From IMG/VR virus record IMGVR_UViG_3300045988_001646, positions 1 through 43,538 of that record: a stretch of 43,538 bases of DNA, one strand, 5' to 3'. A model generated the notes under the pieces. It did no database searches. It saw nothing but the letters and a program-made list of their open reading frames with translations, and was not told the origin of the DNA. This document shows positions 1-43,538 of the stretch, piece after piece; the first letter of the stretch is position 1; every line of letters begins with the position of its first letter. The translations under genes and the position numbers were made by a program. This stretch comes from a virus.

Positions 1-51
1 CCATAATTCACACGCAGGAGGTCACTGGTTCGAGTCCAGCAGTCTCCACCA
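1..51 (+). ncRNA. ssrA: 3' end of a tmRNA (ssrA)-type or tRNA gene (partial; the 5' part lies left of the window)
   Basis: T-arm ACTGG/TTCGAGT/CCAGC, acceptor 3' strand AGTCTCC, discriminator A, encoded CCA at 49-51. A U sits at the position that would pair with G3 (Ala-type identity). No anticodon arm can be folded in the upstream 25 nt, which favours tmRNA. Confidence 0.6.
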
Positions 52-55
52 AAAA
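1..55 (+). repeat. attL core (direct repeat copy 1)
   Basis: Identical to 43484-43538 over all 55 nt visible in the window. Confidence 0.9.
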
Positions 56-57
56 AT

Positions 58-90
58 CCCTGTAACAACAACTGTTACAGGGATTTTCTT
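58..90. terminator. Bidirectional intrinsic terminator
   Basis: Stem CCCTGTAAC (58-66) / GTTACAGGG (74-82) with a 7-nt loop. An A6 run lies upstream and ATTTTCTT downstream. It can serve both the tmRNA-type gene (+) and the last prophage gene (-). Confidence 0.75.
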
Positions 91-131
91 ATTTCCTATA
101 AAACACGCTTGTTAGTAACGTGTTAGCAACG

Positions 132-551
132 TCAGCCCTTCTCCACCACGTGCATGCACTGCCGCAGCGCCTCTTTCACGTTGGGATCGTCGGTATCCTG
201 CATCATGCGCTCGATCACATCTTTGGCATGCCCATCGCGTGAATACACGTCATCGCGGCTATACCGGCCCATAGAGTCTCTCTTGCGCCGGTACGAGCTG
301 CCGCGCCCATACGTACCCCGGATGTTCGCATCCCAGTCGCCGCCGCGGGAATACCCATCCTCGCGGGAATACCCATCGTCACGGCTGTACCCGCCGCTCT
401 CAAACATGGCGATCTTATCAATGTTCTTGATAGAGGCCGTCAGTTTGTGGATCACGTCCAGCTCCCCGGTGCCCATCTCCTGCTTGCCGGCATACTCGGA
501 AAGCTCGTCACACAGCATCTCGCGGATGCCGAAAAGTTCCTTCATGTTCAT
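132..551 (-). CDS. Hypothetical protein with GYSR(D/E)D tandem motif
   Basis: 139 aa. GAGGAGGG RBS lies 5 nt before the ATG at 551. Sequence GGYSRDDGYSREDGYSRGGD plus a basic RRKRDSMGRYS stretch. No family recognised. Confidence 0.6.
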   Translation of the reverse strand: MNMKELFGIREMLCDELSEYAGKQEMGTGELDVIHKLTASIKNIDKIAMFESGGYSRDDGYSREDGYSRGGDWDANIRGTYGRGSSYRRKRDSMGRYSRDDVYSRDGHAKDVIERMMQDTDDPNVKEALRQCMHVVEKG

Positions 552-564
552 GTCGTCCCTCCTC

Positions 565-987
565 TCACGCAATTCTCTCAACGGTCAGATTGCTGTTGGC
601 AAAGCTGACCGCCTGCGTACTGGTGTTCTTCATGGCGACCGTCAGGCAGCAGCCCTTCGGCACGCACACCTGCGCGGAAACGTAGATATTGAAATAGTTT
701 TCCACGGCAGCAGGCGTCACCGTCGCTGTGGCGCTATTCAGCGCCTCGCCGTTGACGGCCAGCGCAGCGGTGATGGCTCCCACGGTTCCGCCGGTGGGAA
801 TGGCGATGTTGCCGCCGTAAGTGACTTTGTACAGCGCTCTGCACTGGTTCGTCAGTCCGCGCAGCGTCACCACCCCGGCACCCTCACGATGTACGATGCA
901 CGGCTTGCTGTTGACCGCGGTTTCCGTCAGAGGCACATTCTGGCCAGCGGGAACAATCGCAATTCCGGGATTTACGTATTCAGCCAT
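565..987 (-). CDS. Hypothetical beta-rich protein, possibly a C1q/TNF-like (BclA C-terminal type) fold
   Basis: 140 aa. GGAGGAG RBS before the ATG at 987. G/A/T/V-rich beta-strand pattern (YKVTYGGNIAIPTGGTVGAITAALAVNGEAL). The fold assignment is inference only. Confidence 0.55.
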   Translation of the reverse strand: MAEYVNPGIAIVPAGQNVPLTETAVNSKPCIVHREGAGVVTLRGLTNQCRALYKVTYGGNIAIPTGGTVGAITAALAVNGEALNSATATVTPAAVENYFNIYVSAQVCVPKGCCLTVAMKNTSTQAVSFANSNLTVERIA

Positions 988-1195
988 TTTTCTTCTCCTC
1001 CTTTTTCCAAGTAGTTGCCGCAAAGGGGGAAATGAAGCCGGATGCAAGTACATCTGTATAGCTTGGCTTAAAAAGATCGTTTGCCTTATGCAGCAGATCA
1101 GCATAGTTTGTGAGTTCAACCATGCTCATTTCGGACTTATCCATAGCGGCAAGATGGTCTACAAATTCTTGTTTCAGCTCGTCAATCGTTTTCAT
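980..1195 (-). CDS. Hypothetical protein
   Basis: 71 aa starting MKTIDELKQEF. Weak AAAGGA RBS. Overlaps the next gene by 8 nt. Confidence 0.5.
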   Translation of the reverse strand: MKTIDELKQEFVDHLAAMDKSEMSMVELTNYADLLHKANDLFKPSYTDVLASGFISPFAATTWKKEEKKNG

Positions 1196-1211
1196 GAGTT
1201 CAGTCCTTTCT

Positions 1212-1244
1212 AAAAATACAGCGGCGGAGCTATTGCCCCGCCGC
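1212..1244 (-). terminator. Intrinsic terminator after the 226-aa gene
   Basis: On the minus strand: GCGGCGGGG-CAATAG-CTCCGCCGC (9 bp, one G-U) followed by TGTATTTTTAG. Confidence 0.6.
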
Positions 1245-1311
1245 GTTGGTGTCAGTATCAGCACGGGGCTGAACAGTTCGGAAATTCCGAACAGCTAATG
1301 CTATGCAGTTG

Positions 1312-1992
1312 TCAGCAGCCGCAGCAACCGGTATAACTGCCGCTTGCCCACGGGTTGCAAGACGGGTAACTGGGAATGGGTGTGGGCCGCAGCTGGGAGA
1401 TCAGGTAGTTGTTCTGCGCGGCCTGAGATGCCTGCAGGCGCAGTTCCTGATTGGCGCTCTGAAGATCCTGCAGCTTGCTCTGCGTCAGGAAGTCCAAAAT
1501 CGCACGGGAATTGGCGTTCGCGTTCTCCACGATATCCCGGGCCGCCGTCTGCACGGTGTTGCGGGTGTCGCAGGCCTGCGTCGCCATGTCGTACCGCACC
1601 TGGGCGATAGCCGCCCTGTTCTCGCAGCAGCACTCCTGAGACTGCATCTGCATGGCGTTGAGCTGCTGCATCAGCGCCGCCTGCTGGTTTGCGCGGGACA
1701 GCTCTGCCGTAGCAAAGCCTCCATTGATAGCGTTGTTCAGGGCAAACGTGGAGTCGCAGATGCCGTTATTCACCGCGTCCAGTTTGCGCTCAACGGTGGC
1801 GAAGTCAGAGGTCAGCACATAACCGTCCATCGCACTGCCGTTGTTGTTGCCGTAGCCGTTACGGCCCCAGCCGAACAGCAGGATGATAAACAGGATGACC
1901 CACCATCCGTTTTCGCCGCCAAAGCCGCCGCCCATCATGCCGGTAGGGGCCACAGGCATGGTCATGGTGGGGCCGCCGTCAGTAATTGCCAT
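1312..1992 (-). CDS. Membrane-anchored coiled-coil protein with Cys-rich C-terminus
   Basis: 226 aa. AAAGGAG RBS lies 8 nt before the ATG at 1992. One TM segment (WWVILFIILLFGW), a Q/N/A-rich helical region, a CCC motif and C-terminal GCCGC. Confidence 0.65.
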   Translation of the reverse strand: MAITDGGPTMTMPVAPTGMMGGGFGGENGWWVILFIILLFGWGRNGYGNNNGSAMDGYVLTSDFATVERKLDAVNNGICDSTFALNNAINGGFATAELSRANQQAALMQQLNAMQMQSQECCCENRAAIAQVRYDMATQACDTRNTVQTAARDIVENANANSRAILDFLTQSKLQDLQSANQELRLQASQAAQNNYLISQLRPTPIPSYPSCNPWASGSYTGCCGC

Positions 1993-2049
1993 TGTCGTCA
2001 CTCCTTTCGGATAAAGATGTATTTCATCAAATCGTGGCCACGATATTGA

Positions 2050-2259
2050 TCACAAAAGGTTTTGAAACTGCCGCGCCATCGCCTGTGCCTGGTTCAGCTG
2101 CTCCTGCGTCAGCGCGCCGCTTTGCAGCATTTTCTCTACCTCTGCTTTCGGGTCGCCCTGAAAGCTTGTTTTGAACTGCTGAAACTTCTGCACCAGCTGT
2201 CCAAAATTCCCCAGCGGGTTCACGTTCCCGCCCATCGCCTGATAAAACGGATTACTCAT
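2050..2259 (-). CDS. Hypothetical small Q-rich protein
   Basis: 69-aa ORF. Its start overlaps the stop of the upstream gene. Confidence 0.55.
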   Translation of the reverse strand: MSNPFYQAMGGNVNPLGNFGQLVQKFQQFKTSFQGDPKAEVEKMLQSGALTQEQLNQAQAMARQFQNLL

Positions 2260-2674
2260 CGTCCTCTTCCTCCTCTACCTTGCGCTTCTTCTTGGCCTTC
2301 ATTTCGGCCACAATGGCCGCCAGCTTGTCCAGCTCCGCCCGGGTCACATATTCCGCCCCGGGGTCCTTTTTTGCTTCAGGCGCGTTTGCAAGCCGCTCTA
2401 CAAGGTCGTATACCTTCAGTGTCGGCTTGCCGCTGGCGTCGGCCTGCTTCAGGTACACCGTGGGCGCCGTGCTGTCCCAAAGGGCCACCGCCGCGTTGGG
2501 TGCCACCATCCAGCTCCTGGCTTCCTGTTCGCCCGATACCCACTGCACGCCGCTCTGCGGTATAGGGTTCTGCATCTGCGGCATCTGCTGGGGCATCATC
2601 TGCTGCTGCCTGAGCTGGCCGAGGTTGTCCGGCATAGGCGGCATATAGGGGTTTCCGTAATAGGGATAGTTCAT
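2252..2674 (-). CDS. Hypothetical protein (P/Q/M-rich N-terminus, acidic/basic tail)
   Basis: 140-aa ORF. ATGA-type overlap with the upstream gene at 2671-2674. Confidence 0.6.
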   Translation of the reverse strand: MNYPYYGNPYMPPMPDNLGQLRQQQMMPQQMPQMQNPIPQSGVQWVSGEQEARSWMVAPNAAVALWDSTAPTVYLKQADASGKPTLKVYDLVERLANAPEAKKDPGAEYVTRAELDKLAAIVAEMKAKKKRKVEEEEDDE

Positions 2675-3054
2675 TCCTCATCCGTCCTTTCCCAAAAATA
2701 CAAAGGTGTTTCGGCCCCGGAGTCCCACGTGTCATGCCAGTCTCCATCTATCACGCACACCACGTGGGACGCCAGCGCCAGAAGATATGTACCACGCGGG
2801 TGCTCCCTTGCGAAGTCACCCACGGAATAGCTGTCCGGGTAATCCTCCGGGATAATATGCCGCCTAAATCCCAGTTTTTTCAGATACGCGCCCCATACAT
2901 TGTTGGCACTGGGCATATCCGCCAAAGCCAGCCCCTGCATACAAAGCTGCACATACGTCTCATGCCATCCCTGCCCAGTGGCCTTGCAGATGGCCCTAAC
3001 CGGGCAATCCCCCACGTTTTTGCCCGCGGGGTTTGGGTTATAGCGCACGAACAT
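2671..3054 (-). CDS. Hypothetical protein with a Cys...His...Asp pattern (possible papain-like hydrolase fold)
   Basis: 127 aa from the ATG at 3054 (AGAGAGGTG RBS). Motifs VGDCPVRAI, SHVVCVIDG and HDTWDSG resemble a catalytic Cys/His/Asp arrangement. This is inference only. Confidence 0.6.
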   Translation of the reverse strand: MFVRYNPNPAGKNVGDCPVRAICKATGQGWHETYVQLCMQGLALADMPSANNVWGAYLKKLGFRRHIIPEDYPDSYSVGDFAREHPRGTYLLALASHVVCVIDGDWHDTWDSGAETPLYFWERTDEE

Positions 3055-3154
3055 CACGACCACCTCTCTTTACTGTAAGCATACAGGGATATGCCCATTT
3101 CAAAGTGGCGATAAAGTGGCTGATAAGTGCGCGTTAAAAATCAGTGCGTCTCTA

Positions 3155-3183
3155 TTGCGTTTTTATTTATTTCGCCGTATAAT
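3155..3183 (+). promoter_or_regulatory. Sigma-70-type promoter on the plus strand
   Basis: TTGCGT (3155-3160), a 17-nt spacer, then TATAAT (3178-3183). Confidence 0.55.
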
Positions 3184-3189
3184 CAGGCT

Positions 3190-3265
3190 ATCCCCCCCAA
3201 CACACGCCGCCGTCCCCCTTTCGGCGGCAAATAAAAAGCCACACCTTTTCAGGTGTGGCTTTTTT
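3190..3265 (+). ncRNA. Candidate small RNA (about 75 nt) with C-rich motifs
   Basis: Lies downstream of the TTGCGT-17-TATAAT promoter. C-rich 5' tail (TCCCCCCC). Hairpin GCCGCCG/CGGCGGC with a TCCCCCTTT loop. Terminator hairpin GCCACACC/GGTGTGGC followed by T6. No plausible plus-strand ORF. Confidence 0.4.
3238..3265. terminator. Bidirectional intrinsic terminator
   Basis: GCCACACC-TTTTCA-GGTGTGGC flanked by AAATAAAAA and TTTTTT. The stop codon of the 83-aa gene lies in the loop. Confidence 0.7.
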
Positions 3266-3500
3266 CTGCGTTCAGCCCGTCTGCAATTTTTCGGTATGCC
3301 CTTCGCCGGCATCGTTTTACCACGTCCACAGACACGTTCATGCAAAATGCCTGCTCCACGCAGCTGCGACGCCGCACATCGCACTCCGCGATGCACTGGG
3401 CTTCCTCTTGTGGTAACTCAAAAGATTGGATCCATGCGATAGCCCTCTTGGGTGCCATGCCCTTCAGCATGGCGCGGATTTCCCTGTGCTGCTGGTTCAT
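3249..3500 (-). CDS. Small sigma-70 region-4-like HTH protein
   Basis: 83 aa. C-terminal half (SCVEQAFCMNVSVDVVKRCRRRAYRKIADGL) resembles the region-4 HTH of ECF-type sigma factors. Weak RBS. Confidence 0.55.
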   Translation of the reverse strand: MNQQHREIRAMLKGMAPKRAIAWIQSFELPQEEAQCIAECDVRRRSCVEQAFCMNVSVDVVKRCRRRAYRKIADGLNAEKSHT

Positions 3501-3587
3501 CCTGCTTACGCAGGCCTGCGGACCGCCTTGCGGCGGGATGGTGCCATAGGATGGTTGCGCCTATCGCCCGTTGCTCCTTTCTTTGTT

Positions 3588-6500
3588 TTACGGTGCCATC
3601 CACCGGTTTCTAAGTTCTTTCACGGAGTTTACGCCCTGCTCCTGCTTCATAATTGCCTCCACGCCCTGCCGCACGTCCGCCTCCTCATAGCCGTGCGCCA
3701 GCATCTCCCTGTAGATCAGACGCGCCGTTTCGGTGTCCCTTTCTTTCTGCGCCCGGTACAGCAGCTCGCACCACCGTTTCTTGTTTCCAGCGCTCTTATC
3801 CATGCGGTAGATGGCCTTTTCCATCTCAAACATCAGCCGCACATTCCCGGTTTCGCTGGCAATAGTCCGAGCCAAAGACCACACATCACGGCCTGCATTT
3901 GCTACGCTGATGCCGAATACTTTACTAACAGAAGCAATCACCTGTTTCGCGCTGTACGCCATCGTCTTTTGGCCCTCGCCGTTAGCGCTGGCGATCATGG
4001 CTCTGGTCGCTTTTATGATGTCATCAATTACGCTGGCATCCATGCGGTCCACGGTGTAGCCCTGTAGTAACGAGATAATGTCTTTCCCAAAAGGAACACG
4101 CCCTAACAGTGTAATATTCCCTTTTAGGTTTCCTTCCAACGCTATGTTCGTGGTAAGTTCCCAACCATCTTTCTCATCACCGGTCACACCAGTAAAGGCT
4201 TCCAGAACGCGCTCTAAGTATTTTTTCTTCTTGTCGTCGTCCCGCAGGCCGTCCACGATGGACTGTGCCAGCGCGTTCACCACGTCCGTCACCAGCAGGG
4301 CGCCTACGGCCCGCTTCAGCTGCTTCAGCGCCTTGCTACGCTTCTGCGGGTTCGTTTCATACACCCATGCGTCGTAGGAACGCATCAGGATATTCAGGCT
4401 TTTCAGCGGCTCACCCATGAAGGACGTGGCCTGCCTAAATAGCATATCTCCATCCCGCATGATCTGCGTCCGCTGCATAATGCCGTCCACCACCTGCGTC
4501 TGGTCGATCACGTCCGTAAACACCTCCGCCACCTGCTGATAGTAAGCATCGCTGCCAACCTCCAGGCTTGTGTTTGCCGCCACCTGCCATTCGCAAGCGT
4601 TCCAGATCTTGCCCCACGTCATCGCATCGGCCTTCCCGGCCAGTGACATACTCTTGTCGCTCAGCCACGTCATAAAGCTGCCGTCCGTGCCGTATACCTC
4701 CCGTGCAATGGTGTACCGGCTGCCCTGGTCAAAGCCGGACGTGTCCTTGATGCCCGCAATGGGCGCCCACTTTCGTGCCTTGTCCCATCCGTTGCCTTTG
4801 GTCACGCCGTTGCCCAGGCCCTTCACCATGTTTTCCGGGTCCAGCACCACTGCCGCCCGGAAGTACGCCGTGGGCTGCTGGATGACCACGCGCCAATTCG
4901 CGCCAACAGCCGCACCCTTGTAACTCCCAACATACTTTTCAACCACTCTTGCAGTGGCCAATCCGCTTTTTTTCTGGCCGTTCTGCACGTCCCGCATCAG
5001 GTTCTGCCAATACTTCTGCGCCGCGTCGCCGTACACACTTGACAGCACCTGCCGCACGTTCTTCCCGGTCAGATTGCCCATGCTGTCCCGGTACCGGTAG
5101 TTGTACAGCCGGTTAATGTCCTCCATCGGGGCCAGCAGCGTGGCGTACTTGATCATGTCGCTGGCGTTCTGCGCAAACACGTCGTACACGCCGCCGATGT
5201 CCAGCGCGTTGCTGGCGTTGGGCGTCAGGGCCTTTGCGCTGCCCATATTCTTGATCTCTCTGGCGATGTCCGGTCCCTTCTCCACGCTGGATGCCGTGGC
5301 CTCCTTCGCCGTCTTGATGGGCCAGTAATGCGTTTCCATGAACTTGCGGTAGCCGTACACCGCCATGCTGGCCTCGTTGCCCCACTCCGCCAGTTTCGTG
5401 CTGGCCAGCTTCTGCAACCCGTCTGCCACCTTGATCTGCTCCGGTGTCAGCACAGAGGTGATGGCCTTGACGTCCTCCAGCGTCAGCAGAATGTTCTCCG
5501 TCCCGCGGGGGATGGCTTTCAGCTTGCCGTCCCGCTTGATCTCCGGCTGCACGATGCCGCCCACCATCAGGTGGTTCATGGCCTGCTCACCGCGCTTTGC
5601 CAGGTTGTACATGTTCATAATCTGCTCGTTGGTCAGCGTCAGCTCCACGCCACGGCTTGTGGTGAACGTGTGCCGTTCAAAGCGGTTTTTGTACACGTCC
5701 GCATCCAGGAACTTTTTAGCCGCGTCCCGCAGCTCCGTCAGCATCACGTGCTCCCGGTCCTGCGCGTTCCGCAGCGTCCGGTATACCTGCATGCCGCCGT
5801 CGCCGTAGGCGGAGAAGAACGTATACGGGTCCGCCATATCCAGCGAGATCTTCCGGTTCCGCCGCTTCCGGCTCATGCTGCCCATCATAAGGCTGTCCGC
5901 CCACTCGCTGGTCCGTGCGTACTTCTGGTTCGCCAGCGTCCGGTCGTAGCTGGTCAGCGTGGCCTCGATGGCCCGCACCGCGTTCCATACGGTCTCCAAC
6001 TCCGTTACGTTCATGTCGGCAATGCGTTTGTCTCCCAGTTTGGAAAGAGATGCCAACAGCCCGCCGCCCTCCGTCAATGCAGGGTCAACGACCATATCAT
6101 CATCGCGGTCGATTATGTCCTCGTACAGACGTCTTAATTTTCCCGCCTGCATTGTCCGCTTCGTCGGGTCGCCGTCGGCGTTTTTCCGCAGCCGCCCGTT
6201 CTCGTCGTAGCTGTATGCGCTCTCCAGGTTGATGTTCCGCAGCAGATCGGCCACCACCACGCGCAGCTCCTCCGGGATGTGCTTTTTGTCCGTGGGGTGC
6301 AGCAGCTTTTCGGACAAAGGCCCCGTGTGTCTGGCGATCTTGGCACGCATCTCCGCGGCGTACCGCTTCTCCCGGCCCTTCTGTGTCTTTTCGCTGTACT
6401 CTCGGCGCATCCGCTTCACCATGTCCCGGCGCTTTTCCCGCTCCTTTGTCAGCATTTCACGCACCCGGCCCACGGCCTCCTGCTTCTCCAGCTCCCGCCG

Positions 6501-9500
6501 GTCGGCAAAGGTCTTCTTCTGCCGCACCTGGTCAGAGATCATGCCGTCAATGATGTCGTTGGCGATCTCCTGAATGGCTGCGTCACGGTAGCTGTCAAAG
6601 GGGTTTTCATAGATGCTGTCCATGCTGTCCAGCACATCCGCGATCTGCTGCAGCTTGTCCGCCTCGGTATACACGTCGCTGGGGAAATAGCCCTCGCCGA
6701 ACATCTCCGTCATTTCCTCGTACATGGTGTCCACCGGCAAGCCCTCCGACTTGTTCAGCTTCAGCGTTCCCATGTACCGCTTGCGGAACTCGTTGTAGTG
6801 GTCCATCTCCCCGTTGAAAAGGATCTTCTGCCGCTTCAGGTAGTCTTTGATCTCCAGCAGCTCCGCGCCGTGCTCCGTCAGCTCCGTCGTGTTGTCCACG
6901 ATGGCCGTCGCCGCATTTCTGGCGTAGGGCATCAGGTCGGCCATGCTCACGTCTTTCTTCATCACAGCCTTGCCCAGCGCCTCCATGTCGGCCTGAATGT
7001 CGCCGTATTCCACGTCGCTGCCGTACTTGCGTATGGCCTCGCGCCCCAGCTTTTTCACGTCCCGCAGCACTACGGACGGCTCCTTGCTGATGCGCATTTC
7101 GCCCTTCAGCTCCTGCACCCGCTGCTCCAATGCGCGGTTGCGGCTGGCCAGTACCGTGCGCTCCCGTTTCAGGTCCCGCACCTCCTGTTCAATGTCCGCC
7201 GTACTCCGCAGCTGAAATCTGGCTCCCTCTACGCTGTTCACGGCATCCAGTCTGGCTTTTTCATCTCCGCTGGCATATTCGATCATCAGCACACCGGCGT
7301 TTTCCAGTGCTGCCTTTACCTCTGCGCTGGCGTCGTTAGGGATGACCGCCGCCAACACTTCATCAAAACCTACGGCTCTCTGCGGCTTTGCCTCGAAATA
7401 CCCGGTCGGCATATTGGAAATGTCTTCATACAGCTGCAGCACCTTTTCCGCCGTATCCGGTTTGATTTGCAGCGTGGGGTATGTCCGCAGCTCTTTATCA
7501 ATTCCCGCCACAGTCCGTTTTGTACGCATCGTCTCTACAATAGCCGACGCCGCATCGTCCGATGCGATAAACTCATTTCTTGCCGCAGGATCCTTGATCT
7601 CGTTGGTCAACTCCGCAAGGCGTTCAGAATACTTCTGCCGGATAGCGCTGTATTCTTCCTCGGTCATTTTCTGAAGCCGCCCGGAGTCGGCCTTGATCTC
7701 GTCAATAGAGCCGTAATCCTTTGACGCAACACCCCAAATCGCCTGGCCACCAAAGAATGTGTTGGCACCCTTCTGATCGCCTTGCTTCATCGCCTTAACA
7801 ATGTTTTCCAGCGTGATATCATAGTGCGTTGCCGAAAAACTCCTGCGATTGCCGGAAGATGTATAGTAGTCCTTACCGTTGTAAATGCCCTCGTTTTTTA
7901 CAACACCGTCAAACAGATTATCCAGCCATTGCTCGTACTCCTTCTGATTTACCTTGTCGCGGATAGCTTTGTTGGTAGCGTCCCTGTCCACTTCTTCCGT
8001 CACAGTTTCCGTGTTACCGGCCAGATATTTCCGCGTATCCAACATATACCGCATCTTTGCCTCAAAGGTTTCTGCGTTTACCACATCGGCCGCATCCTTT
8101 GCAGGCAGCCCCAGCTTTTCGTAGTATTTTTGCAGTGCGGCGTTCAGCGCTTCGCCGTGTTCCTTGTACCACAGTTTTCTTGCCGCAATAGGCGACTCGC
8201 CGCCCTTTGCGCGAAAATCGTTTACAGTGCTCTCCCCCAATTCGCGGATCAGGAACGATGCCATTTCCTGCTGGTTGTCGCCCATGCGTGTGACTTCGCG
8301 CTTCATTACGTTTTCTACCGCACCCCGCCCGGTATCTTCCAGATAAATGTTCATCACGCGCGGGTCGTCGCGCATAGCTCCGACAACTTTATCTACGCCG
8401 CCCTTCCGGTTCAGCTCGTCCTCCAGCGTGTTTGCCGCAGAATATAAGGGGTCTGCAAAGCTCCTGCCTTTCGACCGCTCCATACGGTAAAACAGGTCGT
8501 GGATTTTCTTGGCGAATTTCTCATTTACCTCATATTCAATTCGCGGGGCAGTAGGTGTCCATGCGTCGTAACCGTACACCTTGTTGCTGCGGAACAGCTG
8601 CGGGTCGATGGTATCCTTGCTGAACACAAACGAAATGTCGCCGTACTCGCCGTGGCCTTCGTCTGCCTTTACGATGGCAATACTCGGCATAGGAAGCCCG
8701 CCAAGCTTTGCGGCATCCAGCAGGTTCTTCTCTGTCAGGTTATGCAGCGCCAGCAGGTTTTTTGTTTCCTCCACAGGCGCTTTCAGCGAAAATTGCGGCT
8801 TGACATTCTCGCCATCGGCGGGTATACTGTTCTTAGACGTAGAAGCCGTGGGCTGTGTGAGCGCGTCCGTACTGGATGTGGCCGCAGTCGGTCCGGTTTC
8901 TGCGTTTGTTTTTTCCGCAAATGTAAACGCAGAACCATCCGGCATAACAATGCGGTGCATATCGTAATGGTTTTTGCTGGTCTCTCTTACTACGACCGCC
9001 ATATTCCCCCGCACCCCGTTTATAACAACAGGCGCTGCGAAAGTAACTGTGCTATATCCACGCCCCTTATGGTCAGCCTCGCGGTAAATTTCTTTTCCGC
9101 GCTTGAGCACATAAGGTAGGGCCGCAAACGCCGCGATTTCTCCGTCGCTCTGCAGATAATTAAGCGCGCTGTTTACATCTTTGCGGCTTACTTCAATTTC
9201 TCCATATCCCTGCCTGTCTACGCGGTTTCCGTATTTCAGCGCTTCCTTTTCCGCCCACGCCCGTTTCTGCTTAATATTCATTTCACTGAAAATTTCAGAA
9301 ACGTTCTTTTGCACTACCGGCTCCGTATCATTCAGCGTTTTACTGGCGTTGGCGATCTGCTGTTTGATGCTGACAACTGTTTTATCGGAAGTGTTTTTCA
9401 GGCTGTATTTTACACCGTCGCCCTCACCGGCGGCGGTTTTTGCTTTCTCCGCCTGCCGCTCCGCCGCGTCAAAGGCCGCCTGCCACTTCTGCGCAATGTC

Positions 9501-11792
9501 CTCCAGCTCTCCGAAGGTCTTGCCGTAGGCATCCATCGCCGCGTTGTCTCTTGCCTTGCCGGTGAACATAGCCTTGACTTTGGCAAGAAATTCCTTCAGC
9601 CCGTCCAGCAGCTTCTGCGCCGCCGTGCGGTTGTCCTTGGCAAACTGTGCGAACAGATCCGTGTCCTCGATCATCCGCCCCGCGAAATCCGCGGCGATCT
9701 CGTCCATCACCTCGTCCTGCGTCAGCGTTACGCCGGCTCTCTCCGCCGCCTCCATGTACCGCTGCACGACCTCCGTTTCCGTGTCCGCGCCGTTCTCCCG
9801 CATGCGGTACTCTATCGCCGCCTGCCGGAACGCCAGGTACTCGTCGGGGGATAGGTCCTGCATCCGGTGGGTGACCTCATGCCCCGCCACCTCATAGATG
9901 GGGTTTGTGCTGTCCGCCGCGATCTGGATCAGGTTTTTCTCCCTGATGTACTGGCCGTTGGCCTGCCCATCCATAATGCTGTCCACGAACTCGATACGCA
10001 CGCCCAGCTTCTTGCCGATGGTGTTCAGCGCCGATGCCGCGCCCTTGTCTTTGGCGATGATGTACCGGCTGTAGGCATTGTCCGCCAGCCCGGCTCCCGC
10101 CGTGGTAGTCACTGCGGACACGTCCGCATTTTCCCGTGCCACCTGCGCTCTTGCGTCCTCCAGCCCCGCGTTGTACGCCGTGTACCGCTGCTCCGGCGTC
10201 AGCATCGCCGCGTACTTGCCCTTGGCCTTTTCCGCCTCAATGCCGTTCAGTCCCGCGTTGTACATGGCGGAGAAGCCTGCGTACACCTCCGCGCCGCTGC
10301 CGCTTGTTTCCCGCACCTGCTGATACGCTCTTTGCCCCGCCTCCATAAAGCCGCCCACGGCTTTCTGTGTGCGTTTCTGCGTCTGGGGGATAGCCGTGGT
10401 ACGCTGTGTCTGCTCCTGCGCTGTCTCGCGGCTTGCAAGGGCAATAATTTCACGTTTAAGCTGGCTGATCGGCTTTTCCGTGTCCAGTTTTACCCCGGTG
10501 CTGGCTTCCAGTGTTTCCACGGCCACCGGGTCCCGTGCAATGGCCGCCGCCTGGTTGCCGGTGATCGTCTCGCCCCTGGTCACCGCCTCCACGGCTTCCG
10601 CCGTCCTGCCGTCCATCTCCGGCGCGGTGTTCTTCCGCACATCCCGGTCATACTTCGTTCTGGCCGCGTTGTATGCTGCGCGGTTGGCAAGGGTGTTCAC
10701 GCCCATCTGCCCGCCGCCCAGAATACCGCCAACTACAGCGCCGCCGGCAAATTCCTCCGCCGCTGCCGCCGGGTCGAAAATGGCGCCGTTGCCGATACCG
10801 ACAAGGGGGTTGTCCCGTCCATAGACGGCGTTCTGCGTGGCGCGTTCGATCACGCCCTGCACCACTTCCTCCTTGCCCTCGTCCAGCATGGTGTCCACCC
10901 ATGCTTTCCATGCGCTGCCGCCGTTCTGCAATTCCCGGGGCAGCGTCTGGATACCGCCGCCCACTTCCACGGCGGCGTTCATAAGTCCGTTGCCGATGGC
11001 GTACACGGATGCGCGGAAATCGTCCGCGCCGTCCGCTTTTGCTTGCTCATAGCCGGGGCCAAATACTTGTGCAAAGGAGAGCTGGAAGTTCGGGTCTTTC
11101 GCCATTGCTCGCATACTGCGGGAAATGGTGTTGACCAACCCGGAGGAAGCCGCCGCGTTTTCCGCCAGTGAGCCTGCCTGTGCCGCCGTGCTGGCGCCGC
11201 CGGTCAACAGCGCCGCAATGGCTTGCGGCACCGCCGCCACCGTCGCCGCACCCAGGTCTTCGAAAACCTGCGCCGCTTTCCCGCCGCGTGCCGTGTTTTC
11301 CGCGTACCGCTGCTGCACGCCCTGCGCCTCCGCGTCAATAGCCCGGTTCCAGCGGTTGAAAAGCCAGTTGCTGGTGTCCGGGTCCCAGTAGCCGTTGGAG
11401 CCCTCCCGGGCAAAATCACCCAGCAGGTTCTCTATCCATGCGCCGGCGGAGCTGCCCACTTTGGCGATCTGTGTCAGGCCCATTTGTCCGGCCTTTGCCA
11501 GCCCCTGCCCAACGTTATATTTCCCCGCCGCACTTGTTGTGTTCCCCGCAGGCACGCTCGGCGTAACCAGCATAGACGTGTCCGGCTTATAGGTGCTGGG
11601 CGCTACATCCGCCGCCGTTCTGCCGCCGGTGCGGATAATGTCGCCGCCCATGCCGGCATCTTCCATTTTGCTGCGAAACTTATCCTGCCACCCACCGCTG
11701 TCTGCATTGCGGTTTGTCCGGCTTGCTGCGGGGATGTCGTTTTCCATCCCCGCAGCTTTCATTTTCTTCTGAAATGTCTGCTTCCAGCCCAT
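3588..11792 (-). CDS. Giant virion-associated polyvalent-type protein with a zincin (HExxH) metallopeptidase motif
   Basis: 2734-aa uninterrupted ORF with an AAGGAGG RBS. Gly/Ala-rich hydrophobic N-terminal region. HEVTH at aa 638-642 (nt 9867-9881). Several distinct globular and coiled-coil segments. Positioned among virion genes. Confidence 0.85.
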   Translation of the reverse strand: MGWKQTFQKKMKAAGMENDIPAASRTNRNADSGGWQDKFRSKMEDAGMGGDIIRTGGRTAADVAPSTYKPDTSMLVTPSVPAGNTTSAAGKYNVGQGLAKAGQMGLTQIAKVGSSAGAWIENLLGDFAREGSNGYWDPDTSNWLFNRWNRAIDAEAQGVQQRYAENTARGGKAAQVFEDLGAATVAAVPQAIAALLTGGASTAAQAGSLAENAAASSGLVNTISRSMRAMAKDPNFQLSFAQVFGPGYEQAKADGADDFRASVYAIGNGLMNAAVEVGGGIQTLPRELQNGGSAWKAWVDTMLDEGKEEVVQGVIERATQNAVYGRDNPLVGIGNGAIFDPAAAAEEFAGGAVVGGILGGGQMGVNTLANRAAYNAARTKYDRDVRKNTAPEMDGRTAEAVEAVTRGETITGNQAAAIARDPVAVETLEASTGVKLDTEKPISQLKREIIALASRETAQEQTQRTTAIPQTQKRTQKAVGGFMEAGQRAYQQVRETSGSGAEVYAGFSAMYNAGLNGIEAEKAKGKYAAMLTPEQRYTAYNAGLEDARAQVARENADVSAVTTTAGAGLADNAYSRYIIAKDKGAASALNTIGKKLGVRIEFVDSIMDGQANGQYIREKNLIQIAADSTNPIYEVAGHEVTHRMQDLSPDEYLAFRQAAIEYRMRENGADTETEVVQRYMEAAERAGVTLTQDEVMDEIAADFAGRMIEDTDLFAQFAKDNRTAAQKLLDGLKEFLAKVKAMFTGKARDNAAMDAYGKTFGELEDIAQKWQAAFDAAERQAEKAKTAAGEGDGVKYSLKNTSDKTVVSIKQQIANASKTLNDTEPVVQKNVSEIFSEMNIKQKRAWAEKEALKYGNRVDRQGYGEIEVSRKDVNSALNYLQSDGEIAAFAALPYVLKRGKEIYREADHKGRGYSTVTFAAPVVINGVRGNMAVVVRETSKNHYDMHRIVMPDGSAFTFAEKTNAETGPTAATSSTDALTQPTASTSKNSIPADGENVKPQFSLKAPVEETKNLLALHNLTEKNLLDAAKLGGLPMPSIAIVKADEGHGEYGDISFVFSKDTIDPQLFRSNKVYGYDAWTPTAPRIEYEVNEKFAKKIHDLFYRMERSKGRSFADPLYSAANTLEDELNRKGGVDKVVGAMRDDPRVMNIYLEDTGRGAVENVMKREVTRMGDNQQEMASFLIRELGESTVNDFRAKGGESPIAARKLWYKEHGEALNAALQKYYEKLGLPAKDAADVVNAETFEAKMRYMLDTRKYLAGNTETVTEEVDRDATNKAIRDKVNQKEYEQWLDNLFDGVVKNEGIYNGKDYYTSSGNRRSFSATHYDITLENIVKAMKQGDQKGANTFFGGQAIWGVASKDYGSIDEIKADSGRLQKMTEEEYSAIRQKYSERLAELTNEIKDPAARNEFIASDDAASAIVETMRTKRTVAGIDKELRTYPTLQIKPDTAEKVLQLYEDISNMPTGYFEAKPQRAVGFDEVLAAVIPNDASAEVKAALENAGVLMIEYASGDEKARLDAVNSVEGARFQLRSTADIEQEVRDLKRERTVLASRNRALEQRVQELKGEMRISKEPSVVLRDVKKLGREAIRKYGSDVEYGDIQADMEALGKAVMKKDVSMADLMPYARNAATAIVDNTTELTEHGAELLEIKDYLKRQKILFNGEMDHYNEFRKRYMGTLKLNKSEGLPVDTMYEEMTEMFGEGYFPSDVYTEADKLQQIADVLDSMDSIYENPFDSYRDAAIQEIANDIIDGMISDQVRQKKTFADRRELEKQEAVGRVREMLTKEREKRRDMVKRMRREYSEKTQKGREKRYAAEMRAKIARHTGPLSEKLLHPTDKKHIPEELRVVVADLLRNINLESAYSYDENGRLRKNADGDPTKRTMQAGKLRRLYEDIIDRDDDMVVDPALTEGGGLLASLSKLGDKRIADMNVTELETVWNAVRAIEATLTSYDRTLANQKYARTSEWADSLMMGSMSRKRRNRKISLDMADPYTFFSAYGDGGMQVYRTLRNAQDREHVMLTELRDAAKKFLDADVYKNRFERHTFTTSRGVELTLTNEQIMNMYNLAKRGEQAMNHLMVGGIVQPEIKRDGKLKAIPRGTENILLTLEDVKAITSVLTPEQIKVADGLQKLASTKLAEWGNEASMAVYGYRKFMETHYWPIKTAKEATASSVEKGPDIAREIKNMGSAKALTPNASNALDIGGVYDVFAQNASDMIKYATLLAPMEDINRLYNYRYRDSMGNLTGKNVRQVLSSVYGDAAQKYWQNLMRDVQNGQKKSGLATARVVEKYVGSYKGAAVGANWRVVIQQPTAYFRAAVVLDPENMVKGLGNGVTKGNGWDKARKWAPIAGIKDTSGFDQGSRYTIAREVYGTDGSFMTWLSDKSMSLAGKADAMTWGKIWNACEWQVAANTSLEVGSDAYYQQVAEVFTDVIDQTQVVDGIMQRTQIMRDGDMLFRQATSFMGEPLKSLNILMRSYDAWVYETNPQKRSKALKQLKRAVGALLVTDVVNALAQSIVDGLRDDDKKKKYLERVLEAFTGVTGDEKDGWELTTNIALEGNLKGNITLLGRVPFGKDIISLLQGYTVDRMDASVIDDIIKATRAMIASANGEGQKTMAYSAKQVIASVSKVFGISVANAGRDVWSLARTIASETGNVRLMFEMEKAIYRMDKSAGNKKRWCELLYRAQKERDTETARLIYREMLAHGYEEADVRQGVEAIMKQEQGVNSVKELRNRWMAP

Positions 11793-11802
11793 CGCGCCCT
11801 CC

Positions 11803-12720
11803 TTATTTCCCCGGGTTCTTCACGGCGTATACCAGATCGCTGTACTGCTTCTTTGTGATGTTCCCGTTTTCGTACATAGCCTCCAGCGCCATCACCTGCC
11901 CGCTGGTGGTCCTTGCGTTGCTGGCGGCCAGTCGCAGTGCCTCACCGCTGCTGTATCTCGCGTTGTCGCTGCCGCCGGATCCGCCGTTGCTGCTGCGGCT
12001 TTTCAGCCGGTCAATGCTTGTCGTGCCGGCGTATCCGCTGCCGCTGTATGCGCTCCGTGCCGCGCTCTGTGCCGCCGCCAGACGGTCATTGTAATCGGCC
12101 AAACTGTCCCGATAGCGGCCGTACTCGTCGTTTGCCAGATTGCGGTACAAATTGGCGGTGTCCATAATGTCGCCGCGCTCCTGGGAATACATCTGCCGCG
12201 CCACTTCCTCCAGCTGCGCCATGTACTGGTTGTACTGCTGCTGCGCCGCCGTGGTGGCATAGCTGGAGGCCAAGCCTCCGGTACGGGCGGCTACCTGCCC
12301 CAATACGTCCTGCATGCTCATCCGTCCGTTGTTTCCATACCGATCCGCCAGCGACTGGTACTGGCTGCCCTTTGTCCAGTCCTCGTAGTTCATGCTGGTC
12401 AGCTGCCGCGCCAAAGCATTCAGCTGATCCAGATACGAGCTGTTGAAGGTGGGAAGTGCGCCCACATCTACCGGCATTTCCACCCGCGTGTAGCCACCCC
12501 CGCCGGAATTGCCGCCGCTGTTCCCGTAGTTCAGTGCGCCGCCCACAGCGCCGCCCATTGCGCCCGCCAAAGCGCCGTTGACCGCGTTGTTTTTAATTGC
12601 CGCCTTTTTCATGGCGACGGCGTCCGCCATGTTGCGCCGGTTATTCGGGTCGCCGAATAGTCCGCTTACTGCGCCCATAACGCTGCCGGTCGTCGCTTTT
12701 TTGTTTTTCCGTATAGCCAT
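11803..12720 (-). CDS. Hypothetical virion (internal/ejection-type) protein
   Basis: 305 aa from the ATG at 12720; the GGAGG lies 6 nt upstream, whereas the ATG at 12726 abuts the RBS. Gly-rich N-terminus and Q/A/S/Y-rich low-complexity body. Confidence 0.65.
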   Translation of the reverse strand: MAIRKNKKATTGSVMGAVSGLFGDPNNRRNMADAVAMKKAAIKNNAVNGALAGAMGGAVGGALNYGNSGGNSGGGGYTRVEMPVDVGALPTFNSSYLDQLNALARQLTSMNYEDWTKGSQYQSLADRYGNNGRMSMQDVLGQVAARTGGLASSYATTAAQQQYNQYMAQLEEVARQMYSQERGDIMDTANLYRNLANDEYGRYRDSLADYNDRLAAAQSAARSAYSGSGYAGTTSIDRLKSRSSNGGSGGSDNARYSSGEALRLAASNARTTSGQVMALEAMYENGNITKKQYSDLVYAVKNPGK

Positions 12721-12731
12721 AGGCATCCTCC

Positions 12732-13100
12732 TTATGTCTTGTTCTCCAGCGCCGCCACTCTCTGCTCCAGCGCCGTATAGTCGTTGCCCAGTGCCGTCAC
12801 TCTCTGCTCAAGCGCTGTGTAGTCGTTGCCCAGTATCGTCACGCTCTGCATCAGCGCCGATATACTGGCCCCCTGGCTGTTCACCGTGCTCTGCAGGGCG
12901 GACACCGTATTCTGCAGCGCCGTCAGCAGAATGTACATCTCCGCGTTGGACACGCCCGCCTTGCTGACGTTCTTTGTCACGTTGCCCATTGCCCAGTCAA
13001 TGCGCTGGCACATGTACTTAATGTAGTTTTCCGTTATGTCCAGCGCCTCTGACGGGTTCTCCCTCGGCAGCTCGTTTATGCTCTCCGGGAAAACGATCAT
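12732..13100 (-). CDS. Coiled-coil fibre-like protein with a 14-aa tandem repeat
   Basis: 122 aa. ATGA overlap with the upstream gene. LGNDYTALEQRV(T/A)A is repeated. Confidence 0.7.
   Translation of the reverse strand: MIVFPESINELPRENPSEALDITENYIKYMCQRIDWAMGNVTKNVSKAGVSNAEMYILLTALQNTVSALQSTVNSQGASISALMQSVTILGNDYTALEQRVTALGNDYTALEQRVAALENKT
12756..12839 (-). repeat. 42-bp tandem repeat (2 full units plus a degenerate third)
   Basis: Units 12756-12797 and 12798-12839 differ at 5 of 42 positions. In-frame coding repeat. Confidence 0.85.
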
Positions 13101-14632
13101 TTCACATCACTCCCCACCATAAACGCTCTCGATATGCCCAGTATGGTGCACGGGCCCTTGCCCTCCAGCCTGAGCTCAAATTTGTCGCACCGGTTGGCCG
13201 CAAGCCGCAGGCTTGTCACGTTGTGCTCCTTGCCCACCACCGTGCCGCACGTCTGCCACGGCTTCCCGTCGCAGCGCATCTGTGCCGTCATGTAGCTGCC
13301 CTTCGGCAGCTCCAGCCGCATCAGTATCTTGGAATACGCTTTCTTGCCGTCGATGGTCTCATACATGGGGGCGAACTGCGCCATCCACTCCTGCGCCTGC
13401 GGCGTGTCCTCGCCATCCAGCAGGTACACGTCGCCGCCCGCCAGCATGTACAGCTTCTTGCCCAGCCGCGCAAAGTCCACCGCCTCCGTGCCGTCCTCCA
13501 GCACCCATATCCCGGTCTTGGTCTCATACACCATCAGCCGGTGCGCCGTGCCGTCCTTCACGCTCAGGTAGTAGCTGTCGCCGTCGTTGCCGGCTACCGC
13601 ATCGGTAAACTCCTTCTCGCCGAAGTTGTCGCTGATCAGCATAGGCGTGCCGCCGGAGTAGGCGTATACCCCGTGAGGGCCTTTATAGAACAACGTGTCG
13701 TTGATCACCTGCTGGCTTTTCTGACATCCATCCTGCAAGCCCTCCATTTCGTAGGTGTACATGGCGTACTCCGCCGGATAGCTGCCCAGCATTTTGTGCA
13801 GTTTTGTCTCCTTCCAGAACAGCACCGAAGAGCTCAGCTTGCAGCAGCCTGTGAATTTACCCTCCGTGCCCACTGCCAGCGTATAGGCGTCTGTGGATAG
13901 TCCCTCGTACACGTAAAAATTCGTGGGGTCGCCCAGCGCACTGGCGTATATGGTCTGCGTGTCGTTGTTGCAGCCCCACAGCCGGTTTTCGCTTTCGCAG
14001 ATGTAGTCCAGGTCCGGTATCTTTCGCTCGATCTTAATGCTGGTGCTGGCCTCGTTCACCGCCGTAAACGTGTTGTCCGCCACCGTGATCGTGTTGGAGG
14101 TGACCGTCTTAATGACAAAATCCTTGTTGTTCTCCGTCTTGGAGGTGCAGCCGGAAAGTGTCACGCCGTCGCCCGCTTTGAACTTAGTGGTCAGGTCCGC
14201 CCAGCCGTTCACGGTTATTTTGTTGGTGGCAAACGTGGCCTTGCTGCCGGTGATCTCCGCCGCCAATGGCTTTACCTGCTGATCCTTAATGTCCAGATAC
14301 ACCTTGTCCGGCCATATCACCATCTTGGTATTCACCACGGCAAACTGCTTCTTGCCCGCCGTCACCGTGCCCACCGTCTGCCCGTCGTACAGCAGGGAGG
14401 TCCCCTGCACCGCCACCAGCTTGTCCCACGATGTCAGCGCCGTCACATTCTGGTACCCGGTCTGCTTCACCCGGCCCTTCCGCGTGGTGATGTACGGCCA
14501 CCGTCTGGCTGACAAATTCAGGCTGTCCCGCAAATCGCCGTTCTGTATGGCGTCCGACCAGTTGATACCTCTCATCTGCACCATCTCCACCTTGTTGGGG
14601 TTCAGGGAATAGGGCAGGCTTGCCAGTCTCAT
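13097..14632 (-). CDS. Putative tail/virion structural protein (beta-rich)
   Basis: 511 aa from the ATG at 14632 (ATGA overlap with the upstream stop). Beta-strand-rich. No specific family recognised. Confidence 0.7.
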   Translation of the reverse strand: MRLASLPYSLNPNKVEMVQMRGINWSDAIQNGDLRDSLNLSARRWPYITTRKGRVKQTGYQNVTALTSWDKLVAVQGTSLLYDGQTVGTVTAGKKQFAVVNTKMVIWPDKVYLDIKDQQVKPLAAEITGSKATFATNKITVNGWADLTTKFKAGDGVTLSGCTSKTENNKDFVIKTVTSNTITVADNTFTAVNEASTSIKIERKIPDLDYICESENRLWGCNNDTQTIYASALGDPTNFYVYEGLSTDAYTLAVGTEGKFTGCCKLSSSVLFWKETKLHKMLGSYPAEYAMYTYEMEGLQDGCQKSQQVINDTLFYKGPHGVYAYSGGTPMLISDNFGEKEFTDAVAGNDGDSYYLSVKDGTAHRLMVYETKTGIWVLEDGTEAVDFARLGKKLYMLAGGDVYLLDGEDTPQAQEWMAQFAPMYETIDGKKAYSKILMRLELPKGSYMTAQMRCDGKPWQTCGTVVGKEHNVTSLRLAANRCDKFELRLEGKGPCTILGISRAFMVGSDVK

Positions 14633-14979
14633 CCCATCACCTGCACATTCCCGGTGTTGTCCGGGCAGTGCTGCCGGCGCCACCACGCCATTGCCTCACT
14701 CATCGCCTCGTCATACACCGCCTTGTCGTTGCCATACAGCGCCGTTTCGTTGTTGTAGTAGTCGATCTGGCTGCACAGATACAGCACATACACCCGGTCG
14801 TATGGCGCGGGGAGCAGCAGCTCCCCGTCGCCCGCCGGCCAACTGTGTACGTAGGAGGCCATATCGATCCTCTCCCCGATCTGCTGGTCCAGCCCCATCA
14901 CCCACGCCGCCTTCTGCTCGTCGCTTATGGTGTTCAGCCGCAGCTCGTCCGCCTGCGAAATGGTATCTGTAACCGTCAT
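14629..14979 (-). CDS. Hypothetical structural-module protein
   Basis: 116 aa. TGAGGTGAAG RBS. Translationally coupled to the next gene. Confidence 0.65.
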   Translation of the reverse strand: MTVTDTISQADELRLNTISDEQKAAWVMGLDQQIGERIDMASYVHSWPAGDGELLLPAPYDRVYVLYLCSQIDYYNNETALYGNDKAVYDEAMSEAMAWWRRQHCPDNTGNVQVMG

Positions 14980-14988
14980 GTCTTCACC

Positions 14989-15666
14989 TCACTTCACGAT
15001 CTCCCACGTGCCGCACGTTCCTGTGCTGTTCATGATCTTCACCAGCAACTTGCCGGGGGTCATAGGCTCCATCGGCTCCGCAGGCTTTGTCTCCTCCACA
15101 TACGGGATGCCGAAGTATTCACACAGCCCCTTCGCCGCGCTCTCGGCGATCTCCTTCATGTGCGTGTGAAACCAGGTGATGTCCTCCAGATTGTCGTGGA
15201 ACGCGTGCTCCTCGTAGAACGCAACGGCGTTGGTCTTTTTCAGCTCGTACAGGTCGCTCCGCGCCACCAGCTTCACCGTGCGCGGGTAGATCTGCTTTCG
15301 ATACTTCACCATGATCTCGCCCAGCTTCTTGCCGTTCTTGGAATAGGTGTAGTACATGGGGTGGCACCCCTGTGCCGTTCCGTTGGCGCTGGCGTTGGTG
15401 TGGCTGACGTAATGCACGTCCGCGCCCCATGCGTTGCTCTCCGCCACGTTCTGCCGCATGATGGTGTCGCCATTGTCCCCGTTCATGGGGGTACGCCGGT
15501 ACCCGCGCTTAGTGGCAATGCCGCAGCGGTTCAGGATCGGCTCTAAAATGTCGATGTACTCGTTATTTTCAAGTGCCTCATAGCACTGTTTCCCGTCCGG
15601 TCGGGGATATACACAGGGGTTCGCCCTGTGCATAGCCGGGGACAGGTATACCTTCGGCGCGGCCAT
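14989..15666 (-). CDS. Endolysin, N-acetylmuramoyl-L-alanine amidase (Amidase_3/MurNAc-LAA type)
   Basis: 225 aa. GAGGAGG RBS. Motifs VYLSPAMH, YVSHTNASANG and EEHAFHDN are typical of zinc amidases. Immediately follows the holin. Confidence 0.85.
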   Translation of the reverse strand: MAAPKVYLSPAMHRANPCVYPRPDGKQCYEALENNEYIDILEPILNRCGIATKRGYRRTPMNGDNGDTIMRQNVAESNAWGADVHYVSHTNASANGTAQGCHPMYYTYSKNGKKLGEIMVKYRKQIYPRTVKLVARSDLYELKKTNAVAFYEEHAFHDNLEDITWFHTHMKEIAESAAKGLCEYFGIPYVEETKPAEPMEPMTPGKLLVKIMNSTGTCGTWEIVK

Positions 15667-15957
15667 TTACATGGCCTCCTCGTCGTTGGTAGACTTCATC
15701 TGCTTAAACACCTGATTGACGCCCGTTGCGGTCAGTCCGGACATAATGCCCACGGCGACCGCCGTAAAGTAGTCCTCGGCAGGAAAATCCGGCATGTGGA
15801 ACGCCAGCGCCAGCGCACCGATGATGCCGCCGCACACGCCGCAGATGATGGGGATCCACTTGTTGTCCAGCGCCGTTGCCTTCACGATCATGCCGATCAG
15901 ATAGCAGATCACGATGATAGCTGCAACAGTTGCTACTCCGATAGTATTGATGTCCAT
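15667..15957 (-). CDS. Holin
   Basis: 96 aa with three hydrophobic segments. KWIPIICGVCGGIIG and GLTATGVNQVFKQ resemble Firmicutes phage holins. Lies directly upstream of the amidase. Confidence 0.75.
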   Translation of the reverse strand: MDINTIGVATVAAIIVICYLIGMIVKATALDNKWIPIICGVCGGIIGALALAFHMPDFPAEDYFTAVAVGIMSGLTATGVNQVFKQMKSTNDEEAM

Positions 15958-16005
15958 AGTTTACCTTTCCTTTCTGCGGCTTTTGCCGCTGTCCAAAGTG
16001 TTGTG

Positions 16006-16308
16006 TTATGCCTTCCGGATCGGCAGCTTTCTGACCTCTTGCATCACCCGGGCGGCGCTGCCGTTTCCGCCCATTTTCTCGTAGGGCGTGTACAAATAGT
16101 CGTTGAGATTTTCGTATTCGTCCTGTGTCACATAGCCCCTTGCCACATACACCATGCCAAGGTGGACAATGCGGTCGTGGGCAAGCCCTACCAGCATCTG
16201 CCGCTCGGCGTTATTTTTTTCCTGCCGCTTCCCTACCAGCGCCCATAGTCCGCCGCTGGTGAGGATTGCCACCGCCAGCGGAAGGACGATCTGCTGTACA
16301 ATCGCCAT
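16006..16308 (-). CDS. Membrane protein adjacent to the holin (function unknown)
   Basis: 100 aa. AAAGGAG RBS. N-terminal TM segment (IVLPLAVAILTSGGLWALV) and a soluble C-terminal domain. Confidence 0.65.
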   Translation of the reverse strand: MAIVQQIVLPLAVAILTSGGLWALVGKRQEKNNAERQMLVGLAHDRIVHLGMVYVARGYVTQDEYENLNDYLYTPYEKMGGNGSAARVMQEVRKLPIRKA

Positions 16309-16343
16309 CGCATCGGCTCCTTTCTCTCTTTAATTCAATGCTG

Positions 16344-17573
16344 TCAACTGCTTCGTGCTGGGCTATGACAAGCGCCTGCTTCTGGCAGATGTCCAATAGC
16401 TCGCCGGCAATTTCCGCCAGGCGCTCCACCAGCTCCTGTGAGTGCACTCGTCCATCCCTCCTTGTCTGGCCAAAAGCCGAATGTCTCCCGGAAAATCCGT
16501 GCCGACGCGCAAATGGCTCGGCGGCTGTTTCCCCTTGACATATGCCCAAAGTAGGCCGCCCATACAGGCCGCACATCCGCGAGAGTCATCTTCCCCGTCT
16601 CCACCATCCGTTGCAGCTTCGGCAGCTTTTTCCTAAATCGTACAGTGGCATCTCTCCCCATGCGCATTTTCACGCCGCCGCTCGGCCTTGTGTGGTAGCG
16701 GCACTTCAAAAACACGGATTTCTCCACAGGGGATATGCCGGTTTTCCCCTCATTGAGCCGTAGGCCGATTTGCTCCGTCGCCGCCCGGATTTTCTCCAGG
16801 CACATTTGCAGGTAAGGCAGCTCATCGTGCATGGCGTAGCCGTCATCGTTGTACCTCCCGTAGCCCTTCAGCCGCAGCTTGTCCCGGCACAGGTGGTCGA
16901 TAGGTGATGCCAGCAGCAGGGCGCATATCTGCGATACTTGGCTTCCCAGCCCCAGCCCCGCCGGGCCAAAATCCCGGATGAAGCGGTTTACTTCCTCGGC
17001 AATACGCTGGTCATGGAATAGCCGGCGGTTGGCTTCAAAAATCGGCGCATGAGGCGCGGTATCGAAAAATTTTCTGAAGTCATACCGCAGCACATACCCA
17101 CCCCGTCTTGCCTGCCGGGAAACCTGTTGTTTATAGCGCCGCATGGCAAAGTCCATGCCCTTGCCGCTCAAAGATGCCGAATTGTCGTAAACGAAGGTCG
17201 CTCGGTAGATCGGCGTCAAGACGAAGTCGCAAAGGCACTTTTGTACCACCCGTTCCGTGATATGCACCGCCCGGATGCGCCTCGCCTTGCCTCGCTCATG
17301 CACCGTAAACTCGTGAAATCCGCGATGCTTGAAGGTCCCGGCTAAAATATCCGTATGTATGTCCGCCACCCTTGTCAGCATATTATCCATCAAATTTTGG
17401 GTGCTGGCTTTCCACCGTACACCTCGGCAGCACTTCTTTGCGGATTTCCACAGGTGTAGAAAACTGAATACCTCCTCGAAATTGCCACAAGCGCGGCTCC
17501 GTTCGCTGGTTCTTTTCTCTCTTTCGGCCCTCCGGCGCTGATACCGCGCCTCCCGCCGCTCCTCGTTGCTCAT
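16344..17573 (-). CDS. DGR reverse transcriptase
   Basis: 409 aa. GGAGG RBS. RT motifs include LGSQVSQ (DGR-type [LIV]GxxxSQ) and YNDD. Sits downstream of the TR. Confidence 0.9.
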   Translation of the reverse strand: MSNEERREARYQRRRAEREKRTSERSRACGNFEEVFSFLHLWKSAKKCCRGVRWKASTQNLMDNMLTRVADIHTDILAGTFKHRGFHEFTVHERGKARRIRAVHITERVVQKCLCDFVLTPIYRATFVYDNSASLSGKGMDFAMRRYKQQVSRQARRGGYVLRYDFRKFFDTAPHAPIFEANRRLFHDQRIAEEVNRFIRDFGPAGLGLGSQVSQICALLLASPIDHLCRDKLRLKGYGRYNDDGYAMHDELPYLQMCLEKIRAATEQIGLRLNEGKTGISPVEKSVFLKCRYHTRPSGGVKMRMGRDATVRFRKKLPKLQRMVETGKMTLADVRPVWAAYFGHMSRGNSRRAICASARIFRETFGFWPDKEGWTSALTGAGGAPGGNCRRAIGHLPEAGACHSPARSS

Positions 17574-17776
17574 TTTTGCGCCTCCGTACAGTCTTATTGT
17601 CGGGTGCGGGTTCTAACTGCGTAGTCGCCGCCATGCAACCGGGTACCGCACATCCCCGGCCATGCACACAAGCGTCCGGCGGCGAGGCATCGGCGGCGAG
17701 TTTAACGGGTCAGGCGCTCCTTCGCTCAAGGCGTCGTTTTCAGCAAACCTGCTTACTAAGTCCTACCTAAGGTAGA

Positions 17777-17901
17777 GCGAATCCGGGGGAAACGCCACGC
17801 AAGTTGCTGGCGTTGTTGTTGTTGAGACTGCCGCTGGTGCTGACATTGTAGAAGTTTCTGGAGTTGCCGGTGTTGGCGTCCCGAAGCCACCAGTACACCG
17901 C
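17777..17901 (-). repeat. DGR template repeat (TR)
   Basis: 125-nt gap-free alignment to 18451-18575. The sense strand contains AAC x4 in tandem plus other AAY codons. 13 of 14 mismatches are at TR adenines. Confidence 0.9.
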
Positions 17902-17954
17902 CCCACTGCCGACACCACCGCCGCACAGATATAGCGCCTGCCCTATATAAAGGG

Positions 17955-18383
17955 CTACGATAGCCCCTTATACCGTTCCCTATCGCCTTTCCGTACCTTT
18001 CCGATTAGCTTTGCCTCCGCGCTGATCAGCTCGCCGTGCTTCTGCATGGCGTGAGGCACCCACTTATACCGCGCCTTCTCGCCCTGCAAAAGCTCTTCAT
18101 ACAAGTCCTCCAAATCATCCGCCAGGTTTTGAAGCGCCACATTGGCCCGCCCCATATAGTCGGCGCGTATCTGCGCCTCATGGGCGTTATGCACATAGGT
18201 GTTGTTGGCTGCCTTTACGCTGTGCAGCACCTCTCGCGCCTCCTCGTAGATGGGGCCCAGCAAAAAGAATTGCAGCCGCTTGGGGCACTTTTTTACCACC
18301 GTCAGGGTGTGCTGCTTCAGCTCCCGGGCCGTCTGTATAAACTGCATAGGTGACTCGCCTCTTTGGCTTTTCGGTACGGACAT
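17955..18383 (-). CDS. avd: Accessory variability determinant (Avd)-like protein
   Basis: 142 aa from the ATG at 18383 (AAAGGAAAGG RBS). Helical, basic. Lies between the target gene and the TR, as in canonical DGRs. Confidence 0.75.
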   Translation of the reverse strand: MSVPKSQRGESPMQFIQTARELKQHTLTVVKKCPKRLQFFLLGPIYEEAREVLHSVKAANNTYVHNAHEAQIRADYMGRANVALQNLADDLEDLYEELLQGEKARYKWVPHAMQKHGELISAEAKLIGKVRKGDRERYKGLS

Positions 18384-18402
18384 GACCTTTCCTTTCTGCC
18401 AC

Positions 18403-18422
18403 CGCCCCATCTAAGGGGCGGA
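18403..18422 (-). promoter_or_regulatory. GC-rich hairpin downstream of VR (candidate DGR target-recognition hairpin)
   Basis: On the minus strand: CCGCCCC-TTAGAT-GGGGCGG. It starts 22 nt after the target-gene stop codon. Confidence 0.5.
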
Positions 18423-18443
18423 TGGCCTTGTGATGATTTTCGA

Positions 18444-19427
18444 TTAAAATGCGAAGCCGGGGGAAACGCCACGCACGTTGCTGGCGTAGTAGCTGCCGAG
18501 ACTGCCGCTGGTGCTGACAAAGTAGAAGCAACCGGAGTCGCCGGTGTTGGCGTCCCGAAGCCACCAGTACACCGCGTTCCCGCTCGCGTTTTTCTTAATA
18601 AACGGGGCACTGCCACCCCTACCATAGAGCCGGTAAGCAACAGCGCCTGTAACAGTCACTCCCGCCTGACTGTGCAGGGCCAGCTTGTCCAGAGTAGGCG
18701 TTGTGCCGAGATTATTTGCCAGCTTCCGCGTCAGCATGACCTCTTGCCACTCTGTCGGGATGGTGGCAAGCATCGCAGAGATCGTGGTATTGCGCATCTC
18801 TGTATTGGCCCAGCCGCCGGAATTTGTGTTGGTGGGGTTCATCCGGGCATCGGCAATAGATAGCACCGTATCCAGCGTCATGCCGCACTTGCCCGTTTTC
18901 GTAGAGCGATATTCGCCCGGGTCCGCCATGTCGTCGGTGTTGAAGCTGATTACCTGCACCGCCCACTCACTGCCGTTAATGGACAAAGGCATAGTGTCCC
19001 CAATGCTGATTTTCCGGCTTTCTGCGCCGCAGTTCAGCCATACGGCATTCGTGGTGTTGTTGATGGAGTTGTTGTTGGAGATAGCTTCTCCGTAAACATG
19101 CATCAGCTCCGGAGTAACACCCTCCAGGCCTTCTTTGTAGGTCACCCCGCCGGTGGGGGCAGTGTTAGCTACGGCGACCACAGGCAAGAAGAAAACCGGA
19201 GGCACAGTGTAGATTTTTGCCGGGCCCACCAGGCCGTCCTTAGAGGCCTGTATGGTCCAGGTGCCTACCTTAGATAGCTTCAGCTCGGCTATCCCTTCCG
19301 CGTCCGCTACAGCGGTTATTGTGGTGCCTGTGGTGGTAGCGGTAACGGTAGCCCCTGCGTCTGTATTCACGATGACCTCGCCGCCCTTGCTACCACCGCC
19401 CCCGCCAATCCTCATAATATTCGCCAT
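18444..19427 (-). CDS. DGR target protein (virion surface/receptor-binding candidate with a C-type-lectin-like variable C-terminus)
   Basis: 327 aa. The C-terminus YWWLRDANTGDSGCFYFVSTSGSLGSYYASNVRGVSPGFAF is encoded by the VR. Follows the tail-fibre gene. Confidence 0.85.
   Translation of the reverse strand: MANIMRIGGGGGSKGGEVIVNTDAGATVTATTTGTTITAVADAEGIAELKLSKVGTWTIQASKDGLVGPAKIYTVPPVFFLPVVAVANTAPTGGVTYKEGLEGVTPELMHVYGEAISNNNSINNTTNAVWLNCGAESRKISIGDTMPLSINGSEWAVQVISFNTDDMADPGEYRSTKTGKCGMTLDTVLSIADARMNPTNTNSGGWANTEMRNTTISAMLATIPTEWQEVMLTRKLANNLGTTPTLDKLALHSQAGVTVTGAVAYRLYGRGGSAPFIKKNASGNAVYWWLRDANTGDSGCFYFVSTSGSLGSYYASNVRGVSPGFAF
18451..18575 (-). repeat. DGR variable repeat (VR)
   Basis: Matches the TR at 111 of 125 positions. 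Lies at the 3' end of the target ORF and ends 4 nt before its stop codon. Confidence 0.9.
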
Positions 19428-19429
19428 GC

Positions 19430-20503
19430 TCAGTCACCTCTCTTTATCACGCGGATAGGCAGGTCAATAGTCGGCTTGTCACCGTAAGCTTTCAGCGTCA
19501 TGGTATTTGCCGCCTGTCCGCCGTCCTGAATGTTTGCGCTCTGCAAGGCTTTCAACTGCTCTGCCGTGATGTTCAACGCAGGCAAGACCTCCTGATTGCT
19601 GGTGGCCGTCACACCGCTTACTGCAAGCGCGTAGCTGTACGGTGCCGCGTCACCTGTCCAGCCTGTGGACAGCAGTGTGGCGGTAACTATGCTTGATTTT
19701 TCGACTTTGGCGTTCAATGCCGTCTGCGTGGCCTCGGAAATGGGCTTTGCAAGGTCGCTGGTGTTGTCCACGTTGCCCAGTCCGACCATTTCCTTGTCGT
19801 AATCTCCCGCCTGCGGTACAACGCTTCCTGCGCGTCCGTTGAAGCTCACCACACCGCCGCCAGCGGCCTGCTGTGCCTGTCCGGCCCAGTATTCCGCGCT
19901 TTTTTCGCTGGCCGCTGCCGCCGCTGCGCTTTTTGCCGCCGCCGTCACAGAATTACCTATGCTTCCGGCTGCCGCCGTGGCGGTCTCCGCACTTTCTGCC
20001 GCGCTCTGCGCCGATGCCGCCGCCTCCGTCGCCGCCTTTCGCGCGTCCACGATGGTGGCAAGCACGTTTTCGATCTGGCTCTGCAGCTGCTCCGCCTGCG
20101 TGGGCGGCACGTCCTGCTCCGTATCCGCACTGGTGTCCCACTTGCTCTCGCCCACGGTGAACCGCCCGTACACCGCCGTGGTGGCCCGTGTCTCTTTTTC
20201 CCCGGCCACCGCAGCGCCCTTGACGCACAGCGTCATTTCACCGGCGTACTTTTTGGCCCCGTTTGGCACCGGCACAAGATACACGCTGGTATCGTCCGCC
20301 TCCAGCATGTCAGCGGTCAGAAGCACCTCTATCGTGGCCTTCCCCAGCGCATCGCGGAACTGCACCATTTTTGTCAGGCCGTCCCACATGCCGGAGAACT
20401 CCATGCGGAGAATAACATCGTTGTGGCTCCCGGCAGCGCCGATCATACACTTGTCGCCGGTGATATATTCGTTCTGGATTTTCAGAGGGATCGTCCTCGT
20501 CAT
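19430..20503 (-). CDS. Tail fibre / receptor-binding protein
   Basis: 357 aa from the ATG at 20503 (AAAGGAG RBS). Ala-rich coiled stretch. VSFNGRAGSVVPQAGDY...LGNVDNTSDLAKPIS motif is typical of phage tail fibres. Confidence 0.7.
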   Translation of the reverse strand: MTRTIPLKIQNEYITGDKCMIGAAGSHNDVILRMEFSGMWDGLTKMVQFRDALGKATIEVLLTADMLEADDTSVYLVPVPNGAKKYAGEMTLCVKGAAVAGEKETRATTAVYGRFTVGESKWDTSADTEQDVPPTQAEQLQSQIENVLATIVDARKAATEAAASAQSAAESAETATAAAGSIGNSVTAAAKSAAAAAASEKSAEYWAGQAQQAAGGGVVSFNGRAGSVVPQAGDYDKEMVGLGNVDNTSDLAKPISEATQTALNAKVEKSSIVTATLLSTGWTGDAAPYSYALAVSGVTATSNQEVLPALNITAEQLKALQSANIQDGGQAANTMTLKAYGDKPTIDLPIRVIKRGD

Positions 20504-20523
20504 GTCCGCTCCTTTCTGCCGTG

Positions 20524-20578
20524 AAAAACGGCACAGCAAGCCGGAAGGATAGCGTCCTTCTCCGCTTGCTGCGCCGTG
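20524..20578 (-). terminator. Intrinsic terminator after the capsid block
   Basis: On the minus strand: CGGCGCAGCAAGC...GCTTGCTGTGCCG long stem followed by TTTTT. Confidence 0.7.
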
Positions 20579-20616
20579 TCACAGCCGTTTTTGAGTCTCG
20601 CGGTGGTATGCAGTTG

Positions 20617-21003
20617 TCAGTTCAGCTGCTGCTTGACCGCCTCATACTCCCGGGCCTTTTCCTCCAGCATCTCCGCTGTGGCCGCGTCCTGTGCCATCGA
20701 CCGGCGGATGATGTTGTATACCGGCCGCGGGATACGGACGTGCTTTCCACGCTGGATGCGGTACACCTTGCCGTTCAGCCCCACCACGATGTCGTCCTTG
20801 TATTTGTCATCGTCCTTGAAGGCGTAGAACGATACCATGCCGTCGTCCGCCTCTCTGACAGACATGCCACGCATGACCTCCTCGGCGGCCTTTGCGGCTT
20901 CCTTGGCGTCCTCCGCCTCCCTCTTGGCCTGCTCCAGCGCTTTGTTGGCCGCGGCCAATGCCTGTTCCATTTCTTCAGGCGTTCTCTGCTTCTTTTCTGC
21001 CAT
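20617..21003 (-). CDS. Hypothetical head-module protein
   Basis: 128 aa from the ATG at 21003 (GAGGAG RBS). Charged helical N-terminus. Confidence 0.6.
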   Translation of the reverse strand: MAEKKQRTPEEMEQALAAANKALEQAKREAEDAKEAAKAAEEVMRGMSVREADDGMVSFYAFKDDDKYKDDIVVGLNGKVYRIQRGKHVRIPRPVYNIIRRSMAQDAATAEMLEEKAREYEAVKQQLN

Positions 21004-21026
21004 GTTTATCACTCCTCATGTCCGGG

Positions 21027-21052
21027 GCGGAGGGGGACAATGCCCCCTCCGC
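21027..21052 (-). promoter_or_regulatory. Stable GC hairpin after the major capsid gene (no U-tract)
   Basis: GCGGAGGGGG / CCCCCTCCGC 10-bp stem with a 6-nt loop. Possibly an mRNA stabiliser or partial attenuator. Confidence 0.5.
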
Positions 21053-21059
21053 TTGTGTG

Positions 21060-22343
21060 TTAGTTCATCAGGCCGCTCTCAAAGGTAGAGGCGGACTCGA
21101 TACGCACCATGTACTGCTCCACCAGTCGCTCGGCCACCTTGGTCAGCTTCCAGCCGGCGGTGGCGCGCTGGTTCAGCGGGTCAGCGGTGCCGGAGGAGCC
21201 CAGCTGCTTCACGATGTGCTGCAGACCGCCGCCCTCCAGCTCGGTCACGCCGTAGGCGTCGGCGCCCACGATCAGGGTGGAATACACGTCGCGGCCCTTT
21301 GCGCCGCCCTCACCGGGATAGATCACGGTAGACGCGGCAGGCGTGGTTGCGGGGCTGTCCTTCACGGTGATGGTAGCGGCACCGGCAGCACCTGCGGCCG
21401 CGGACGCCACCTCCATCAGCTCGCTGCCAACCAGGATCTCGCGGCCGGTCAGCGCGGCAGCCTGGTTGGTGCTCAGGGCCTCGGTGACGGTGATGACCTT
21501 GCCGGACGCGCTCTTGACGGTCAGGTCACGCACAGCGGCGTTGCTGCCGTCGGCGATCACCAAATCGGGGGCGTGGAAGATCTTTGCCTCGGTGGTCTCC
21601 ACGAAACGGACGCCCTCGATCTTGCCGATCTCGCCCTCATAAATACCGTCGGGATCAGAGTAGGTCTTCACGTCCACCCACTTCTTGTCGCTCATCAGGT
21701 CATAGGCGGTGTCGGGGTGAATGATACCCGCGAAATAGCCGTTGATCTTCTGGGCGTTCATGACCTTCAGCGCACGGACGGCCTTGCGGATGTCGTCCAC
21801 GCTCAGGTACTTGTTGTTCGCCTCAGTGGCGTCGCCGCCCACCAGCTCGCTTCTGTCCTTGGCGCCGCCGGCATACACCACGTTGGTGCCGCCTGCCAGC
21901 ACCTCGCGGGTGATGGTGTCGGAGGTACGGCCGGCCTGAGAGGCAAGCAGACGGGTGGCCTGCACCAGGTTGTTGTCAATAGCGGTCAGCTCCAGGATGT
22001 CGGACAGCTCGATGTAACCGCCGTACTGCTTGATGGTCGCACGGATGACGCCCATGCTCAGCTTCTGGCCGGCGGGGGTCACACCTTCGGTCAGGGGCAC
22101 CAGCGCCTTGGGCAGGCTGTCGTACTTGCGGAACTCGATGGTCTTGCCGCTGTTCTTGGGGATGGGATGCTTCTGGCCAAACTGGTCATGGATCAGCTCC
22201 GGCTCGGCCAGATTGATAAGACGCATAGAGTAATACGTCTTCATCTCGTCGGACAAACCGGCGTCCAGGGTGGTGTTGGTGTTGCCGTCAAACAGGTTCA
22301 GCACCACCGGCATCAGGTACAGGTCACAAATGGTATTCATCAT
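21060..22343 (-). CDS. Major capsid protein
   Basis: 427 aa. AAAGGAG RBS. Follows the scaffold gene. Sequence is typical of HK97-fold capsid proteins (DVKTYSDPDGIYEGEIGKIEGVRFVETT). Confidence 0.85.
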   Translation of the reverse strand: MMNTICDLYLMPVVLNLFDGNTNTTLDAGLSDEMKTYYSMRLINLAEPELIHDQFGQKHPIPKNSGKTIEFRKYDSLPKALVPLTEGVTPAGQKLSMGVIRATIKQYGGYIELSDILELTAIDNNLVQATRLLASQAGRTSDTITREVLAGGTNVVYAGGAKDRSELVGGDATEANNKYLSVDDIRKAVRALKVMNAQKINGYFAGIIHPDTAYDLMSDKKWVDVKTYSDPDGIYEGEIGKIEGVRFVETTEAKIFHAPDLVIADGSNAAVRDLTVKSASGKVITVTEALSTNQAAALTGREILVGSELMEVASAAAGAAGAATITVKDSPATTPAASTVIYPGEGGAKGRDVYSTLIVGADAYGVTELEGGGLQHIVKQLGSSGTADPLNQRATAGWKLTKVAERLVEQYMVRIESASTFESGLMN

Positions 22344-22388
22344 AGTTTCATAGCTCCTTTCAGCATATCGCAGCGGAGCCGTGAGGGA

Positions 22389-23345
22389 TCAGAACGAAAT
22401 GCGTTCGCCTCTTGCCACTCTCCGCTCGATCTCTTCAAAGTCTGCCCTTGTCAGCTTTGAAGGATCTGTCTTTGTTACGAACGCGCTGTTGGAGTTGGTG
22501 CCGTTTTCGTTGGGACGATTGCCCTTTGCGCGGACGGAGTCTGCCACCTTCTTTTCCGTGCTGGCGGCCGCGGCCTGTACCGCGCTGCCCATCAGCTCAT
22601 CGAAGTGCAGCACGCGGTAGGCGTGCTCCACCGGTGTCCCGGCCTTCAGCAGGCTCAGAAACTCCTGGTTCTGCAGCTCCTGCATCAGGTCGAAGCCCTG
22701 GTACAGGGGGTTGCCCTTCATGGCCTCCGCTTCCTTGTACCACTTCTCGCCCTGCGCCCGGAAAAACTCGTTCTGCTGCTGTTCCTGCTGGCTCCGCAGC
22801 AGCTCGGCGTTCTCCCGCTTCAGCCGGCGGAACTCCTTGTACTGCTCCTCGCTCATGCCCGCCTCCTCGGCGGCCTCGCTCCAGTAGGCGTGGTCGTTGT
22901 CCACGGCCTCCAGCAGCCGCGCGGCGTCCCCGTCGTCGATGCCGTAGCGCTCCATCAGCGTATCCAGCACCGGCTGGTAGGACTTCATCCGCTTCTCGTT
23001 CTCCCGCGCCTCCTTGAAGCGCCGGTCGATCATCCGCTGCGTTTCCTGGGTGTACAGGTCCTTGTACTCCCCGTTGATCAACTCCCTGAAAGCCTTTTTC
23101 TTAGCCTCCAGCGCGTCGGACGTGGTCTCCACGTCCTTTACCTTCTCCTCAGCCCCGGCGTCAGGCTGCTGCTCCGTCTGTGCTTCGCTCTCCGGCTGCT
23201 TGCCGTACTTCACGTCGCTCAGTGCGCCCGTTTTGCCCTGGCGGGTGGTACCAGTGCTCGCTTGTGTTTCGCCCTGTGCTGCGGGAGCTGCCGCCCCGCC
23301 GCCCTCGCCGTCAAACAGGCAAAGGCTCATGTCAAAAAGGTACAT
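22389..23345 (-). CDS. Scaffolding protein
   Basis: 318 aa from the ATG at 23345 (AGGAGG RBS). Highly charged and helical. Lies between the portal/Prp genes and the capsid gene. Confidence 0.75.
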   Translation of the reverse strand: MYLFDMSLCLFDGEGGGAAAPAAQGETQASTGTTRQGKTGALSDVKYGKQPESEAQTEQQPDAGAEEKVKDVETTSDALEAKKKAFRELINGEYKDLYTQETQRMIDRRFKEARENEKRMKSYQPVLDTLMERYGIDDGDAARLLEAVDNDHAYWSEAAEEAGMSEEQYKEFRRLKRENAELLRSQQEQQQNEFFRAQGEKWYKEAEAMKGNPLYQGFDLMQELQNQEFLSLLKAGTPVEHAYRVLHFDELMGSAVQAAAASTEKKVADSVRAKGNRPNENGTNSNSAFVTKTDPSKLTRADFEEIERRVARGERISF

Positions 23346-23443
23346 ATCTTGTCCTCCTAAAAATGCGCGGGCATGTCGCTCCCGTGTGGCGTCCCCGTTC
23401 CTGCGGCGAAGCGGTGTCTCATAACCGCCGCCCCGCCGCCCGG

Positions 23444-23531
23444 AACAAAAGGGAGGTACAGAGTTCGCCTCTGCACCTCCCACGGTACCATTGCTTTTTC
23501 TGAATTTTCCACTTAAAAGTGGAATTTTCAA
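23444..23531 (-). promoter_or_regulatory. Late regulatory module A: TTGAAA box, 18-bp palindrome, then intrinsic terminator
   Basis: On the minus strand: TTGAAA-A-TTCCACTTTTAAGTGGAA-AATT, then 21 nt, then a 13-bp hairpin GGGAGGTGCAGAG/CTCTGTACCTCCC followed by TTTTGTT. Same layout as 28231-28327. Confidence 0.6.
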
Positions 23532-23806
23532 AATTTTACAGAAATTTTTTTCGGCGCCGCCTTTTCCAGCTGCAAAAAGCCGATCTTCAGCAGGTCATAC
23601 AGCCATTCTCCGCCGTGCCAGCGCAGGTACGCATCCCCGCTGTCCAGCTTTTCATACACCAGTTCCGCCTCCTGCGTGTTGTGCAGCCACCCCGCCGCCG
23701 TGTACATGAGGCAGCTTACCGCCGCACACACGTCCGGTGCGCCCGTGGCGTGTCCCCTGCACCTGACGGAGCAGCTGTCCCCGCGGTGCAGCGTTACCTC
23801 TGTCAT
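23528..23806 (-). CDS. prp: Prp-like cysteine protease (ribosomal-processing cysteine protease family)
   Basis: 92 aa. GHATGAPDVCAAVS carries the His/Cys dyad typical of Prp. ATGA overlap with the portal stop. Confidence 0.75.
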   Translation of the reverse strand: MTEVTLHRGDSCSVRCRGHATGAPDVCAAVSCLMYTAAGWLHNTQEAELVYEKLDSGDAYLRWHGGEWLYDLLKIGFLQLEKAAPKKISVKF

Positions 23807-25737
23807 ACGCTGGGTGTGCTCCGCTTGGCAAGCGCCTGCCCGTACCCGGTCATGGGCGTCTGCGCCTCCATGATGCCGCTTGCAAGGCCGTTCCCGCCGC
23901 CTCCGCCGCTCTCTGCGGTATTGGTGCCTCCGCCTGACTGCGTCTCCTCCTGGGGCATGAGAACGCCGGTGATCGCTGCCAGCTGCTGGCTCATCTGCAT
24001 CACCATGTTCAAAAGCGTTTGCCCCTGCATGACCTTCTCCTTCACCGTCTGTATGCCCTCAAAGTCCATCATGTCCAGCGCGATCAAGCTGGCCTGTGCG
24101 TTCTCCGGCGCGAAGAAGCCCATTGCGTACAGCTCCTTGGCCCGCTCGTTCTGCTCCATGCGGCTAAAGGGGTTTTTCTTCTGCGCCTTGATCTTCAAAT
24201 CGAACACCGGCCGGCGGAACATGGGATTGCCCATCGTATCCAGTCCGGTCACCTGGTCCTGCAAGCCAGTGTTGTCGAAGTCGATAAACTGGTACTCGCT
24301 GCCCTCACCTGTAATGCGGAAGCTGCGGCTCAGGTCGTAAAACTGCCGCATCAGCTCCACGCACAGGGTATTGATCTGCGTATACGCCCGATAGCTGGCG
24401 GCGATCATGTCCCGGCTGGCCTTGTTGCCCGCCTCCTGCAGTGCTGCAATGGCCGCCGCCGCGGTCACGTTGGTGGTACCGCCGGAGTTCACGTCACGGT
24501 TGGCCGCCGTGTCCTTCATCTCCTCGATCTTCATCTGCGCCACAGTCACATAGATGTCAGAAAGCGGCTGCGTCACGATCTCCTGAATGCGCCCGTCGTC
24601 CAGCGGTCCGTTCACATGCACCAGCGGCCGGTTCCAGTCCAAAAACTCCTGCTCGTTGATGGCCGTGGTGTCGCTGACAAAGAAACGCTTTTTCGTGGCC
24701 ATCATGGCGTTCTCCAGGATGTTGGCGCTCAGCTTGTCGATATACAGCTGCGGGTCCTTGCAGATAGCCACATAGCCGAAGCCGATGGGCGTGCCTTTCT
24801 CCGGGTACATCACGTCCAGCACCACCGGGTACATACCGTGGTCATAAAAGCCCCGCTCCCGGTACTCCGGGTCGTTCTCGCTGGCATACAGCAGGGTGGA
24901 GCCCACGAATTTGATGTAGTGCAGCGCCGTCCTGCCATCCGGTGTCTTGACCTTGTAATACCAGTCCACCACCACGCTCTTGTCGCTGGTGTCCACGTTG
25001 TCGTCGTAGATGTACTCCTTCACGTCCACGACCTTGCCCTTTTGCTTACCCTTCAGCTGCGGGTACTCGCTGTCCAGCAGGTCGTTGTCCACCAGGTCTA
25101 CGATAAACAGGTTCCGGCTCTTCTGGATGTCCGTGATGCCCGGCTCCCAAAACAGCTTCAGCAGGTCGATGTCCCTGATCTCGATGTCGCCCAGTCCATT
25201 GTCCTTCTGCGGGTCCCAGAAGATGCCGTACACCGCCGTGCCGTGCTTCAGCTTCTCCCACCAGTTGTCGGAGTACACCTGCTCGAAGTGGTTGTACTCC
25301 TGCACCACCGGCAATATCTGGCTCAGCGTCTTGGCGCTCTGCTCATCGCTGCGCTCCCGGGGCAATACCACCGGCTCCGGGTAGTTGTCCATCGCGTCGG
25401 CGTGCTTGTTCTGAATGGTGTTGAACAGCCACGCGGAGGACGGCTTGGGCTCCGGCGGCGTAGACGTGACCTCCTTGCCGCTCTTGTCCACCCGCTTTGC
25501 CTTGCTCTGACCGATGCCCTCCCAGTGCCGCAGCTCCCACCACAGCTCGTCGTTGACGATGCGGTTTTCCAGGTTGCTCTTTCCGTCCTTGTACTTCGTC
25601 AGCAGGTCGATGCCCCGCTCCACGTCCCGGTCCGTGATGGTGGGCGTCTGCTCTGTCCGCTGCAGCAGCATGGCCGCCATCTCCGGCGCCATGTCCTGCT
25701 CCTCCGGTACGATGCCGGGGATACCGTATCTCTCCAT
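23803..25737 (-). CDS. Portal protein
   Basis: 644 aa. GGAGGAG RBS. Lies immediately downstream of TerL. Size and sequence are typical of portal proteins. Confidence 0.85.
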   Translation of the reverse strand: MERYGIPGIVPEEQDMAPEMAAMLLQRTEQTPTITDRDVERGIDLLTKYKDGKSNLENRIVNDELWWELRHWEGIGQSKAKRVDKSGKEVTSTPPEPKPSSAWLFNTIQNKHADAMDNYPEPVVLPRERSDEQSAKTLSQILPVVQEYNHFEQVYSDNWWEKLKHGTAVYGIFWDPQKDNGLGDIEIRDIDLLKLFWEPGITDIQKSRNLFIVDLVDNDLLDSEYPQLKGKQKGKVVDVKEYIYDDNVDTSDKSVVVDWYYKVKTPDGRTALHYIKFVGSTLLYASENDPEYRERGFYDHGMYPVVLDVMYPEKGTPIGFGYVAICKDPQLYIDKLSANILENAMMATKKRFFVSDTTAINEQEFLDWNRPLVHVNGPLDDGRIQEIVTQPLSDIYVTVAQMKIEEMKDTAANRDVNSGGTTNVTAAAAIAALQEAGNKASRDMIAASYRAYTQINTLCVELMRQFYDLSRSFRITGEGSEYQFIDFDNTGLQDQVTGLDTMGNPMFRRPVFDLKIKAQKKNPFSRMEQNERAKELYAMGFFAPENAQASLIALDMMDFEGIQTVKEKVMQGQTLLNMVMQMSQQLAAITGVLMPQEETQSGGGTNTAESGGGGGNGLASGIMEAQTPMTGYGQALAKRSTPSV

Positions 25738-25747
25738 GCGCTCCTCC

Positions 25748-27190
25748 TTAATACACTTGATAAAATGCGTACCGGCTGGGCCTGTACTCGTCCTCTGTCT
25801 CCAGCGGGGAATACGGCCGCTCCACCGTCCTGTATTCCTCCCGCGGCCCTATGGGATTGCGCATGCACACATACCGCAGCTGGTCATAGATGTGGTCCTC
25901 GCCGTCGGTGTCGATGTCCTCCACGTCCGTCTGGTCATAGACCAGGTTCGGCACCGTCCGTATAAAATGCTTGCAGGTGCTGAACACATACAGCATGGGC
26001 ACTCCATCCTCGTCAAAGGCCAGCCGGTGATGCACCTGCATCTTGCCGTTGATCCGCGCGTGGTCACCCTTCTCGAAGTACACCCGCTGCCGCTCCATCA
26101 GCGCGCCCACGCTCTCCGTGCCGTCGCTCTGCCAGATGGCCGGATCTCCCACCCGGTGTATCTGCTTCCCCTTCAGGTTGGGATCCTCGTCCTCGATCCT
26201 CCGTATCTCCTGCGCCACCTTTGTTGGCTCCCACATCACGCCCCGGTTTGGTGTTCCCGTGCAGCCGTATAGCTCCCGTATATGGTACATCCGCCTGTTG
26301 CGGTCCACGGCGTACCACCCCACGGAAAAGGGCCGGGAATAGCCCCAGTCCAGTCCGCACCAGATCACCCAGTCCTCCGGCACCCGGAACGGCGCGATCA
26401 CGTGGGTGTTCTTCCGGTCCATATAGTGCTCGCTGTCGTTGCGCCACTCCGTGAACACCTGTCCCTCGAAGCTGTCCCAGTTGCCGTACAGCAGGGCGTT
26501 CCGCTCCGCCTCCGGCATGCTGGCCAGCCGCTGGACGTACATGGGGTCGTTTTCCATCAGTATCTTGTTGTCAAATACCGAGGACGGCACGAAGATCCGC
26601 TTCTGCTGCCCTATGTGCCTCCTGCCGTCCGGCGTGTACCACGCGGCCTCCTCCGTGATGGTCTGCATCGGCGCCGCCGCCGTGATGAAGCGCTCCTTCA
26701 CCCACCCGTGGCCTACGCCGCCGGGGTTGGCCGTGGAGCGCATATACACCCGCGTCCCCGGTCCGTTAGGCCGGTTTCGGGATTTCAGGTATTCGTATTC
26801 CTCCTGCGTAAAGTGCGTCAGCTCGTCAAAGGCGATAAAGTCATAGGCCTGCCCCTGGTACTGTATCTTGTCCTGCGGCCGGTTCATGCTGCCGAACACG
26901 ATCTGCGCCCCGGAGGGAAACCGCCATGTGTGGCTGCTGCCGTTGTACCTGGCCTTTGGGTATACCCGTGGGTAGTAGTTCAGCGTCTTGTCGATCAGCT
27001 CCCGCAGCTGCGGGAACGTCTTTCGCAAGATCAGCGCCTTGTACCAAGGGATATGCACCTGCCGCAGCGCCTCGATGACCAGTGCGTCGCTCTTGCCGCC
27101 GCCGGCCGCACCGCCGTACAGCGCCTCATACTCCGGCCGCGCCATAAATATGGCCTGCCGCTCCTGCGGCCGCCATACCACGCTACTCAT
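25748..27190 (-). CDS. terL: Terminase large subunit
   Basis: 480 aa. Walker A GGAAGGGKS. C-terminal nuclease-type region. Overlaps the terS stop. Confidence 0.9.
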   Translation of the reverse strand: MSSVVWRPQERQAIFMARPEYEALYGGAAGGGKSDALVIEALRQVHIPWYKALILRKTFPQLRELIDKTLNYYPRVYPKARYNGSSHTWRFPSGAQIVFGSMNRPQDKIQYQGQAYDFIAFDELTHFTQEEYEYLKSRNRPNGPGTRVYMRSTANPGGVGHGWVKERFITAAAPMQTITEEAAWYTPDGRRHIGQQKRIFVPSSVFDNKILMENDPMYVQRLASMPEAERNALLYGNWDSFEGQVFTEWRNDSEHYMDRKNTHVIAPFRVPEDWVIWCGLDWGYSRPFSVGWYAVDRNRRMYHIRELYGCTGTPNRGVMWEPTKVAQEIRRIEDEDPNLKGKQIHRVGDPAIWQSDGTESVGALMERQRVYFEKGDHARINGKMQVHHRLAFDEDGVPMLYVFSTCKHFIRTVPNLVYDQTDVEDIDTDGEDHIYDQLRYVCMRNPIGPREEYRTVERPYSPLETEDEYRPSRYAFYQVY

Positions 27191-27581
27191 CCCTGACCTC
27201 CGGCATCAGCACCACGCCGCTCTCGCCATTGTCCGATGCCTTGTTCATCATGGTCCACTTGTCGATCAGCGTACCTATCGCCGTGGTGATCTGGCTGGGC
27301 GTGGCCTCCGCCAGCTTTGCCGGGTCATTCAGCACCGCCAGCCCATTTCCGATGATCTGGCACACCACATCCCGCTGGCTCTCCATATACGCCAGAATGT
27401 CTGCCGTGTTCTGTGCTTTTTTCTCCGCGGCTTTTTGTTCAAAGTCGTCGCTTGCTTCAACAACGCGCTTTACCGTGGTAGGGTTTACGTTGTTTTTCCT
27501 TGCCGTGGCGCGATAGCTGCCGCTTTCCAGATAATCCGCCAGTATTTTCTTTTTCTGCCGGTCTGTCAGTCTCGCAGCCAT
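27183..27581 (-). CDS. terS: Terminase small subunit (HTH-containing)
   Basis: 132 aa from the ATG at 27581 (GAGGTGA RBS). N-terminal HTH (SYRATARKNNVNPTTVKR). Lies directly upstream of terL. Confidence 0.75.
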   Translation of the reverse strand: MAARLTDRQKKKILADYLESGSYRATARKNNVNPTTVKRVVEASDDFEQKAAEKKAQNTADILAYMESQRDVVCQIIGNGLAVLNDPAKLAEATPSQITTAIGTLIDKWTMMNKASDNGESGVVLMPEVRDE

Positions 27582-28098
27582 GTTATCACCTCGTTTTGTC
27601 TGACGCACCGGCCTCCCACCACTGGCCTTTGTCGTTGGCACGTCTGTACCCGGCTTTCGCCTCACCTAATATGTTCCCGCCGTGAGCTATGTGCCCCGCA
27701 AGCATACATAGCATCCACCACGGCGAAATCCTTTGCAGTAAGCAGACTATTTGAGACGCATCCCATACAGCGGTCTGCCAGCGCATCGCCTGTTGTTTTA
27801 CACAATCGGTCGGGTACCACCACGCATCAATACTATCCTACACAGCGGCTTTGTCCTAAGACAACCGCCACCACACCACATCCACGCCTCGGATTTCTCT
27901 CAAACACGGTGGTACCCAAACCAACCACGGAACTTTTCAGCCCTGCGCCGGTACGTCGGTCGCATCCGTTCATCTTTACAAAGCCGGTGCCAGCCAATAC
28001 ATAAATTACTTCGTCCTGCCGCTTTCGTACAGCGCACAGGAAAGACCACTTTCGCAGGCTTACGCTCCGTGCGGCTGCGAGGCAAGAGGTCACGCCTA
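27582..28098 (-). other. 517-nt ORF-free segment (candidate large structured RNA and/or pac region)
   Basis: No credible ORF on either strand in an otherwise tightly packed genome. CCACCAC occurs at 27616, 27715, 27817 and 27868. A 10-bp inverted repeat GGGTACCACC (27812-27821) / GGTGGTACCC (27909-27918) is present. Confidence 0.5.
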
Positions 28099-28177
28099 TG
28101 GTGCAGACAGCAAGATTTGAACTTGCGAACCCGAAAATTCTTCATATCGGAGCTGTATCCACCCAGCTTCTGCCTGC
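28099..28177 (-). tRNA. Non-canonical tRNA, probable anticodon GAA (Phe-like), with an aberrant anticodon arm
   Basis: 7-bp acceptor GCAGGCA/TGTCTGC. D-arm AGCT(G)...(C)AGCT with GG in the loop. T-arm GCAAG-TTCAAAT-CTTGC. Encoded ACCA. The anticodon region CCGATATGAAGAATTTTCGG needs either a 3-U bulge or an 8-nt loop. U8 is absent. Confidence 0.6.
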
Positions 28178-28191
28178 ATATTGCTCCCTCC

Positions 28192-28213
28192 GGGCGGAGC
28201 CGAAGCCCCGCCC
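28192..28213 (-). promoter_or_regulatory. UUCG-capped GC hairpin 5' of the tRNA
   Basis: On the minus strand: GGGCGGGGC-TTCG-GCTCCGCCC (9 bp, one G-U), 15 nt upstream of the tRNA 5' end. Confidence 0.5.
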
Positions 28214-28230
28214 ATCAGGAAAAGAAGGGG

Positions 28231-28327
28231 GAAAAGAAAAAAAGAATGGAGATGCAGAGTTTGCCCCTGCATCTCCCATGATAAAATGCGTTTTTTCAAT
28301 TTTTCCACTTTTAAGTGGAATTTTCAA
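28231..28327 (-). promoter_or_regulatory. Late regulatory module B: TTGAAA box, 18-bp palindrome, TGn-AAAAAT, then intrinsic terminator
   Basis: On the minus strand: TTGAAA-A-TTCCACTTAAAAGTGGAA-AAAT, then 21 nt, then a 12-bp hairpin GGAGATGCAGGG/CTCTGCATCTCC followed by ATTCTTTTTTTCTTTT. Confidence 0.6.
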
Positions 28328-28330
28328 AAT

Positions 28331-28564
28331 TTATTTTTCGGAAATATCTACTACGCAGGGATAGTCCGTCCTGCCCATCAGATAATCCACCGACACACCA
28401 AATTCATCCGCTATGCTCTTCAGCGCATCCATCGTCGGCTTCGCCGTCCCCAGCTCATACCGCCGTATGGCATCCGAATTCAGCCCGCAGCGCTCCGACA
28501 GCACATACCGCTTCAGTCTCTTTTTCTCCCGCAGCTTTCTCAGCCGTTCCGGGAATTCGCTCAT
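28331..28564 (-). CDS. XRE-family HTH protein (last early gene, abuts late module B)
   Basis: 77 aa. GGAGGAGG RBS. Classic HTH_3 sequence (LRKLREKKRLKRYVLSERCGLNSDAIRRYELG). Confidence 0.8.
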   Translation of the reverse strand: MSEFPERLRKLREKKRLKRYVLSERCGLNSDAIRRYELGTAKPTMDALKSIADEFGVSVDYLMGRTDYPCVVDISEK

Positions 28565-28565
28565 G

Positions 28566-28862
28566 TCAGCACCTCCTCCCCAATGCGGTCATGATCTTCT
28601 TGTCCACCTCCGTCAGCGTAACCAACGCTTCTTTTAGGTCATACTCCATCGGCGGAGGGCCTGGCAGGTCGCACTGTATAATATCCTCCGGGAAGAACGT
28701 CTCCCGCACCCCGCCGCACTCCGCCACGATGTACCGCCCCTTCGGATGCACATACACCACCGTGCCCTTGCGGATAGGGAATTTCTTTTCTTCGCACCCC
28801 TTACCGGGGAATAAGTCTGGCAGCGTCATAAACCTCGCCCGGATCGTGTCACCCTTTTGCAT
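28566..28862 (-). CDS. Hypothetical protein
   Basis: 98 aa from the ATG at 28862 (AAAGGA RBS). The longer ORF extends to 28916. Confidence 0.5.
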   Translation of the reverse strand: MQKGDTIRARFMTLPDLFPGKGCEEKKFPIRKGTVVYVHPKGRYIVAECGGVRETFFPEDIIQCDLPGPPPMEYDLKEALVTLTEVDKKIMTALGRRC

Positions 28863-29094
28863 CTGCCCCGTCCTTTCGTTCGCCGTAGGAGCAGAAATCG
28901 TCATACCCGCTGGCAACCATCCGGCAAGCGTATGTTTTGAACTTCAGACAGTCCTTGCACCGCACCACGACCTCTGCGTCTACGGTGGGCGCCGCGCTCA
29001 CAATGGGCAAAGCAATCTCGTCTCTATCTGCATTATCAAACCACGGCTCGTTATCAAGCCGTTCCCATAGATCGTCGCCATCAATCAGCCGCAT
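28849..29094 (-). CDS. MRLIDGD-family small protein (paralogue 1)
   Basis: 81 aa starting MRLIDGDDL. Shares PTVDAEVVVRCKDC with 29382-29639. Its start overlaps the upstream stop (ATGCGGCTGATTGA). Confidence 0.65.
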   Translation of the reverse strand: MRLIDGDDLWERLDNEPWFDNADRDEIALPIVSAAPTVDAEVVVRCKDCLKFKTYACRMVASGYDDFCSYGERKDGADAKG

Positions 29095-29377
29095 CGTTGT
29101 CACCTCCGTCCATTTTCGCGCCACAATTAGGGCAATAAGGAGTGAGGTCAAACCCCACTCTACGCCTGCACTTCGAGCACCTATATCCACTAATAGGGTC
29201 TATTTTATTCACACACACCCACACCCCATGCACCACCGGGGTAACATCAGCGGCGGGAAGTTTCAACATATCCATCTGGATAATCGACAGCATCCTATTT
29301 TGAGCCACACTGTTCTCCGGTCTACGCATCCGCAAAACAGATTTTACTGCCGCTGCTCGTTCAATATATTCAGCCAT
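29081..29377 (-). CDS. Zn-ribbon small protein, AADVxPVVHGxW / CPxCGAKMDG family (paralogue 1)
   Basis: 98 aa. GGGAGG RBS. Starts MAEYIERAAAV and ends CPNCGAKMDGGDNDAAD. Confidence 0.7.
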   Translation of the reverse strand: MAEYIERAAAVKSVLRMRRPENSVAQNRMLSIIQMDMLKLPAADVTPVVHGVWVCVNKIDPISGYRCSKCRRRVGFDLTPYCPNCGAKMDGGDNDAAD

Positions 29378-29381
29378 TGGC

Positions 29382-29639
29382 TTATCCTCCCTCGTGGCAA
29401 TATCCGTTTTCGTCCGTGTCCTTGCTCCAATAGGTGCAGTGCAGGACATTTCCGATCACCACTGATTGATAGCAGTCCTTACAGCGCACCACGACCTCTG
29501 CGTCTACGGTGGGGAGCTGCTCTGCATACTCCATCACCGACTCGATACCGTTGATGAAATGCGTGTTGGCGTGTTCTTTGTCACAATGGTTTGCCCGAAT
29601 GGGAAACTCTTGCAGTTTGTCACCATCAATCAGCCTCAT
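29382..29639 (-). CDS. MRLIDGD-family small protein (paralogue 2)
   Basis: 85 aa starting MRLIDGDKL. Same junction sequence with its upstream gene as paralogue 1. Confidence 0.65.
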   Translation of the reverse strand: MRLIDGDKLQEFPIRANHCDKEHANTHFINGIESVMEYAEQLPTVDAEVVVRCKDCYQSVVIGNVLHCTYWSKDTDENGYCHEGG

Positions 29640-29838
29640 CGTTGTCACCTCCATCCATCTTCGCGGAGTTCTCCACAAAGTTGCAGACTCTGGCCGCGCA
29701 GCAGAGGCACAGTTGTTTCTCCGCAGAAAATGGTGTCTTAAAATTCACAACGCCATAGTGATTGAAATCCAGATTCACGCCGTCAACCTCGTAGTCAATC
29801 TCGCGCCCGCACATATCACAGAACACTTTAACCATCAA
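29626..29838 (-). CDS. CxxC...CxxC small protein (MVKxFCDxCG family, paralogue 1)
   Basis: 70 aa. Starts MMVKVFCDMCGREI and ends SAKMDGGDNDEAD. Confidence 0.6.
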   Translation of the reverse strand: MMVKVFCDMCGREIDYEVDGVNLDFNHYGVVNFKTPFSAEKQLCLCCAARVCNFVENSAKMDGGDNDEAD

Positions 29839-30125
29839 CTATTCCTCCCGTCCATCTTCGCGCCGCAGCTGGGGCAGTAGTTGCGCTTGTGGTTGTTCCA
29901 CATATCGCAGCACGTTGATACATACCCCTCGGCAACAGGCGTTCCGCTTCGGTAGTGCGTTACCCACCGCCCATGCACCACCGGGGCCACGTCAGCAGCG
30001 GGCATATAATGCACTTCCGCCATGATTTCAATGGCATCATGTCCAAATCTCTTGGCTACATCCTGGTTGTTCAGCCCATCCTCGATAAACTTTTCAACAG
30101 CTTCCCGCTCAATGTATTCAGCCAT
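29835..30125 (-). CDS. Zn-ribbon small protein, AADVxPVVHGxW / CPxCGAKMDG family (paralogue 2)
   Basis: 96 aa. Starts MAEYIEREAVE, contains AADVAPVVHGRW and CPSCGAKMDGRNS. Confidence 0.7.
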   Translation of the reverse strand: MAEYIEREAVEKFIEDGLNNQDVAKRFGHDAIEIMAEVHYMPAADVAPVVHGRWVTHYRSGTPVAEGYVSTCCDMWNNHKRNYCPSCGAKMDGRNS

Positions 30126-30297
30126 TGTCCTTCTCCTCCCCATTAAACCACTTCCGCAGTTTGTGCGCGCACGAAACACACAGCTCGTAGTCGTTGTCGT
30201 TTATGTCGTTCTTAATCCGCCGCATACCGGCATAGGTGACGTAGATGGGCGGGTTGATCTCCGCTCCGCATCGGTCACACACTCTCTTTGTCGCCAT
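30118..30297 (-). CDS. CxxC...CxxC small protein (paralogue 2)
   Basis: 59 aa. Starts MATKRVCDRCGAEI and contains LCVSCAHKL. Confidence 0.55.
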   Translation of the reverse strand: MATKRVCDRCGAEINPPIYVTYAGMRRIKNDINDNDYELCVSCAHKLRKWFNGEEKDNG

Positions 30298-30493
30298 TTT
30301 CAGCCCTCCCATAAAACGCCTCTAAGTCATCCTGCGCCTTGTTGACAAAATCTGGGCAAGCCAAGCATTCCGGTATCGGGTAATCCGTCATGGGGTCAAC
30401 CCATCCGAGACAGTAGATGCGGTCTTTTTCACCGTCGTTCCATTCGTGGGACGGGTGCCCGCGCTTGCCCAGCGAACACTTAACCGTTGCCAT
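30275..30493 (-). CDS. Hypothetical Cys-containing small protein
   Basis: 72-aa ORF in the operon. Overlaps its neighbours. Confidence 0.5.
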   Translation of the reverse strand: MATVKCSLGKRGHPSHEWNDGEKDRIYCLGWVDPMTDYPIPECLACPDFVNKAQDDLEAFYGRAENGDKESV

Positions 30494-30992
30494 CCTTCAT
30501 CGCCTCCAATGCTTTCTCCGCCTCCTCGCGGGTCAGGAATACGGTCTTACCGATTTCTCCGGCGTTTATACCTGACAGCGATTGCCAAACAAACCCTTCT
30601 ACAATGTCCCACTCGATAAACAAACTGAACAATTCCACGCGGATGGCTTTAACTTTATACACACTGATCGTTTTTCGACCCGTTACTTCGTAAAGCCTAT
30701 CGCCCACCTTGCACGGCAGCACCACCAGCCGACCGTCTTTGTCGGCTTTGACCAGCTGTCGGAAGTTGTCCAGTGCCTCGCCGACTTTCTGCTCACCAAT
30801 CAAGTCCTCCAAAAACACCCAATAGGCGTGGAACTCATCCGGCGTCAGCCCGCTGTCCTCATAGGCGGCAAGGCGTTCAACCAGACGGTCAAACGATGGG
30901 CAATCTATGCAATCCATGTCCACATTGCAGTTACCGGAACACTTCATGTAATGGTCGGTGCCAAGATGGTGCTTTTCAGTCAGTCGTTCCAT
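30480..30992 (-). CDS. Hypothetical protein
   Basis: 170 aa from the ATG at 30992 (GGAGGG RBS 7 nt upstream). N-terminal Cys cluster. Confidence 0.6.
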   Translation of the reverse strand: MERLTEKHHLGTDHYMKCSGNCNVDMDCIDCPSFDRLVERLAAYEDSGLTPDEFHAYWVFLEDLIGEQKVGEALDNFRQLVKADKDGRLVVLPCKVGDRLYEVTGRKTISVYKVKAIRVELFSLFIEWDIVEGFVWQSLSGINAGEIGKTVFLTREEAEKALEAMKDGNG

Positions 30993-31234
30993 CACATATC
31001 CCTCCATTTGCACCCGTCACAGGCGCCCTCGTGTGCTTGTTTGTACTTCCCGCAGTATCGGCATAGCTCGTTGATAAGAGCTTTTCGGTCTGCCGCCAGC
31101 TTCTCGTTTGTGTCCATCAAACTACTGTTGGAAGCATCCAGCTGCGAAATGCTGTTGTAAGCAGTTTCTAATTCGTCACGCAGATCAATTAGTCTTTTTC
31201 TCAACTCCGCAGTGTATTTAGTCAGTCTGTCCAT
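30992..31234 (-). CDS. Hypothetical coiled-coil protein with a C-terminal Cys cluster
   Basis: 80-aa ORF, coupled to its neighbours. Confidence 0.55.
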   Translation of the reverse strand: MDRLTKYTAELRKRLIDLRDELETAYNSISQLDASNSSLMDTNEKLAADRKALINELCRYCGKYKQAHEGACDGCKWRDM

Positions 31235-31406
31235 CCCGCGCCTCCTTGATCTTCTGGCAAAGGCACGCCCAGCACCAGTTGTGGACGTTCAGCCTTTCCC
31301 ACCAACTCTCGGTGAAACTGTATTCGCGCTTTTTGAGCTTAAACATGCTTCCTTCATTTGAGCTTTCAATCTCTTCTCCGCAAATATCACAAAACTGCTT
31401 AACCAT
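31218..31406 (-). CDS. CxxC...CxxC small protein (paralogue 3)
   Basis: 62 aa. Starts MVKQFCDICGEEI and contains WCWACLCQKI. Confidence 0.55.
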   Translation of the reverse strand: MVKQFCDICGEEIESSNEGSMFKLKKREYSFTESWWERLNVHNWCWACLCQKIKEARDGQTD

Positions 31407-31692
31407 TGTCCTGCTCCTCCTTCACCGCCACAGCCTTTGCCAGCTGTGCCATGCCCTGCTTCATGTCCTCTATCTGCTTATCCCGCCGTGCAATGGCGTC
31501 CTTCAGGCTGTCGTTGGCTTTCATCAGTGCCTCGATGTGCCGCTGCTGGTTCTCGATCAGGTCAGCGGCGGCCGGAGCCAATACTTCACGACATGGTTCA
31601 CGGCTTATCTCGTTCATTGGGCAATCTTCTTCGCAGTCTCGCCCCGGTTCTGCGCAGCACCGCAGCGCGGTCACGATCTCATCTCTTGTCAT
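31399..31692 (-). CDS. Hypothetical protein (Cys-rich N-terminus, coiled-coil C-terminus)
   Basis: 97-aa ORF. Confidence 0.55.
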   Translation of the reverse strand: MTRDEIVTALRCCAEPGRDCEEDCPMNEISREPCREVLAPAAADLIENQQRHIEALMKANDSLKDAIARRDKQIEDMKQGMAQLAKAVAVKEEQDNG

Positions 31693-31693
31693 G

Positions 31694-32191
31694 TCATTCC
31701 TCCATAAGTTTCATAAAACATCCCCAAAATGTCTGTGACTTCTTTCCGCTATGATGCCCGAAAAGCGGGCGTTCTCCGATTGCTGCCCACACATCTGCGG
31801 CTGGTATCTGAGTTTCAGCCCATTTGAAAATCAGTACACCGTCAGGCTTCAATACGCGCATACACTCTTGAAATCCGTCATGCAGCATTTCGCGCCAGTT
31901 CTCTCCGAGCTGTCCGTACTTCTTCCGCATCCACGCATTTTCTCCAATGCGGCGAAGGTGCGGCGGGTCGAATACGACCAGCGCAAAAGAATTATCAGGG
32001 AACGGCAGATCTGTGAAGTCGCACAGCACGTCAGGATGCACGATGCAGGTTCGTTCAGAACTGCGGTTTGTGCTTTTCCAAATACCCGTATATTCCTCGT
32101 CCCGAGCATCGCAGTAGATTGCGGCAGGATGGCTTTTGTTAAACCATATCGTCCGAGATCCGCAGGTGGCATCAAGAATTTTCTTTGTCAT
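31694..32191 (-). CDS. SAM-dependent methyltransferase (probable DNA MTase, DPPH motif)
   Basis: 165 aa from the ATG at 32191 (AGGAGA RBS). Motifs LDATCGSR and VVFDPPH. Confidence 0.65.
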   Translation of the reverse strand: MTKKILDATCGSRTIWFNKSHPAAIYCDARDEEYTGIWKSTNRSSERTCIVHPDVLCDFTDLPFPDNSFALVVFDPPHLRRIGENAWMRKKYGQLGENWREMLHDGFQECMRVLKPDGVLIFKWAETQIPAADVWAAIGERPLFGHHSGKKSQTFWGCFMKLMEE

Positions 32192-32201
32192 GTCATTTCT
32201 C

Positions 32202-32477
32202 CTAATCTCCAAACACCACGCCGCACTCGTCCTTCAGCACGTCCTTGATGTGCTTCCGCTTGATGCGGCCCTCGTTTATTTCCTCCGCCAGTTTTTCCAG
32301 GCACTCATACAGGTACGCGATGCTCTGCGTGTCACGGCTGTCCGCTGTCTCCTCTTGGACGTGCCAGCCGCATTTGTCCATCAGCACCATCGCCACCATG
32401 TCCATGTTCTCCCGTGTGCCTTGCAGCTTGCCACGCATAAAGATGCGGTCGTCCCTGCTTAAATGCTGCTTGCCCAT
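32202..32477 (-). CDS. Hypothetical protein
   Basis: 91-aa ORF lying between the two methyltransferase genes. Confidence 0.55.
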   Translation of the reverse strand: MGKQHLSRDDRIFMRGKLQGTRENMDMVAMVLMDKCGWHVQEETADSRDTQSIAYLYECLEKLAEEINEGRIKRKHIKDVLKDECGVVFGD

Positions 32478-32480
32478 GTT

Positions 32481-33272
32481 TCAATTCCCCCACAGTGACA
32501 CTTGGTTTTCGTCCTGCAGTACAAGCATTTGCTCCTGCGCCTTCTGGCAAAAGTCCCGGCTGATCTCAAATCCGTAGCCACGCCGTCCCGTTTCCATACA
32601 AGCACGCAGCGTAGACCCGCTTCCGGCGCATGGGTCAATGACCACATCACCGGGGTCTGTGAATATGCCGATTAACCGTTTTAGCAGCACAACCGGCTTT
32701 TGGGTTGGATGGATCTTTGGAATGTCTTTCCCGTCGCGCCCCCACTCCTGCCAGTTGAAAACCATTCTTTTTTCTCCGTACATATCCGTGTTGCGGAACT
32801 TTGGCAGTTTGTCCCGATACAGCACCACGGCAAACTCTGTCGCGCCGACAATACGCATATTTGCCTTGAGAACCTGCGCGGAATAATTCTTAATGAAAAA
32901 CAGGGGATAGGACTTCATAAAACCGTACCGCTTGCCATAGTTGATAACCGTCTGCATCTGCTCAAAGGCGCAAAAGACAATCATAGCCGGTGCCTCGCCT
33001 GTTGCTTTCGGCTCTTTTTTCAAAAGGCGGGAGCAAAAGTGCATATACTCCGCGATTTTGAAATTCCCGTCTGAATTAAAAAATGACTTCTTGGCAAGGC
33101 GGCTTTCTCCGTTAGCGTTATCTCCGCCTTTGTACCACATAGGATTGCTTGCGTAAGCGTTTGTTCCAATGTTGTATGGGATGTCCGCAATTACAAGCTG
33201 TGCCTTGGGAATGTTGTACTTCTTGAAGTTTTGAAAATTGTCGTTAAATAGCTGCACTTGCTGCTTGCCCAC
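32481..33272 (-). CDS. DNA methyltransferase (N6-adenine/N4-cytosine type, motif IV before motif I)
   Basis: 263 aa from a GTG at 33272 (GGGAGG RBS 6 nt upstream). Motifs IADIPYN and DPCAGSGST. Confidence 0.85.
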   Translation of the reverse strand: MGKQQVQLFNDNFQNFKKYNIPKAQLVIADIPYNIGTNAYASNPMWYKGGDNANGESRLAKKSFFNSDGNFKIAEYMHFCSRLLKKEPKATGEAPAMIVFCAFEQMQTVINYGKRYGFMKSYPLFFIKNYSAQVLKANMRIVGATEFAVVLYRDKLPKFRNTDMYGEKRMVFNWQEWGRDGKDIPKIHPTQKPVVLLKRLIGIFTDPGDVVIDPCAGSGSTLRACMETGRRGYGFEISRDFCQKAQEQMLVLQDENQVSLWGN

Positions 33273-33273
33273 G

Positions 33274-33723
33274 TCACACCTCCCGTATAGCAAACCCGTA
33301 CCTACTGCGGAACAGCTTTGCTTTCATGGAAAACACCCTATACGCAGCGCTACTCGGATCTTTATACCCCTTCACGTCCTCCACCACCGGCAACCAGTAC
33401 CGCTGGCCGTAGCTGTCAGGAGCCGTTCTGCGCTCGTACACGAAGTCCGCGATGTAGTCGATACTTTTCACCCGGTCACCCTCAAACGTCGTGTACGCCT
33501 CTTGCAAGCAGTACCGCACCTGTAATTTGAGGCCCCGTATCTCCCCGGCCTTTTGCAGCAGCATCAGCGCGTCGTAGCGCTCCGCTTCCTTCTTGCTGTC
33601 GAAGGTCAGCCTGCCGCGCTTGGTCTTCTGCGCCTTGTACTTCCCCGGTTTCCGCATCTTCTCCATGACCTGCTTTTGTGCCGCCGGGGACAGCCGCGCC
33701 AGGTCGTTACTCATCAGGCCCAT
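33274..33723 (-). CDS. DUF1064-type protein (PD-(D/E)XK nuclease-like, putative resolvase)
   Basis: 149 aa. FDSKKEAERYDALMLLQKAGEIRGLKLQ and IDYIADFVY are typical of the family. Confidence 0.65.
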   Translation of the reverse strand: MGLMSNDLARLSPAAQKQVMEKMRKPGKYKAQKTKRGRLTFDSKKEAERYDALMLLQKAGEIRGLKLQVRYCLQEAYTTFEGDRVKSIDYIADFVYERRTAPDSYGQRYWLPVVEDVKGYKDPSSAAYRVFSMKAKLFRSRYGFAIREV

Positions 33724-33922
33724 TCAGTTTCCCTCTTTTCTCCAGCCCTCGTTTGTTCATCGTGTACTGCACCTCATGGACGATGCGCATCTCTCCGCAG
33801 CGTTCGCACGTGCCGCCCAGCGTCCGCCGCCACATGGGGGAGAAGATGTACTCGTCCTCCATGTCCCGGATGCACTGTCCGCACAGCTTCGCCGTGGCAA
33901 TTTCCCAGATGCCCGCGTTCAT
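33707..33922 (-). CDS. Hypothetical Zn-binding small protein
   Basis: 71 aa with CGQC...CERCG. Confidence 0.5.
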   Translation of the reverse strand: MNAGIWEIATAKLCGQCIRDMEDEYIFSPMWRRTLGGTCERCGEMRIVHEVQYTMNKRGLEKRGKLNGPDE

Positions 33923-34548
33923 GGCTTCGCCCCCTTGATGTACTTGCCCATCCAGGCATCACGTGCACCGTCGGTTTTGCCGACAGGTGCAGCAGAGGCA
34001 TGTCCCCATCGTTCCCACTTCTCAGCATTTCGGCAAGCCGCTTTCCAGTCTTTCATGGGGGTCTTGCCAACCATCCAGCCTTTCGCTTCGTAGAAGTCGA
34101 TAAAGCCCTGCGGGTCTACCGCCGAATGGCGTTCAGCCACGTAGGACTGAACCTCTGCCAGTGTGGGTGGGGTAAAGCGCTTCGCGCGCGTGCTCCCACC
34201 GTCAGGTGGGAATAAGTCTTTGTCTTTGTCTTTGTCTTCTTTCTTTGTCTTAGTAGGCTTTGGGTCATTTGCGTTTGCTTCGGTTTGCTTGATTTTGCTT
34301 GCGCTTGCTTGAGTTTGCTTTCCGCCTTTCGCCCCGTTCCTTGACCGTTCAGCAGAAAGCTCATCGTCCCTGTCCAGCATCGTCCGGAACACCGGAAACA
34401 GTATGCTTTCCGCGCCCTCCAACTCCGGCGGGATACCAGTTCTCGCGTACTTCAGAATGGCAATAAAAAGACGACCTCGCTCTGCATCGGACAGCGCCGC
34501 TGTCTGCTCTATCCAGTCATAGTAGGCTTTCACGTAGCACTTGCCCAT
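33919..34548 (-). CDS. Putative replication/organiser protein (DUF6291-like N-terminus, conserved phage C-terminal domain)
   Basis: 209 aa from the ATG at 34548. Motifs YYDWIEQTAALSDAERGRLFIAILKYARTG and FIDFYEAKGWMVGKTPMKDWKAACRNAEKW. Confidence 0.55.
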   Translation of the reverse strand: MGKCYVKAYYDWIEQTAALSDAERGRLFIAILKYARTGIPPELEGAESILFPVFRTMLDRDDELSAERSRNGAKGGKQTQASASKIKQTEANANDPKPTKTKKEDKDKDKDLFPPDGGSTRAKRFTPPTLAEVQSYVAERHSAVDPQGFIDFYEAKGWMVGKTPMKDWKAACRNAEKWERWGHASAAPVGKTDGARDAWMGKYIKGAKP

Positions 34549-34553
34549 CGGCC

Positions 34554-34868
34554 TCACTCCTTCGGCATCACGCCTATGACGTACACCCCGCGATCCTTGT
34601 CCAACCACACATCGCCTGTGTAGTTCTCCAGTGCCTTACTCACAAGGTCAGCGGGTACCTCCAGATGCCAGCCCCACAGCGTGTCGCAGTCCTCCCGTTT
34701 CTCTCCGAAGGTAATGGCACAGGCCACATAGTGCGCCGTGATGGCCTTCCTGTAGTCCTGCACGGCACCGGTCAGCTCTAACAGGTGCTGCCGCTGCCGC
34801 TGCACCACGTTCTGCAAATGCGTGTTCTGCCGCCGCAATGCCTTGATCTCTTCCTGCATCTTGCCCAT
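34554..34868 (-). CDS. Hypothetical protein
   Basis: 104-aa ORF. Confidence 0.55.
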   Translation of the reverse strand: MGKMQEEIKALRRQNTHLQNVVQRQRQHLLELTGAVQDYRKAITAHYVACAITFGEKREDCDTLWGWHLEVPADLVSKALENYTGDVWLDKDRGVYVIGVMPKE

Positions 34869-34881
34869 TCACGTCACCCCC

Positions 34882-35280
34882 TTAGAAAGGCAGATCTGAC
34901 ATGTCGTCCTCGTCCATCTCCACGAACTGGCTCTTGCCGCCCGTCCGGGGAGGCATGCCCTGCGCGTCCTCGTTCTTGCCGCAAAAGTGGACACGATCGA
35001 CTGTCATCTCCGTCACACTGCGCCGGTTGCCGTCCCTGTCGTCGTATTCGCGGGTAGACAGTCTGCCCTCTACCGCCAGTTCCTTGCCCTTGCGGAAGTA
35101 TTTGCAGATCATCTCTGCCGTGCCCTGCCACGCCACGCAGTTCAGAAACAGCTTTGTCTCCCGGTCTTTCACCGTCTCGCTCCACGCCACGCGGAAGCTG
35201 CACACCGCCGTACCGTTGTTGGTTCTCCGCATCTCAGGATCCGCACAGAGCCGTCCCTGCAAAATCGTTCTGTTTATCAT
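34882..35280 (-). CDS. ssb: Single-stranded DNA-binding protein
   Basis: 132 aa. OB-fold SSB sequence (ILQGRLCADPEMRRTNNGTAVCSFRVAW) and an acidic tail ending DDMSDLPF. Confidence 0.9.
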   Translation of the reverse strand: MINRTILQGRLCADPEMRRTNNGTAVCSFRVAWSETVKDRETKLFLNCVAWQGTAEMICKYFRKGKELAVEGRLSTREYDDRDGNRRSVTEMTVDRVHFCGKNEDAQGMPPRTGGKSQFVEMDEDDMSDLPF

Positions 35281-35291
35281 GTCAAATCTCC

Positions 35292-35570
35292 TTACAAATA
35301 TGATTTCCCAAATTCTCTGCGGAAGTCATCTTCCGTCCAGCCCTGCTCCTGCATGGCCTTTACCTGTCCAAAACGGTGAAGCTTCAACATTGTCTCTGCA
35401 TTGTTGTGAACTGCCTTTTCACCAAAGATGTGGCATTTGTTGTGGCACAAATACACCACCAGGCCGTACTTCTCGCTTTTCCCGCGGTTATAAGCTCCAA
35501 AAATGTGGTGTCTGTCCAGCGGATCTGTCGCACCGTTAGCACCACAGCGCCAGCATCTCTTACCCTCCAT
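35292..35570 (-). CDS. HNH-motif/zinc-binding protein (putative nuclease)
   Basis: 92 aa. Contains CWRCG, LDRHHIFG and LCHNKCH. Confidence 0.5.
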   Translation of the reverse strand: MEGKRCWRCGANGATDPLDRHHIFGAYNRGKSEKYGLVVYLCHNKCHIFGEKAVHNNAETMLKLHRFGQVKAMQEQGWTEDDFRREFGKSYL

Positions 35571-35775
35571 GCGCTTCCTCCGTCCCGTCCCACTCGTATT
35601 CCGGGCAGCTGTGAATGGCGTAGCTGTGCATGATGCCCGCCTTGCGTCCTCCCTTTCTCTTCACCGTAGGAGTAGCGTCCCATCCGGGAACCGGCTCCGG
35701 GTCTTTCATCGACCAGCTGCAGCCGCCATAGCACTTCCTGCACGTCCAGCAGGGCTGTATGTGCAGCTTGTTCAT
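35560..35775 (-). CDS. Hypothetical Cys-rich protein
   Basis: 71 aa from the ATG at 35775 (ATGA overlap, GGAGAGGTGA RBS). Confidence 0.5.
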   Translation of the reverse strand: MNKLHIQPCWTCRKCYGGCSWSMKDPEPVPGWDATPTVKRKGGRKAGIMHSYAIHSCPEYEWDGTEEAHGG

Positions 35776-36311
35776 GTACTCACCTCTCCCCACCGGCTCA
35801 CCAGCGCGTCCAGCTCTGCCGGAGTCATCGTCTCAATACCTACCGCCTTACAGTCCTCCACAATGGCGTCTATCAGCCGCGACATCTGCTCCGTGTCGTA
35901 GGTGCTGCTTCCGTACCATACCGTCACGTTCACGCAGCCCTTTAGCTTGCTTGCGCCCTTGTCGGCCATCCAGCCCAGACCGTTACGCTCCCAGCCCTTA
36001 CAAAACGCATCCGCCGCCTTTTCCCGCAGGCAAAGCACCTCGCTCACGCCGCCGATGTTCCGTATCTCCTGCCGGTACACCTCTTGCTTGGAGATGCCGT
36101 AGTGTGCCGCCAGCCTGTCCAGCAGCACCCAGCAATAGGCATTGGCGTCCAGGCTCCGGCCTTTGCCCTTGATGGTCACGTTGTACTCCTTGCCGGGCTT
36201 CATGGCGTCGCACACGTCCATAGCGGTCTGCGGCGACTTCACACGCAGCGCCAGCCACGCGCCATCACTGTCCTGCTGCCACCGTGCGCCATCGACTGTC
36301 ACCTGCTGCAT
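35772..36311 (-). CDS. NinB/Orf-family recombination mediator
   Basis: 179 aa. RSLDANAYCWVLL and the C-terminal SSTYDTEQMSRLID region parallel lambda Orf (RSLDQNRKLWACL...STSRM). Confidence 0.6.
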   Translation of the reverse strand: MQQVTVDGARWQQDSDGAWLALRVKSPQTAMDVCDAMKPGKEYNVTIKGKGRSLDANAYCWVLLDRLAAHYGISKQEVYRQEIRNIGGVSEVLCLREKAADAFCKGWERNGLGWMADKGASKLKGCVNVTVWYGSSTYDTEQMSRLIDAIVEDCKAVGIETMTPAELDALVSRWGEVST

Positions 36312-36312
36312 A

Positions 36313-36912
36313 TTACTTCTCCTTCTTCATCGCGGCCTTAATGCACTTGGCACACAGCGTCCTGCCCAGCCGCCCGGAGCTGTACTTGGCAATGTCCGCG
36401 CTGTCCCAGATGGTGCCGTCTCGCTTTGTAGTGGCGGTGATAGGCAATCCGCAGTCCTGGCAGTAAATGACCTCCATTGTGCCATTTTTTACAGGCTTCT
36501 GCTCCTGCCGCTTTGCCTCGTCCGTGTCCGCGTCCTTCGTGTCGTCGATGCAGAACAGGCCGTTCAGCGCGTACTTCCTGGCGTAGCTGGATGCCATGCC
36601 GGTGATCTGGCTGTCATCCATGCCCTTCTTGTCCTGCGGCTCTCTGGCGTATGCGTCCGCTTCCACAACACCGTCGCTCTCCTGATCGGCAAGCGTGGCC
36701 GTAGCAACAACGTAAAACCGACCGGAAATCTCACGAACCGTGTCATTCAAAATAAGCGTGGCATTGTTCTTGATGCACAGCGGCTTTACCGCCTCCAGAA
36801 TGTCCTCGCAACTGCGGTAATTGTACTTAGCAAAGCTGTTGTACTGCCCCTTTGGTGCCTTCAGCTCCCGTTGGATCGCCGCCAGCTTTCCGTATATGTT
36901 CAGTCCCATCAC
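36313..36912 (-). CDS. ERF-family single-strand annealing protein
   Basis: 199 aa. NSFAKYNYRSCEDILEAVKPL and ASSYARKYALNGLFCI are typical of ERF. C-terminal Zn ribbon. Confidence 0.75.
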   Translation of the reverse strand: MMGLNIYGKLAAIQRELKAPKGQYNSFAKYNYRSCEDILEAVKPLCIKNNATLILNDTVREISGRFYVVATATLADQESDGVVEADAYAREPQDKKGMDDSQITGMASSYARKYALNGLFCIDDTKDADTDEAKRQEQKPVKNGTMEVIYCQDCGLPITATTKRDGTIWDSADIAKYSSGRLGRTLCAKCIKAAMKKEK

Positions 36913-37400
36913 TTCACCCCCATGTTCATCCGCTCGGCGATCTCCGCACCGTCCACCGCAACACCGGCTTTCAGCAGCGGGGCAATGTCGCTCTTGGCCA
37001 CCGTGGGCGAGGTATACGTCACCTTGCCGTCATAGCCGTTGTCCATGCACCACCGCACCAGCTCCTCCATGTTGGTTATCTCCACCGCCGTACTCTTGCG
37101 GTAGGTAACGGAACACTTCGCCGTCTGGAAGGGGTGCCCGTCCAGCGCCCGGTCAACGTAGTCCCGCAGCCTGTCACGCTTGCGCTCCATCGTGCGGCGG
37201 CGCTCCGCCAATTCCTTTTCCTCGTCCCTGATGGCCTTTGCCTCCGCGTCCAGGCTCTTGGACCAGCACACCATGTTCTCGATCTTGTGCTCCCTGTCCA
37301 TCTGCAGCTGCTCAAAAGCATCGTAGTCCAGCAGCTCCCCAGTCTCCGGGTCGATCAGTGCCTCCAGCGCCTGGTCAATGTGATACAAACTCAAGCTCAT
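36909..37400 (-). CDS. Gp157-family protein
   Basis: 163 aa from the ATG at 37400. LIDPETGELLDYDAFEQLQMDREHKIEN is typical of the siphovirus Gp157 family. Confidence 0.6.
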   Translation of the reverse strand: MSLSLYHIDQALEALIDPETGELLDYDAFEQLQMDREHKIENMVCWSKSLDAEAKAIRDEEKELAERRRTMERKRDRLRDYVDRALDGHPFQTAKCSVTYRKSTAVEITNMEELVRWCMDNGYDGKVTYTSPTVAKSDIAPLLKAGVAVDGAEIAERMNMGVK

Positions 37401-37567
37401 TTCTTTTCCTCCCATGCGTCCACCGTTCGGATGCAGCCATCGCACCCAACGGTCTCGCCGTAAATATTCTTGTACAGGGTATCTGTTTCCTCGCCGCACA
37501 CCGGGCATCGCGGCACCTTGTAGGGCTTCGGCTCCACCCGCGGCTCCTTGTAGTCAAACACGCTCAT
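37397..37567 (-). CDS. Small Zn-ribbon protein
   Basis: 56 aa starting MSVFDYKEPR, with CPVCG...CDGC. Confidence 0.45.
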   Translation of the reverse strand: MSVFDYKEPRVEPKPYKVPRCPVCGEETDTLYKNIYGETVGCDGCIRTVDAWEEKK

Positions 37568-38082
37568 ACCGGCCTCCCAGCCGCTTTCAGCACTTCCCGC
37601 ATAGGCTTCCGCGCCTTGAGGATAGACATAGCCCGCGCCGTCTCCCGCCTGTATTGCCGCCACAGGTCGCTCAGCTCGTCACTCTGGTAGTACCCGTCCC
37701 CGTCGTTGCAGATCATCAAGCCCTGCTTCTTTGCCTCGGCCACGGCCTTTCGCATCTTCCGGTCCGTGGTGTGCAGCGCCGCCGCCAGGTCTTCCCGGCT
37801 GATGGCGTTCCTGCGCCCCTTGGGGATCAGACAGGCGAGCCGCTCTGTCTCCGCCGTCCGCATAGGCAATTTGGCTTTCTCGTCCTCGCCGAACAGATAC
37901 GCCCTGCTGGCACGCAGCGCCGCCTCCAGCGCCTCGGTGACTTCCTCCGTGGGTAGACACACGCCGTTTTCAAACCGGCTCACCATGCTCACGTCCATCC
38001 GTGGGTCTGCCAGCTTTATAATGCCGCTGACCGCCTCCTGCGTCAGCCCCAGCTCCAACCGCCGTTCCTTCAGTCGGTTCAT
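37564..38082 (-). CDS. HTH (XRE-type) DNA-binding protein with a C-terminal domain
   Basis: 172 aa starting MNRLKERRLELGLTQEAVS. Confidence 0.7.
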   Translation of the reverse strand: MNRLKERRLELGLTQEAVSGIIKLADPRMDVSMVSRFENGVCLPTEEVTEALEAALRASRAYLFGEDEKAKLPMRTAETERLACLIPKGRRNAISREDLAAALHTTDRKMRKAVAEAKKQGLMICNDGDGYYQSDELSDLWRQYRRETARAMSILKARKPMREVLKAAGRPV

Positions 38083-38306
38083 CTCCCATCCCTCTTTCTT
38101 ATCGCCTTTTTGGCGTTTTCGCGCCTTGCGCTGTTCATGCTGTAAAAATCAGCCTCGCTGTACGCTGCGTACCGCTTTGCCTTGTCGGTCTGAACGTCCT
38201 GTAAATACACGGCATAGTCCTCGCACTCCCCGTGGCACCTCGCGTGTCTTCGCTGGCAGCCCTGGCAGGGCGGAGCCGTCCGGTTCACCAGTCCGATCAT
38301 TCCCAC
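38079..38306 (-). CDS. Hypothetical Cys-rich protein
   Basis: 75-aa ORF with CQGCQRRHARCHGEC. Confidence 0.5.
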   Translation of the reverse strand: MGMIGLVNRTAPPCQGCQRRHARCHGECEDYAVYLQDVQTDKAKRYAAYSEADFYSMNSARRENAKKAIRKRDGR

Positions 38307-38779
38307 TTCACCATCGCTTTCACCACACCGGCCTGCGCCGCGTCCTCGTGGCTCATCAGCACGTCCACCGTGTAGCCGTACACCCCGGTATCGGCTGCTA
38401 TGTAAGTCTTACCGCCCAGCGTCACGGTGCTGCCCAGCGGGATGATGTCCGGGTCTACCGCCACGGCCTCGCCGATGTCCACCCACAGGCCGGATGCCGT
38501 CAGCACCTTGCCGTCCCGCTGGTTCATGTGGGCGTAGGGTGTGCAGCACGCACAATACCCGGTGATGTCACATACCAGCACGTTCTCCGGCTCCGCGATC
38601 TCCGCCGTGGGCGGTGACTGCACCACGTCCTCCTGCACCGGCGGCAGCGTCAGGCACCACGCCACCAGCACCAGCAGCATCACCCACAGGACGATTGCCA
38701 CCGCCCACAGCCGTCTGCACCATCGCCTGGTGCGGCACATCCGGGAGTATTCCCGCGCCCGCCTGTTCCGCTCTCTCAT
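38297..38779 (-). CDS. Membrane-anchored 3D-domain protein (MltA/RlpA-like fold)
   Basis: 160 aa from the ATG at 38779. One TM segment. Contains GYCACC and AVAVDPDIIPLGSTVTLGGKTYIAADTGVYGYTVDV. Confidence 0.75.
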   Translation of the reverse strand: MRERNRRAREYSRMCRTRRWCRRLWAVAIVLWVMLLVLVAWCLTLPPVQEDVVQSPPTAEIAEPENVLVCDITGYCACCTPYAHMNQRDGKVLTASGLWVDIGEAVAVDPDIIPLGSTVTLGGKTYIAADTGVYGYTVDVLMSHEDAAQAGVVKAMVKWE

Positions 38780-38865
38780 CGCCCCAGCGCCTCCACGCCC
38801 TTGACGATAGCCCAGCTCAGCCACGCCGCGCCGATAAACGCCAGCGTCCATGCAAACCAACTCAT
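38776..38865 (-). CDS. 29-aa hydrophobic peptide (below the ORF-track length cut-off)
   Basis: MSWFAWTLAFIGAAWLSWAIVKGVEALGR. ATGA overlaps at both ends couple it to the flanking genes. Confidence 0.45.
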   Translation of the reverse strand: MSWFAWTLAFIGAAWLSWAIVKGVEALGR

Positions 38866-39071
38866 TCCTCCACCGTCCTTTCCGCGATCCATGTGTCCAG
38901 CTGCTTCTTGAAGATCTGGAACACAGGGCTTCGCTCCATCTCGATCACGATCCCAAAGGGATACACACCCTGCCGGATGCCCTGCCGCAGCGTATCCGGC
39001 GATATGCTCAACCCACGATCCCGCAGGTACTGCGCCGCGTCCTGCGGCGTCAGCGTCGCGATCCTGCTCAT
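38862..39071 (-). CDS. Excisionase/HTH_17-like DNA-binding protein
   Basis: 69 aa from the ATG at 39071. MSRIATLTPQDAAQYLRDRGLSISPDTLRQGIRQG. Confidence 0.6.
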   Translation of the reverse strand: MSRIATLTPQDAAQYLRDRGLSISPDTLRQGIRQGVYPFGIVIEMERSPVFQIFKKQLDTWIAERTVEE

Positions 39072-39262
39072 TTCTTTCTCCTCTCGATAATGGCATCCAG
39101 CGCGTTCTCCATCCGCTTCTGGATGTCTTTCGGCTTCTTTACGCCGTTCAGGATCTGGCACACATACGCCTTTCCGACCCCCAGCTCCGCGCCCAGGTCG
39201 GAATAGGTGATGCGGTTGTTGTGCATCCTCCCAATCAGTCGTCCCGTCCATGCTTCCGGCAT
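39068..39262 (-). CDS. Cro-like HTH protein (first gene of the leftward early operon)
   Basis: 64 aa. AAAGGAGAAAAG RBS. ITYSDLGAELGVGKAYVCQILNG. Confidence 0.7.
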   Translation of the reverse strand: MPEAWTGRLIGRMHNNRITYSDLGAELGVGKAYVCQILNGVKKPKDIQKRMENALDAIIERRKK

Positions 39263-39281
39263 TTCTTTTCTCCTTTCAAAA

Positions 39282-39317
39282 TTTATAGTTGCAAAAGTTT
39301 ACTTTTCGTGATACCAT
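39282..39317. promoter_or_regulatory. Divergent switch region with a candidate rightward promoter and palindromic operator
   Basis: Plus strand: TTGCAA (39289-39294), 17 nt, TGA-TACCAT (39312-39317). Palindrome AAAAGT-TT-ACTTTT (39293-39306) lies in the spacer. Minus strand: TATAAA at 39287-39282. Confidence 0.45.
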
Positions 39318-39351
39318 AAAGTTGCCAAACATCATGCATCACGAGGGTCTT

Positions 39352-39636
39352 ATGAATGAACTTAAAGTTTTGCGTGCGTTGAAACGAAACGGCGGAGAAA
39401 TGTCTTACTCTCGGCTTCTGTCTCTCCGCAAGGGGAAACTACTCCAAATACAGGGCATTTTGTTCCGCCTCAAGTCCTCCGGCTGTGTAAAGGGAGAACT
39501 TGACGGGGACTTGACCGTTTCGCTAACGCCTGCCGGTTACGCCAGATACGATGACCTGCTCCATATATTCCTGATGGAGCTGGTCGCTGTGGCTACCTTA
39601 GTAGTATCCGTAACAGTGCCGCTACTTGTGCGATAA
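39352..39636 (+). CDS. Small winged-helix-like protein with a C-terminal TM segment
   Basis: 94 aa from the ATG at 39352 (GAGGG RBS). Starts MNELKVLRALKRNGGEMSYSRLL and has a hydrophobic tail LMELVAVATLVVSVTVPLLV. Confidence 0.5.
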   Translation: MNELKVLRALKRNGGEMSYSRLLSLRKGKLLQIQGILFRLKSSGCVKGELDGDLTVSLTPAGYARYDDLLHIFLMELVAVATLVVSVTVPLLVR

Positions 39637-39870
39637 GCGTTGCAATCGCAATGCCGTCCATCACACGCCGTTTTCTTCGTCTTTGCTTCGCCTCCCACTT
39701 CTCAAATTCTGCGTATTCAAGCTCTGTCACTCCACCACCCCCTCTCGCGGGATTGCGTAACTAAATTAACTAACGAAACTATAATATTGCAAATATATGC
39801 AACTGTCAAGCGTGTTACGTTACAAAAATTAACTTTAGCGTTTTGTCCAAATTTCTTGGAGGTGATTTGT

Positions 39871-40434
39871 GTGTTTTTCCAAAACTATCTGCGTCTTTGT
39901 AATAAGCATGAAATATCCCCGTCAGCCGCCGCGATTGAAATGGGTATATCCAAACCAACCGTTACCCGCTGGAAAAAAGGAGGAATACCTAACGACGCAA
40001 CATTGCAACGCATCGCGGACTATTTTTCCGTTCCCGTAAGTTCTCTAACAGAGGCCCCCACCACGCTCATTAAAACGGTCACAGGCGAAAAAGCGCCCGC
40101 CTCCGTTTCCGAAAGCGGGCGTCCCTATGTAGATTTGGATACCAAGATGATCTGGGCTCCGGCTCCTGTCTCCATTCTGGCGGCGCAGTACGATGTGCCG
40201 GCTCCTGTTCTGGCTGAAATCGTCGGTTGCAATACCGACCGGGCCAGCTTCATGATCTTCGGTACGGTGAACCCCACCGATGAGGAGCTGCTGCGCATTG
40301 CTGCAGCCTTTTGCGTTACCCCTGATTCTCTGCGCAAGGGATGGGTGCCCCTGTACGCCAATCAATATGTCGCTGATGACATAGCTCACCGTAAGTCAAA
40401 TCGGATCCCACGACGGGAAGATCCTCAATTTTGA
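39871..40434 (+). CDS. Repressor-type XRE HTH protein (CI candidate)
   Basis: 187 aa from a GTG at 39871 (GGAGGTGA RBS 8 nt upstream). ISPSAAAIEMGISKPTVTRWKKGGIP. No S24 peptidase domain seen. Confidence 0.65.
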   Translation: MFFQNYLRLCNKHEISPSAAAIEMGISKPTVTRWKKGGIPNDATLQRIADYFSVPVSSLTEAPTTLIKTVTGEKAPASVSESGRPYVDLDTKMIWAPAPVSILAAQYDVPAPVLAEIVGCNTDRASFMIFGTVNPTDEELLRIAAAFCVTPDSLRKGWVPLYANQYVADDIAHRKSNRIPRREDPQF

Positions 40435-40600
40435 CCATCCGCGCTTTTTGCGTGTCCCAGTCAGGAAACAGTTGCCGGTTTATTGCATCGTTGATTTTTG
40501 CGTATGCGTGAAATCTTTCGCACTCCGGCAATTCTTTTGCCGCGTCTATTTCCGCCAAATAGCTTTCTTTCGTAAACATCTTGTCCATTTTCTCCCTCAT
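40316..40600 (-). CDS. Hypothetical protein, convergent with the repressor gene and overlapping it
   Basis: 94-aa ORF with an ambiguous start (three ATGs within 24 nt). Its last 119 nt overlap the 3' end of 39871-40434. Confidence 0.4.
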   Translation of the reverse strand: MREKMDKMFTKESYLAEIDAAKELPECERFHAYAKINDAINRQLFPDWDTQKARMVKIEDLPVVGSDLTYGELCHQRHIDWRTGAPIPCAENQG

Positions 40601-40668
40601 TCCTTCGTCAAATCGTCCAATTTCTATCCCATGTTTTATTCAGTTGTACTAAAATCCCCGCCTTACAC

Positions 40669-40696
40669 TTGTAATTTCTTCACCAAGTTATATAAT
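40669..40696 (+). promoter_or_regulatory. Sigma-70-type promoter of the membrane-protein gene
   Basis: TTGTAA (40669-40674), 16 nt, TATAAT (40691-40696). Confidence 0.6.
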
Positions 40697-40719
40697 AGGT
40701 GCCAGAAAGGGGGCATATT

Positions 40720-41157
40720 ATGCAAGATGTATTGGAAATAATTTTGGGTCTGCTTATTACTTGTTTGTTCTATAGCGTGATCCCAATATGCGCCGCCGTG
40801 TTTTGCCATACGCCAATATCTAAAAAGTATTACGGGACAATCTGTATTATCTCAATTGTTGAAGTCGCATTGCTGTTTTCTTTTATTACGGTATATGCTG
40901 GCTTCAGTTGGAAGGCATCCCCTGCGATAATTTGGGGATATGTTTCGTATCGTATCGGCGTGTCCATTCTTGCCAAACACGGGCTGCTGACTTCTGAGCC
41001 CAAAAAGGAAAAAGTAATACCTCCGGCAGAGCAAGTAAAACAGGCACAGCAAGAAACCTATTATATTTGCCCTGGATGCGGAACCCTTGTGCGTACCGGG
41101 GAGGTGTGCGCTTGTGGCTTTCGGAGCGAAGCGCAGACTTCCGAAAAAAACCATTAA
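40720..41157 (+). CDS. Multi-pass membrane protein with a C-terminal Zn ribbon
   Basis: 145 aa. AAGGGGG RBS. Three or four hydrophobic segments. CPGCG...CACG. The ORF ends just after an A7 tract. Confidence 0.65.
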   Translation: MQDVLEIILGLLITCLFYSVIPICAAVFCHTPISKKYYGTICIISIVEVALLFSFITVYAGFSWKASPAIIWGYVSYRIGVSILAKHGLLTSEPKKEKVIPPAEQVKQAQQETYYICPGCGTLVRTGEVCACGFRSEAQTSEKNH

Positions 41158-41395
41158 CATCGTTGTCGCTGTCGTATTTGTTCTATTGATTGTAGCTTCG
41201 TGTTTTGTTGCGTATACCGCAGGGAAAGACGACGGTTACAAGAACGGGAAGATTGACGGCTATAAAAACGGGAAAACAGATGGATACAGGGATGGAAAAG
41301 GCGCCGGCTTTTCTGACGGCTATGATGCCGGTTACGATTATGGCTACACCTCCGGCTATGCCAGCGGAAAGATTGATGCCATATATGGAAGGTAA
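41087..41395 (+). CDS. TM segment plus DGY(K/R)(N/D)GK-repeat ORF, probably the +1-frame continuation of 40720-41157
   Basis: There is no RBS or start near the TM segment. The frame is open from 41087 and overlaps the upstream gene by 71 nt. Three 21-bp repeats lie at 41231-41293. Confidence 0.4.
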   Translation: MCVPGRCALVAFGAKRRLPKKTINIVVAVVFVLLIVASCFVAYTAGKDDGYKNGKIDGYKNGKTDGYRDGKGAGFSDGYDAGYDYGYTSGYASGKIDAIYGR

Positions 41396-41404
41396 TGTAA
41401 GACC

Positions 41405-41436
41405 GTCCCCGCCGCCTCCGCAACGGCGGCGGGGAC
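41405..41436 (+). terminator. Strong GC hairpin after the repeat ORF
   Basis: GTCCCCGCCGCC-TCCGCAAC-GGCGGCGGGGAC (12 bp) followed only by TT. Weak U-tract. Confidence 0.5.
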
Positions 41437-41589
41437 TTGCAGCAGCCACGCCAACCATCACGCCTGTCTGCTGCGGCTTTACCGTAGCAGTTTTAAGTTG
41501 GGTCGGTCAACGCCAAAAAGGGAAAACCGCTGTTTTCTCGCAACAGAATTAGGATAATTGACCGCCAAAAAGGGGAAAAGAGGGAAAAA

Positions 41590-42186
41590 ATGGAAGATAC
41601 GTTAAAGGAATTGTGCCGCGAAGCAAGGGACCGCCAGAATATCACCATTCAGGACCTGGCAGACGAAACCGGAATTTCCATATCCACCATCGGAAACTTT
41701 TTTGCTTCCAAATCCAAAGCGCCCAACGTCTATAATGCCGGCGCCATCTGCGCCGCCCTCGGCGTGTCTCTTGATGAATACTTTGGGATAGAGCCGGTCA
41801 TAACTACAGAAGATGAATTGACGCATGCCAACGACCAATTAAAGCATCAGAAGCAGCTTCATGACGCGGACGTTCGCATAGCTCACCTTGAGGGCAGCAT
41901 GGAGCAGATGACGAAAACCATTGAATACCAGCGCAAGAAATCGCGGGACACAAAATTTGCTATTTATGGCCTTACGTTTTTGTGCGCCATGTTTATGGCT
42001 GTTATCGTGGGATATATCTTTTTTGACTACCGCGTCCCTAACCTGGGGCTTATTCAGGGCGGGCAGGCCGGTGTATTCGCATGGATCGTTTTTTTGCTGC
42101 TTGCCGCCGGCATCGGCATTTTTGCCTCCGTTTTTGTAATGTACTTGCGTTACGCAAAAAAGCACACGCCAAACCTCGACGTATAA
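41590..42186 (+). CDS. Membrane-tethered XRE HTH regulator
   Basis: 198 aa. N-terminal HTH (ITIQDLADETGISISTIGNF), a coiled coil and two C-terminal TM segments. Confidence 0.75.
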   Translation: MEDTLKELCREARDRQNITIQDLADETGISISTIGNFFASKSKAPNVYNAGAICAALGVSLDEYFGIEPVITTEDELTHANDQLKHQKQLHDADVRIAHLEGSMEQMTKTIEYQRKKSRDTKFAIYGLTFLCAMFMAVIVGYIFFDYRVPNLGLIQGGQAGVFAWIVFLLLAAGIGIFASVFVMYLRYAKKHTPNLDV

Positions 42187-42221
42187 AACATTTGTTCTAT
42201 TTTACACAGACATTGTATATG

Positions 42222-42266
42222 ACAAGTTTCTTGTTTTCAATAGACGTAATTCACAAGTTTCTTGTT
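42222..42266 (+). repeat. Two copies of the palindrome-containing 14-mer ACAAGTTTCTTGTT upstream of int
   Basis: Perfect copies at 42222-42235 and 42253-42266. Each contains ACAAG-TTT-CTTGT. Confidence 0.8.
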
Positions 42267-42287
42267 ATTCTTTTGTGAGGTATCCCT

Positions 42288-43391
42288 ATGTCCACTTGTA
42301 TAAAATGCGGCGTCGAGATTGTCCCCGGCGCCGTTTACTGTCACATCTGCGGGAAAAAGCAGGTCAAAGAAACCCGCAAATCCCTGAAGCGCCCCAACGG
42401 AGCCGGCACAGTCTATAAACTCTCCGGCCGCCGTACACGCCCCTGGGCCGCTGCCAAAAATCATGTGATCATCGGCTATTACGAACGGAAAACCGACGCG
42501 CTGGCTGCGCTGGAAAAGCTTTCCGGCAAACCGATCGAAGAAAAATTCAACATGACGTTCTCTGAGGTGTTTGCGGAATGGAAAGCAGAACACTTCCGCG
42601 AAATAGGTCCGAAGGGGATAGAAGCCTACGACATTTCCTATAAGGCCTGCGCCAGTCTCCACGGCAAGAAATTCCGCGACCTGCGTACAAAGGATTTTCA
42701 GGCGATTATCGACAGCAACATGGCCAAGTCTAACTCAACGCTGTCCAAGTACAAGCAGCTCATGACGCAGATGTCCCGCTGGGCCGTCCGTGAGGAGATC
42801 GCCACCACCGATTTTGCCAAATACGTCAAGCTCCCCCAGCAGGTCAAAAAAGAAAAAGCCATCTTTACGGATGACGAGATCGCGCTGTTGGAAAAAGACG
42901 GCTCCGATGCTGCCAAAATTGCCCTCATGCTGCTTTACACCGGTATGCGCATCGGCGAATTGTTTTCCCTGCCGCTGGTGGACTACCACGAGACGTATGT
43001 CATCGGAGGAGAAAAGACAAAAGCCGGTAGAGACCGCGTCATCCCAATACGTCCGGAGGGCAGGAAGTATTTTTCCTACTTTGCCGACCGGGCCGACGGC
43101 GATCTGCTATTGTCCGGCTACGACGGGCAGCGCATCCCCGCCAATTACCGCAAACGTGACTTTTACCCTCTGCTGGAAAAGCTCGGCATCCCAAAGCACA
43201 CGCCCCACGCCACGCGCCACACCTACGCAACATGGGCAAGAAGCGTAGGCATACAGCCGGAAATTTTGCAGAAGATCATCGGCCACGCGAGCTTCTCCAC
43301 CACCGCCAACATCTATGTCCACGCCGACGCAGAAAAACTAATATCAGAGGTGGAACGTGTTAGCAATTTGTCAGTAACCGAAAAAAACTAA
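42288..43391 (+). CDS. int: Tyrosine recombinase / phage integrase with an N-terminal Zn ribbon
   Basis: 367 aa. CIKCG...CHICG. Catalytic-domain motifs TGMRIGEL, HATRHTYATWA and IIGHASFSTTANIYVH. Confidence 0.92.
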   Translation: MSTCIKCGVEIVPGAVYCHICGKKQVKETRKSLKRPNGAGTVYKLSGRRTRPWAAAKNHVIIGYYERKTDALAALEKLSGKPIEEKFNMTFSEVFAEWKAEHFREIGPKGIEAYDISYKACASLHGKKFRDLRTKDFQAIIDSNMAKSNSTLSKYKQLMTQMSRWAVREEIATTDFAKYVKLPQQVKKEKAIFTDDEIALLEKDGSDAAKIALMLLYTGMRIGELFSLPLVDYHETYVIGGEKTKAGRDRVIPIRPEGRKYFSYFADRADGDLLLSGYDGQRIPANYRKRDFYPLLEKLGIPKHTPHATRHTYATWARSVGIQPEILQKIIGHASFSTTANIYVHADAEKLISEVERVSNLSVTEKN

Positions 43392-43405
43392 AAAAGTCTT
43401 ATGCA

Positions 43406-43432
43406 GTTTTACATTACAGTTTCATGTAAAAC
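43406..43432 (+). terminator. AT-rich hairpin after int (weak terminator candidate)
   Basis: GTTTTACAT-TACAGTTTC-ATGTAAAAC. No clear U-tract. Confidence 0.35.
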
Positions 43433-43483
43433 AATCGCCAAAAACCGCTTAAATCATCCAGAATAGTTGTAAATATTTGTGCA

Positions 43484-43538
43484 CCATAATTCACACGCAG
43501 GAGGTCACTGGTTCGAGTCCAGCAGTCTCCACCAAAAA
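43484..43538 (+). repeat. attR core (direct repeat copy 2; displaced 3' fragment of the tmRNA/tRNA-type gene)
   Basis: Identical to 1-55. It is preceded by AT-rich phage DNA, not by RNA-gene sequence. Confidence 0.9.

Follow-up and report, generated by a model that had tools for sequence, protein, structure and literature searches.

A diversity-generating retroelement with a DUF6273 target and an RT-2 spacer RNA in a probable temperate phage of gut Clostridia

Introduction

The diversity-generating retroelement (DGR) of Bordetella phage BPP-1, with the gene order mtd-avd-TR-brt, is the prototype of its kind and the natural reference for the locus described here. In BPP-1, cDNA starts at TR G117 within a GC-rich tract, so that the last 17 nt of TR are left uncopied (PMC6182149), and template and primer form a duplex between TR118-129 and Sp47-56 of the spacer (bioRxiv 10.1101/2023.10.23.563531). 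DGRs targeting DUF6273 proteins in phages of gut Clostridia have also been published already: these are the nd4 and nd12 “tentaclins” (PMC10743442) and the DGRs of Lelie, CP11, Roos, Pioen and Taranis (PMC11792537). The phages carrying them are sipho- or myovirus-like, and the tentaclins have an N-terminal DUF6273 (PMC10743442, PMC11792537). Finally, the RT-2 RNA is listed in Rfam as an sRNA with unassigned function; the work that described it tied only RT-10 to a DGR and speculated on the other motifs (Weinberg et al. 2017, PMC5737381).

Here we describe a cassette of ~3.1 kb from what we call the window, i.e., the whole 43,538-nt stretch of viral DNA that was analysed (IMG/VR record IMGVR_UViG_3300045988_001646). 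We are highly confident that this element is a complete and functional DGR of a temperate phage, hosted by an uncultured Oscillospiraceae-like gut Clostridia bacterium. It is an ordinary example of a known system, and its kind is not new; its interest lies in the completeness of the cassette, in the signs of its activity in nature and in the many natural variants of VR that can be compared.

Organization of the cassette

The main components, all on the minus strand, are as follows:

19430..20503, minus strand: tail-fibre-like gene, directly upstream of the target (phrog_35419 tail fiber, E=1.4e-14)
18444..19427, minus strand: DGR target gene, 327 aa, with an N-terminal Ig-like beta-sandwich and a C-terminal DUF6273
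18451..18575, minus strand: VR, 125 nt, from the repeat alignment and hypervariability among relatives
17955..18383, minus strand: Avd-like accessory gene, 142 aa, pI 9.3, between target and TR
17777..17901, minus strand: TR, 125 nt with 30 adenines, non-coding, from the repeat alignment
17559..17770, minus strand: spacer RNA, Rfam RF03077 (RT-2 RNA), full-length covariance-model match
16344..17573, minus strand: DGR reverse transcriptase (RT), 409 aa, with LGSQVSQ (209-215) and YNDD (241-244)

An earlier note on this DNA had proposed a complete target-avd-TR-RT DGR next to a tail-fibre gene, arranged as in BPP-1. This proposal is upheld and is strengthened by the variation among natural relatives discussed below. 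The gene order is identical to that of BPP-1, including the tail-fibre gene before the cassette and the lysis genes after it, and in both phages the cassette and the structural genes share a strand. Further likenesses are the VR at the extreme C-terminus of the target, adenine-specific substitution, a GC-rich tract at the 3′ ends of TR and VR, beyond which their sequences are no longer the same, a hairpin downstream of VR, and the temperate nature of both phages. In both systems, a structured spacer separates TR from the RT gene (about 200 nt in the window, 140 nt in BPP-1) and can be paired with the TR 3′ end, the TR itself being 125 nt long in the window and 134 nt in BPP-1. The bRT of BPP-1 is also the closest solved relative of the window RT (24% identity, E=4e-21). 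Unlike BPP-1, whose target has the Mtd fold, the window has an Ig-like plus DUF6273 target with no sequence or profile similarity to Mtd, an Avd-like protein with no detectable similarity to bAvd (128 aa, pI 9.6), an RF03077 (RT-2) spacer instead of RF03022 (Phage_DGR), YNDD instead of YMDD, and a Gram-positive gut anaerobe as the host.

With the DUF6273-targeting DGRs of gut Oscillospiraceae/Faecalibacterium phages, the window shares the target family, the position of VR at the DUF6273 C-terminus, the ecosystem and the host class. The RTs of these phages are the nearest annotated phage relatives of the window RT (27-38% identity), and their targets show 26-32% similarity to its DUF6273 domain. 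However, the window phage differs from them in its small, 327-aa target with one N-terminal Ig-like domain and in an architecture that includes a P22-type portal and a giant polyvalent protein.

A repeat search of the window returned a single 125-nt direct repeat (17777-17901 and 18451-18575, 89% identity). Since each repeat end occurs exactly twice in the 43.5 kb, where shuffles expect 0, the window contains only one VR. Realignment exactly reproduced the ungapped 125-nt match of TR and VR on the minus strand reported before, with 14 mismatches, 13 of them at TR adenines rather than spread over all four TR bases (hypergeometric P=9.4e-9 for 30 A in 125 nt), plus one T>G at position 100. Six AAC codons are altered, together with AAT>TTT, AGA>GGT and GGA>GGC, and every entry of the earlier list of codon changes was correct. 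Of the 30 adenines in TR, which includes eight AAC codons and one AAT, 28 occupy the first or second codon position. VR lies in frame and forms the final 41 codons of the 327-aa ORF 18444-19427(-) and of its DUF6273 domain; the extreme C-terminal placement and the C-terminal peptide quoted in the earlier note were thus confirmed.

The target protein and its role

The Ig-like beta-sandwich of the target spans about residues 15-78, and the protein has a CarboxypepD_reg-like Pfam match with E=5e-4. Pfam assigns residues 199-325 to DUF6273 (PF19789) at 26.8 bits against a cut-off of 23.5 (E=5.5e-6), and nearly all target homologues carry the PF19789 annotation. AF2 models reached a pLDDT of 91.1 for the full target and 95.6 for the C-terminal domain alone; the latter was modelled separately, the Foldseek search with the full-length model having been dominated by Ig-like adhesins. 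For the C-terminal model, the sole significant PDB match in Foldseek was 9qa6, the DUF6273 domain at the N-terminus of an IgA peptidase; matches to C-type-lectin-like domains all fell below threshold. The C-type-lectin character that had been suggested for the target is weakly supported by the models: lectin-like folds do appear, but the significant match is to DUF6273. Profile comparison with BPP-1 Mtd (hhalign) gave no similarity, phmmer against PDB sequences returned nothing, and no match to Mtd, TvpA or FGE was obtained with hhalign against Mtd or with Foldseek. In BFVD, many DUF6273 phage proteins match the target structure.

Judged by gene position alone, the target is a putative receptor-binding or tail protein. 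The gene directly upstream, 357 aa long as called in the related locus L001, matches several minor-tail families (PHROG) besides its tail-fibre family. An alternative accepts the DGR as real and takes the diversified protein for a capsid-decoration or adhesion protein (Hoc-like or “tentaclin”-like), whose ligands would be mucus, glycans or environmental, so that diversification would tune adherence and not host range. The small Ig-like/CarboxypepD_reg-like beta-sandwich at the N-terminus fits such a role, and so does the proximity of the major capsid gene, just two genes before the target; proteins combining DUF6273 and Ig-like domains have been treated as Hoc-like (PMC10743442), and the only solved DUF6273 domain comes from a secreted bacterial IgA peptidase. 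The VR tail also matches a PHROG annotated as “Hoc-like head decoration”, but this match is limited to the 46 VR-like residues. Moreover, the target nearly abuts the tail-fibre-like gene (stop at 19430, start at 19427), an arrangement also seen for mtd and the tail fibre of BPP-1, and its structural neighbours in BFVD include proteins with tail-collar fibre and receptor-binding protein annotations. We regard the capsid or adhesion role as rather unlikely, though deserving of attention, and keep to the putative receptor-binding or tail protein.

Natural variation and the reverse transcriptase

When 14 independent related loci are pooled, substitutions affect 178 of 366 A sites (48.6%), compared with 13 of 1,370 non-A sites (0.95%). 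The A-specific pattern recurs in 56 of 71 loci of the wider clade, at 46% versus 0.21% for non-A. The comparison was made between samples and strains, and it revealed VR variability mainly at the A-templated sites, where the earlier note had expected it: TRs are identical within a lineage, whereas VRs differ. The window, L001 and L002 have the same TR, with one VR shared by L001 and L002 and a different one in the window. At the protein level, the differences among 17 close variants of the target are nearly confined to residues 287-317, at codons in which TR has an A, and the 97%-identity protein cluster of the target comprises 36 distinct sequences. By these patterns among natural sequences, the DGR is evidently active in nature.

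The 409-aa RT with LGSQVSQ and YNDD was confirmed in ORF 16344-17573(-). It matches phrog_1423 with E=4e-69, and its best PDB match is BPP-1 bRT 8ub7 (E=1.1e-18), ranked above group II (9e-9) and retron RTs. LGSQVSQ aligns with IGSLTSQ of bRT, the catalytic residues D165, D243 and D244 are invariant throughout the RT clade, and the annotated phage matches all come from DGR-bearing phages. PADLOC and NCBIfam gave generic RT matches only. The window RT has YNDD where its clade has YMDD; the spectrum of A-substitutions in YNDD and YMDD lineages showed no significant difference (chi-square p=0.27), and this catalytic-motif variant is compatible with adenine mutagenesis.

One might still suppose that the cassette is a relic and that its mismatches record past activity, with YNDD or the non-A mutation in VR as marks of decay. 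YNDD does depart from the clade consensus, a non-templated T>G is present in the window's VR, and non-A mismatches are more frequent in YNDD lineages (0.95% vs 0.21%). Yet the window and L001 are 100% identical in RT and TR while their VRs differ, the cassette is present in each of the 16 YNDD loci, with a distinct A-templated VR in 15, and the 36 sequences of the protein cluster point the same way; in addition, the RT, Avd, RT-2 RNA, IMH and hairpin have each been conserved in intact form. A relic is, in our opinion, very improbable, and we continue to read the cassette as functional. As for an RT from some other retroelement (retron, group II intron or defence-associated RT) beside an ordinary 125-nt duplication, the weak NCBIfam/PADLOC matches to group II, Drt, retron and UG models lie far under the family cut-offs (e.g., 56 vs 300 bits for the group II model), bRT is the best structural relative, neither intron RNA domains nor retron msr/msd were found, RT-2 between TR and RT being the sole Rfam match, and the adenine-specific pattern of the aligned repeats (P=9e-9, and over 70 loci) already refutes this practically negligible option.

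The Avd-like protein is less clear-cut. The ORF encodes 151 aa if read from its first ATG, or 142 aa from a conserved MSVPKS start, and its product matches phrog_3206, “Avd protein of DGR”, with E=1.9e-6. The family has 1,315 representatives; among 63 members, two match the Pfam bAvd-like family PF22296 and four match 23S_rRNA_IVP (PF05635), while the window protein itself gave no match in Pfam or NCBIfam. Profiles of 11 and 63 sequences detected no similarity to BPP-1 Avd in hhalign (probability 0.3), and a PDB profile search with the family returned no Avd, just spurious matches to uS15 and designed helices. In size, charge and position, the 142-aa protein of the earlier note resembles bAvd, and together with the weak profile matches this makes it a candidate Avd.

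The 3′ end of the repeats and the spacer RNA

The features relevant for homing and priming are the following:

18451..18470, minus strand: IMH-like 3′ end of VR, comprising GGCGTTTCCCCCGG (18457-18470), a fixed C at 18456, then TTCGC
17782..17782, minus strand: TR A120, conserved adenine just 5′ of helix P0, fixed as C in VR
18398..18426, minus strand: GC-rich hairpin 25 nt downstream of VR, with a 4+7 bp stem and a 6-nt loop
17775..17781, minus strand: helix P0 5′ strand, TR 121-125 plus spacer nt 1-2, UUCGCUC
17721..17727, minus strand: helix P0 3′ strand, spacer nt 50-56, GAGCGAA, with a conserved GGAG next

The A>C change at position 120 (GGA>GGC) is shared by 15 of 16 close loci, and in the wider RT clade the same TR-A/VR-C difference recurs at 21 of 22 distinct junctions. 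We therefore count it as a fixed IMH/IMH*-type difference and not as adenine mutagenesis, so that of the 13 adenine mismatches listed earlier, all of which do lie on TR adenines, 12 are mutagenic. Among close loci, A-templated variation is absent 3′ of about position 104, which means that information transfer reaches its 3′ limit somewhere between TR positions 105 and 119; because of this limit, TR A120 is not copied into VR in 15 of the 16. TR and VR diverge 5 nt past the fixed difference. The T>G at position 100, which the earlier note had taken for the IMH/IMH* difference, does not qualify: all 16 close relatives have Leu there, like TR, and the change is thus sporadic and confined to the window's VR. 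The GC-rich tract GGCGTTTCCCCCGG is IMH-like and presumably serves homing. The hairpin follows the target stop codon and precedes the avd RBS, folds as DNA with -14.6 kcal/mol (z=-2.9), and a CCGCCCC/GGGGCGG hairpin occupies the same site across most of the clade.

The spacer matches RF03077 over model positions 1-222 of 222 and scores 111.7 bits (E=2.8e-25), the gathering score being 40. The match extends 15 nt into the RT ORF, and the 3′ closing helix contains the RT Shine-Dalgarno; sequestering it might couple RNP assembly to RT translation. As in the family definition, the RNA lies upstream of an RT gene; unlike it, RT-2 is here directly 3′ of an active TR, an arrangement found in each of the 24 clade loci tested, and an extra 5′ helix, P0, absent from the Rfam model, joins it to the TR 3′ end. 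RF03022 gave no match in the window, whereas the BPP-1 control scored 104.7 bits at the equivalent site, and the window spacer is an analogue of RF03022 in position, and probably in function, but not a member.

In the covariation test for P0, 89% of cells were paired and both partners had changed in 6 of 8 pairs, with about six independent sequence types and the helix derived from the same sequences that were used for the test. By analogy, P0 would resemble the template-primer duplex of BPP-1, with spacer A56 (17721) as the predicted priming nucleotide. It is tempting to suppose that RT-2 is the cis-priming spacer RNA of a large gut-phage DGR clade, and that P0, whose 3′ strand ends at a conserved A/G followed by GGAG, is the template-primer duplex setting the cDNA start at TR A120; we put this forward tentatively, its chances being somewhat short of even. 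The fixed TR-A/VR-C difference is consistent with the cDNA start at TR G117 in BPP-1 (PMC6182149). If the supposition is true, P0 priming accounts for the clade-wide TR-A/VR-C asymmetry, and the cis-priming of BPP-1 extends to another family of spacer RNAs, for which no resemblance to that of BPP-1 was detected in sequence or model; the Rfam model and the Avd sequence family both differ. RT-2, an Rfam family without function, would gain a concrete role and genomic context, and a DGR clade abundant in the human gut would acquire a testable prediction of the priming duplex and of the cDNA start. Other pairings were considered and rejected: long-range TR:spacer and upstream:spacer duplexes (a “cPRT Stop” analogue) were noisy in RNAduplex and inconsistent between lineages, and pairing of the conserved spacer motif CCGGACGC with the TR GC-tract had no consistent register. 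The fold of the whole avd-TR-spacer RNA was no more stable than that of shuffles (z=-0.05).

The overall scenario might be as follows. The transcript of avd, TR and the RT-2 spacer would fold, the TR 3′ end pairing with spacer nt 50-56 as the covariation suggests; the RT, presumably together with the basic Avd-like protein, would prime cDNA in cis near TR position 120 and copy TR, misincorporating at about half of the adenines, in line with the substitution pattern. The cDNA would then replace VR, with the IMH-like, GC-rich 3′ end and the hairpin beyond it as guides. Up to about 20 surface residues of the C-terminal DUF6273 domain would be recoded in the 327-aa protein, a presumed virion protein whose gene adjoins the tail fibre, and this probably alters which cell-surface ligand the phage binds.

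The phage and its host

A nucleotide search found no close relative of the phage among deposited phages, and its portal shows at most 49% identity, to unannotated faecal contigs only. The “short-tailed” type suggested earlier is plausible. On the coding strand of the window, a scan for sigma-70 promoters gave nothing beyond chance expectation; terminator-like sites were at background level, and ARAGORN detected no complete tRNA at the att-like repeat. A genome scan with the RT gave no relative among GTDB representative genomes; we read the host instead from the genes flanking integrated copies. In agreement with the earlier idea of a Clostridia prophage, an integrase, circular junctions and integrated copies all point to a temperate lifestyle. 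Oscillospiraceae or Clostridiales MAGs are the nearest genomes, and the integrated copies adjoin a gene identical to one of Firmicutes bacterium CAG:176.

Architecture of the element and its repeat pair

The window holds a complete, naturally active diversity-generating retroelement (DGR) of a temperate gut Clostridia phage, a system of the same kind as that of BPP-1 and as the published DUF6273-targeting DGRs of gut phages. The earlier note had proposed, from the sequence alone, a complete target-avd-TR-RT element next to a tail-fibre gene in what looked like a Clostridia prophage, and this is borne out by the repeat, the reverse transcriptase (RT), the variable regions of relatives and an integrase. 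We regard four points as modestly new: the assignment of RT-2 RNA to this DGR clade, a covarying helix between the 3' end of the template region (TR) and the spacer, an asymmetry of TR-A and VR-C across the clade, and a YNDD variant of the RT. The minus strand of 16200-19600 was inspected and its ORFs were listed; the main features are as follows.

Features of the element in the window
18444-19427, minus: target, 327-aa ORF
18451-18575, minus: variable region (VR)
17955-18383, minus: Avd-like protein, 142 aa, pI 9.3 (bAvd 9.6)
17777-17901, minus: TR
17781-17775, minus: helix P0, 5' strand; last five TR bases and two spacer bases, UUCGCUC, immediately 5' of the Rfam model
17727-17721, minus: helix P0, 3' strand; spacer nt 50-56, GAGCGAA, with the conserved GGAG next
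16344-17573, minus: RT, 409 aa

A repeat search returned a single long direct repeat in the window, formed by TR and VR (125 nt, 89% identity). Realignment of the minus-strand copies gave no gaps and 14 mismatches, 13 of them at TR adenines (30 A in 125 nt; hypergeometric P=9.4e-9), just as the earlier note had described, and all of the codon changes it listed are correct. The upstream copy, VR, supplies the final 41 codons of the target ORF in frame, and 28 of the 30 TR adenines occupy codon positions 1 or 2. Neither constant end of the repeat has a third copy in the window, which leaves a single VR.

The 13 differences at TR adenines are not all of one kind. Twelve are true mutagenic differences, while position 120 (TR GGA, VR GGC) is a recurrent A>C at a fixed site, which 15 of 16 close loci share, as do 21 of 22 distinct junction sequences, YMDD lineages included. 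Since this is a synonymous Gly site, the constraint acts on nucleic acid. In one close relative only, the locus L012, VR position 120 is A, perhaps because information transfer from TR ran unusually far, as a rare event, or because the site reverted by a point mutation. The remaining mismatch, T>G at position 100, had been taken for an IMH/IMH* difference; it proved sporadic, the resulting L318V being unique to the window among 17 aligned target members. T>G is the commonest of the rare non-adenine changes in these elements, both in the related loci and in the wider clade. No A-templated variation is seen in the related loci 3' of about position 104, which places the 3' boundary of information transfer within the GC-rich tract GGCGTTTCCCCCGG. 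Such a boundary agrees with BPP-1, where the cDNA starts at TR G117, within a GC-rich segment, leaving the final 17 nt of TR uncopied (PMC6182149).

Variation among natural relatives

The 97%-identity cluster of the target comprises 36 distinct sequences, and in the 17-member alignment near-identical sequences vary chiefly within residues 287-317, and there at codons with TR adenines. In fifteen related loci with RTs 71-100% identical to that of the window, TR and VR are spaced alike (671-674 nt) and the mismatches are again adenine-specific. TR is identical in the window and in two of these relatives, L001 and L002, which have one VR in common from which the window's VR differs; it is likewise identical across ten loci of a second lineage, whose ten VRs are all different. 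Pooled over the related loci, substitutions affect 178 of 366 A sites versus 13 of 1,370 non-A sites, and the same pattern is found in 56 of 71 loci of the wider clade (about 50% RT identity; 46% of A versus 0.2% of non-A). The earlier note had staked its reading on mismatches and VR variability at A-templated sites, and what was found, in a comparison across samples and strains, favours an active DGR.

We would also like to comment on the relative L008 (IMGVR_UViG_3300045988_001354; TR at ~3632-3757), whose TR has VR-like bases at 10 adenine positions and differs from its own VR at 3 sites only, the canonical TR being kept in all sibling loci. This TR is the product of either VR-to-TR gene conversion or an assembly chimera of the two repeats; in the former case, further diversification would be crippled.

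Reverse transcriptase and Avd-like protein

The RT matches RVT_1 of Pfam and phrog_1423 'Reverse transcriptase' (4e-69). Its closest solved relative is bRT of BPP-1 (8ub7, E=1.1e-18); group II intron RTs (9e-9) and retron-type RTs (3e-3) score less well. Direct BLASTP against the brt product of BPP-1 yields 24% identity (E=4e-21). Against the group II, Drt and retron models of NCBIfam and PADLOC, the RT scores far below the family thresholds. Its relatives in deposited phages are RTs of DGR-bearing phages, namely Roseburia phage Shimadzu, Faecalibacterium phages Pioen, Roos, Taranis and Lelie, and nd4 and nd12.

Across 30 aligned clade members the catalytic Asp residues never change. In the window and in each of the 16 loci whose RT is 71-100% identical, residues 241-244 (16840-16851, minus strand) are YNDD; in 27 of 30 RTs of the wider clade the motif is YMDD. 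The A-substitution spectrum does not differ between YNDD and YMDD lineages (p=0.27), whereas non-adenine mismatches, mostly T>G, amount to 0.95% in YNDD versus 0.21% in other lineages (Fisher p=4.5e-4, over loci that are not independent).

The window's RT has 409 aa versus 382 aa in most homologues. Its last ~27 residues (…GAGGAPGGNCRRAIGHLPEAGACHSPARSS) are of low complexity, and an alternative frame across these bases (16344-16480, minus strand) gives what reads as a helical peptide, SQELVERLAEIAGELLDICQKQALVIAQHEAVDSIELKRE. This stretch may represent a small overlapping gene or else a tail gained by read-through. The extension is shared beyond the window, a 72%-identical lineage aligning through residue 406.

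We accept the 142-aa protein as a candidate Avd-equivalent on its position, size, charge and weak profile links. It matches phrog_3206 'Avd protein of DGR' weakly (1.9e-6) and nothing in Pfam or NCBIfam; within its family of 1,315 representatives, 2 of 63 members tested reach Pfam bAvd-like and 4 of 63 reach 23S_rRNA_IVP. Similarity to BPP-1 Avd went undetected even by a 63-sequence profile.

Target protein

Residues 199-325 of the target match DUF6273 above the Pfam gathering score, and the N-terminus has a weak CarboxypepD_reg-like match. Confident AlphaFold2 models (whole target, pLDDT 91.1; residues 85-327, pLDDT 95.6 and pTM 0.92) predict a beta-sandwich at the N-terminus and, C-terminally, a domain of mixed alpha/beta structure. 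The sole significant PDB fold match is the N-terminal DUF6273 domain of the Thomasclavelia ramosa IgA peptidase (9qa6, E=2e-4). For the C-type-lectin fold suggested earlier, support is weak: about half of the sub-threshold matches are C-type lectin-like domains with short alignments, but none is significant, Mtd, TvpA and FGE are absent from the PDB matches, and hhalign against Mtd was negative. BFVD contains many DUF6273 proteins of uncultured phages, some labelled tail-collar fibre or receptor-binding protein.

RNA elements around the template

Over the whole window Rfam returns one family, RF03077 'RT-2 RNA', at 17559-17770 on the minus strand, full length, with 111.7 bits versus a gathering score of 40. 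In 24 of 24 loci tested of the RT clade, this RNA occupies the TR-RT spacer. No function is listed for this family in Rfam.

RT-2 RNA in related loci
L001: 11658-11869
L003: 3769-4016
L009: 3737-3947
Diverse clade loci (L113-L183): 20 of 20

In the BPP-1 control the spacer gives a different Rfam family, RF03022 'Phage_DGR' (formerly RT-10). Weinberg et al. assigned only RT-10 to DGRs, the service of other RT motifs to DGRs being speculation (PMC5737381), and our full-text literature search found no paper that ties RT-2 to DGRs. Because the 3' strand of the RT-2 closing helix (ACGGAGGCG) includes the Shine-Dalgarno sequence of the RT, there are hints that RNA folding is coupled to RT translation.

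Helix P0 joins the TR 3' end to the spacer. Its pairing is kept in 89% of cells versus 31-56% with the partner strand slid (about six distinct helix types), 6 of 8 pairs are changed on both sides, and the covariation score is 0.66 versus 0.06-0.27, in a test that draws on few independent sequences and on a structure derived from those same sequences. The BPP-1 template-primer duplex, TR118-129:Sp47-56 with priming nucleotide Sp A56 (bioRxiv 10.1101/2023.10.23.563531), parallels it in geometry: a conserved TR adenine precedes the duplex, and A56 is the last base of the spacer strand. By this analogy, P0 may be the priming duplex.

A GC-rich hairpin (18398-18426, z=-2.9) lies 25 nt downstream of VR; its conservation, which extends over most of the clade, is mainly one of sequence. 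The hairpin is absent from L118, a clade locus (IMGVR_UViG_3300045988_028085; TR at ~2207-2337) with a shorter TR-VR spacing of 603 nt, U:A in place of C:G as the first P0 pair, and the only junction with TR GGC, not GGA, at the conserved adenine.

Phage and host

The structural genes are all on the minus strand.

Gene order of the phage
Up to the DGR: terminase, P22-type portal, scaffold-like protein, major capsid, 131-aa protein, tail-fibre-like gene, DGR
After the DGR: 100-aa protein, holin, amidase endolysin, internal-virion-protein-like gene, 2,734-aa LPD3/PBECR5 polyvalent protein

Among the window's phage genes, none was recognised as encoding a tail tube, sheath or tape-measure protein; this fits a podovirus, as the 'short-tailed' of the earlier note implied, and falls short of proof. 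The 2,734-aa ORF (3588-11792, minus strand), downstream of the internal-virion-protein-like gene, matches phrog_22978, its LPD3 and PBECR5 domains being seen in relatives. Giant 'polyvalent' proteins of this sort are thought to be injected along with phage or plasmid DNA.

Genes for a tyrosine integrase and for regulators of the Cro/CI type lie at the opposite end of the phage genome. The window begins and ends with an exact 55-nt direct repeat (1-55 and 43484-43538) that contains the tRNA T-arm-like GGTTCGAGTCC; this repeat is single-copy at the circular junctions of three related loci (L018-L020) and at phage-host junctions beside the integrase in two more (L022, L023). The repeat is probably the att core, and the contig a circular k=55 assembly. 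ARAGORN found no complete tRNA in the sequences around it. The window phage has no close relative among deposited phages. As for the host, a flanking gene is identical to one of 'Firmicutes bacterium CAG:176', and the nearest GTDB genomes (85-89%) are Oscillospiraceae or Clostridiales MAGs.

Follow-up and report, generated by a model that had tools for sequence, protein, structure and literature searches.

We identified two copies of a regulatory module in the late gene region of a 43,538-nt stretch of viral DNA (IMG/VR record IMGVR_UViG_3300045988_001646; the whole stretch is referred to as the window). Sequence comparison suggests that each copy is probably a late promoter of a gut Clostridia prophage, activated by a small XRE-family protein, that overlaps the terminator of the operon upstream and has been duplicated before the scaffold and capsid genes. 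An earlier note on this DNA had described a duplicated late-gene regulatory module, which our results support, and had read it as a set of lambda Q-style antitermination sites, which the modules probably are not. Comparison of the sequences established the anatomy of the module, its conservation, its linkage to the XRE gene, and the co-variation of operator with protein and of the two arms of the hairpin stem. We know of no account of how late genes are controlled in the temperate phages of gut Oscillospiraceae (Oscillibacter, Flavonifractor, Faecalibacterium and relatives), which are very abundant, and the module provides a testable model of a late switch in which a small XRE protein acts on an 18-bp operator within a promoter of defined geometry.

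Two modules with one layout

Reading of the minus strand and pairwise alignment revealed modules A (23444-23537) and B (28231-28333), which share the order A/T-rich block, palindrome TTCCACTT-NN-AAGTGGAA, hexamer, hairpin of 12-13 bp and T-rich tail (Table 1). The earlier note had claimed the same layout at 23531-23444 and 28327-28231, and every part that it listed is present in the sequence. In detail, TTGAAA begins at 23531 in A and at 28327 in B and is followed, after 1 nt, by the 18-bp palindrome. Next come TGG+AAAATT in A and TGG+AAAAAT in B, with the hairpin 21 nt further on, and the stretch between palindrome and hairpin is A-rich at both sites. The palindrome has only these two matches in the window when up to three mismatches are allowed; 0.14 are expected by chance, and none of 100 shuffles gave two or more. 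A terminator scan ranked hairpins A and B as the two best terminator-like matches in 20-32 kb, and the tail of hairpin B reads ATTCTTTTTTTCTTTT. The module had no Rfam 15 match at either site, whether the whole window was searched at the gathering threshold or positions 23200-28600 were searched permissively, where only chance-level matches appeared.

Based on Pfam and PHROG, the gene order is a 116-aa protein, the XRE protein (77 aa, HTH_3), module B, TerS, TerL, a P22-type portal, Prp, module A, scaffold and capsid. Thus the gene calls confirm that copy A lies between prp and the scaffold gene, as had been proposed. The approximately 560 nt between module B and TerS matched no protein family.

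Table 1. Positions of the modules, the associated genes and the leader elements in the window.
Feature	Position	Strand	Remarks
XRE/HTH_3 protein, 77 aa, last gene of the early operon	28331..28564	-	Pfam HTH_3 7.7e-11, PHROG 8; proposed late activator and putative palindrome binder
Module B, A/T-rich block AAATTTTGAAAA, UP-element-like	28321..28333	-	About -62 to -50 of the proposed promoter; holds the XRE stop codon and the TTGAAA of the earlier note
Module B, operator, palindrome TTCCACTT-AA-AAGTGGAA	28303..28320	-	Centre at about -40.5 of the proposed promoter
Module B, proposed -10 hexamer TATCAT, then GGGAG	28278..28283	-	Predicted start near 28271; promoter scan: TGGAAA-18-TATCAT
Module B, hairpin	28248..28276	-	12 bp, loop GCAAA, -22.8 kcal/mol, z -6.4; 5' arm overlaps the predicted start; candidate intrinsic terminator for read-in transcripts
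Module B, T-rich, then almost pure pyrimidine tract after the hairpin	28218..28247	-	30 nt; kept in related window-type modules and C-type lineages
B leader, second GC hairpin, GGGCGGGGC-TTCG-GCTCCGCCC	28192..28213	-	Sequence and fold
B leader, tRNA-like element	28102..28173	-	7-bp acceptor stem, T arm, ACCA end, aberrant anticodon arm
Module A, A/T-rich block AAAATTTTGAAAA (UP-like)	23525..23537	-	Holds the Prp stop codon TGA (23528-23530) and the TTGAAA of the earlier note
Module A, operator, palindrome TTCCACTT-TT-AAGTGGAA	23507..23524	-	
Module A, proposed extended -10, TGG + TACCGT, then GGGAG	23482..23490	-	Predicted start near 23475
Module A, hairpin	23451..23481	-	13 bp, loop GCGAA, -29.3 kcal/mol, z -4.7; candidate terminator stem for TerS-TerL-portal-Prp transcripts
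Module A, T tract TTTTGTT	23444..23450	-	Directly after hairpin A
A leader, second GC-rich hairpin	23396..23447	-	Fold
Small conserved hairpin CACGGGAGCGACATGCCCGCG	23366..23386	-	Just upstream of the scaffold ribosome-binding site; about 22 relatives; compensatory GG/CC, GA/TC, AG/CT changes
Scaffold gene	22389..23345	-	True start ATG 23343-23345 after AGGAGG; PHROG 13908 match begins at residue 66 of the long ORF

Related modules and probable late promoters in other phages

We collected more than 180 related modules from viral and metagenomic contigs, the diverse ones being reached by exact-pattern scans and protein-anchored look-ups. Scanning IMG/VR for the exact pattern gave more than 119 stretches, from which at least 107 modules were obtained after orientation, at least 80 of them distinct. 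These window-type modules form two classes: B type has a central AA and lies right after the XRE stop codon, and A type has a central TT and lies after Prp. In the IMG/VR matches listed, A-type and B-type modules are 4.5-5 kb apart, as in the window. The earlier note had set the presence of the module in related phages as a test beforehand, and it was found widely. Many modules are close relatives of one another and derive from a single large metagenome; most of the IMG/VR loci belong to data set 3300045988. The key arguments below are therefore counted by lineage and not by sequence.

As the window-type relatives from IMG/VR were too close to be informative, more distant ones were sought by two routes, portal synteny and XRE homologues. 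The portal-based scan, with one genome per species, gave 77 loci, mostly from Oscillospiraceae or other Clostridia. Oscillibacter, Flavonifractor, Lawsonibacter, Evtepia and Faecalibacterium are among the named ones, and several records with other names are perhaps mis-binned contigs. When the window proteins were mapped onto them, these relatives shared the order TerL-portal-Prp-scaffold-capsid, and one locus only (L120) had both an XRE gene at the window position and the palindrome. About 12 syntenic relatives without the XRE gene (L121-L145, L160) have a different, two-box motif before TerS and between Prp and scaffold, which reads TTTCGGGG(Y)G(A/C)AA, 15-16 nt, TGnTA(C/T)G(C/A)T. The upstream box varies between genomes and is the same in both copies of one genome. 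The downstream box is, by its sequence, an extended -10, and its place is filled in the window by TGG-TACCGT (A) and TATCAT (B), 19 nt past the palindrome. Given that these XRE-less relatives have another promoter at the same two sites, we infer that the two late promoters are ancestral and that the regulator and both promoters were exchanged together; judged from this synteny, two late promoters are a conserved feature of this phage group. A small Zn-ribbon protein occupies the XRE position in some relatives and was considered as the regulator of the two-box motif, but this was rejected as only 5 of the approximately 12 relatives have it.

A blastn search against GenBank phages matched unannotated faecal "Bacteriophage sp." contigs only. 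We found neither the element nor an XRE-type activator of late genes in Clostridia phages described in Rfam or in the searchable literature.

The operator is linked to, and co-varies with, an XRE protein

The only domain matches of the XRE protein are HTH_3, HTH_31, HTH_19 and HTH_26, and the closest solved structures are generic Xre-family domains. A protein search recovered 46 homologues at 57-99% identity, and the proteins linked to modules are 67-84 aa in length. Among the matches listed, 81 of 82 B-type and 75 of 79 C-type modules have an XRE homologue (58-99% identity) that ends at most 40 nt upstream; the misses are at locus edges, and none of the 26 A-type copies has an adjoining homologue. 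The XRE gene is the last early gene, immediately before terS, in the window, in L197-L204 and L287-L288 and in nearly all homologue contigs; the exceptions are L286, with a 96-aa ORF in between, and L291-L293, where reverse-strand genes are inserted. The phages with the XRE gene differ in their packaging and head modules (e.g., SPP1-type portals, Terminase_3, DUF5681 small subunits). Gene and promoter together thus resemble a mobile cassette placed in front of different packaging and head modules. We dropped a pac, cos or att role for the palindrome, as it travels with the XRE gene and not with the terminase type.

Downstream of XRE homologues we found the same architecture with a variant operator, TTCCCCTT-NN-AAGGGGAA, altered symmetrically in its two half-sites. 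When IMG/VR was scanned again with this operator, 80 stretches came up and at least six module lineages were added. Operator and recognition helix co-vary: GTGG half-sites occur with Asn at the helix start (N30 in the window protein) and GGGG half-sites with His or Pro. The promoter-proximal half AAGTGGAA accompanies a GL-N-SDA helix in the window type and in P0036/L286, P0033/L290 and P0042/L291, and the promoter-proximal half AAGGGGAA accompanies a GL-H/P-xDA helix in P0016, P0014/17, P0022, P0023, P0032, P0043, P0028 and L225. For the N-type proteins P0036, P0033 and P0042, which are 57-68% identical to the window protein, GTGG operators were predicted before the sequences were read, and all three predictions were correct (TCCACATATATGTGGA in L286, TTCCACTTTTAAGTGGAA in L290 and TGCCACTTTTAAGTGGAA in L291). 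There is one exception, the H-type protein of L287: the operator beside it is a hybrid, TTCCACTT..AAGGGGAA, with GGGG in the promoter-proximal half. These pairings point to a specificity position in the 18-bp operator, with Asn matched to T and His or Pro to G.

The co-variation of operator and protein indicates an XRE dimer as the ligand of the palindrome, for which it provides good indirect evidence. The earlier suggestion of a protein-binding palindrome with the 77-aa XRE protein as partner thus gains support from both linkage and co-variation.

A proposed promoter downstream of the operator

Of the 80 distinct window-type modules among the matches listed, 79 have a hexamer of the form nAnnnT 19 nt past the palindrome and one has it at 20 nt; in every other lineage read the distance is also 19 nt. 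Near-consensus hexamers occur without TG (TATCAT, TATGAT, TACAAT, TAGAAT, TAAAAT and TATAAT), and weak ones always have TGn before them (AAAAAT, GAAAAT, GACAAT, AACAAT, TACCGT, TACTGT, TAATTT, TAAAGT, TAGCGT and TAACAT). The A-type variants TGT+TACTGT and TGT+TACCGT keep the TGn, the TA and the final T. This compensation between hexamer quality and TGn argues for a real -10 element held at intermediate strength.

Given the fixed distance of 19 nt, the centre of the palindrome would be at approximately -40.5, the position of a class II activator. If transcription starts 7 nt past the hexamer, as assumed here, the palindrome covers -49 to -32 and overlaps a poor -35 (TGGAAA or GGGAAA, with 18-bp spacing), and the AAAATTTT block, which is kept in all lineages, falls at the UP-element position of -62 to -50. 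With the same assumed start, the geometry agrees with that of class II activation, for which a dyad at about -41.5, a poor -35 and a -10 that is either functional or extended are expected. Promoter rules of E. coli and B. subtilis were taken to apply to the Oscillospiraceae polymerase.

The operator overlaps the promoter core, and repressors and Cro-like proteins make up most of the characterised XRE/HTH_3 phage proteins (PHROG 8, 4 and 3 annotations). This would fit a repressor that blocks an otherwise constitutive late promoter (either of the two considered here), for example to delay or limit late expression. We consider this very unlikely, as the gene belongs to the early lytic operon, which a lysogen does not express, and a repressor made from it could not hold the late genes of the prophage off. 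The promoters look deliberately sub-optimal, with a poor -35 and never a strong hexamer together with TG, as expected if they depend on an activator. Moreover, the spot immediately before terS is the canonical position of a late activator (PMC3753634). With the early genes off in the lysogen, a late-gene regulator encoded among them must be an activator or an antiterminator rather than a repressor.

The earlier note had placed the promoter further upstream, with TTGAAA as -35 and AAAA(A/T)T as -10. A promoter scan scored this arrangement at 9/12 in both copies, with a TG before the -10 in B. However, its -10 loses the T at -7 (AAAAAC, AAAATC or AAAACG) in 6 of 16 distinct A-type sequences among the matches listed and in C2, C3 and L225, and its -35 becomes TTCAAA, TTCAAT or TCCAAA in L197, L286, L287, L288 and L290. 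In L286, L287, L290 and L291 both boxes are degenerate and a T tract lies right of the palindrome. Thus, this placement was not borne out: its two boxes decay in several lineages, whereas the hexamer 19 nt past the palindrome is invariant in position. The upstream promoter in the form TTGAAA-17-TGgAAAAAT, by its letters a good sigma-70-type match in copy B and many lineages, may also fire.

Built on this upstream promoter, antitermination of the lambda Q type would have TTGAAA-17-AAAA(A/T)T start constitutively, approximately 15-20 nt before the hairpin, and RNAs of about 50 nt would stop at the hairpin and T tract. A phage protein bound to the palindrome would then load onto the polymerase, perhaps at a sigma-dependent pause (TAnnnT-GGGA), and make it terminator-resistant. 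Several features agree with this: the palindrome fills the spacer of the upstream promoter, 15 lineages have the full hairpin and T tract, and a constitutive promoter with a terminated transcript is compatible with prophage life. The pause of phage 82 has a -10-like element at about +10 to +15, and here a -10-like hexamer followed by GGGA lies at the same distance. The hexamer 19 nt past the palindrome could be a sigma-dependent pause element instead. Nonetheless, the upstream -10 is without its essential final T in the sequences given above, and in the four lineages with degenerate boxes the operator and the second hexamer persist although there is no terminator downstream. Pfam and PHROG comparisons of the flanking and early-region ORFs detected HTH_3 regulators and recombination, SSB and methylase genes, but no Q, other antiterminator or sigma factor; a few small ORFs match no family. 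The sole linked protein is an HTH_3 domain of 67-84 aa, far smaller than Q and unrelated to it, and the perfect dyad suggests a dimeric DNA binder, not a Q-binding element. We therefore consider this model quite unlikely, and the proposed analogy with lambda PR'/qut/tR' gains no support, given that no Q homologue was detected among these ORFs, that the upstream promoter is poorly conserved and that four lineages have no downstream hairpin. There is little probability, too, that the unrelated 77-aa XRE/HTH_3 domain itself carries out Q-like processive antitermination, loaded from the dyad operator and with the hairpin as a true terminator of late transcripts.

Both promoter-like arrangements occur in the window and in most class I lineages (those with a hairpin after the -10, see below), and one operator would fit two jobs, as it sits in the spacer of one promoter and at -40.5 of the other. 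The upstream promoter could thus constitutively make a short terminated RNA, until XRE bound in its spacer shuts it and activates the downstream promoter, which bypasses the terminator. Such a switch seems unlikely, since the upstream promoter is not kept in all lineages, nothing requires it, and the short RNA has no evident function.

The hairpin is conserved as structure

In 15 lineages a hairpin of 12-18 bp (-16 to -28 kcal/mol) begins 0-2 nt past the hexamer, and a tail rich in T or in pyrimidines comes after it. The hairpin sequences are unrelated between lineages and too different to be aligned with MAFFT, and for the co-variation count the stems were anchored at the hairpin base. Of the stem cells, 95% are paired; when the 3'-arm partners were shuffled 2000 times, the average was 64% and the highest value 80%. 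Stem positions 4-9 have 3-6 pair types each. The combination of unrelated sequences and preserved pairing indicates that structure, and not sequence, is selected. The claim of selection on RNA structure had been drawn from the two copies in the window, where we confirmed all three pairing-preserving changes from A to B (pair 6 from G-C to A-T, pair 8 from G-U to G-C and pair 12 from A-U to G-U); the basal G-C pair of hairpin A is missing in B. That claim holds across the 15 lineages, and the co-variation that the earlier note wished to see in a wider comparison is present in the base-anchored stems.

Alternatively, the hairpin and its flanks could be a small RNA gene or a protein-bound RNA element (a boxB-like GCRAA pentaloop) in two copies, and not a terminator. 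The window itself agrees with this in two respects: identity between hairpins A and B is about 80%, loop and GGGAG start included, in contrast to the diverged 19-nt spacer in front of them, and the pentaloops are GNRA-like. Across lineages, however, the loops vary in sequence and size (4-11 nt, and inverted in L258 and L224 relative to L207) and only the stem and the T/pyrimidine tail are kept. In addition, the class II lineages described below are without the hairpin, and Rfam has no match. This explanation is highly improbable.

Class I lineages, including the window, have only 4-28 nt between the XRE stop codon and the operator, which leaves no room for another terminator. In class II (L286, L287, L290 and L291) the order is terminator-like hairpin, operator, TGn-hexamer, short 5'UTR and terS, with no hairpin downstream. 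L225 has a terminator neither upstream nor downstream of the operator, and overall the downstream hairpin and T tract are present in 15 lineages and absent in five (L225, L286, L287, L290 and L291). This near-complementary placement in the two classes suggests that the hairpin shields the late unit from transcription that reads in from upstream.

A start 7 nt past the hexamer falls 5-7 nt inside the 5' arm. Late transcripts with such a start would retain only a 5' stem-loop of 6-8 bp, set apart from the T tract by the remainder of the 3' arm, which would be unpaired, and should not terminate there.

Proposed function of the two copies

We infer XRE binding, activation, start sites and termination from these comparisons as follows. 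The 77-aa XRE protein would be made from the end of the early operon and would bind as a dimer to the 18-bp palindrome, overlapping the weak -35 (TGGAAA), with the A/T-rich AAAATTTT block upstream acting in the manner of an UP element. Bound XRE may recruit or activate host RNA polymerase with its primary sigma factor at the -10 located 19 nt downstream. Copy A would use TGG-TACCGT as its -10 and copy B TATCAT; GGGA comes next in both copies, and the hairpin with its T tract begins 0-1 nt past the hexamer. Transcripts that read in from upstream would contain the whole stem and terminate, those of the early operon at B and those of TerS-TerL-portal-Prp at A, such that hairpin B would end the early operon and hairpin A would end or attenuate the TerS-Prp unit. 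Late transcripts would begin approximately 6-7 nt into the 5' arm, keep a stem-loop of 6-8 bp and read on. Copy B is predicted to drive the tRNA-like element and the terminase-portal genes, and copy A may re-initiate transcription before the scaffold and capsid genes, whose products the phage requires in quantity. Should late transcripts indeed begin within the terminator stem, a single stem would stop read-in transcripts and let late ones pass, making it a compact insulator that could be reused in synthetic circuits.

Leader elements and annotation

The tRNA-like element of the B leader scored 24.2 bits with the Rfam tRNA model, under the gathering score of 29, and ARAGORN called no tRNA for it; relatives carry true tRNAs at this place. 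The "MKIPL..." ORF starts that the earlier note had called spurious at both sites correspond to TTG-initiated ORFs at 23531 and 28327, which exist in the sequence and are artefacts. The annotation of the window thus gains by the removal of two spurious ORF starts and by the corrected start of the scaffold gene. At the far end of the late region, an 83-aa sigma-r4-like protein (3249-3500) has only a weak PHROG sigma match (9e-5) and plays no part in the model.

Comparison with known systems

The XRE-operator late-promoter system involves no new principle, and its parts can be compared with those of several known systems. As in the lambda, 82 and 21 Q systems, a candidate promoter with a putative protein site is closely followed by a terminator-like hairpin before the late genes; were the upstream promoter in use, the early transcribed region would also contain a -10-like element. 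The module differs from these systems in that it has no Q homologue, a dimer-type dyad and an upstream promoter that is not conserved. Moreover, the terminator is only about 15-20 nt past the upstream start, and some lineages have no downstream terminator.

Class II activators bind close to -42, as lambda cI does at PRM (OR2 near -42) and CRP and FNR do at -41.5. Mu C and Mor act at late and middle promoters, and Mu C controls several late promoters in one phage (PMC4461284). The modules resemble the targets of all these proteins in having a dyad over a poor -35, approximately 40-43 bp upstream of the start, with a good or extended -10. Unlike in those systems, the geometry here is read from the DNA, the XRE protein has no homology to C/Mor, and there are an A/T block and a terminator overlap that those systems do not have.

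Overlaps of terminator and promoter occur between bacterial operons, where they both couple and insulate the two units (PMC6735719). Those cases are chromosomal housekeeping operons without a dedicated activator, whereas here the -10 precedes the stem and the predicted start lies in the 5' arm. For a -10 before the stem with the start inside the 5' arm of a terminator, the searchable literature yielded no description.

The closest parallel in placement is with the Ltr/RinA/ArpU late regulators of Gram-positive phages, which are specific for their own promoters and belong to cassettes exchanged between phages (PMC3152322, PMC3753634). Ltr/RinA phages carry in this same intergenic position a terminator and a terS promoter that depends on the regulator, along with the gene for the regulator (PMC3753634). 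The window likewise has a small regulator as the last early gene, directly upstream of terS, and a terminator-like hairpin lies between the XRE gene and terS, after the -10 in class I or before the operator in class II. The regulator itself is different: it is an HTH_3/XRE protein of 67-84 aa, compared with Ltr proteins of about 130 aa (about 15 kDa) with a sigma-region-4-like C-terminal domain, and its matches are to HTH families only, which places it outside the Ltr superfamily (RinA, ArpU, LtrA-C). Further differences are the perfect 18-bp dyad in place of the direct repeats of Ltr systems and the terminator after the -10 in most lineages, where Ltr systems have it before the promoter. Finally, the window lineage has a second copy of the module inside the late operon.

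Late-operon leader and its RNA elements

On the 3′ side of module B, the repeated palindrome/-10/hairpin element between the XRE gene and terS, the leader carries a tRNA-like element. Its acceptor stem is 7 bp long (GCAGGCA/TGTCTGC), its T arm reads GCAAG-TTCAAAT-CTTGC and it ends in ACCA; the anticodon arm is aberrant. The Rfam tRNA score of this element is 24.2 bits, below the threshold of 29, and ARAGORN called no tRNA at this position. True tRNA genes occur in the matching leader of relatives (L028, L030, L065, L025, L225 and L201), located 125-530 nt past the operator; the types are Cys, Gly-ccc, Gln, Asn, Met and Thr. Given the tRNA-like element in the window and the true tRNAs in relatives, the late-operon leader looks like an exchangeable tRNA slot, often starting behind a conserved AATAT.

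A near-pure pyrimidine tract directly follows the module B hairpin, and comparable tracts with CCUCC lie behind the hairpin in other lineages. The tract may be a spacer, take part in anti-Shine-Dalgarno pairing or serve for the loading of Rho.

In the hairpin that follows the -10 hexamer, the apical 14 nt occur in both orientations, TGGGGCGAGGCTCT in L258 and L224 versus AGAGCCTCGCCCCA in L207, and the flanking 10-bp arms are identical in these three loci. The difference is an inversion between inverted repeats.

Another small hairpin is found 10-20 nt 5′ of the ribosome-binding site of the scaffold gene, and is shared by about 22 relatives (among L120-L145, L160, L164, L176 and L182). Its stem shows compensatory changes (CACGGG/CCCGCG, CACGGA/TCCGCG and CACGAG/CTCGCG) with an A.C mismatch kept, and in L121, L124 and L127 the hairpin is duplicated in tandem. 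The hairpin could act in the expression of scaffold and capsid, either as a translational operator or as an RNA motif.

Features of the window and of one related phage locus (L125)
Feature	Position	Strand	Details
Tract of 30 nt, near-pure pyrimidine	28218-28247	-	ATTCTTTTTTTCTTTTCCCCCTTCTTTTCC
tRNA-like element	28102-28173	-	3′ of module B
Small hairpin	23366-23386	-	CACGG(R)G(S)CG-N5-6-YCCGCG; near scaffold gene
116-aa protein	28566-28916	-	upstream of XRE
Diversity-generating retroelement	16344-17770	-	within late/tail region
RT-2 RNA	17559-17770	-	RF03077, 111.7 bits, E 2.8e-25
Reverse transcriptase ORF	16344-17573	-	PHROG 1423, 4e-69
Single 2734-aa ORF	3588-11792	-	late region
Alternative two-box late promoter (example)	L125 3919 and 8463		

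Late promoters and gene content

The syntenic relatives without the XRE gene (L121-L145 and L160) have a different two-box late promoter at both module sites, with the layout TTTCGGGGYGMAA, 15-16 nt, TGnTAYGMT. The upstream box varies between genomes and is the same in both copies of one genome. In five of about 12 XRE-less relatives, the position of XRE is taken by a Zn-ribbon protein of 54-77 aa (DLCGRCA...CxxCGRRRYGATY). The 116-aa protein was not assigned to any family; its 'KGTVVYVHPKGRY...RETF' motif recurs in small proteins encoded at the equivalent place in L120 (3e-43), the one syntenic relative with the XRE gene and palindrome, and more weakly in L125 (4e-4).

Elsewhere in the window, the 2734-aa ORF is downstream of an internal-virion-protein homologue (13097-14686). 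The window also encodes a diversity-generating retroelement, with the RT-2 RNA directly 5′ of the reverse transcriptase ORF.

Insertions at the XRE-terS junction

The junction between XRE/late promoter and terS is apparently an insertion hot spot. In L202, an IS605-family OrfB/TnpB gene (7935-9059) is inserted with the late promoter module on one side and terS on the other. L204 has a second OrfB/TnpB copy (2859-3971) farther upstream, within its early region. The XRE gene of L291-L293 is split off from its operator by a group of genes on the reverse strand. The OrfB/TnpB inserted in L202 is Cas12f-like.

What the first reader, a model, noticed from the sequence alone, without database searches (positions are those of the whole stretch)
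27582..28098. 517-nt ORF-free segment between the tRNA and terS: large structured RNA or pac region
Everywhere else on the minus strand, genes are separated by 0-100 nt or overlap. Here 517 nt have no credible ORF on either strand; the 66-, 81- and 86-aa minus-strand track ORFs are W/C/R-rich with no RBS. The heptamer CCACCAC (GTGGTGG in the transcript) occurs four times: 27616, 27715, 27817 and 27868. The first three are about 100 nt apart. GATGCG recurs four times in the transcript sense. A 10-bp inverted repeat GGGTACCACC (27812-27821) / GGTGGTACCC (27909-27918) can close a domain with a loop of about 87 nt, and several local GC helices are visible. Large ornate ncRNAs of the ROOL/GOLLD class are known to sit next to tRNA genes in Firmicutes prophages, which matches this context. 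Alternatively, periodic repeats just upstream of terS could be TerS-binding boxes of a pac site.
Basis: partly seen in the sequence, partly recalled or inferred. Interest (0 to 1): 0.7.

Follow-up and report, generated by a model that had tools for sequence, protein, structure and literature searches.

The report
New large structured phage RNA family
The gap before the phage's DNA-packaging genes encodes a large, intricately folded non-coding RNA that starts right after a tRNA-like element; it belongs to a family found in well over a hundred gut-phage contigs, is absent from the Rfam catalogue, and sits in the same kind of place as the enigmatic ROOL and GOLLD RNAs.

Summary

**Anatomy.** Window 28098→27798 (minus strand) is a ~300-nt RNA core.
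- It starts exactly after the ...ACCA end of a degenerate tRNA-like element (28177-28099).
- It is followed by a lineage-variable insert (27797-27669).
- A ~70-nt 3' module (27668-27600) then ends 7 nt before the putative terS Shine-Dalgarno sequence.

**Distribution.** About 160 IMG/VR gut-phage contigs, 2 GenBank fecal phages and 3 MAG contigs (two labelled Oscillospiraceae/Oscillibacter) carry it, one copy each, usually inside true tRNA islands.

**Evidence that it is RNA.**
- On 45 diverse sequences, 98.4% of 67 modelled pairs are kept, against 35-47% in slid controls.
- 16 pairs show compensatory changes.
- A loop-loop pair switches C:G to U:A with no exception in 116 unique sequences.
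- G·U outnumbers A·C 421 to 19, so the gene-sense strand is the functional one.
- Substitutions show no codon periodicity.
- Rfam 15 gives no hit even at E≤10.

**Function.** Unknown. Most likely it is a stable RNA excised from the tRNA-island transcript. A cis-acting leader role for the packaging operon is the main rival.

The parts
28248..28276 (-). Intrinsic-terminator-like hairpin (12 bp) plus U tract. It ends the upstream XRE-regulator operon. Two sigma-70-like promoter matches lie just upstream (28327-28299 and 28307-28278). This is context for how the RNA island is transcribed.
   Evidence: The same hairpin plus pyrimidine tract is conserved upstream of the tRNA-like element in many related loci.
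28192..28213 (-). GC-rich hairpin GGGCGGGGC-UUCG-GCUCCGCCC, conserved just upstream of the tRNA-like element.
   Evidence: Sequence read. The hairpin recurs in front of different tRNA-like bodies in related loci.
28099..28177 (-). Degenerate tRNA-like element. It has a 7-bp acceptor stem, a D arm, a T arm with a UUCAAAU loop, a 4-bp 'anticodon' stem with a 12-nt loop, discriminator A and an encoded CCA. The structured RNA starts at the very next base.
   Evidence: Rfam tRNA model 24.2 bits, below the 29-bit threshold. ARAGORN calls nothing. The minimum-free-energy fold is a cloverleaf, z = -2.28. An identical element is found in 10 or more related loci, and other loci have other tRNA or tRNA-like bodies at the same place.
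27798..28098 (-). Conserved structured RNA core, 301 nt, the defining unit of the family. The helices listed in the evidence are the covariation-supported parts; the 5' ~57 nt have two competing pairing schemes.
   Evidence: The covariance model R1 scores 337.7 bits at 27798-28097(-), the only hit in the window.

Modelled helices, in window coordinates:
- hairpin H4, 28041-28014
- hairpin H6, 27995-27982
- H7/H8, 27969-27927
- loop-loop pairing UACG 28029-28026 with CGUA 27955-27952
- long-range helix H9, 27916-27909 with 27820-27813
- hairpin H11, 27869-27844

On 45 sequences the 67 pairs are 98.4% paired and 16 pairs show double changes.
27812..27917 (-). It contains hairpin H11 and the conserved G-rich stretch GGAUGUGGUGUGGUGGCGG.
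   Evidence: Perfect 10-bp inverted repeat. All 8 modelled pairs covary. At least five different helix sequences occur across the family: GGGUACCACC, GGGUGCCGGC, GGCAUUGC, GGCGCUGC and GCGUACAGAAC types.
27669..27797 (-). Lineage-variable insert made of two hairpin modules. One (GGCAGAC...GUCUGCU, with an inner UGCG-loop hairpin) recurs elsewhere in related RNA islands. The other is a long hairpin, CGCCGUG...CACGGCG.
   Evidence: This stretch is absent, shorter or replaced in relatives: the 3' module starts 19 to 143 nt after the core end. Fold, z = -0.93, so not exceptional on its own. The first module also occurs upstream of tRNA-like elements in other loci.
27600..27668 (-). 3' module: a GGC-GAAA-GCC hairpin, then helix GACGUGCC/GGUGCGUC enclosing hairpin GGCC-AGUGGUGGGA-GGCC. 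It ends 7 nt before the Shine-Dalgarno sequence of the first packaging gene.
   Evidence: It is conserved in front of different downstream genes (window-type terS, another terS, ParB-like). It is present in 40 of 127 unique downstream contexts; a second type with similar architecture by eye is present in 32. Covariation is weak: one G-C to C-G swap, with a few mismatching recombinants. MAFFT could not align the two types.
27183..27592 (-). Shine-Dalgarno sequence GAGGUG (27592-27587) and the putative small terminase gene (ATG at 27581). The gene overlaps the large terminase gene (25748-27190).
   Evidence: ORF list. terL matches Terminase_6N and the portal is P22-like. The 132-aa protein has only a weak HTH_28 match and no PHROG hit, so 'terS' rests on position.

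Best explanation
The ORF-free segment is the gene for a large structured non-coding RNA of a family that Rfam does not hold.

**Shown.**
- A ~300-nt core begins at the first base after the 3'-CCA of a tRNA-type element. It folds into a compact multi-helix structure with a long-range domain-closing helix and a loop-loop tertiary pairing.
- The structure is conserved through compensatory changes on the gene-sense strand only.
- The core occurs once per genome, at the head of the packaging module, in about 160 gut-phage contigs. It usually sits inside a real tRNA island, and in a fifth of contexts it is flanked by tRNAs on both sides.

**Inferred.**
- It is transcribed together with the tRNA or tRNA-like genes, in the same direction as the late packaging genes.
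- It is cut out by the host tRNA-maturation machinery: 3'-end processing of the upstream tRNA-like element, and RNase P at a downstream tRNA where one is present.
- It then accumulates as a stable, autonomously folded RNA that acts in trans during late infection. It would do so as an RNA particle or as a ligand for a conserved host component, by analogy with ROOL and GOLLD.
- In the window, a variable insert and a 3' module tie the core directly to the putative terS ribosome-binding site. The 3' end may therefore stay attached to the packaging mRNA.
For: **Homologues.**
- It is also in 2 GenBank fecal phages and 3 MAG contigs, two of them labelled Oscillospiraceae/Oscillibacter.

**Junction.** In nearly every locus the element follows an ...NCCA 3' end, whatever tRNA body lies upstream.

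**Structure.**
- RNAalifold predicts 63 pairs, 15 of them with compensatory changes.
- With the loop-loop pairing added, the model has 67 pairs that are 98.4% paired, against 35-47% in slid controls. There are 207 doubly changed cells against ≤54, and the covariation score is 0.258 against ≤0.06.
- C72:G145 switches to U:A with no exception in 116 unique sequences, and both states occur on several sequence backgrounds.
- GNRA loops are kept as GAAA or GGAA.

**Strand.** G·U cells number 421 against 19 A·C. Pairing is 98.4% on the sense strand and 85.1% on the antisense strand.

**Non-coding.** No 3-nt periodicity, and indels are mostly not multiples of three.

**Autonomy of the core.**
- Covariance model R1 finds exactly one copy per locus in 100 sources.
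- In L001 and L062 the order is tRNA, then core, then tRNA, with gaps of 3 and 13 nt.
- A tRNA-Gly starts 12 nt after the core in 25 of 127 unique contexts.

**Context parallel.** ROOL and GOLLD are described as phage RNAs 'often near tRNA islands', and GOLLD can carry tRNAs in its linker (PMC12286853).
Against: - No expression, end-mapping or stability data exist. Processing and trans action are inferences.
- In the window there is no terminator between the RNA and terS. The 3' module always ends 5-25 nt before the Shine-Dalgarno sequence of whatever gene comes first. That fits a cis-acting leader at least for that module.
- The single-sequence fold of the window segment is not exceptional on the sense strand (z = -1.57). 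It is nominally better on the antisense strand (z = -3.13).
- The sequences fall into a few lineages, so many column pairs co-vary for phylogenetic reasons. Helices H3, H6, H7 and H8 barely vary, so they are neither supported nor contradicted.
- The 5' ~57 nt have two mutually exclusive pairing schemes.
- No promoter for the island could be identified. A strong terminator lies just upstream.
Confidence: 0.6

Rival explanations
1. It is a cis-acting 5' leader of the packaging/late operon. The folded RNA stays attached to the mRNA and controls its fate. Possible routes are protection of a processed 5' end from exonucleases, recruitment or standby binding of ribosomes through the G-rich SD-like loop of the 3' module, or modification of RNA polymerase for read-through of the long late operon.
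For: - It is always in the same orientation as the packaging genes and immediately upstream of them. The first downstream gene is ParB-like in 33 loci, window-type terS in 30 and other terS types in 8 or more.
- The 3' module ends 5-25 nt before the Shine-Dalgarno sequence of different genes.
- No terminator separates the RNA from terS, and a promoter-plus-terminator arrangement lies upstream.
- The 3' module loop (AGUGGUGGGAGG or AAGGGGCGGGGG) resembles a Shine-Dalgarno sequence.
Against: - In 25 of 127 contexts the core is followed by a tRNA 12 nt later, not by a gene or a 3' module.
- The core sequence is nearly invariant across phages whose downstream genes differ.
- A ~300-nt core with tertiary contacts is far larger than known leader or antitermination RNAs such as put or EAR (my own knowledge).
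- The 3' module has only weak covariation.
Confidence: 0.22
2. It is a catalytic or processing element. One version is a ribozyme that cleaves at its own 5' edge and so releases the upstream tRNA-like element with a defined CCA end. Another is the RNA part of a small mobile module that inserts at tRNA 3' ends.
For: - The 5' boundary coincides with the base after CCA in nearly every locus, although the upstream tRNA bodies differ.
- Flanks are unrelated between loci, giving a mosaic distribution.
- In L158 and L160 a 16-nt stretch, GCAATGCCGTACCAGA, occurs on both sides of the core.
- The highly conserved unpaired stretches are compatible with an active site.
Against: - No Rfam self-cleaving ribozyme or intron model matches even at E≤10.
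- The first ~20 nt differ completely between the three 5' types, which is unusual for a cleavage-site helix.
- There is no recombinase, and no universally linked protein within ±4 kb (only 18 loci).
- There is one copy per genome, always in the same genomic position.
Confidence: 0.08
3. It is a divergent member of ROOL or GOLLD that the Rfam models fail to detect.
For: - The genomic setting is the same: a phage, beside tRNAs (PMC12286853).
- The layout is domain, then variable linker, then domain. In L026 the linker carries an acceptor-stem/ACCA module, which recalls GOLLD linkers that carry tRNAs.
Against: - No ROOL or GOLLD match at gathering score in the window or in 11 homologous loci.
- No match at E≤10 with relaxed filters on a 1-kb slice.
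- The core is ~300 nt, against roughly 580 nt for ROOL (my own recollection) and more than 800 nt for many GOLLD members.
- Here the 5' part is universal and the 3' part optional, the reverse of GOLLD.
Confidence: 0.04
4. It is a DNA-level packaging signal: a pac or cos region with periodic TerS-binding boxes (CCACCAC).
For: - It lies just upstream of the putative terS.
- Four CCACCAC copies occur in 517 nt, three of them about 100 nt apart.
Against: - Only one heptamer copy is conserved across the family and one more within one 3'-module type; the other two lie in a helix that is replaced wholesale and in a lineage-specific insert.
- Spacing changes with the insert, from 19 to 143 nt.
- Conservation follows RNA pairing rules with a strong G·U excess on one strand.
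- The element also occurs between tRNAs, away from any terS.
- The heptamer is enriched across the whole genome on the + strand.
Confidence: 0.03
5. It is a small protein gene or a decayed gene. The candidates are the 86-aa minus-strand ORF that is coextensive with the conserved block, and the long open frames on the plus strand.
For: - The 86-aa ORF 27833-28093(-) spans the most conserved block and is also open in L001.
- The plus strand is stop-free over the whole core in most homologues.
Against: - Substitutions show no codon periodicity: 49/49/45 variable sites by phase.
- 660 of 764 indels are not multiples of three.
- The 86-aa frame has one or more stops in most homologues, and the open plus-strand frame differs between sequences.
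- Compensatory base-pair changes explain the conservation.
Confidence: 0.01

Closest known systems
[quoted passage not shown]
   Same: - A phage or prophage RNA found beside or inside tRNA islands.
- The cryo-EM specimen env-38 lies downstream of a tRNA-Met.
- It has two conserved parts separated by a variable linker that can carry tRNAs.
- Its function is unknown (PMC12286853).
- Here the RNA starts right after a tRNA-like element, has a core, a variable insert and a 3' module, and in L026 the insert carries an acceptor-stem/ACCA module.
   Different: - No match to the Rfam model.
- The whole element in the window is about 500 nt (core ~300 nt), against more than 800 nt for many GOLLD members.
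- In GOLLD the 3' region is universal and the 5' region is variable. Here the 5' core is universal and the 3' module is optional.
- The hosts are gut Oscillospiraceae-type Clostridia.
- Oligomerisation is untested here.
ROOL RNA (Rfam family; Rumen-Originating, Ornate, Large)
   Same: - Encoded in phages and prophages of Firmicutes, often near tRNA islands.
- Complex predicted structure with pseudoknots.
- No known protein partner and unknown function (PMC12286853).
- Here there is a multi-helix fold with a covarying loop-loop pairing, and no universally linked protein gene.
   Different: - No match to the Rfam model even at E≤10.
- The core is roughly half the ~580-nt size I recall for ROOL (my own knowledge), and the sequence motifs differ.
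- The fixed junction with a CCA end and the position at the head of the packaging module are not, to my knowledge, defining features of ROOL.
Stable RNAs co-transcribed with phage tRNA clusters (phage T4 species 1 and 2 RNAs) and tRNA-like processing signals
   Same: - A structured RNA of unknown function embedded in a phage tRNA cluster.
- It would be released by the enzymes that mature the neighbouring tRNAs. This comparison rests on my own knowledge of T4 biology.
   Different: - The T4 RNAs are much smaller, and no relationship was tested.
- Processing here is inferred only from the tRNA, core, tRNA geometry.
UG27 reverse-transcriptase ncRNA arrays in prophages (bioRxiv 10.64898/2026.09.22.753630)
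   Same: - Modular arrays of structured, sequence-diverse ncRNA units in gut phages, with gain and loss of units.
- The relatives of this window also carry modular arrays of structured RNA units around the core.
   Different: - UG27 units are ~135-167 nt hairpins that lie beside the RT and its two accessory genes and template cDNA.
- Here the element is about 10 kb from the window's only RT. That RT is part of a classical diversity-generating retroelement with a template/variable repeat pair.
- The core is a single-copy ~300-nt multi-helix RNA.

Membership tests
ROOL (Rfam) | Match to the curated covariance model at or above its gathering score | tested here: not met
   No hit in the window at gathering score. 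No ROOL hit at E≤10 on 27400-28400 with relaxed filters. None in 11 homologous loci.
ROOL (Rfam) | Phage or prophage location near tRNA genes | tested here: met
   The RNA starts directly after a tRNA-like element. In L001, L062 and L115 it lies inside arrays of Rfam-confirmed tRNAs.
ROOL / GOLLD | Assembly into homo-oligomeric RNA-only cages | not testable with these tools
   This needs cryo-EM or SEC-MALS on in vitro transcripts. The only related observation is a covarying loop-loop pairing whose partners could in principle pair within or between molecules.
GOLLD (Rfam) | Match to the curated covariance model at or above its gathering score | tested here: not met
   No hit.
GOLLD (Rfam) | Universally conserved 3' region with a less conserved 5' region | tested here: not met
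   Here the 5' core is universal, with one copy in every locus. The 3' module is present in only 72 of 127 unique contexts and comes in two types.
tRNA (RF00005), for the adjacent element at 28099-28177 | Score at or above the 29-bit gathering threshold and a 7-nt anticodon loop | tested here: not met
   The score is 24.2 bits and 10 nt are inserted in the anticodon loop region. ARAGORN finds nothing. The fold has a 12-nt loop on a 4-bp stem. Elements at the same position in other loci do pass: 49 bits in L001, 45 in L039, and tRNA-Trp in others.
pac site with TerS-binding repeats | Repeated boxes conserved in sequence, number and spacing among related phages, on duplex DNA | tested here: not met
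   Only one of the four CCACCAC copies is conserved across the family and one more within one 3'-module type. Spacing varies with the insert. Conservation is strand-specific, G·U 421 against A·C 19.
pac site with TerS-binding repeats | Packaging-initiation ends map to the region | not testable with these tools
   No virion sequencing reads are available.
Group I/II introns and small self-cleaving ribozymes (Rfam models) | Match to any curated intron or ribozyme covariance model | tested here: not met
   No such match at E≤10 in 27400-28400.
Structured non-coding RNA (generic criterion) | Secondary structure kept through compensatory changes, above slid-partner and shuffle controls, with no coding signal | tested here: met
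   for structure and strand. for the absence of coding signal.

The most novel reading that the evidence does not exclude
This is a third, independent class of large ornate phage RNA from tRNA islands. Like ROOL and GOLLD, it would work as an RNA-only machine. It could self-assemble through its covarying GUAC-type loop-loop contacts. Or it could capture tRNA or tRNA-like 3' ends: its conserved UGGUG stretches are complementary to NCCA ends. In either case it would manipulate host tRNA or ribosome function during late infection. Its fixed fusion to a tRNA mimic would give a direct handle on what this whole group of RNAs does.
Probability: 0.25. Interest if true: 0.85.

Novelty: new variant of a known kind. 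Interest (0 to 1): 0.72.

Why it matters
Large, highly structured bacterial and phage RNAs of unknown function are rare, and each one found so far (OLE, GOLLD, ROOL, raiA) has become a research programme. ROOL and GOLLD were recently shown to form RNA-only cages, yet their biology is still unknown.

A further, unrelated family in the same genomic niche (phage tRNA islands) would show that this niche repeatedly breeds complex RNAs. This family also comes with unusually sharp anatomical clues:
- an exact junction with a tRNA-type CCA end;
- tRNA mimics with disabled anticodon arms;
- a fixed position at the head of the packaging operon;
- near-invariant single-stranded stretches.

It is abundant in human-gut phages of Oscillospiraceae-type hosts, so material for RNA-seq re-analysis should exist. 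At ~300 nt the core is small enough for chemical probing and cryo-EM.

If it turns out to be only a leader of the late operon, it would still be an unusually elaborate one for a phage.

Tried and rejected
1. **Rfam.** I ran gathering score on the whole window, E≤10 on 27400-28400 and gathering score on 11 homologous loci. The only results were a sub-threshold tRNA, noise, true tRNAs and the unrelated RT-2 RNA.
2. **Coding.** The 86-aa ORF and the open plus-strand frames were tested by frame conservation, substitution phase and indel lengths, and rejected.
3. **TerS boxes.** Heptamer conservation and spacing were checked on alignments and the idea was rejected.
4. **Long-range pairing, 5' end to 3' module.** I tried pairing the C/U-rich 5' end (CCUCUUGCC) with the G-rich loop of the 3' module. 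Inspection of variants showed no compensating changes: U12→C in L004 and L019 is not matched. I dropped it.
5. **Linked protein partner.** I clustered sense-strand ORFs within ±4 kb. Only 18 loci had enough flank and no family was universal.
6. **Formal covariation for the 3' module across its two types.** MAFFT misaligned them. The similarity of architecture is therefore by eye only.
7. **Structure-aware alignment.** mafft-qinsi was not usable in the sandbox.
8. **Published catalogue.** The IMG/VR candidate structured RNA paper has no supplementary files held, so overlap with unnamed catalogue entries cannot be excluded.
9. **UG27 ncRNA arrays** were considered and rejected as a different system.
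10. **Genome scan.** 9 of the 12 hits were chance matches in coding DNA of unrelated bacteria.
11. **Column-pair covariation scan.** It was dominated by lineage splits and was not used as evidence by itself.
12. **5' domain.** Two competing pairings were left unresolved. H1/H3 shows only one-sided changes. A local hairpin (columns 21-24 with 44-47) has one A-U to G-C swap.
Full report
**What is at the coordinates**

The window is a ~43.5-kb phage genome whose genes mostly run on the minus strand. The large terminase gene (25748-27190, Terminase_6N) and a P22-like portal gene lie just downstream of the segment. A 132-aa HTH-containing ORF with its ATG at 27581 overlaps terL and is a positional small terminase.

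Upstream lie an XRE-type regulator gene (28331-28564), two sigma-70-like promoter matches, and a strong intrinsic-terminator-like hairpin at 28276-28248.
- CCACCAC occurs at the four stated positions.
- The perfect 10-bp inverted repeat is at 27812-27821 / 27908-27917, so the second arm is off by one.
- The "tRNA" is only tRNA-like. ARAGORN finds none and Rfam's tRNA model gives 24.2 bits against a 29-bit threshold. The fold is a cloverleaf with a 12-nt "anticodon" loop on a 4-bp stem.

**Known families**

Rfam 15 finds nothing in 27582-28098, either at gathering score or at E≤10 on a 1-kb slice with relaxed filters. In particular it finds no ROOL, GOLLD, intron or self-cleaving ribozyme. The only curated RNA in the window is RT-2 at 17559-17770, which belongs to an unrelated retroelement.

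**Homologues**

BLAST against GenBank phages gave two unannotated human-fecal phages that match only window 28128→27831, with unrelated flanks.

Together these give 167 loci with the element, counting the window, mostly from one large human-gut data set.

A scan of 185,579 species-representative genomes found only three real copies. They lie on contigs of an Oscillospiraceae MAG, an Oscillibacter MAG and one bin labelled Staphylococcaceae. The other nine hits were chance matches in coding DNA. The family is therefore essentially a phage family, with probable Oscillospiraceae hosts.

**Boundaries and modules**

In nearly every locus the conserved sequence begins at the base after an ...NCCA end. 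This holds although the upstream bodies differ: several tRNA-like types, true tRNA-Trp, or a 92-nt non-tRNA cloverleaf-like RNA with a 7-bp acceptor-type stem and ACCA tail. A few loci have CACA or an extra A instead.

The core is ~300 nt (window 28098→27798). What follows differs between 127 unique contexts:

| What follows the core | Unique contexts |
|---|---|
| 3' module of the window's type | 40 |
| 3' module of a second type with similar layout by eye | 32 |
| tRNA-Gly starting 12 nt after the core | 25 |
| Something else | 30 |

The 3' module starts 19 to 143 nt after the core. It always ends 5-25 nt before the Shine-Dalgarno sequence of the first packaging-module gene, whichever gene that is: window-type terS, other terS types or a ParB-like protein.

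In the window, a 129-nt insert of two hairpin modules separates the core from the 3' module. In L001 and L062 the order is Rfam-confirmed tRNA, then core, then tRNA, with gaps of 3 and 13 nt. The core is thus an autonomous unit embedded in tRNA islands. The window shows a compact version: one degenerate tRNA-like element, the core, the insert and the 3' module.

**It is RNA, not protein and not a DNA site**
- Variable sites are spread 49/49/45 over the three phases.
- 660 of 764 indels are not multiples of three.
- The 86-aa ORF that happens to span the conserved block has stops in most homologues.
- The stop-free plus-strand frame is not the same frame in different sequences.

RNAalifold on 45 sequences below 96.5% identity predicts 63 pairs, 15 of them with compensatory changes. 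I added a loop-loop pairing seen in a column scan (UACG 70-73 with CGUA 144-147). The resulting 67-pair model compares with its controls as follows:

| Measure | Model | Slid-partner control | Shuffle control |
|---|---|---|---|
| Cells paired | 98.4% | 35-47% | 92.7% |
| Doubly changed cells | 207 | ≤54 | 73 |
| Covariation score | 0.258 | ≤0.06 | 0.154 |

Hairpins H4 and H11 also covary.

The loop-loop pair C72:G145 switches to U:A in 116 unique sequences without exception. Both states occur on several 5'-type and long-helix backgrounds.

G·U cells outnumber A·C cells 421 to 19. The same pairs would be only 85.1% paired on the other strand. The functional strand is therefore the gene-sense minus strand, even though the single-sequence MFE z-score looked better on the plus strand.

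**Limits of the structural model**
- Helices H3, H6, H7 and H8 hardly vary. Part of that invariance comes from my search patterns.
- Lineage structure inflates single-column correlations.
- The first ~57 nt have two competing schemes: long-range H1 plus H3, or a local hairpin with one A-U to G-C swap.
- A 5' terminal hairpin exists in all three 5' types with unrelated sequences: AGGC/GCCU, AUGC/GCAU and GCGU/ACGC. I read these.

A covariance model of the core (R1, 306 positions) scores 337.7 bits in the window and finds exactly one copy per locus in 100 sources.

- The 27868 copy of GUGGUGG (transcript sense) lies in a conserved G-rich stretch of the core.
- The 27616 copy is the loop of the 3' module.
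- The 27817 copy is one strand of the covarying helix, and other lineages replace that sequence wholesale.
- The 27715 copy lies in the lineage-specific insert.

The ~100-nt periodicity is therefore accidental. One GAUGCG copy is a UGCG tetraloop hairpin and another is a conserved stem in the core.

**How it most likely works**

Shown: a single-copy, strand-specific, compactly folded RNA that starts at a tRNA-type 3' end and sits in tRNA islands at the head of the packaging module.

Inferred: it is co-transcribed with the tRNA or tRNA-like genes and released by tRNA maturation. It then acts as a stable RNA in trans late in infection.

The near-invariance of ~100-nt stretches across phages with different flanking genes argues for a conserved partner or a demanding tertiary fold. 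This is the same setting described for ROOL and GOLLD (PMC12286853), but the RNA fails their membership test.

The main rival is a cis-acting leader. It is favoured by the 3' module abutting the ribosome-binding site and by the absence of a terminator before terS. It is disfavoured by the tRNA-flanked cores. Both could be true for different parts: the core acting in trans and the 3' module in cis.

No universally linked protein gene was found, but only 18 loci had enough flanking sequence to test this.

**Novelty**

The family is not in Rfam 15, and I found no paper in the held library that describes it. A catalogue of about 8,500 unnamed IMG/VR structure candidates exists (PMC10690425), but its tables are not held, so fragments of this RNA may be listed there.

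I rate it a new family of a known kind: large structured phage RNAs of tRNA islands.

Noticed in passing
window 16344-19427 (minus strand): A complete diversity-generating retroelement.
- The reverse transcriptase is at 16344-17573 (RVT_1).
- The Rfam RT-2 RNA is at 17559-17770 (111.7 bits).
- A 125-nt template repeat is at 17777-17901.
- An 89%-identical variable repeat is at 18451-18575, at the 3' end of the 327-aa gene 18444-19427.
- This is the other ORF-free gap on the minus strand.
   Followed up: partly
L091, L092, L105, L113, L117, L158 and others, the 92 nt before the core; also inside the insert of L026: A conserved non-tRNA RNA module, GCGGCAUAGGUGCCCCGUAAGGGG...GCAAUGCCGUACCA. It folds into a four-way, cloverleaf-like structure with a 7-bp acceptor-type stem and an ACCA tail (z = -3.73). 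It takes the place of the tRNA-like element. It looks like a tRNA mimic without a T loop.
   Followed up: partly
Related loci, 100-330 nt upstream of the core (e.g. L104, L107, L115, L117, L125, L161): The region before the packaging genes in these phages is a long mosaic of several distinct conserved non-coding modules. Many end in ...CACCA, and they are mixed with true tRNAs. The core studied here is only one unit of a larger modular RNA island.
   Followed up: no
L085 and L086, about 230-350 nt upstream of the core: ARAGORN calls a tRNA with a four-base anticodon (gagt). Several other adjacent 'tRNAs' are 82 nt long or have odd anticodon arms. Most tRNA-type elements in these islands may not be decoders.
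   Followed up: no
window 28238-28327 (minus strand): Two sigma-70-like promoter matches are followed within ~25-50 nt by a strong terminator hairpin and a long pyrimidine tract. The arrangement is conserved with different promoter-region sequences in related loci. This is either the end of the XRE operon or a promoter-proximal terminator that needs antitermination to enter the RNA island and late genes.
   Followed up: partly
L003 and L015: Natural deletion variants of the core. They lack roughly element positions 84-240 and join GCGGCAG directly to UUAGGACAAAGCC. They still score 89.5 bits with the covariance model.
   Followed up: no
L158 and L160: The 16-nt stretch GCAATGCCGTACCAGA occurs both at the junction before the core and ~30 nt after it. 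This is either a remnant of recombination between element variants or a target-site-like duplication.
   Followed up: no
L006, L016, L024, L053, L055, L061, L064, L086: The held sequence of several loci ends inside the element or within ~100 nt of it. If these are true contig ends, as expected for assembly breaks at a sequence shared by co-occurring phages, they should not be read as packaging termini.
   Followed up: no
window, whole length: CCACCAC is enriched genome-wide: 22 copies against 6.9 expected, 19 of them on the + strand. Its excess in the segment is therefore partly a property of the genome's composition.
   Followed up: partly
window 29081-30179 (minus strand): A run of small paralogous proteins, two of which match phrog_22543. 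They share a C-terminal CP.CGAKMDG motif and lie just upstream of the regulator gene. Similar small proteins are the most frequent upstream neighbours in related loci (10 of 18).
   Followed up: no

Follow-up and report, generated by a model that had tools for sequence, protein, structure and literature searches.

What does the short stretch between the last early gene and the packaging genes of this phage do, and how could it separate early from late transcription? The window analysed here is the whole of the IMG/VR virus record IMGVR_UViG_3300045988_001646, 43,538 nucleotides in length. It is a temperate phage, with an integrase, a CI-like HTH protein and a cro-like gene, the last of which heads a leftward early block that encodes Gam, Erf, NinB, SSB, RusA and two methyltransferases. 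The early block ends with small unknown proteins and then with the gene of a 77-aa HTH protein, past which lies the module under study. Since nearly all genes of the window lie on the minus strand, the module is read on this strand. A search with terL led to relatives that are prophages, or contigs from bins of Oscillospiraceae and other Clostridia (including Flavonifractor, Oscillibacter, Lawsonibacter and Evtepia), and the host polymerase thus most likely uses a Firmicutes-type sigma-A. A search of an annotated phage collection returned only unannotated gut "Bacteriophage sp." records. Our analysis favors, with a probability of roughly 0.6, the reading that the module is an activator-dependent late promoter of the Ltr or class II type, combining regulator gene, operator, promoter and terminator.

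On the minus strand of the window, which is the gene strand, the module is present exactly twice, at 28231-28330 (copy B) and at 23441-23536 (copy A), and its conservation extends to more than 110 related phage contigs. When the window was searched for the dyad pattern TTCCACTTNNAAGTGGAA with at most three mismatches, the two dyads listed in Table 1 were the only matches, while 0.14 matches are expected by chance and none of 100 shuffles gave two or more. The two copies form a direct repeat of 93 nt with 77% identity (23444-23536 and 28240-28332), which is the largest repeat family in the 11-kb region searched. The original prediction had placed a second module copy here, just past the stop codon of the XRE gene, and both parts of this claim hold: the stop codon TAA occupies 28333-28331, and the module start predicted at 28327 is 3 nt beyond it. 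On the gene strand, from 5' to 3', the elements are an A/T-rich flank, the dyad, a 19-nt spacer, the -10 hexamer and a GC-rich hairpin with a U-run. Among relatives, small length changes are confined to the upstream side of the flank ATTTTGAAAA, which appears to resemble an UP element.

Table 1 Positions in the window of the two module copies and of the genes and elements around them. Signed numbers are relative to the predicted start of the respective promoter.
Feature	Position	Strand	Remark
Integrase	42288-43391		
CI-like HTH protein	41590-42186		
cro-like gene	39068-39262		heads the leftward early block
77-aa XRE/HTH_3 gene, proposed late transcriptional regulator	28331-28564	-	last gene of the leftward early block
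A/T-rich flank ATTTTGAAAA	28321-28330	-	identical in copies A and B; about -59 to -50
Dyad B, TTCCACTT-AA-AAGTGGAA	28303-28320	-	putative dimer site of the HTH protein; centre at about -40.5
19-nt spacer, copy B	28284-28302	-	length constant; 3' part variable among relatives
TATCAT, proposed -10 of late promoter B	28278-28283	-	
Predicted start of late promoter B	28270-28272	-	placed 6-8 nt past the -10 hexamer
GC-rich hairpin B, 12 bp, loop GCAAA	28248-28276	-	about -5 to +24; one base separates it from TATCAT
U-run B, ATTCTTTTTTTCTTTT	28232-28247	-	opens a C/U-rich, G-poor tract of about 30 nt, to 28214
Second GC hairpin, UUCG loop, part of the proposed late leader	28192-28213	-	-27.7 kcal/mol
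tRNA-like cassette with CCA end	28099-28177	-	first element proposed to be transcribed from the late leader
terS-like gene, first protein-coding gene past module B	27183-27581	-	weak HTH and terS matches; directly before terL
Dyad A, TTCCACTT-TT-AAGTGGAA	23507-23524	-	second putative site of the same regulator; 19-nt spacer downstream
Proposed extended -10 of late promoter A, TGg TACCGT	23482-23490	-	
Hairpin A, 13 bp, loop GCGAA	23451-23481	-	TTTTGTTCC comes next (23441-23450); predicted start, about 23475, inside the hairpin

The HTH gene begins 1 nt past the preceding gene, and its product matches Pfam HTH_3 (E = 7.7e-11) as well as a PHROG of transcriptional regulators. Across Pfam, PHROG and NCBIfam the family matches are to HTH_3, HTH_31 and HTH_19 only, and the protein matches no described Ltr family (RinA/LtrC, ArpU, Sigma70_r4 LtrA, DUF1492 LtrB). 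A profile search identified 88 small HTH_3 homologues, which are 67-90 aa long and 37-99% identical, and ten of them were looked up in their contigs. The homologue gene lies 230-690 nt before terS/terL, or before a gap leading there, in eight to nine of the ten look-ups, and it mostly stands behind a co-directional early block (about eight of ten). The phages that carry these homologues have four different packaging-gene (terminase) types. One look-up has the gene before terS but behind oppositely oriented genes, and in one no terminase was present within the 1.5-kb flank of the homologue gene; the homologue L328 is followed by convergent genes and has no module after it. The same slot in locus L038 is occupied by a 74-aa protein of the Sigma70_r4/HTH_23 type with a dyad of its own, GTTGCA-N8-TGCAAC. 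Upstream of the HTH gene, a conserved 99-aa protein (28566-28865) has 188 homologues, all of which are annotated as hypothetical and lack Pfam domains, and its AlphaFold model has a pLDDT of 55.

Each regulator allele is paired with its own dyad. All 112 loci with a T1-type HTH gene, the allele of the window, have the dyad, with at most two mismatches, no more than 90 nt downstream. In all 78 loci with the T5 allele, which is 46% identical to T1 in alignment, the dyad that follows is TTGCCCC-N6-GGGGCAA, and crossed combinations of allele and dyad are absent from the 112 T1 and 78 T5 loci. The T5 half-sites are essentially invariant (changed in two of the 78 loci), and the central six bases and the adjoining spacer vary. 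In the nine homologues that are followed by a module, the dyad differs along with the recognition helix. Dyad A never occurs without the HTH gene and dyad B among the loci that span both slots, and the two loci with dyad A alone end before slot B. The original prediction of an early-to-late boundary with a late element tied to the XRE gene is thus supported, since the homologues are usually the last early gene before terS and the dyad that belongs to each allele keeps a fixed distance to a -10 hexamer. For the T5 loci, a second dyad of their own type was considered and dismissed, because its near-matches lie inside the coding sequence of a CPxCG zinc ribbon.

The hexamer downstream of the dyad is conserved. 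In copy B it reads TAT[C/G]AT in all 46 distinct variants, and the extended -10 of copy A reads TGnTAC[C/T]GT in 15 of 15 distinct variants and fits the TGnTAyGCT of the ancestral promoters described below. We compared the geometry across a set of 12 modules, namely copies B and A of the window, the T5 module and nine others, with the hexamers picked by eye. The distance from the dyad centre to the first base of an nAnnnT hexamer is 28 bp in ten modules and 29 bp in two, TGn directly precedes the hexamer in eight of the 12, and a GC-rich hairpin begins 0-3 nt past the hexamer in all 12; these modules are related by descent and their geometries are therefore not independent. The more divergent alleles of the set have spacers of unrelated sequence between these two elements, the dyad and the hexamer. 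If the start lies about 7 nt past the hexamer, the dyad centre falls at about -40.5, which is the position of a class II activator.

The relatives indicate what this hexamer is. Among 80 IMG/VR relatives, the same dyad is found at slots B and A where terL is at least 94% identical. Many relatives at about 91% identity (T2 type) carry the box AAAAATTTTTCGTTT[G/T]AGGGGTGCG at both slots, and 18-19 nt further on they have the hexamer TATGCT in slot B and TATGAT in slot A. The T2 type has this box where the window has the dyad, it retains the -10, and its slot B is homologous to the window from the hexamer onward. In distant relatives, with terL 55-78% identical, we found the motif TTnCGGGGyGmAA-N14/15-TGnTAyGCT, which has 34 matches on the gene strand versus none on the opposite strand in 1.8 Mb; nearly all of them lie about 0.5-0.7 kb upstream of terL or about 3.8-4.0 kb downstream of the terL start. 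The conserved leader of these ancestral-type promoters begins 5 nt past the hexamer, and the leaders past the hexamer are homologous between the window and the relatives with the ancestral motif. Because the slots are the same and the leaders are homologous, TATCAT and TGgTACCGT hold the -10 position of a conserved, strand-specific promoter-like motif. The T2/ancestral box is absent from the window, where the dyad has taken the place of the -35-side box of the motif. The conserved 99-aa protein upstream of the HTH gene is a candidate for the factor that reads this box. In two relatives, L035 and L046, slot B is of the T1 type and slot A of the T2 type, and the regulator is thus not required at every late promoter.

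One could expect the small XRE protein to be a repressor, like most of its kind. The right half of the dyad contains TGGAAA, which matches a -35 at four of six positions with an 18-bp spacing, and TGGAAA-18-TATCAT scores 9/12 in a promoter scan, so that basal promoter activity and its repression by the HTH protein are conceivable. The hexamer and the weak TGGAAA would then form a constitutive promoter that the dyad-bound protein represses or delays. The best named matches of the protein are also repressors, phage_RstR (64.6 bits, under the cut-off of 80) and the DNA-binding domains of P22 c2 and the 434 repressor. However, the gene shares its transcript with the early lytic genes, and a repressor made in this way would increasingly shut off genes that are due on afterwards. 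Other alleles lack a -35 likeness, as in the T5 module, which has nothing like a -35, and their promoters would need activation. The site, at about -49 to -32, is also typical of activators and leaves the -10 and the start free. Repression is thus a highly doubtful account of the module, and activation of the late promoter from the dyad agrees better with its position.

The second half of the module bears on termination. Hairpin B has a folding energy of -22.8 kcal/mol (z = -5.6) and hairpin A of -29.5 kcal/mol (z = -5.9). The stem of copy B has 12 bp, seven of them GC pairs, and is followed by ATTCTTTTTTT; that of copy A has 13 bp with eight GC pairs and is followed by TTTTGTTCC. Both copies therefore have the form of an intrinsic terminator, a GC-rich stem-loop with a U-run directly behind it on the transcribed strand, and every related module has a C/U-rich tract after the hairpin that is comparable to that of the window. 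Across 18 distinct T1-type sequences, 95.3% of the cells in the stem positions are paired, versus 39-61% for slid controls. One pair of the hairpin switches between AU and GC in four sequences and six pairs change on one side only, by way of G.U; the hairpins of other alleles also hold G.U pairs. As these G.U pairs are valid only in gene-sense RNA, the constraint acts on the RNA. Three other identities for the module, a pac site, a cruciform and a terminator of the opposite strand, were considered and rejected, because a second copy stands after the portal and Prp genes, the dyad changes with the HTH allele and the hairpin has G.U pairs that hold only in the gene sense.

The position of the hairpin suggests how a terminator and a promoter could share the same bases. 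Since the hairpin begins at about -5, an RNA started from the adjacent -10 would miss most of its 5' arm; the 8-bp stems left to such RNAs have energies of -10.8 and -12.0 kcal/mol and lie 4-8 nt from the U-run. A position right past the hexamer is what would be expected if the terminator must stop read-through yet spare the transcripts of its own promoter. The T2 type has the hairpin of slot A upstream of the -10, in the interval that follows the box, and this arrangement would give the same block of read-through with its own transcripts spared. In an alignment with the ancestral leader, the 3' arm of hairpin A corresponds to the leader's start. The relative L047 has the hairpin but no U-run, so that termination may not be the only role of the hairpin.

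A regulator gene at the place of lambda Q also suggests antitermination. Polymerase, coming either from an upstream sigma-A promoter of the type TTGAAA-17-TGgAAAAAT with the dyad in its spacer or from the early operon, would pause at TATCAT, and a DNA-bound factor, the HTH protein or another, would let it pass the hairpin, as lambda Q does at pR'/tR'. The arrangement of lambda Q, and of phages 82 and 21, is alike in that a regulator ends the early operon and is followed by a -10-like element with a DNA site on its upstream side, then closely by a terminator and, beyond it, by the late genes. The geometry of the Q-loading complex is similar as well, with the factor about 28 bp upstream of a -10-like element. 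The scan did find sigma-A-like hexamers that flank the dyad in both copies, TTGAAA-17-AAAAAT in copy B and TTGAAA-16-GAAAAT in copy A, and a strong terminator follows within about 50 nt. However, the essential final T of the upstream -10 candidate is lost (AAAAAC) in six of 15 natural copy-A variants, whereas TGnTACYGT is kept in all, and the alleles T5, L324, L329 and L330 have no promoter-like hexamers upstream. The upstream hexamers were accordingly rejected as a functional promoter for want of conservation.

The remaining evidence also argues against antitermination. A hairpin that starts constantly 0-3 nt past the hexamer, and thus abuts it, is not needed for antitermination, and the T2-type slot A even has its hairpin on the other side of the -10. 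A survey of 30 early-region proteins against Pfam, PHROGs or NCBIfam revealed no Q, N, NusG or other antiterminator, and no sigma factor, ArpU or RinA, and the analogy to the antiterminator gene of lambdoid phages in the original prediction is not supported. TATCAT had further been suggested, as a speculation, to be a sigma-dependent pause element; unlike the -10-like element of the lambda Q system, it stands at the true -10 position of the late promoter of the relatives, and with upstream hexamers that are not conserved, the pause mechanism is probably wrong. Antitermination by way of such a pause is thus unlikely. It is tempting to speculate about a variant, in which the XRE protein, sitting 28 bp upstream of a -10-type element, loads onto polymerase as a minimal DNA-loaded, Q-like antiterminator of unrelated fold that is widespread in gut-Clostridia phages; the hairpin would then terminate the late transcripts themselves. 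We consider this rather unlikely, and likewise a related reading in which the terminator that straddles the start is a general, portable insulator that travels with the regulator cassette.

If, on the other hand, there is no promoter here, the hairpins would simply terminate the early operon (B) and the packaging operon (A), the dyad would bind protein or act as RNA in some other capacity, such as autoregulation, RNA 3'-end stability or a recombination linker between modules, and the late promoters would lie elsewhere. The terminators are indeed convincing, the dyad as RNA can fold into a 7-bp hairpin, and the modules lie at mosaic junctions where relatives have swapped sequence. But from the hairpin to terS we noticed no other candidate for a promoter, and there the leader corresponds to RNA cassettes in relatives. 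The hexamer and its distance to the dyad are also conserved across alleles with unrelated spacers, and a promoter motif specific to the gene strand stands at the same two slots in divergent relatives. A module that lacks a promoter is therefore very improbable.

Together, these observations lead us to propose the following mechanism. The anatomy of the module, its conservation, the allele-dyad pairs, the fixed geometry and the conserved hairpin structure are observed, whereas the binding of the protein, its activating role, the place where transcription starts and the termination are inferred from the sequence. The 77-aa XRE-family protein would be the last product made from the early operon. 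As a dimer on the dyad TTCCACTT-NN-AAGTGGAA, whose centre lies 28 bp upstream of the -10, it would help the sigma-A RNA polymerase of the host at a promoter with a usable -10 (TATCAT) and no good -35. For RNA that arrives from the early operon, the hairpin and U-run would act as an intrinsic terminator, and the late genes would therefore not be expressed by read-through. The late RNA would begin inside the 5' arm of the hairpin and retain only an 8-bp stem away from the U-run, so that its transcription would continue.

Past module B lie terS, a T4-type terL, a P22-type portal and a Prp-like peptidase gene, and past module A a scaffold-like gene and the major capsid gene. The late transcript from B would span the tRNA-like cassette, the RNA-cassette leader, terS, terL, the portal and the Prp-like gene. 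Module A would end this packaging transcript and restart transcription for scaffold, capsid and the downstream genes, under the same regulator. The module is thus most likely the switch by which a prophage of gut Clostridia turns on its genes for packaging and the head.

This arrangement resembles known late regulators of Gram-positive phages. Phages of staphylococci and other Gram-positive hosts have their late regulator gene immediately before terS; the Ltr regulators do not cross-react and have their specificity determinant just 3' of the regulator gene, and a terminator has been found experimentally to separate the regulator gene from late transcription (PMC3753634, PMC3152322). The window shares with the Ltr systems (RinA, LtrC, ArpU, LtrA, LtrB) a small last-early regulator gene directly upstream of terS, allele-specific regulators with a DNA determinant just 3' of the gene (a pairing deduced here from sequence), a terminator that would block read-through, and the swapping of regulator and site cassettes between phages. 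It differs in the protein, which has an XRE/HTH_3 fold, belongs to a family of 67-90 aa and lies outside the described families. The site in the window is a single dyad at about -40.5, whereas Ltr sites are direct repeats or, for RinA, lie more than 155 bp upstream. The window also has a second copy of the site, proposed to drive a separate head-gene transcript, and its terminator lies past the -10 and straddles the predicted start, while the Ltr terminator lies between the regulator gene and the promoter.

Outside the Gram-positive phages, the late promoters of phage Mu have a -10 and no typical -35, with the dyad of the C protein at -43.5 (PMC2582627). Mu C, Mor at Pm and class II activators in general, such as lambda cI at PRM and CRP at -41.5, thus resemble what we predict for the window, a dimeric HTH protein on a dyad that overlaps the -35 region, here with the dyad centre 28-29 bp from the -10. 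The window differs from these systems in protein family and host, and the dyad centre of the window lies about 3 bp closer to the start. To our knowledge, no embedded terminator has been described for Mu or class II promoters. The C proteins of restriction-modification systems (C.AhdI, C.PvuII) are XRE dimers of about 80 aa that bind palindromic boxes over the -35 and activate transcription; they autoregulate their own operon through paired operators, and their context includes no late region of a phage and no terminator. We would class the module as an XRE-type form of the known Ltr/late-promoter arrangement, one whose operator is class-II-like and whose terminator overlaps the start, and not as a system of a new kind.

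If this reading is right, an XRE-type family would join the late regulators of Gram-positive phages, and it would be common in the uncultivated Clostridia prophages of the human and animal gut. The combination of an HTH gene, a dyad, a -10 at 28 bp from the dyad centre and an adjoining hairpin would then serve as a rule for finding, in metagenomic phage genomes, where early transcription gives way to late and where the packaging operon begins. The regulator/operator pairs, which probably do not cross-react, could be possible switches for Clostridia, and a terminator laid over the start of its own promoter would be a compact way to insulate two operons.

The segment between the module and terS holds further RNA elements. 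The UUCG-capped hairpin that had been predicted at 28192-28213 is confirmed by its folding energy (Table 1) and is present, with at most three mismatches, in 52 of the 58 first related loci (L001-L058). A tRNA had also been predicted downstream of it. ARAGORN does not call the segment a tRNA, the Rfam tRNA score is 24.2 bits, below the gathering threshold of 29, and the tRNA is thus unconfirmed; across the window and 38 related loci ARAGORN found almost no tRNAs. A search of the module and leader against Rfam, at gathering and E-value thresholds, gave only this sub-threshold tRNA match and chance matches. The segment does form a cloverleaf, but its anticodon stem has 4 bp and the loop 12 nt, instead of the canonical 5 bp and 7 nt, and it is a non-canonical tRNA-like element; in relatives its slot holds other tRNA or tRNA-like cassettes. 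The 517-nt segment that had been called ORF-free is not so in the literal sense but has no coding signal; the relatives have a mosaic of RNA cassettes there, which can be exchanged.

Small RNA cassettes that can be exchanged for one another make up, as a mosaic array, the leader between the proposed late promoter and terS (27582-28230 of the window, minus strand; likewise in the related loci L001-L058, L115 and L321-L330). The window leader contains, besides a tRNA-like element, blocks that are patchily common to relatives. The same slot is occupied in the relatives by Rfam-positive tRNAs, by tRNA-Thr and tRNA-Met called by ARAGORN, by tRNAs with 2-nt or 4-nt “anticodons”, and by the 6A RNA motif (RF02925). 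The relatives’ leaders also contain 11-nt tandem repeats (AACGCACGGAG) between cassettes, and the shortest leader, that of locus L029, spans only ~140 nt. Regardless of the cassettes upstream, the 5′ UTR of terS is kept in all eight relatives compared.

Features of the window discussed here
Feature	Position	Strand	Details
2734-aa single ORF	3588-11792	minus	LPD3 and PBECR5 (Barnase/EndoU/colicin-like nuclease) domains
RT-2 RNA and reverse transcriptase ORF	16344-17770	minus	Rfam RF03077, 111.7 bits; RVT_1
Short conserved hairpin motif CACGG...CCGCG	23366-23386	minus	window form CACGGGAGCGACATGCCCGCG
Conserved 5′ UTR directly before terS	27590-27665	minus	GAGGCGAAAGCCGGG...GGTGCGTCAG
tRNA-like element in leader	28099-28177	minus	CCA end, 12-nt anticodon loop
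C/U-rich, G-poor tract, ~30 nt	28214-28247	minus	between hairpin and second GC-rich hairpin
Conserved 99-aa protein, no assigned function	28566-28865	minus	188 homologues
Small-gene pairs, tandemly duplicated	28850-30200		direct repeats

The C/U-rich tract has an equivalent position in every allele examined (each a version of the HTH gene with its own dyad and module), and the order of hairpin, tract and second GC-rich hairpin is the same throughout. This tract could serve as a rut-like site, or it could pair with a purine-rich sequence. In slot A, the proposed late-promoter position before the scaffold-like and capsid genes, the leaders of the window and of most relatives carry the CACGG...CCGCG hairpin motif, just 5′ of the scaffold-like gene’s ribosome-binding site. 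From one relative to another its bases change in a compensatory way, and in some loci (L067, L084) it stands in tandem.

The divergent relatives (L059-L112) carry a promoter-like motif, TTnCGGGGyGmAA-N14/15-TGnTAyGCT, which is strand-specific (34 matches on one strand versus 0 on the other) and typically occurs twice per locus, ~0.5-0.7 kb upstream of terL and ~3.8-4.0 kb downstream of the terL start. The window lacks this motif.

Upstream of the HTH gene, the proposed late regulator, lies the gene of the 99-aa protein, in which no Pfam domain was found and whose AlphaFold model is poor (pLDDT 55). In most relatives where it was detected, the gene of this protein closely precedes the late-promoter slot or the HTH gene, and two database entries (P0101 and P0112) show a fusion of the protein’s C-terminal part with the HTH domain. 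The duplicated small genes, whose repeats are 37-52 nt long with 78-95% identity, include zinc-ribbon proteins with CPNCGAKMDG-type motifs.

Elsewhere in the window, the RT-2 RNA lies directly 5′ of the 409-aa reverse transcriptase ORF, and the pair is flanked by head genes on one side and by holin/amidase lysis genes on the other. The 2734-aa ORF, with its LPD3 and PBECR5 domains, is a phage “polyvalent” protein.
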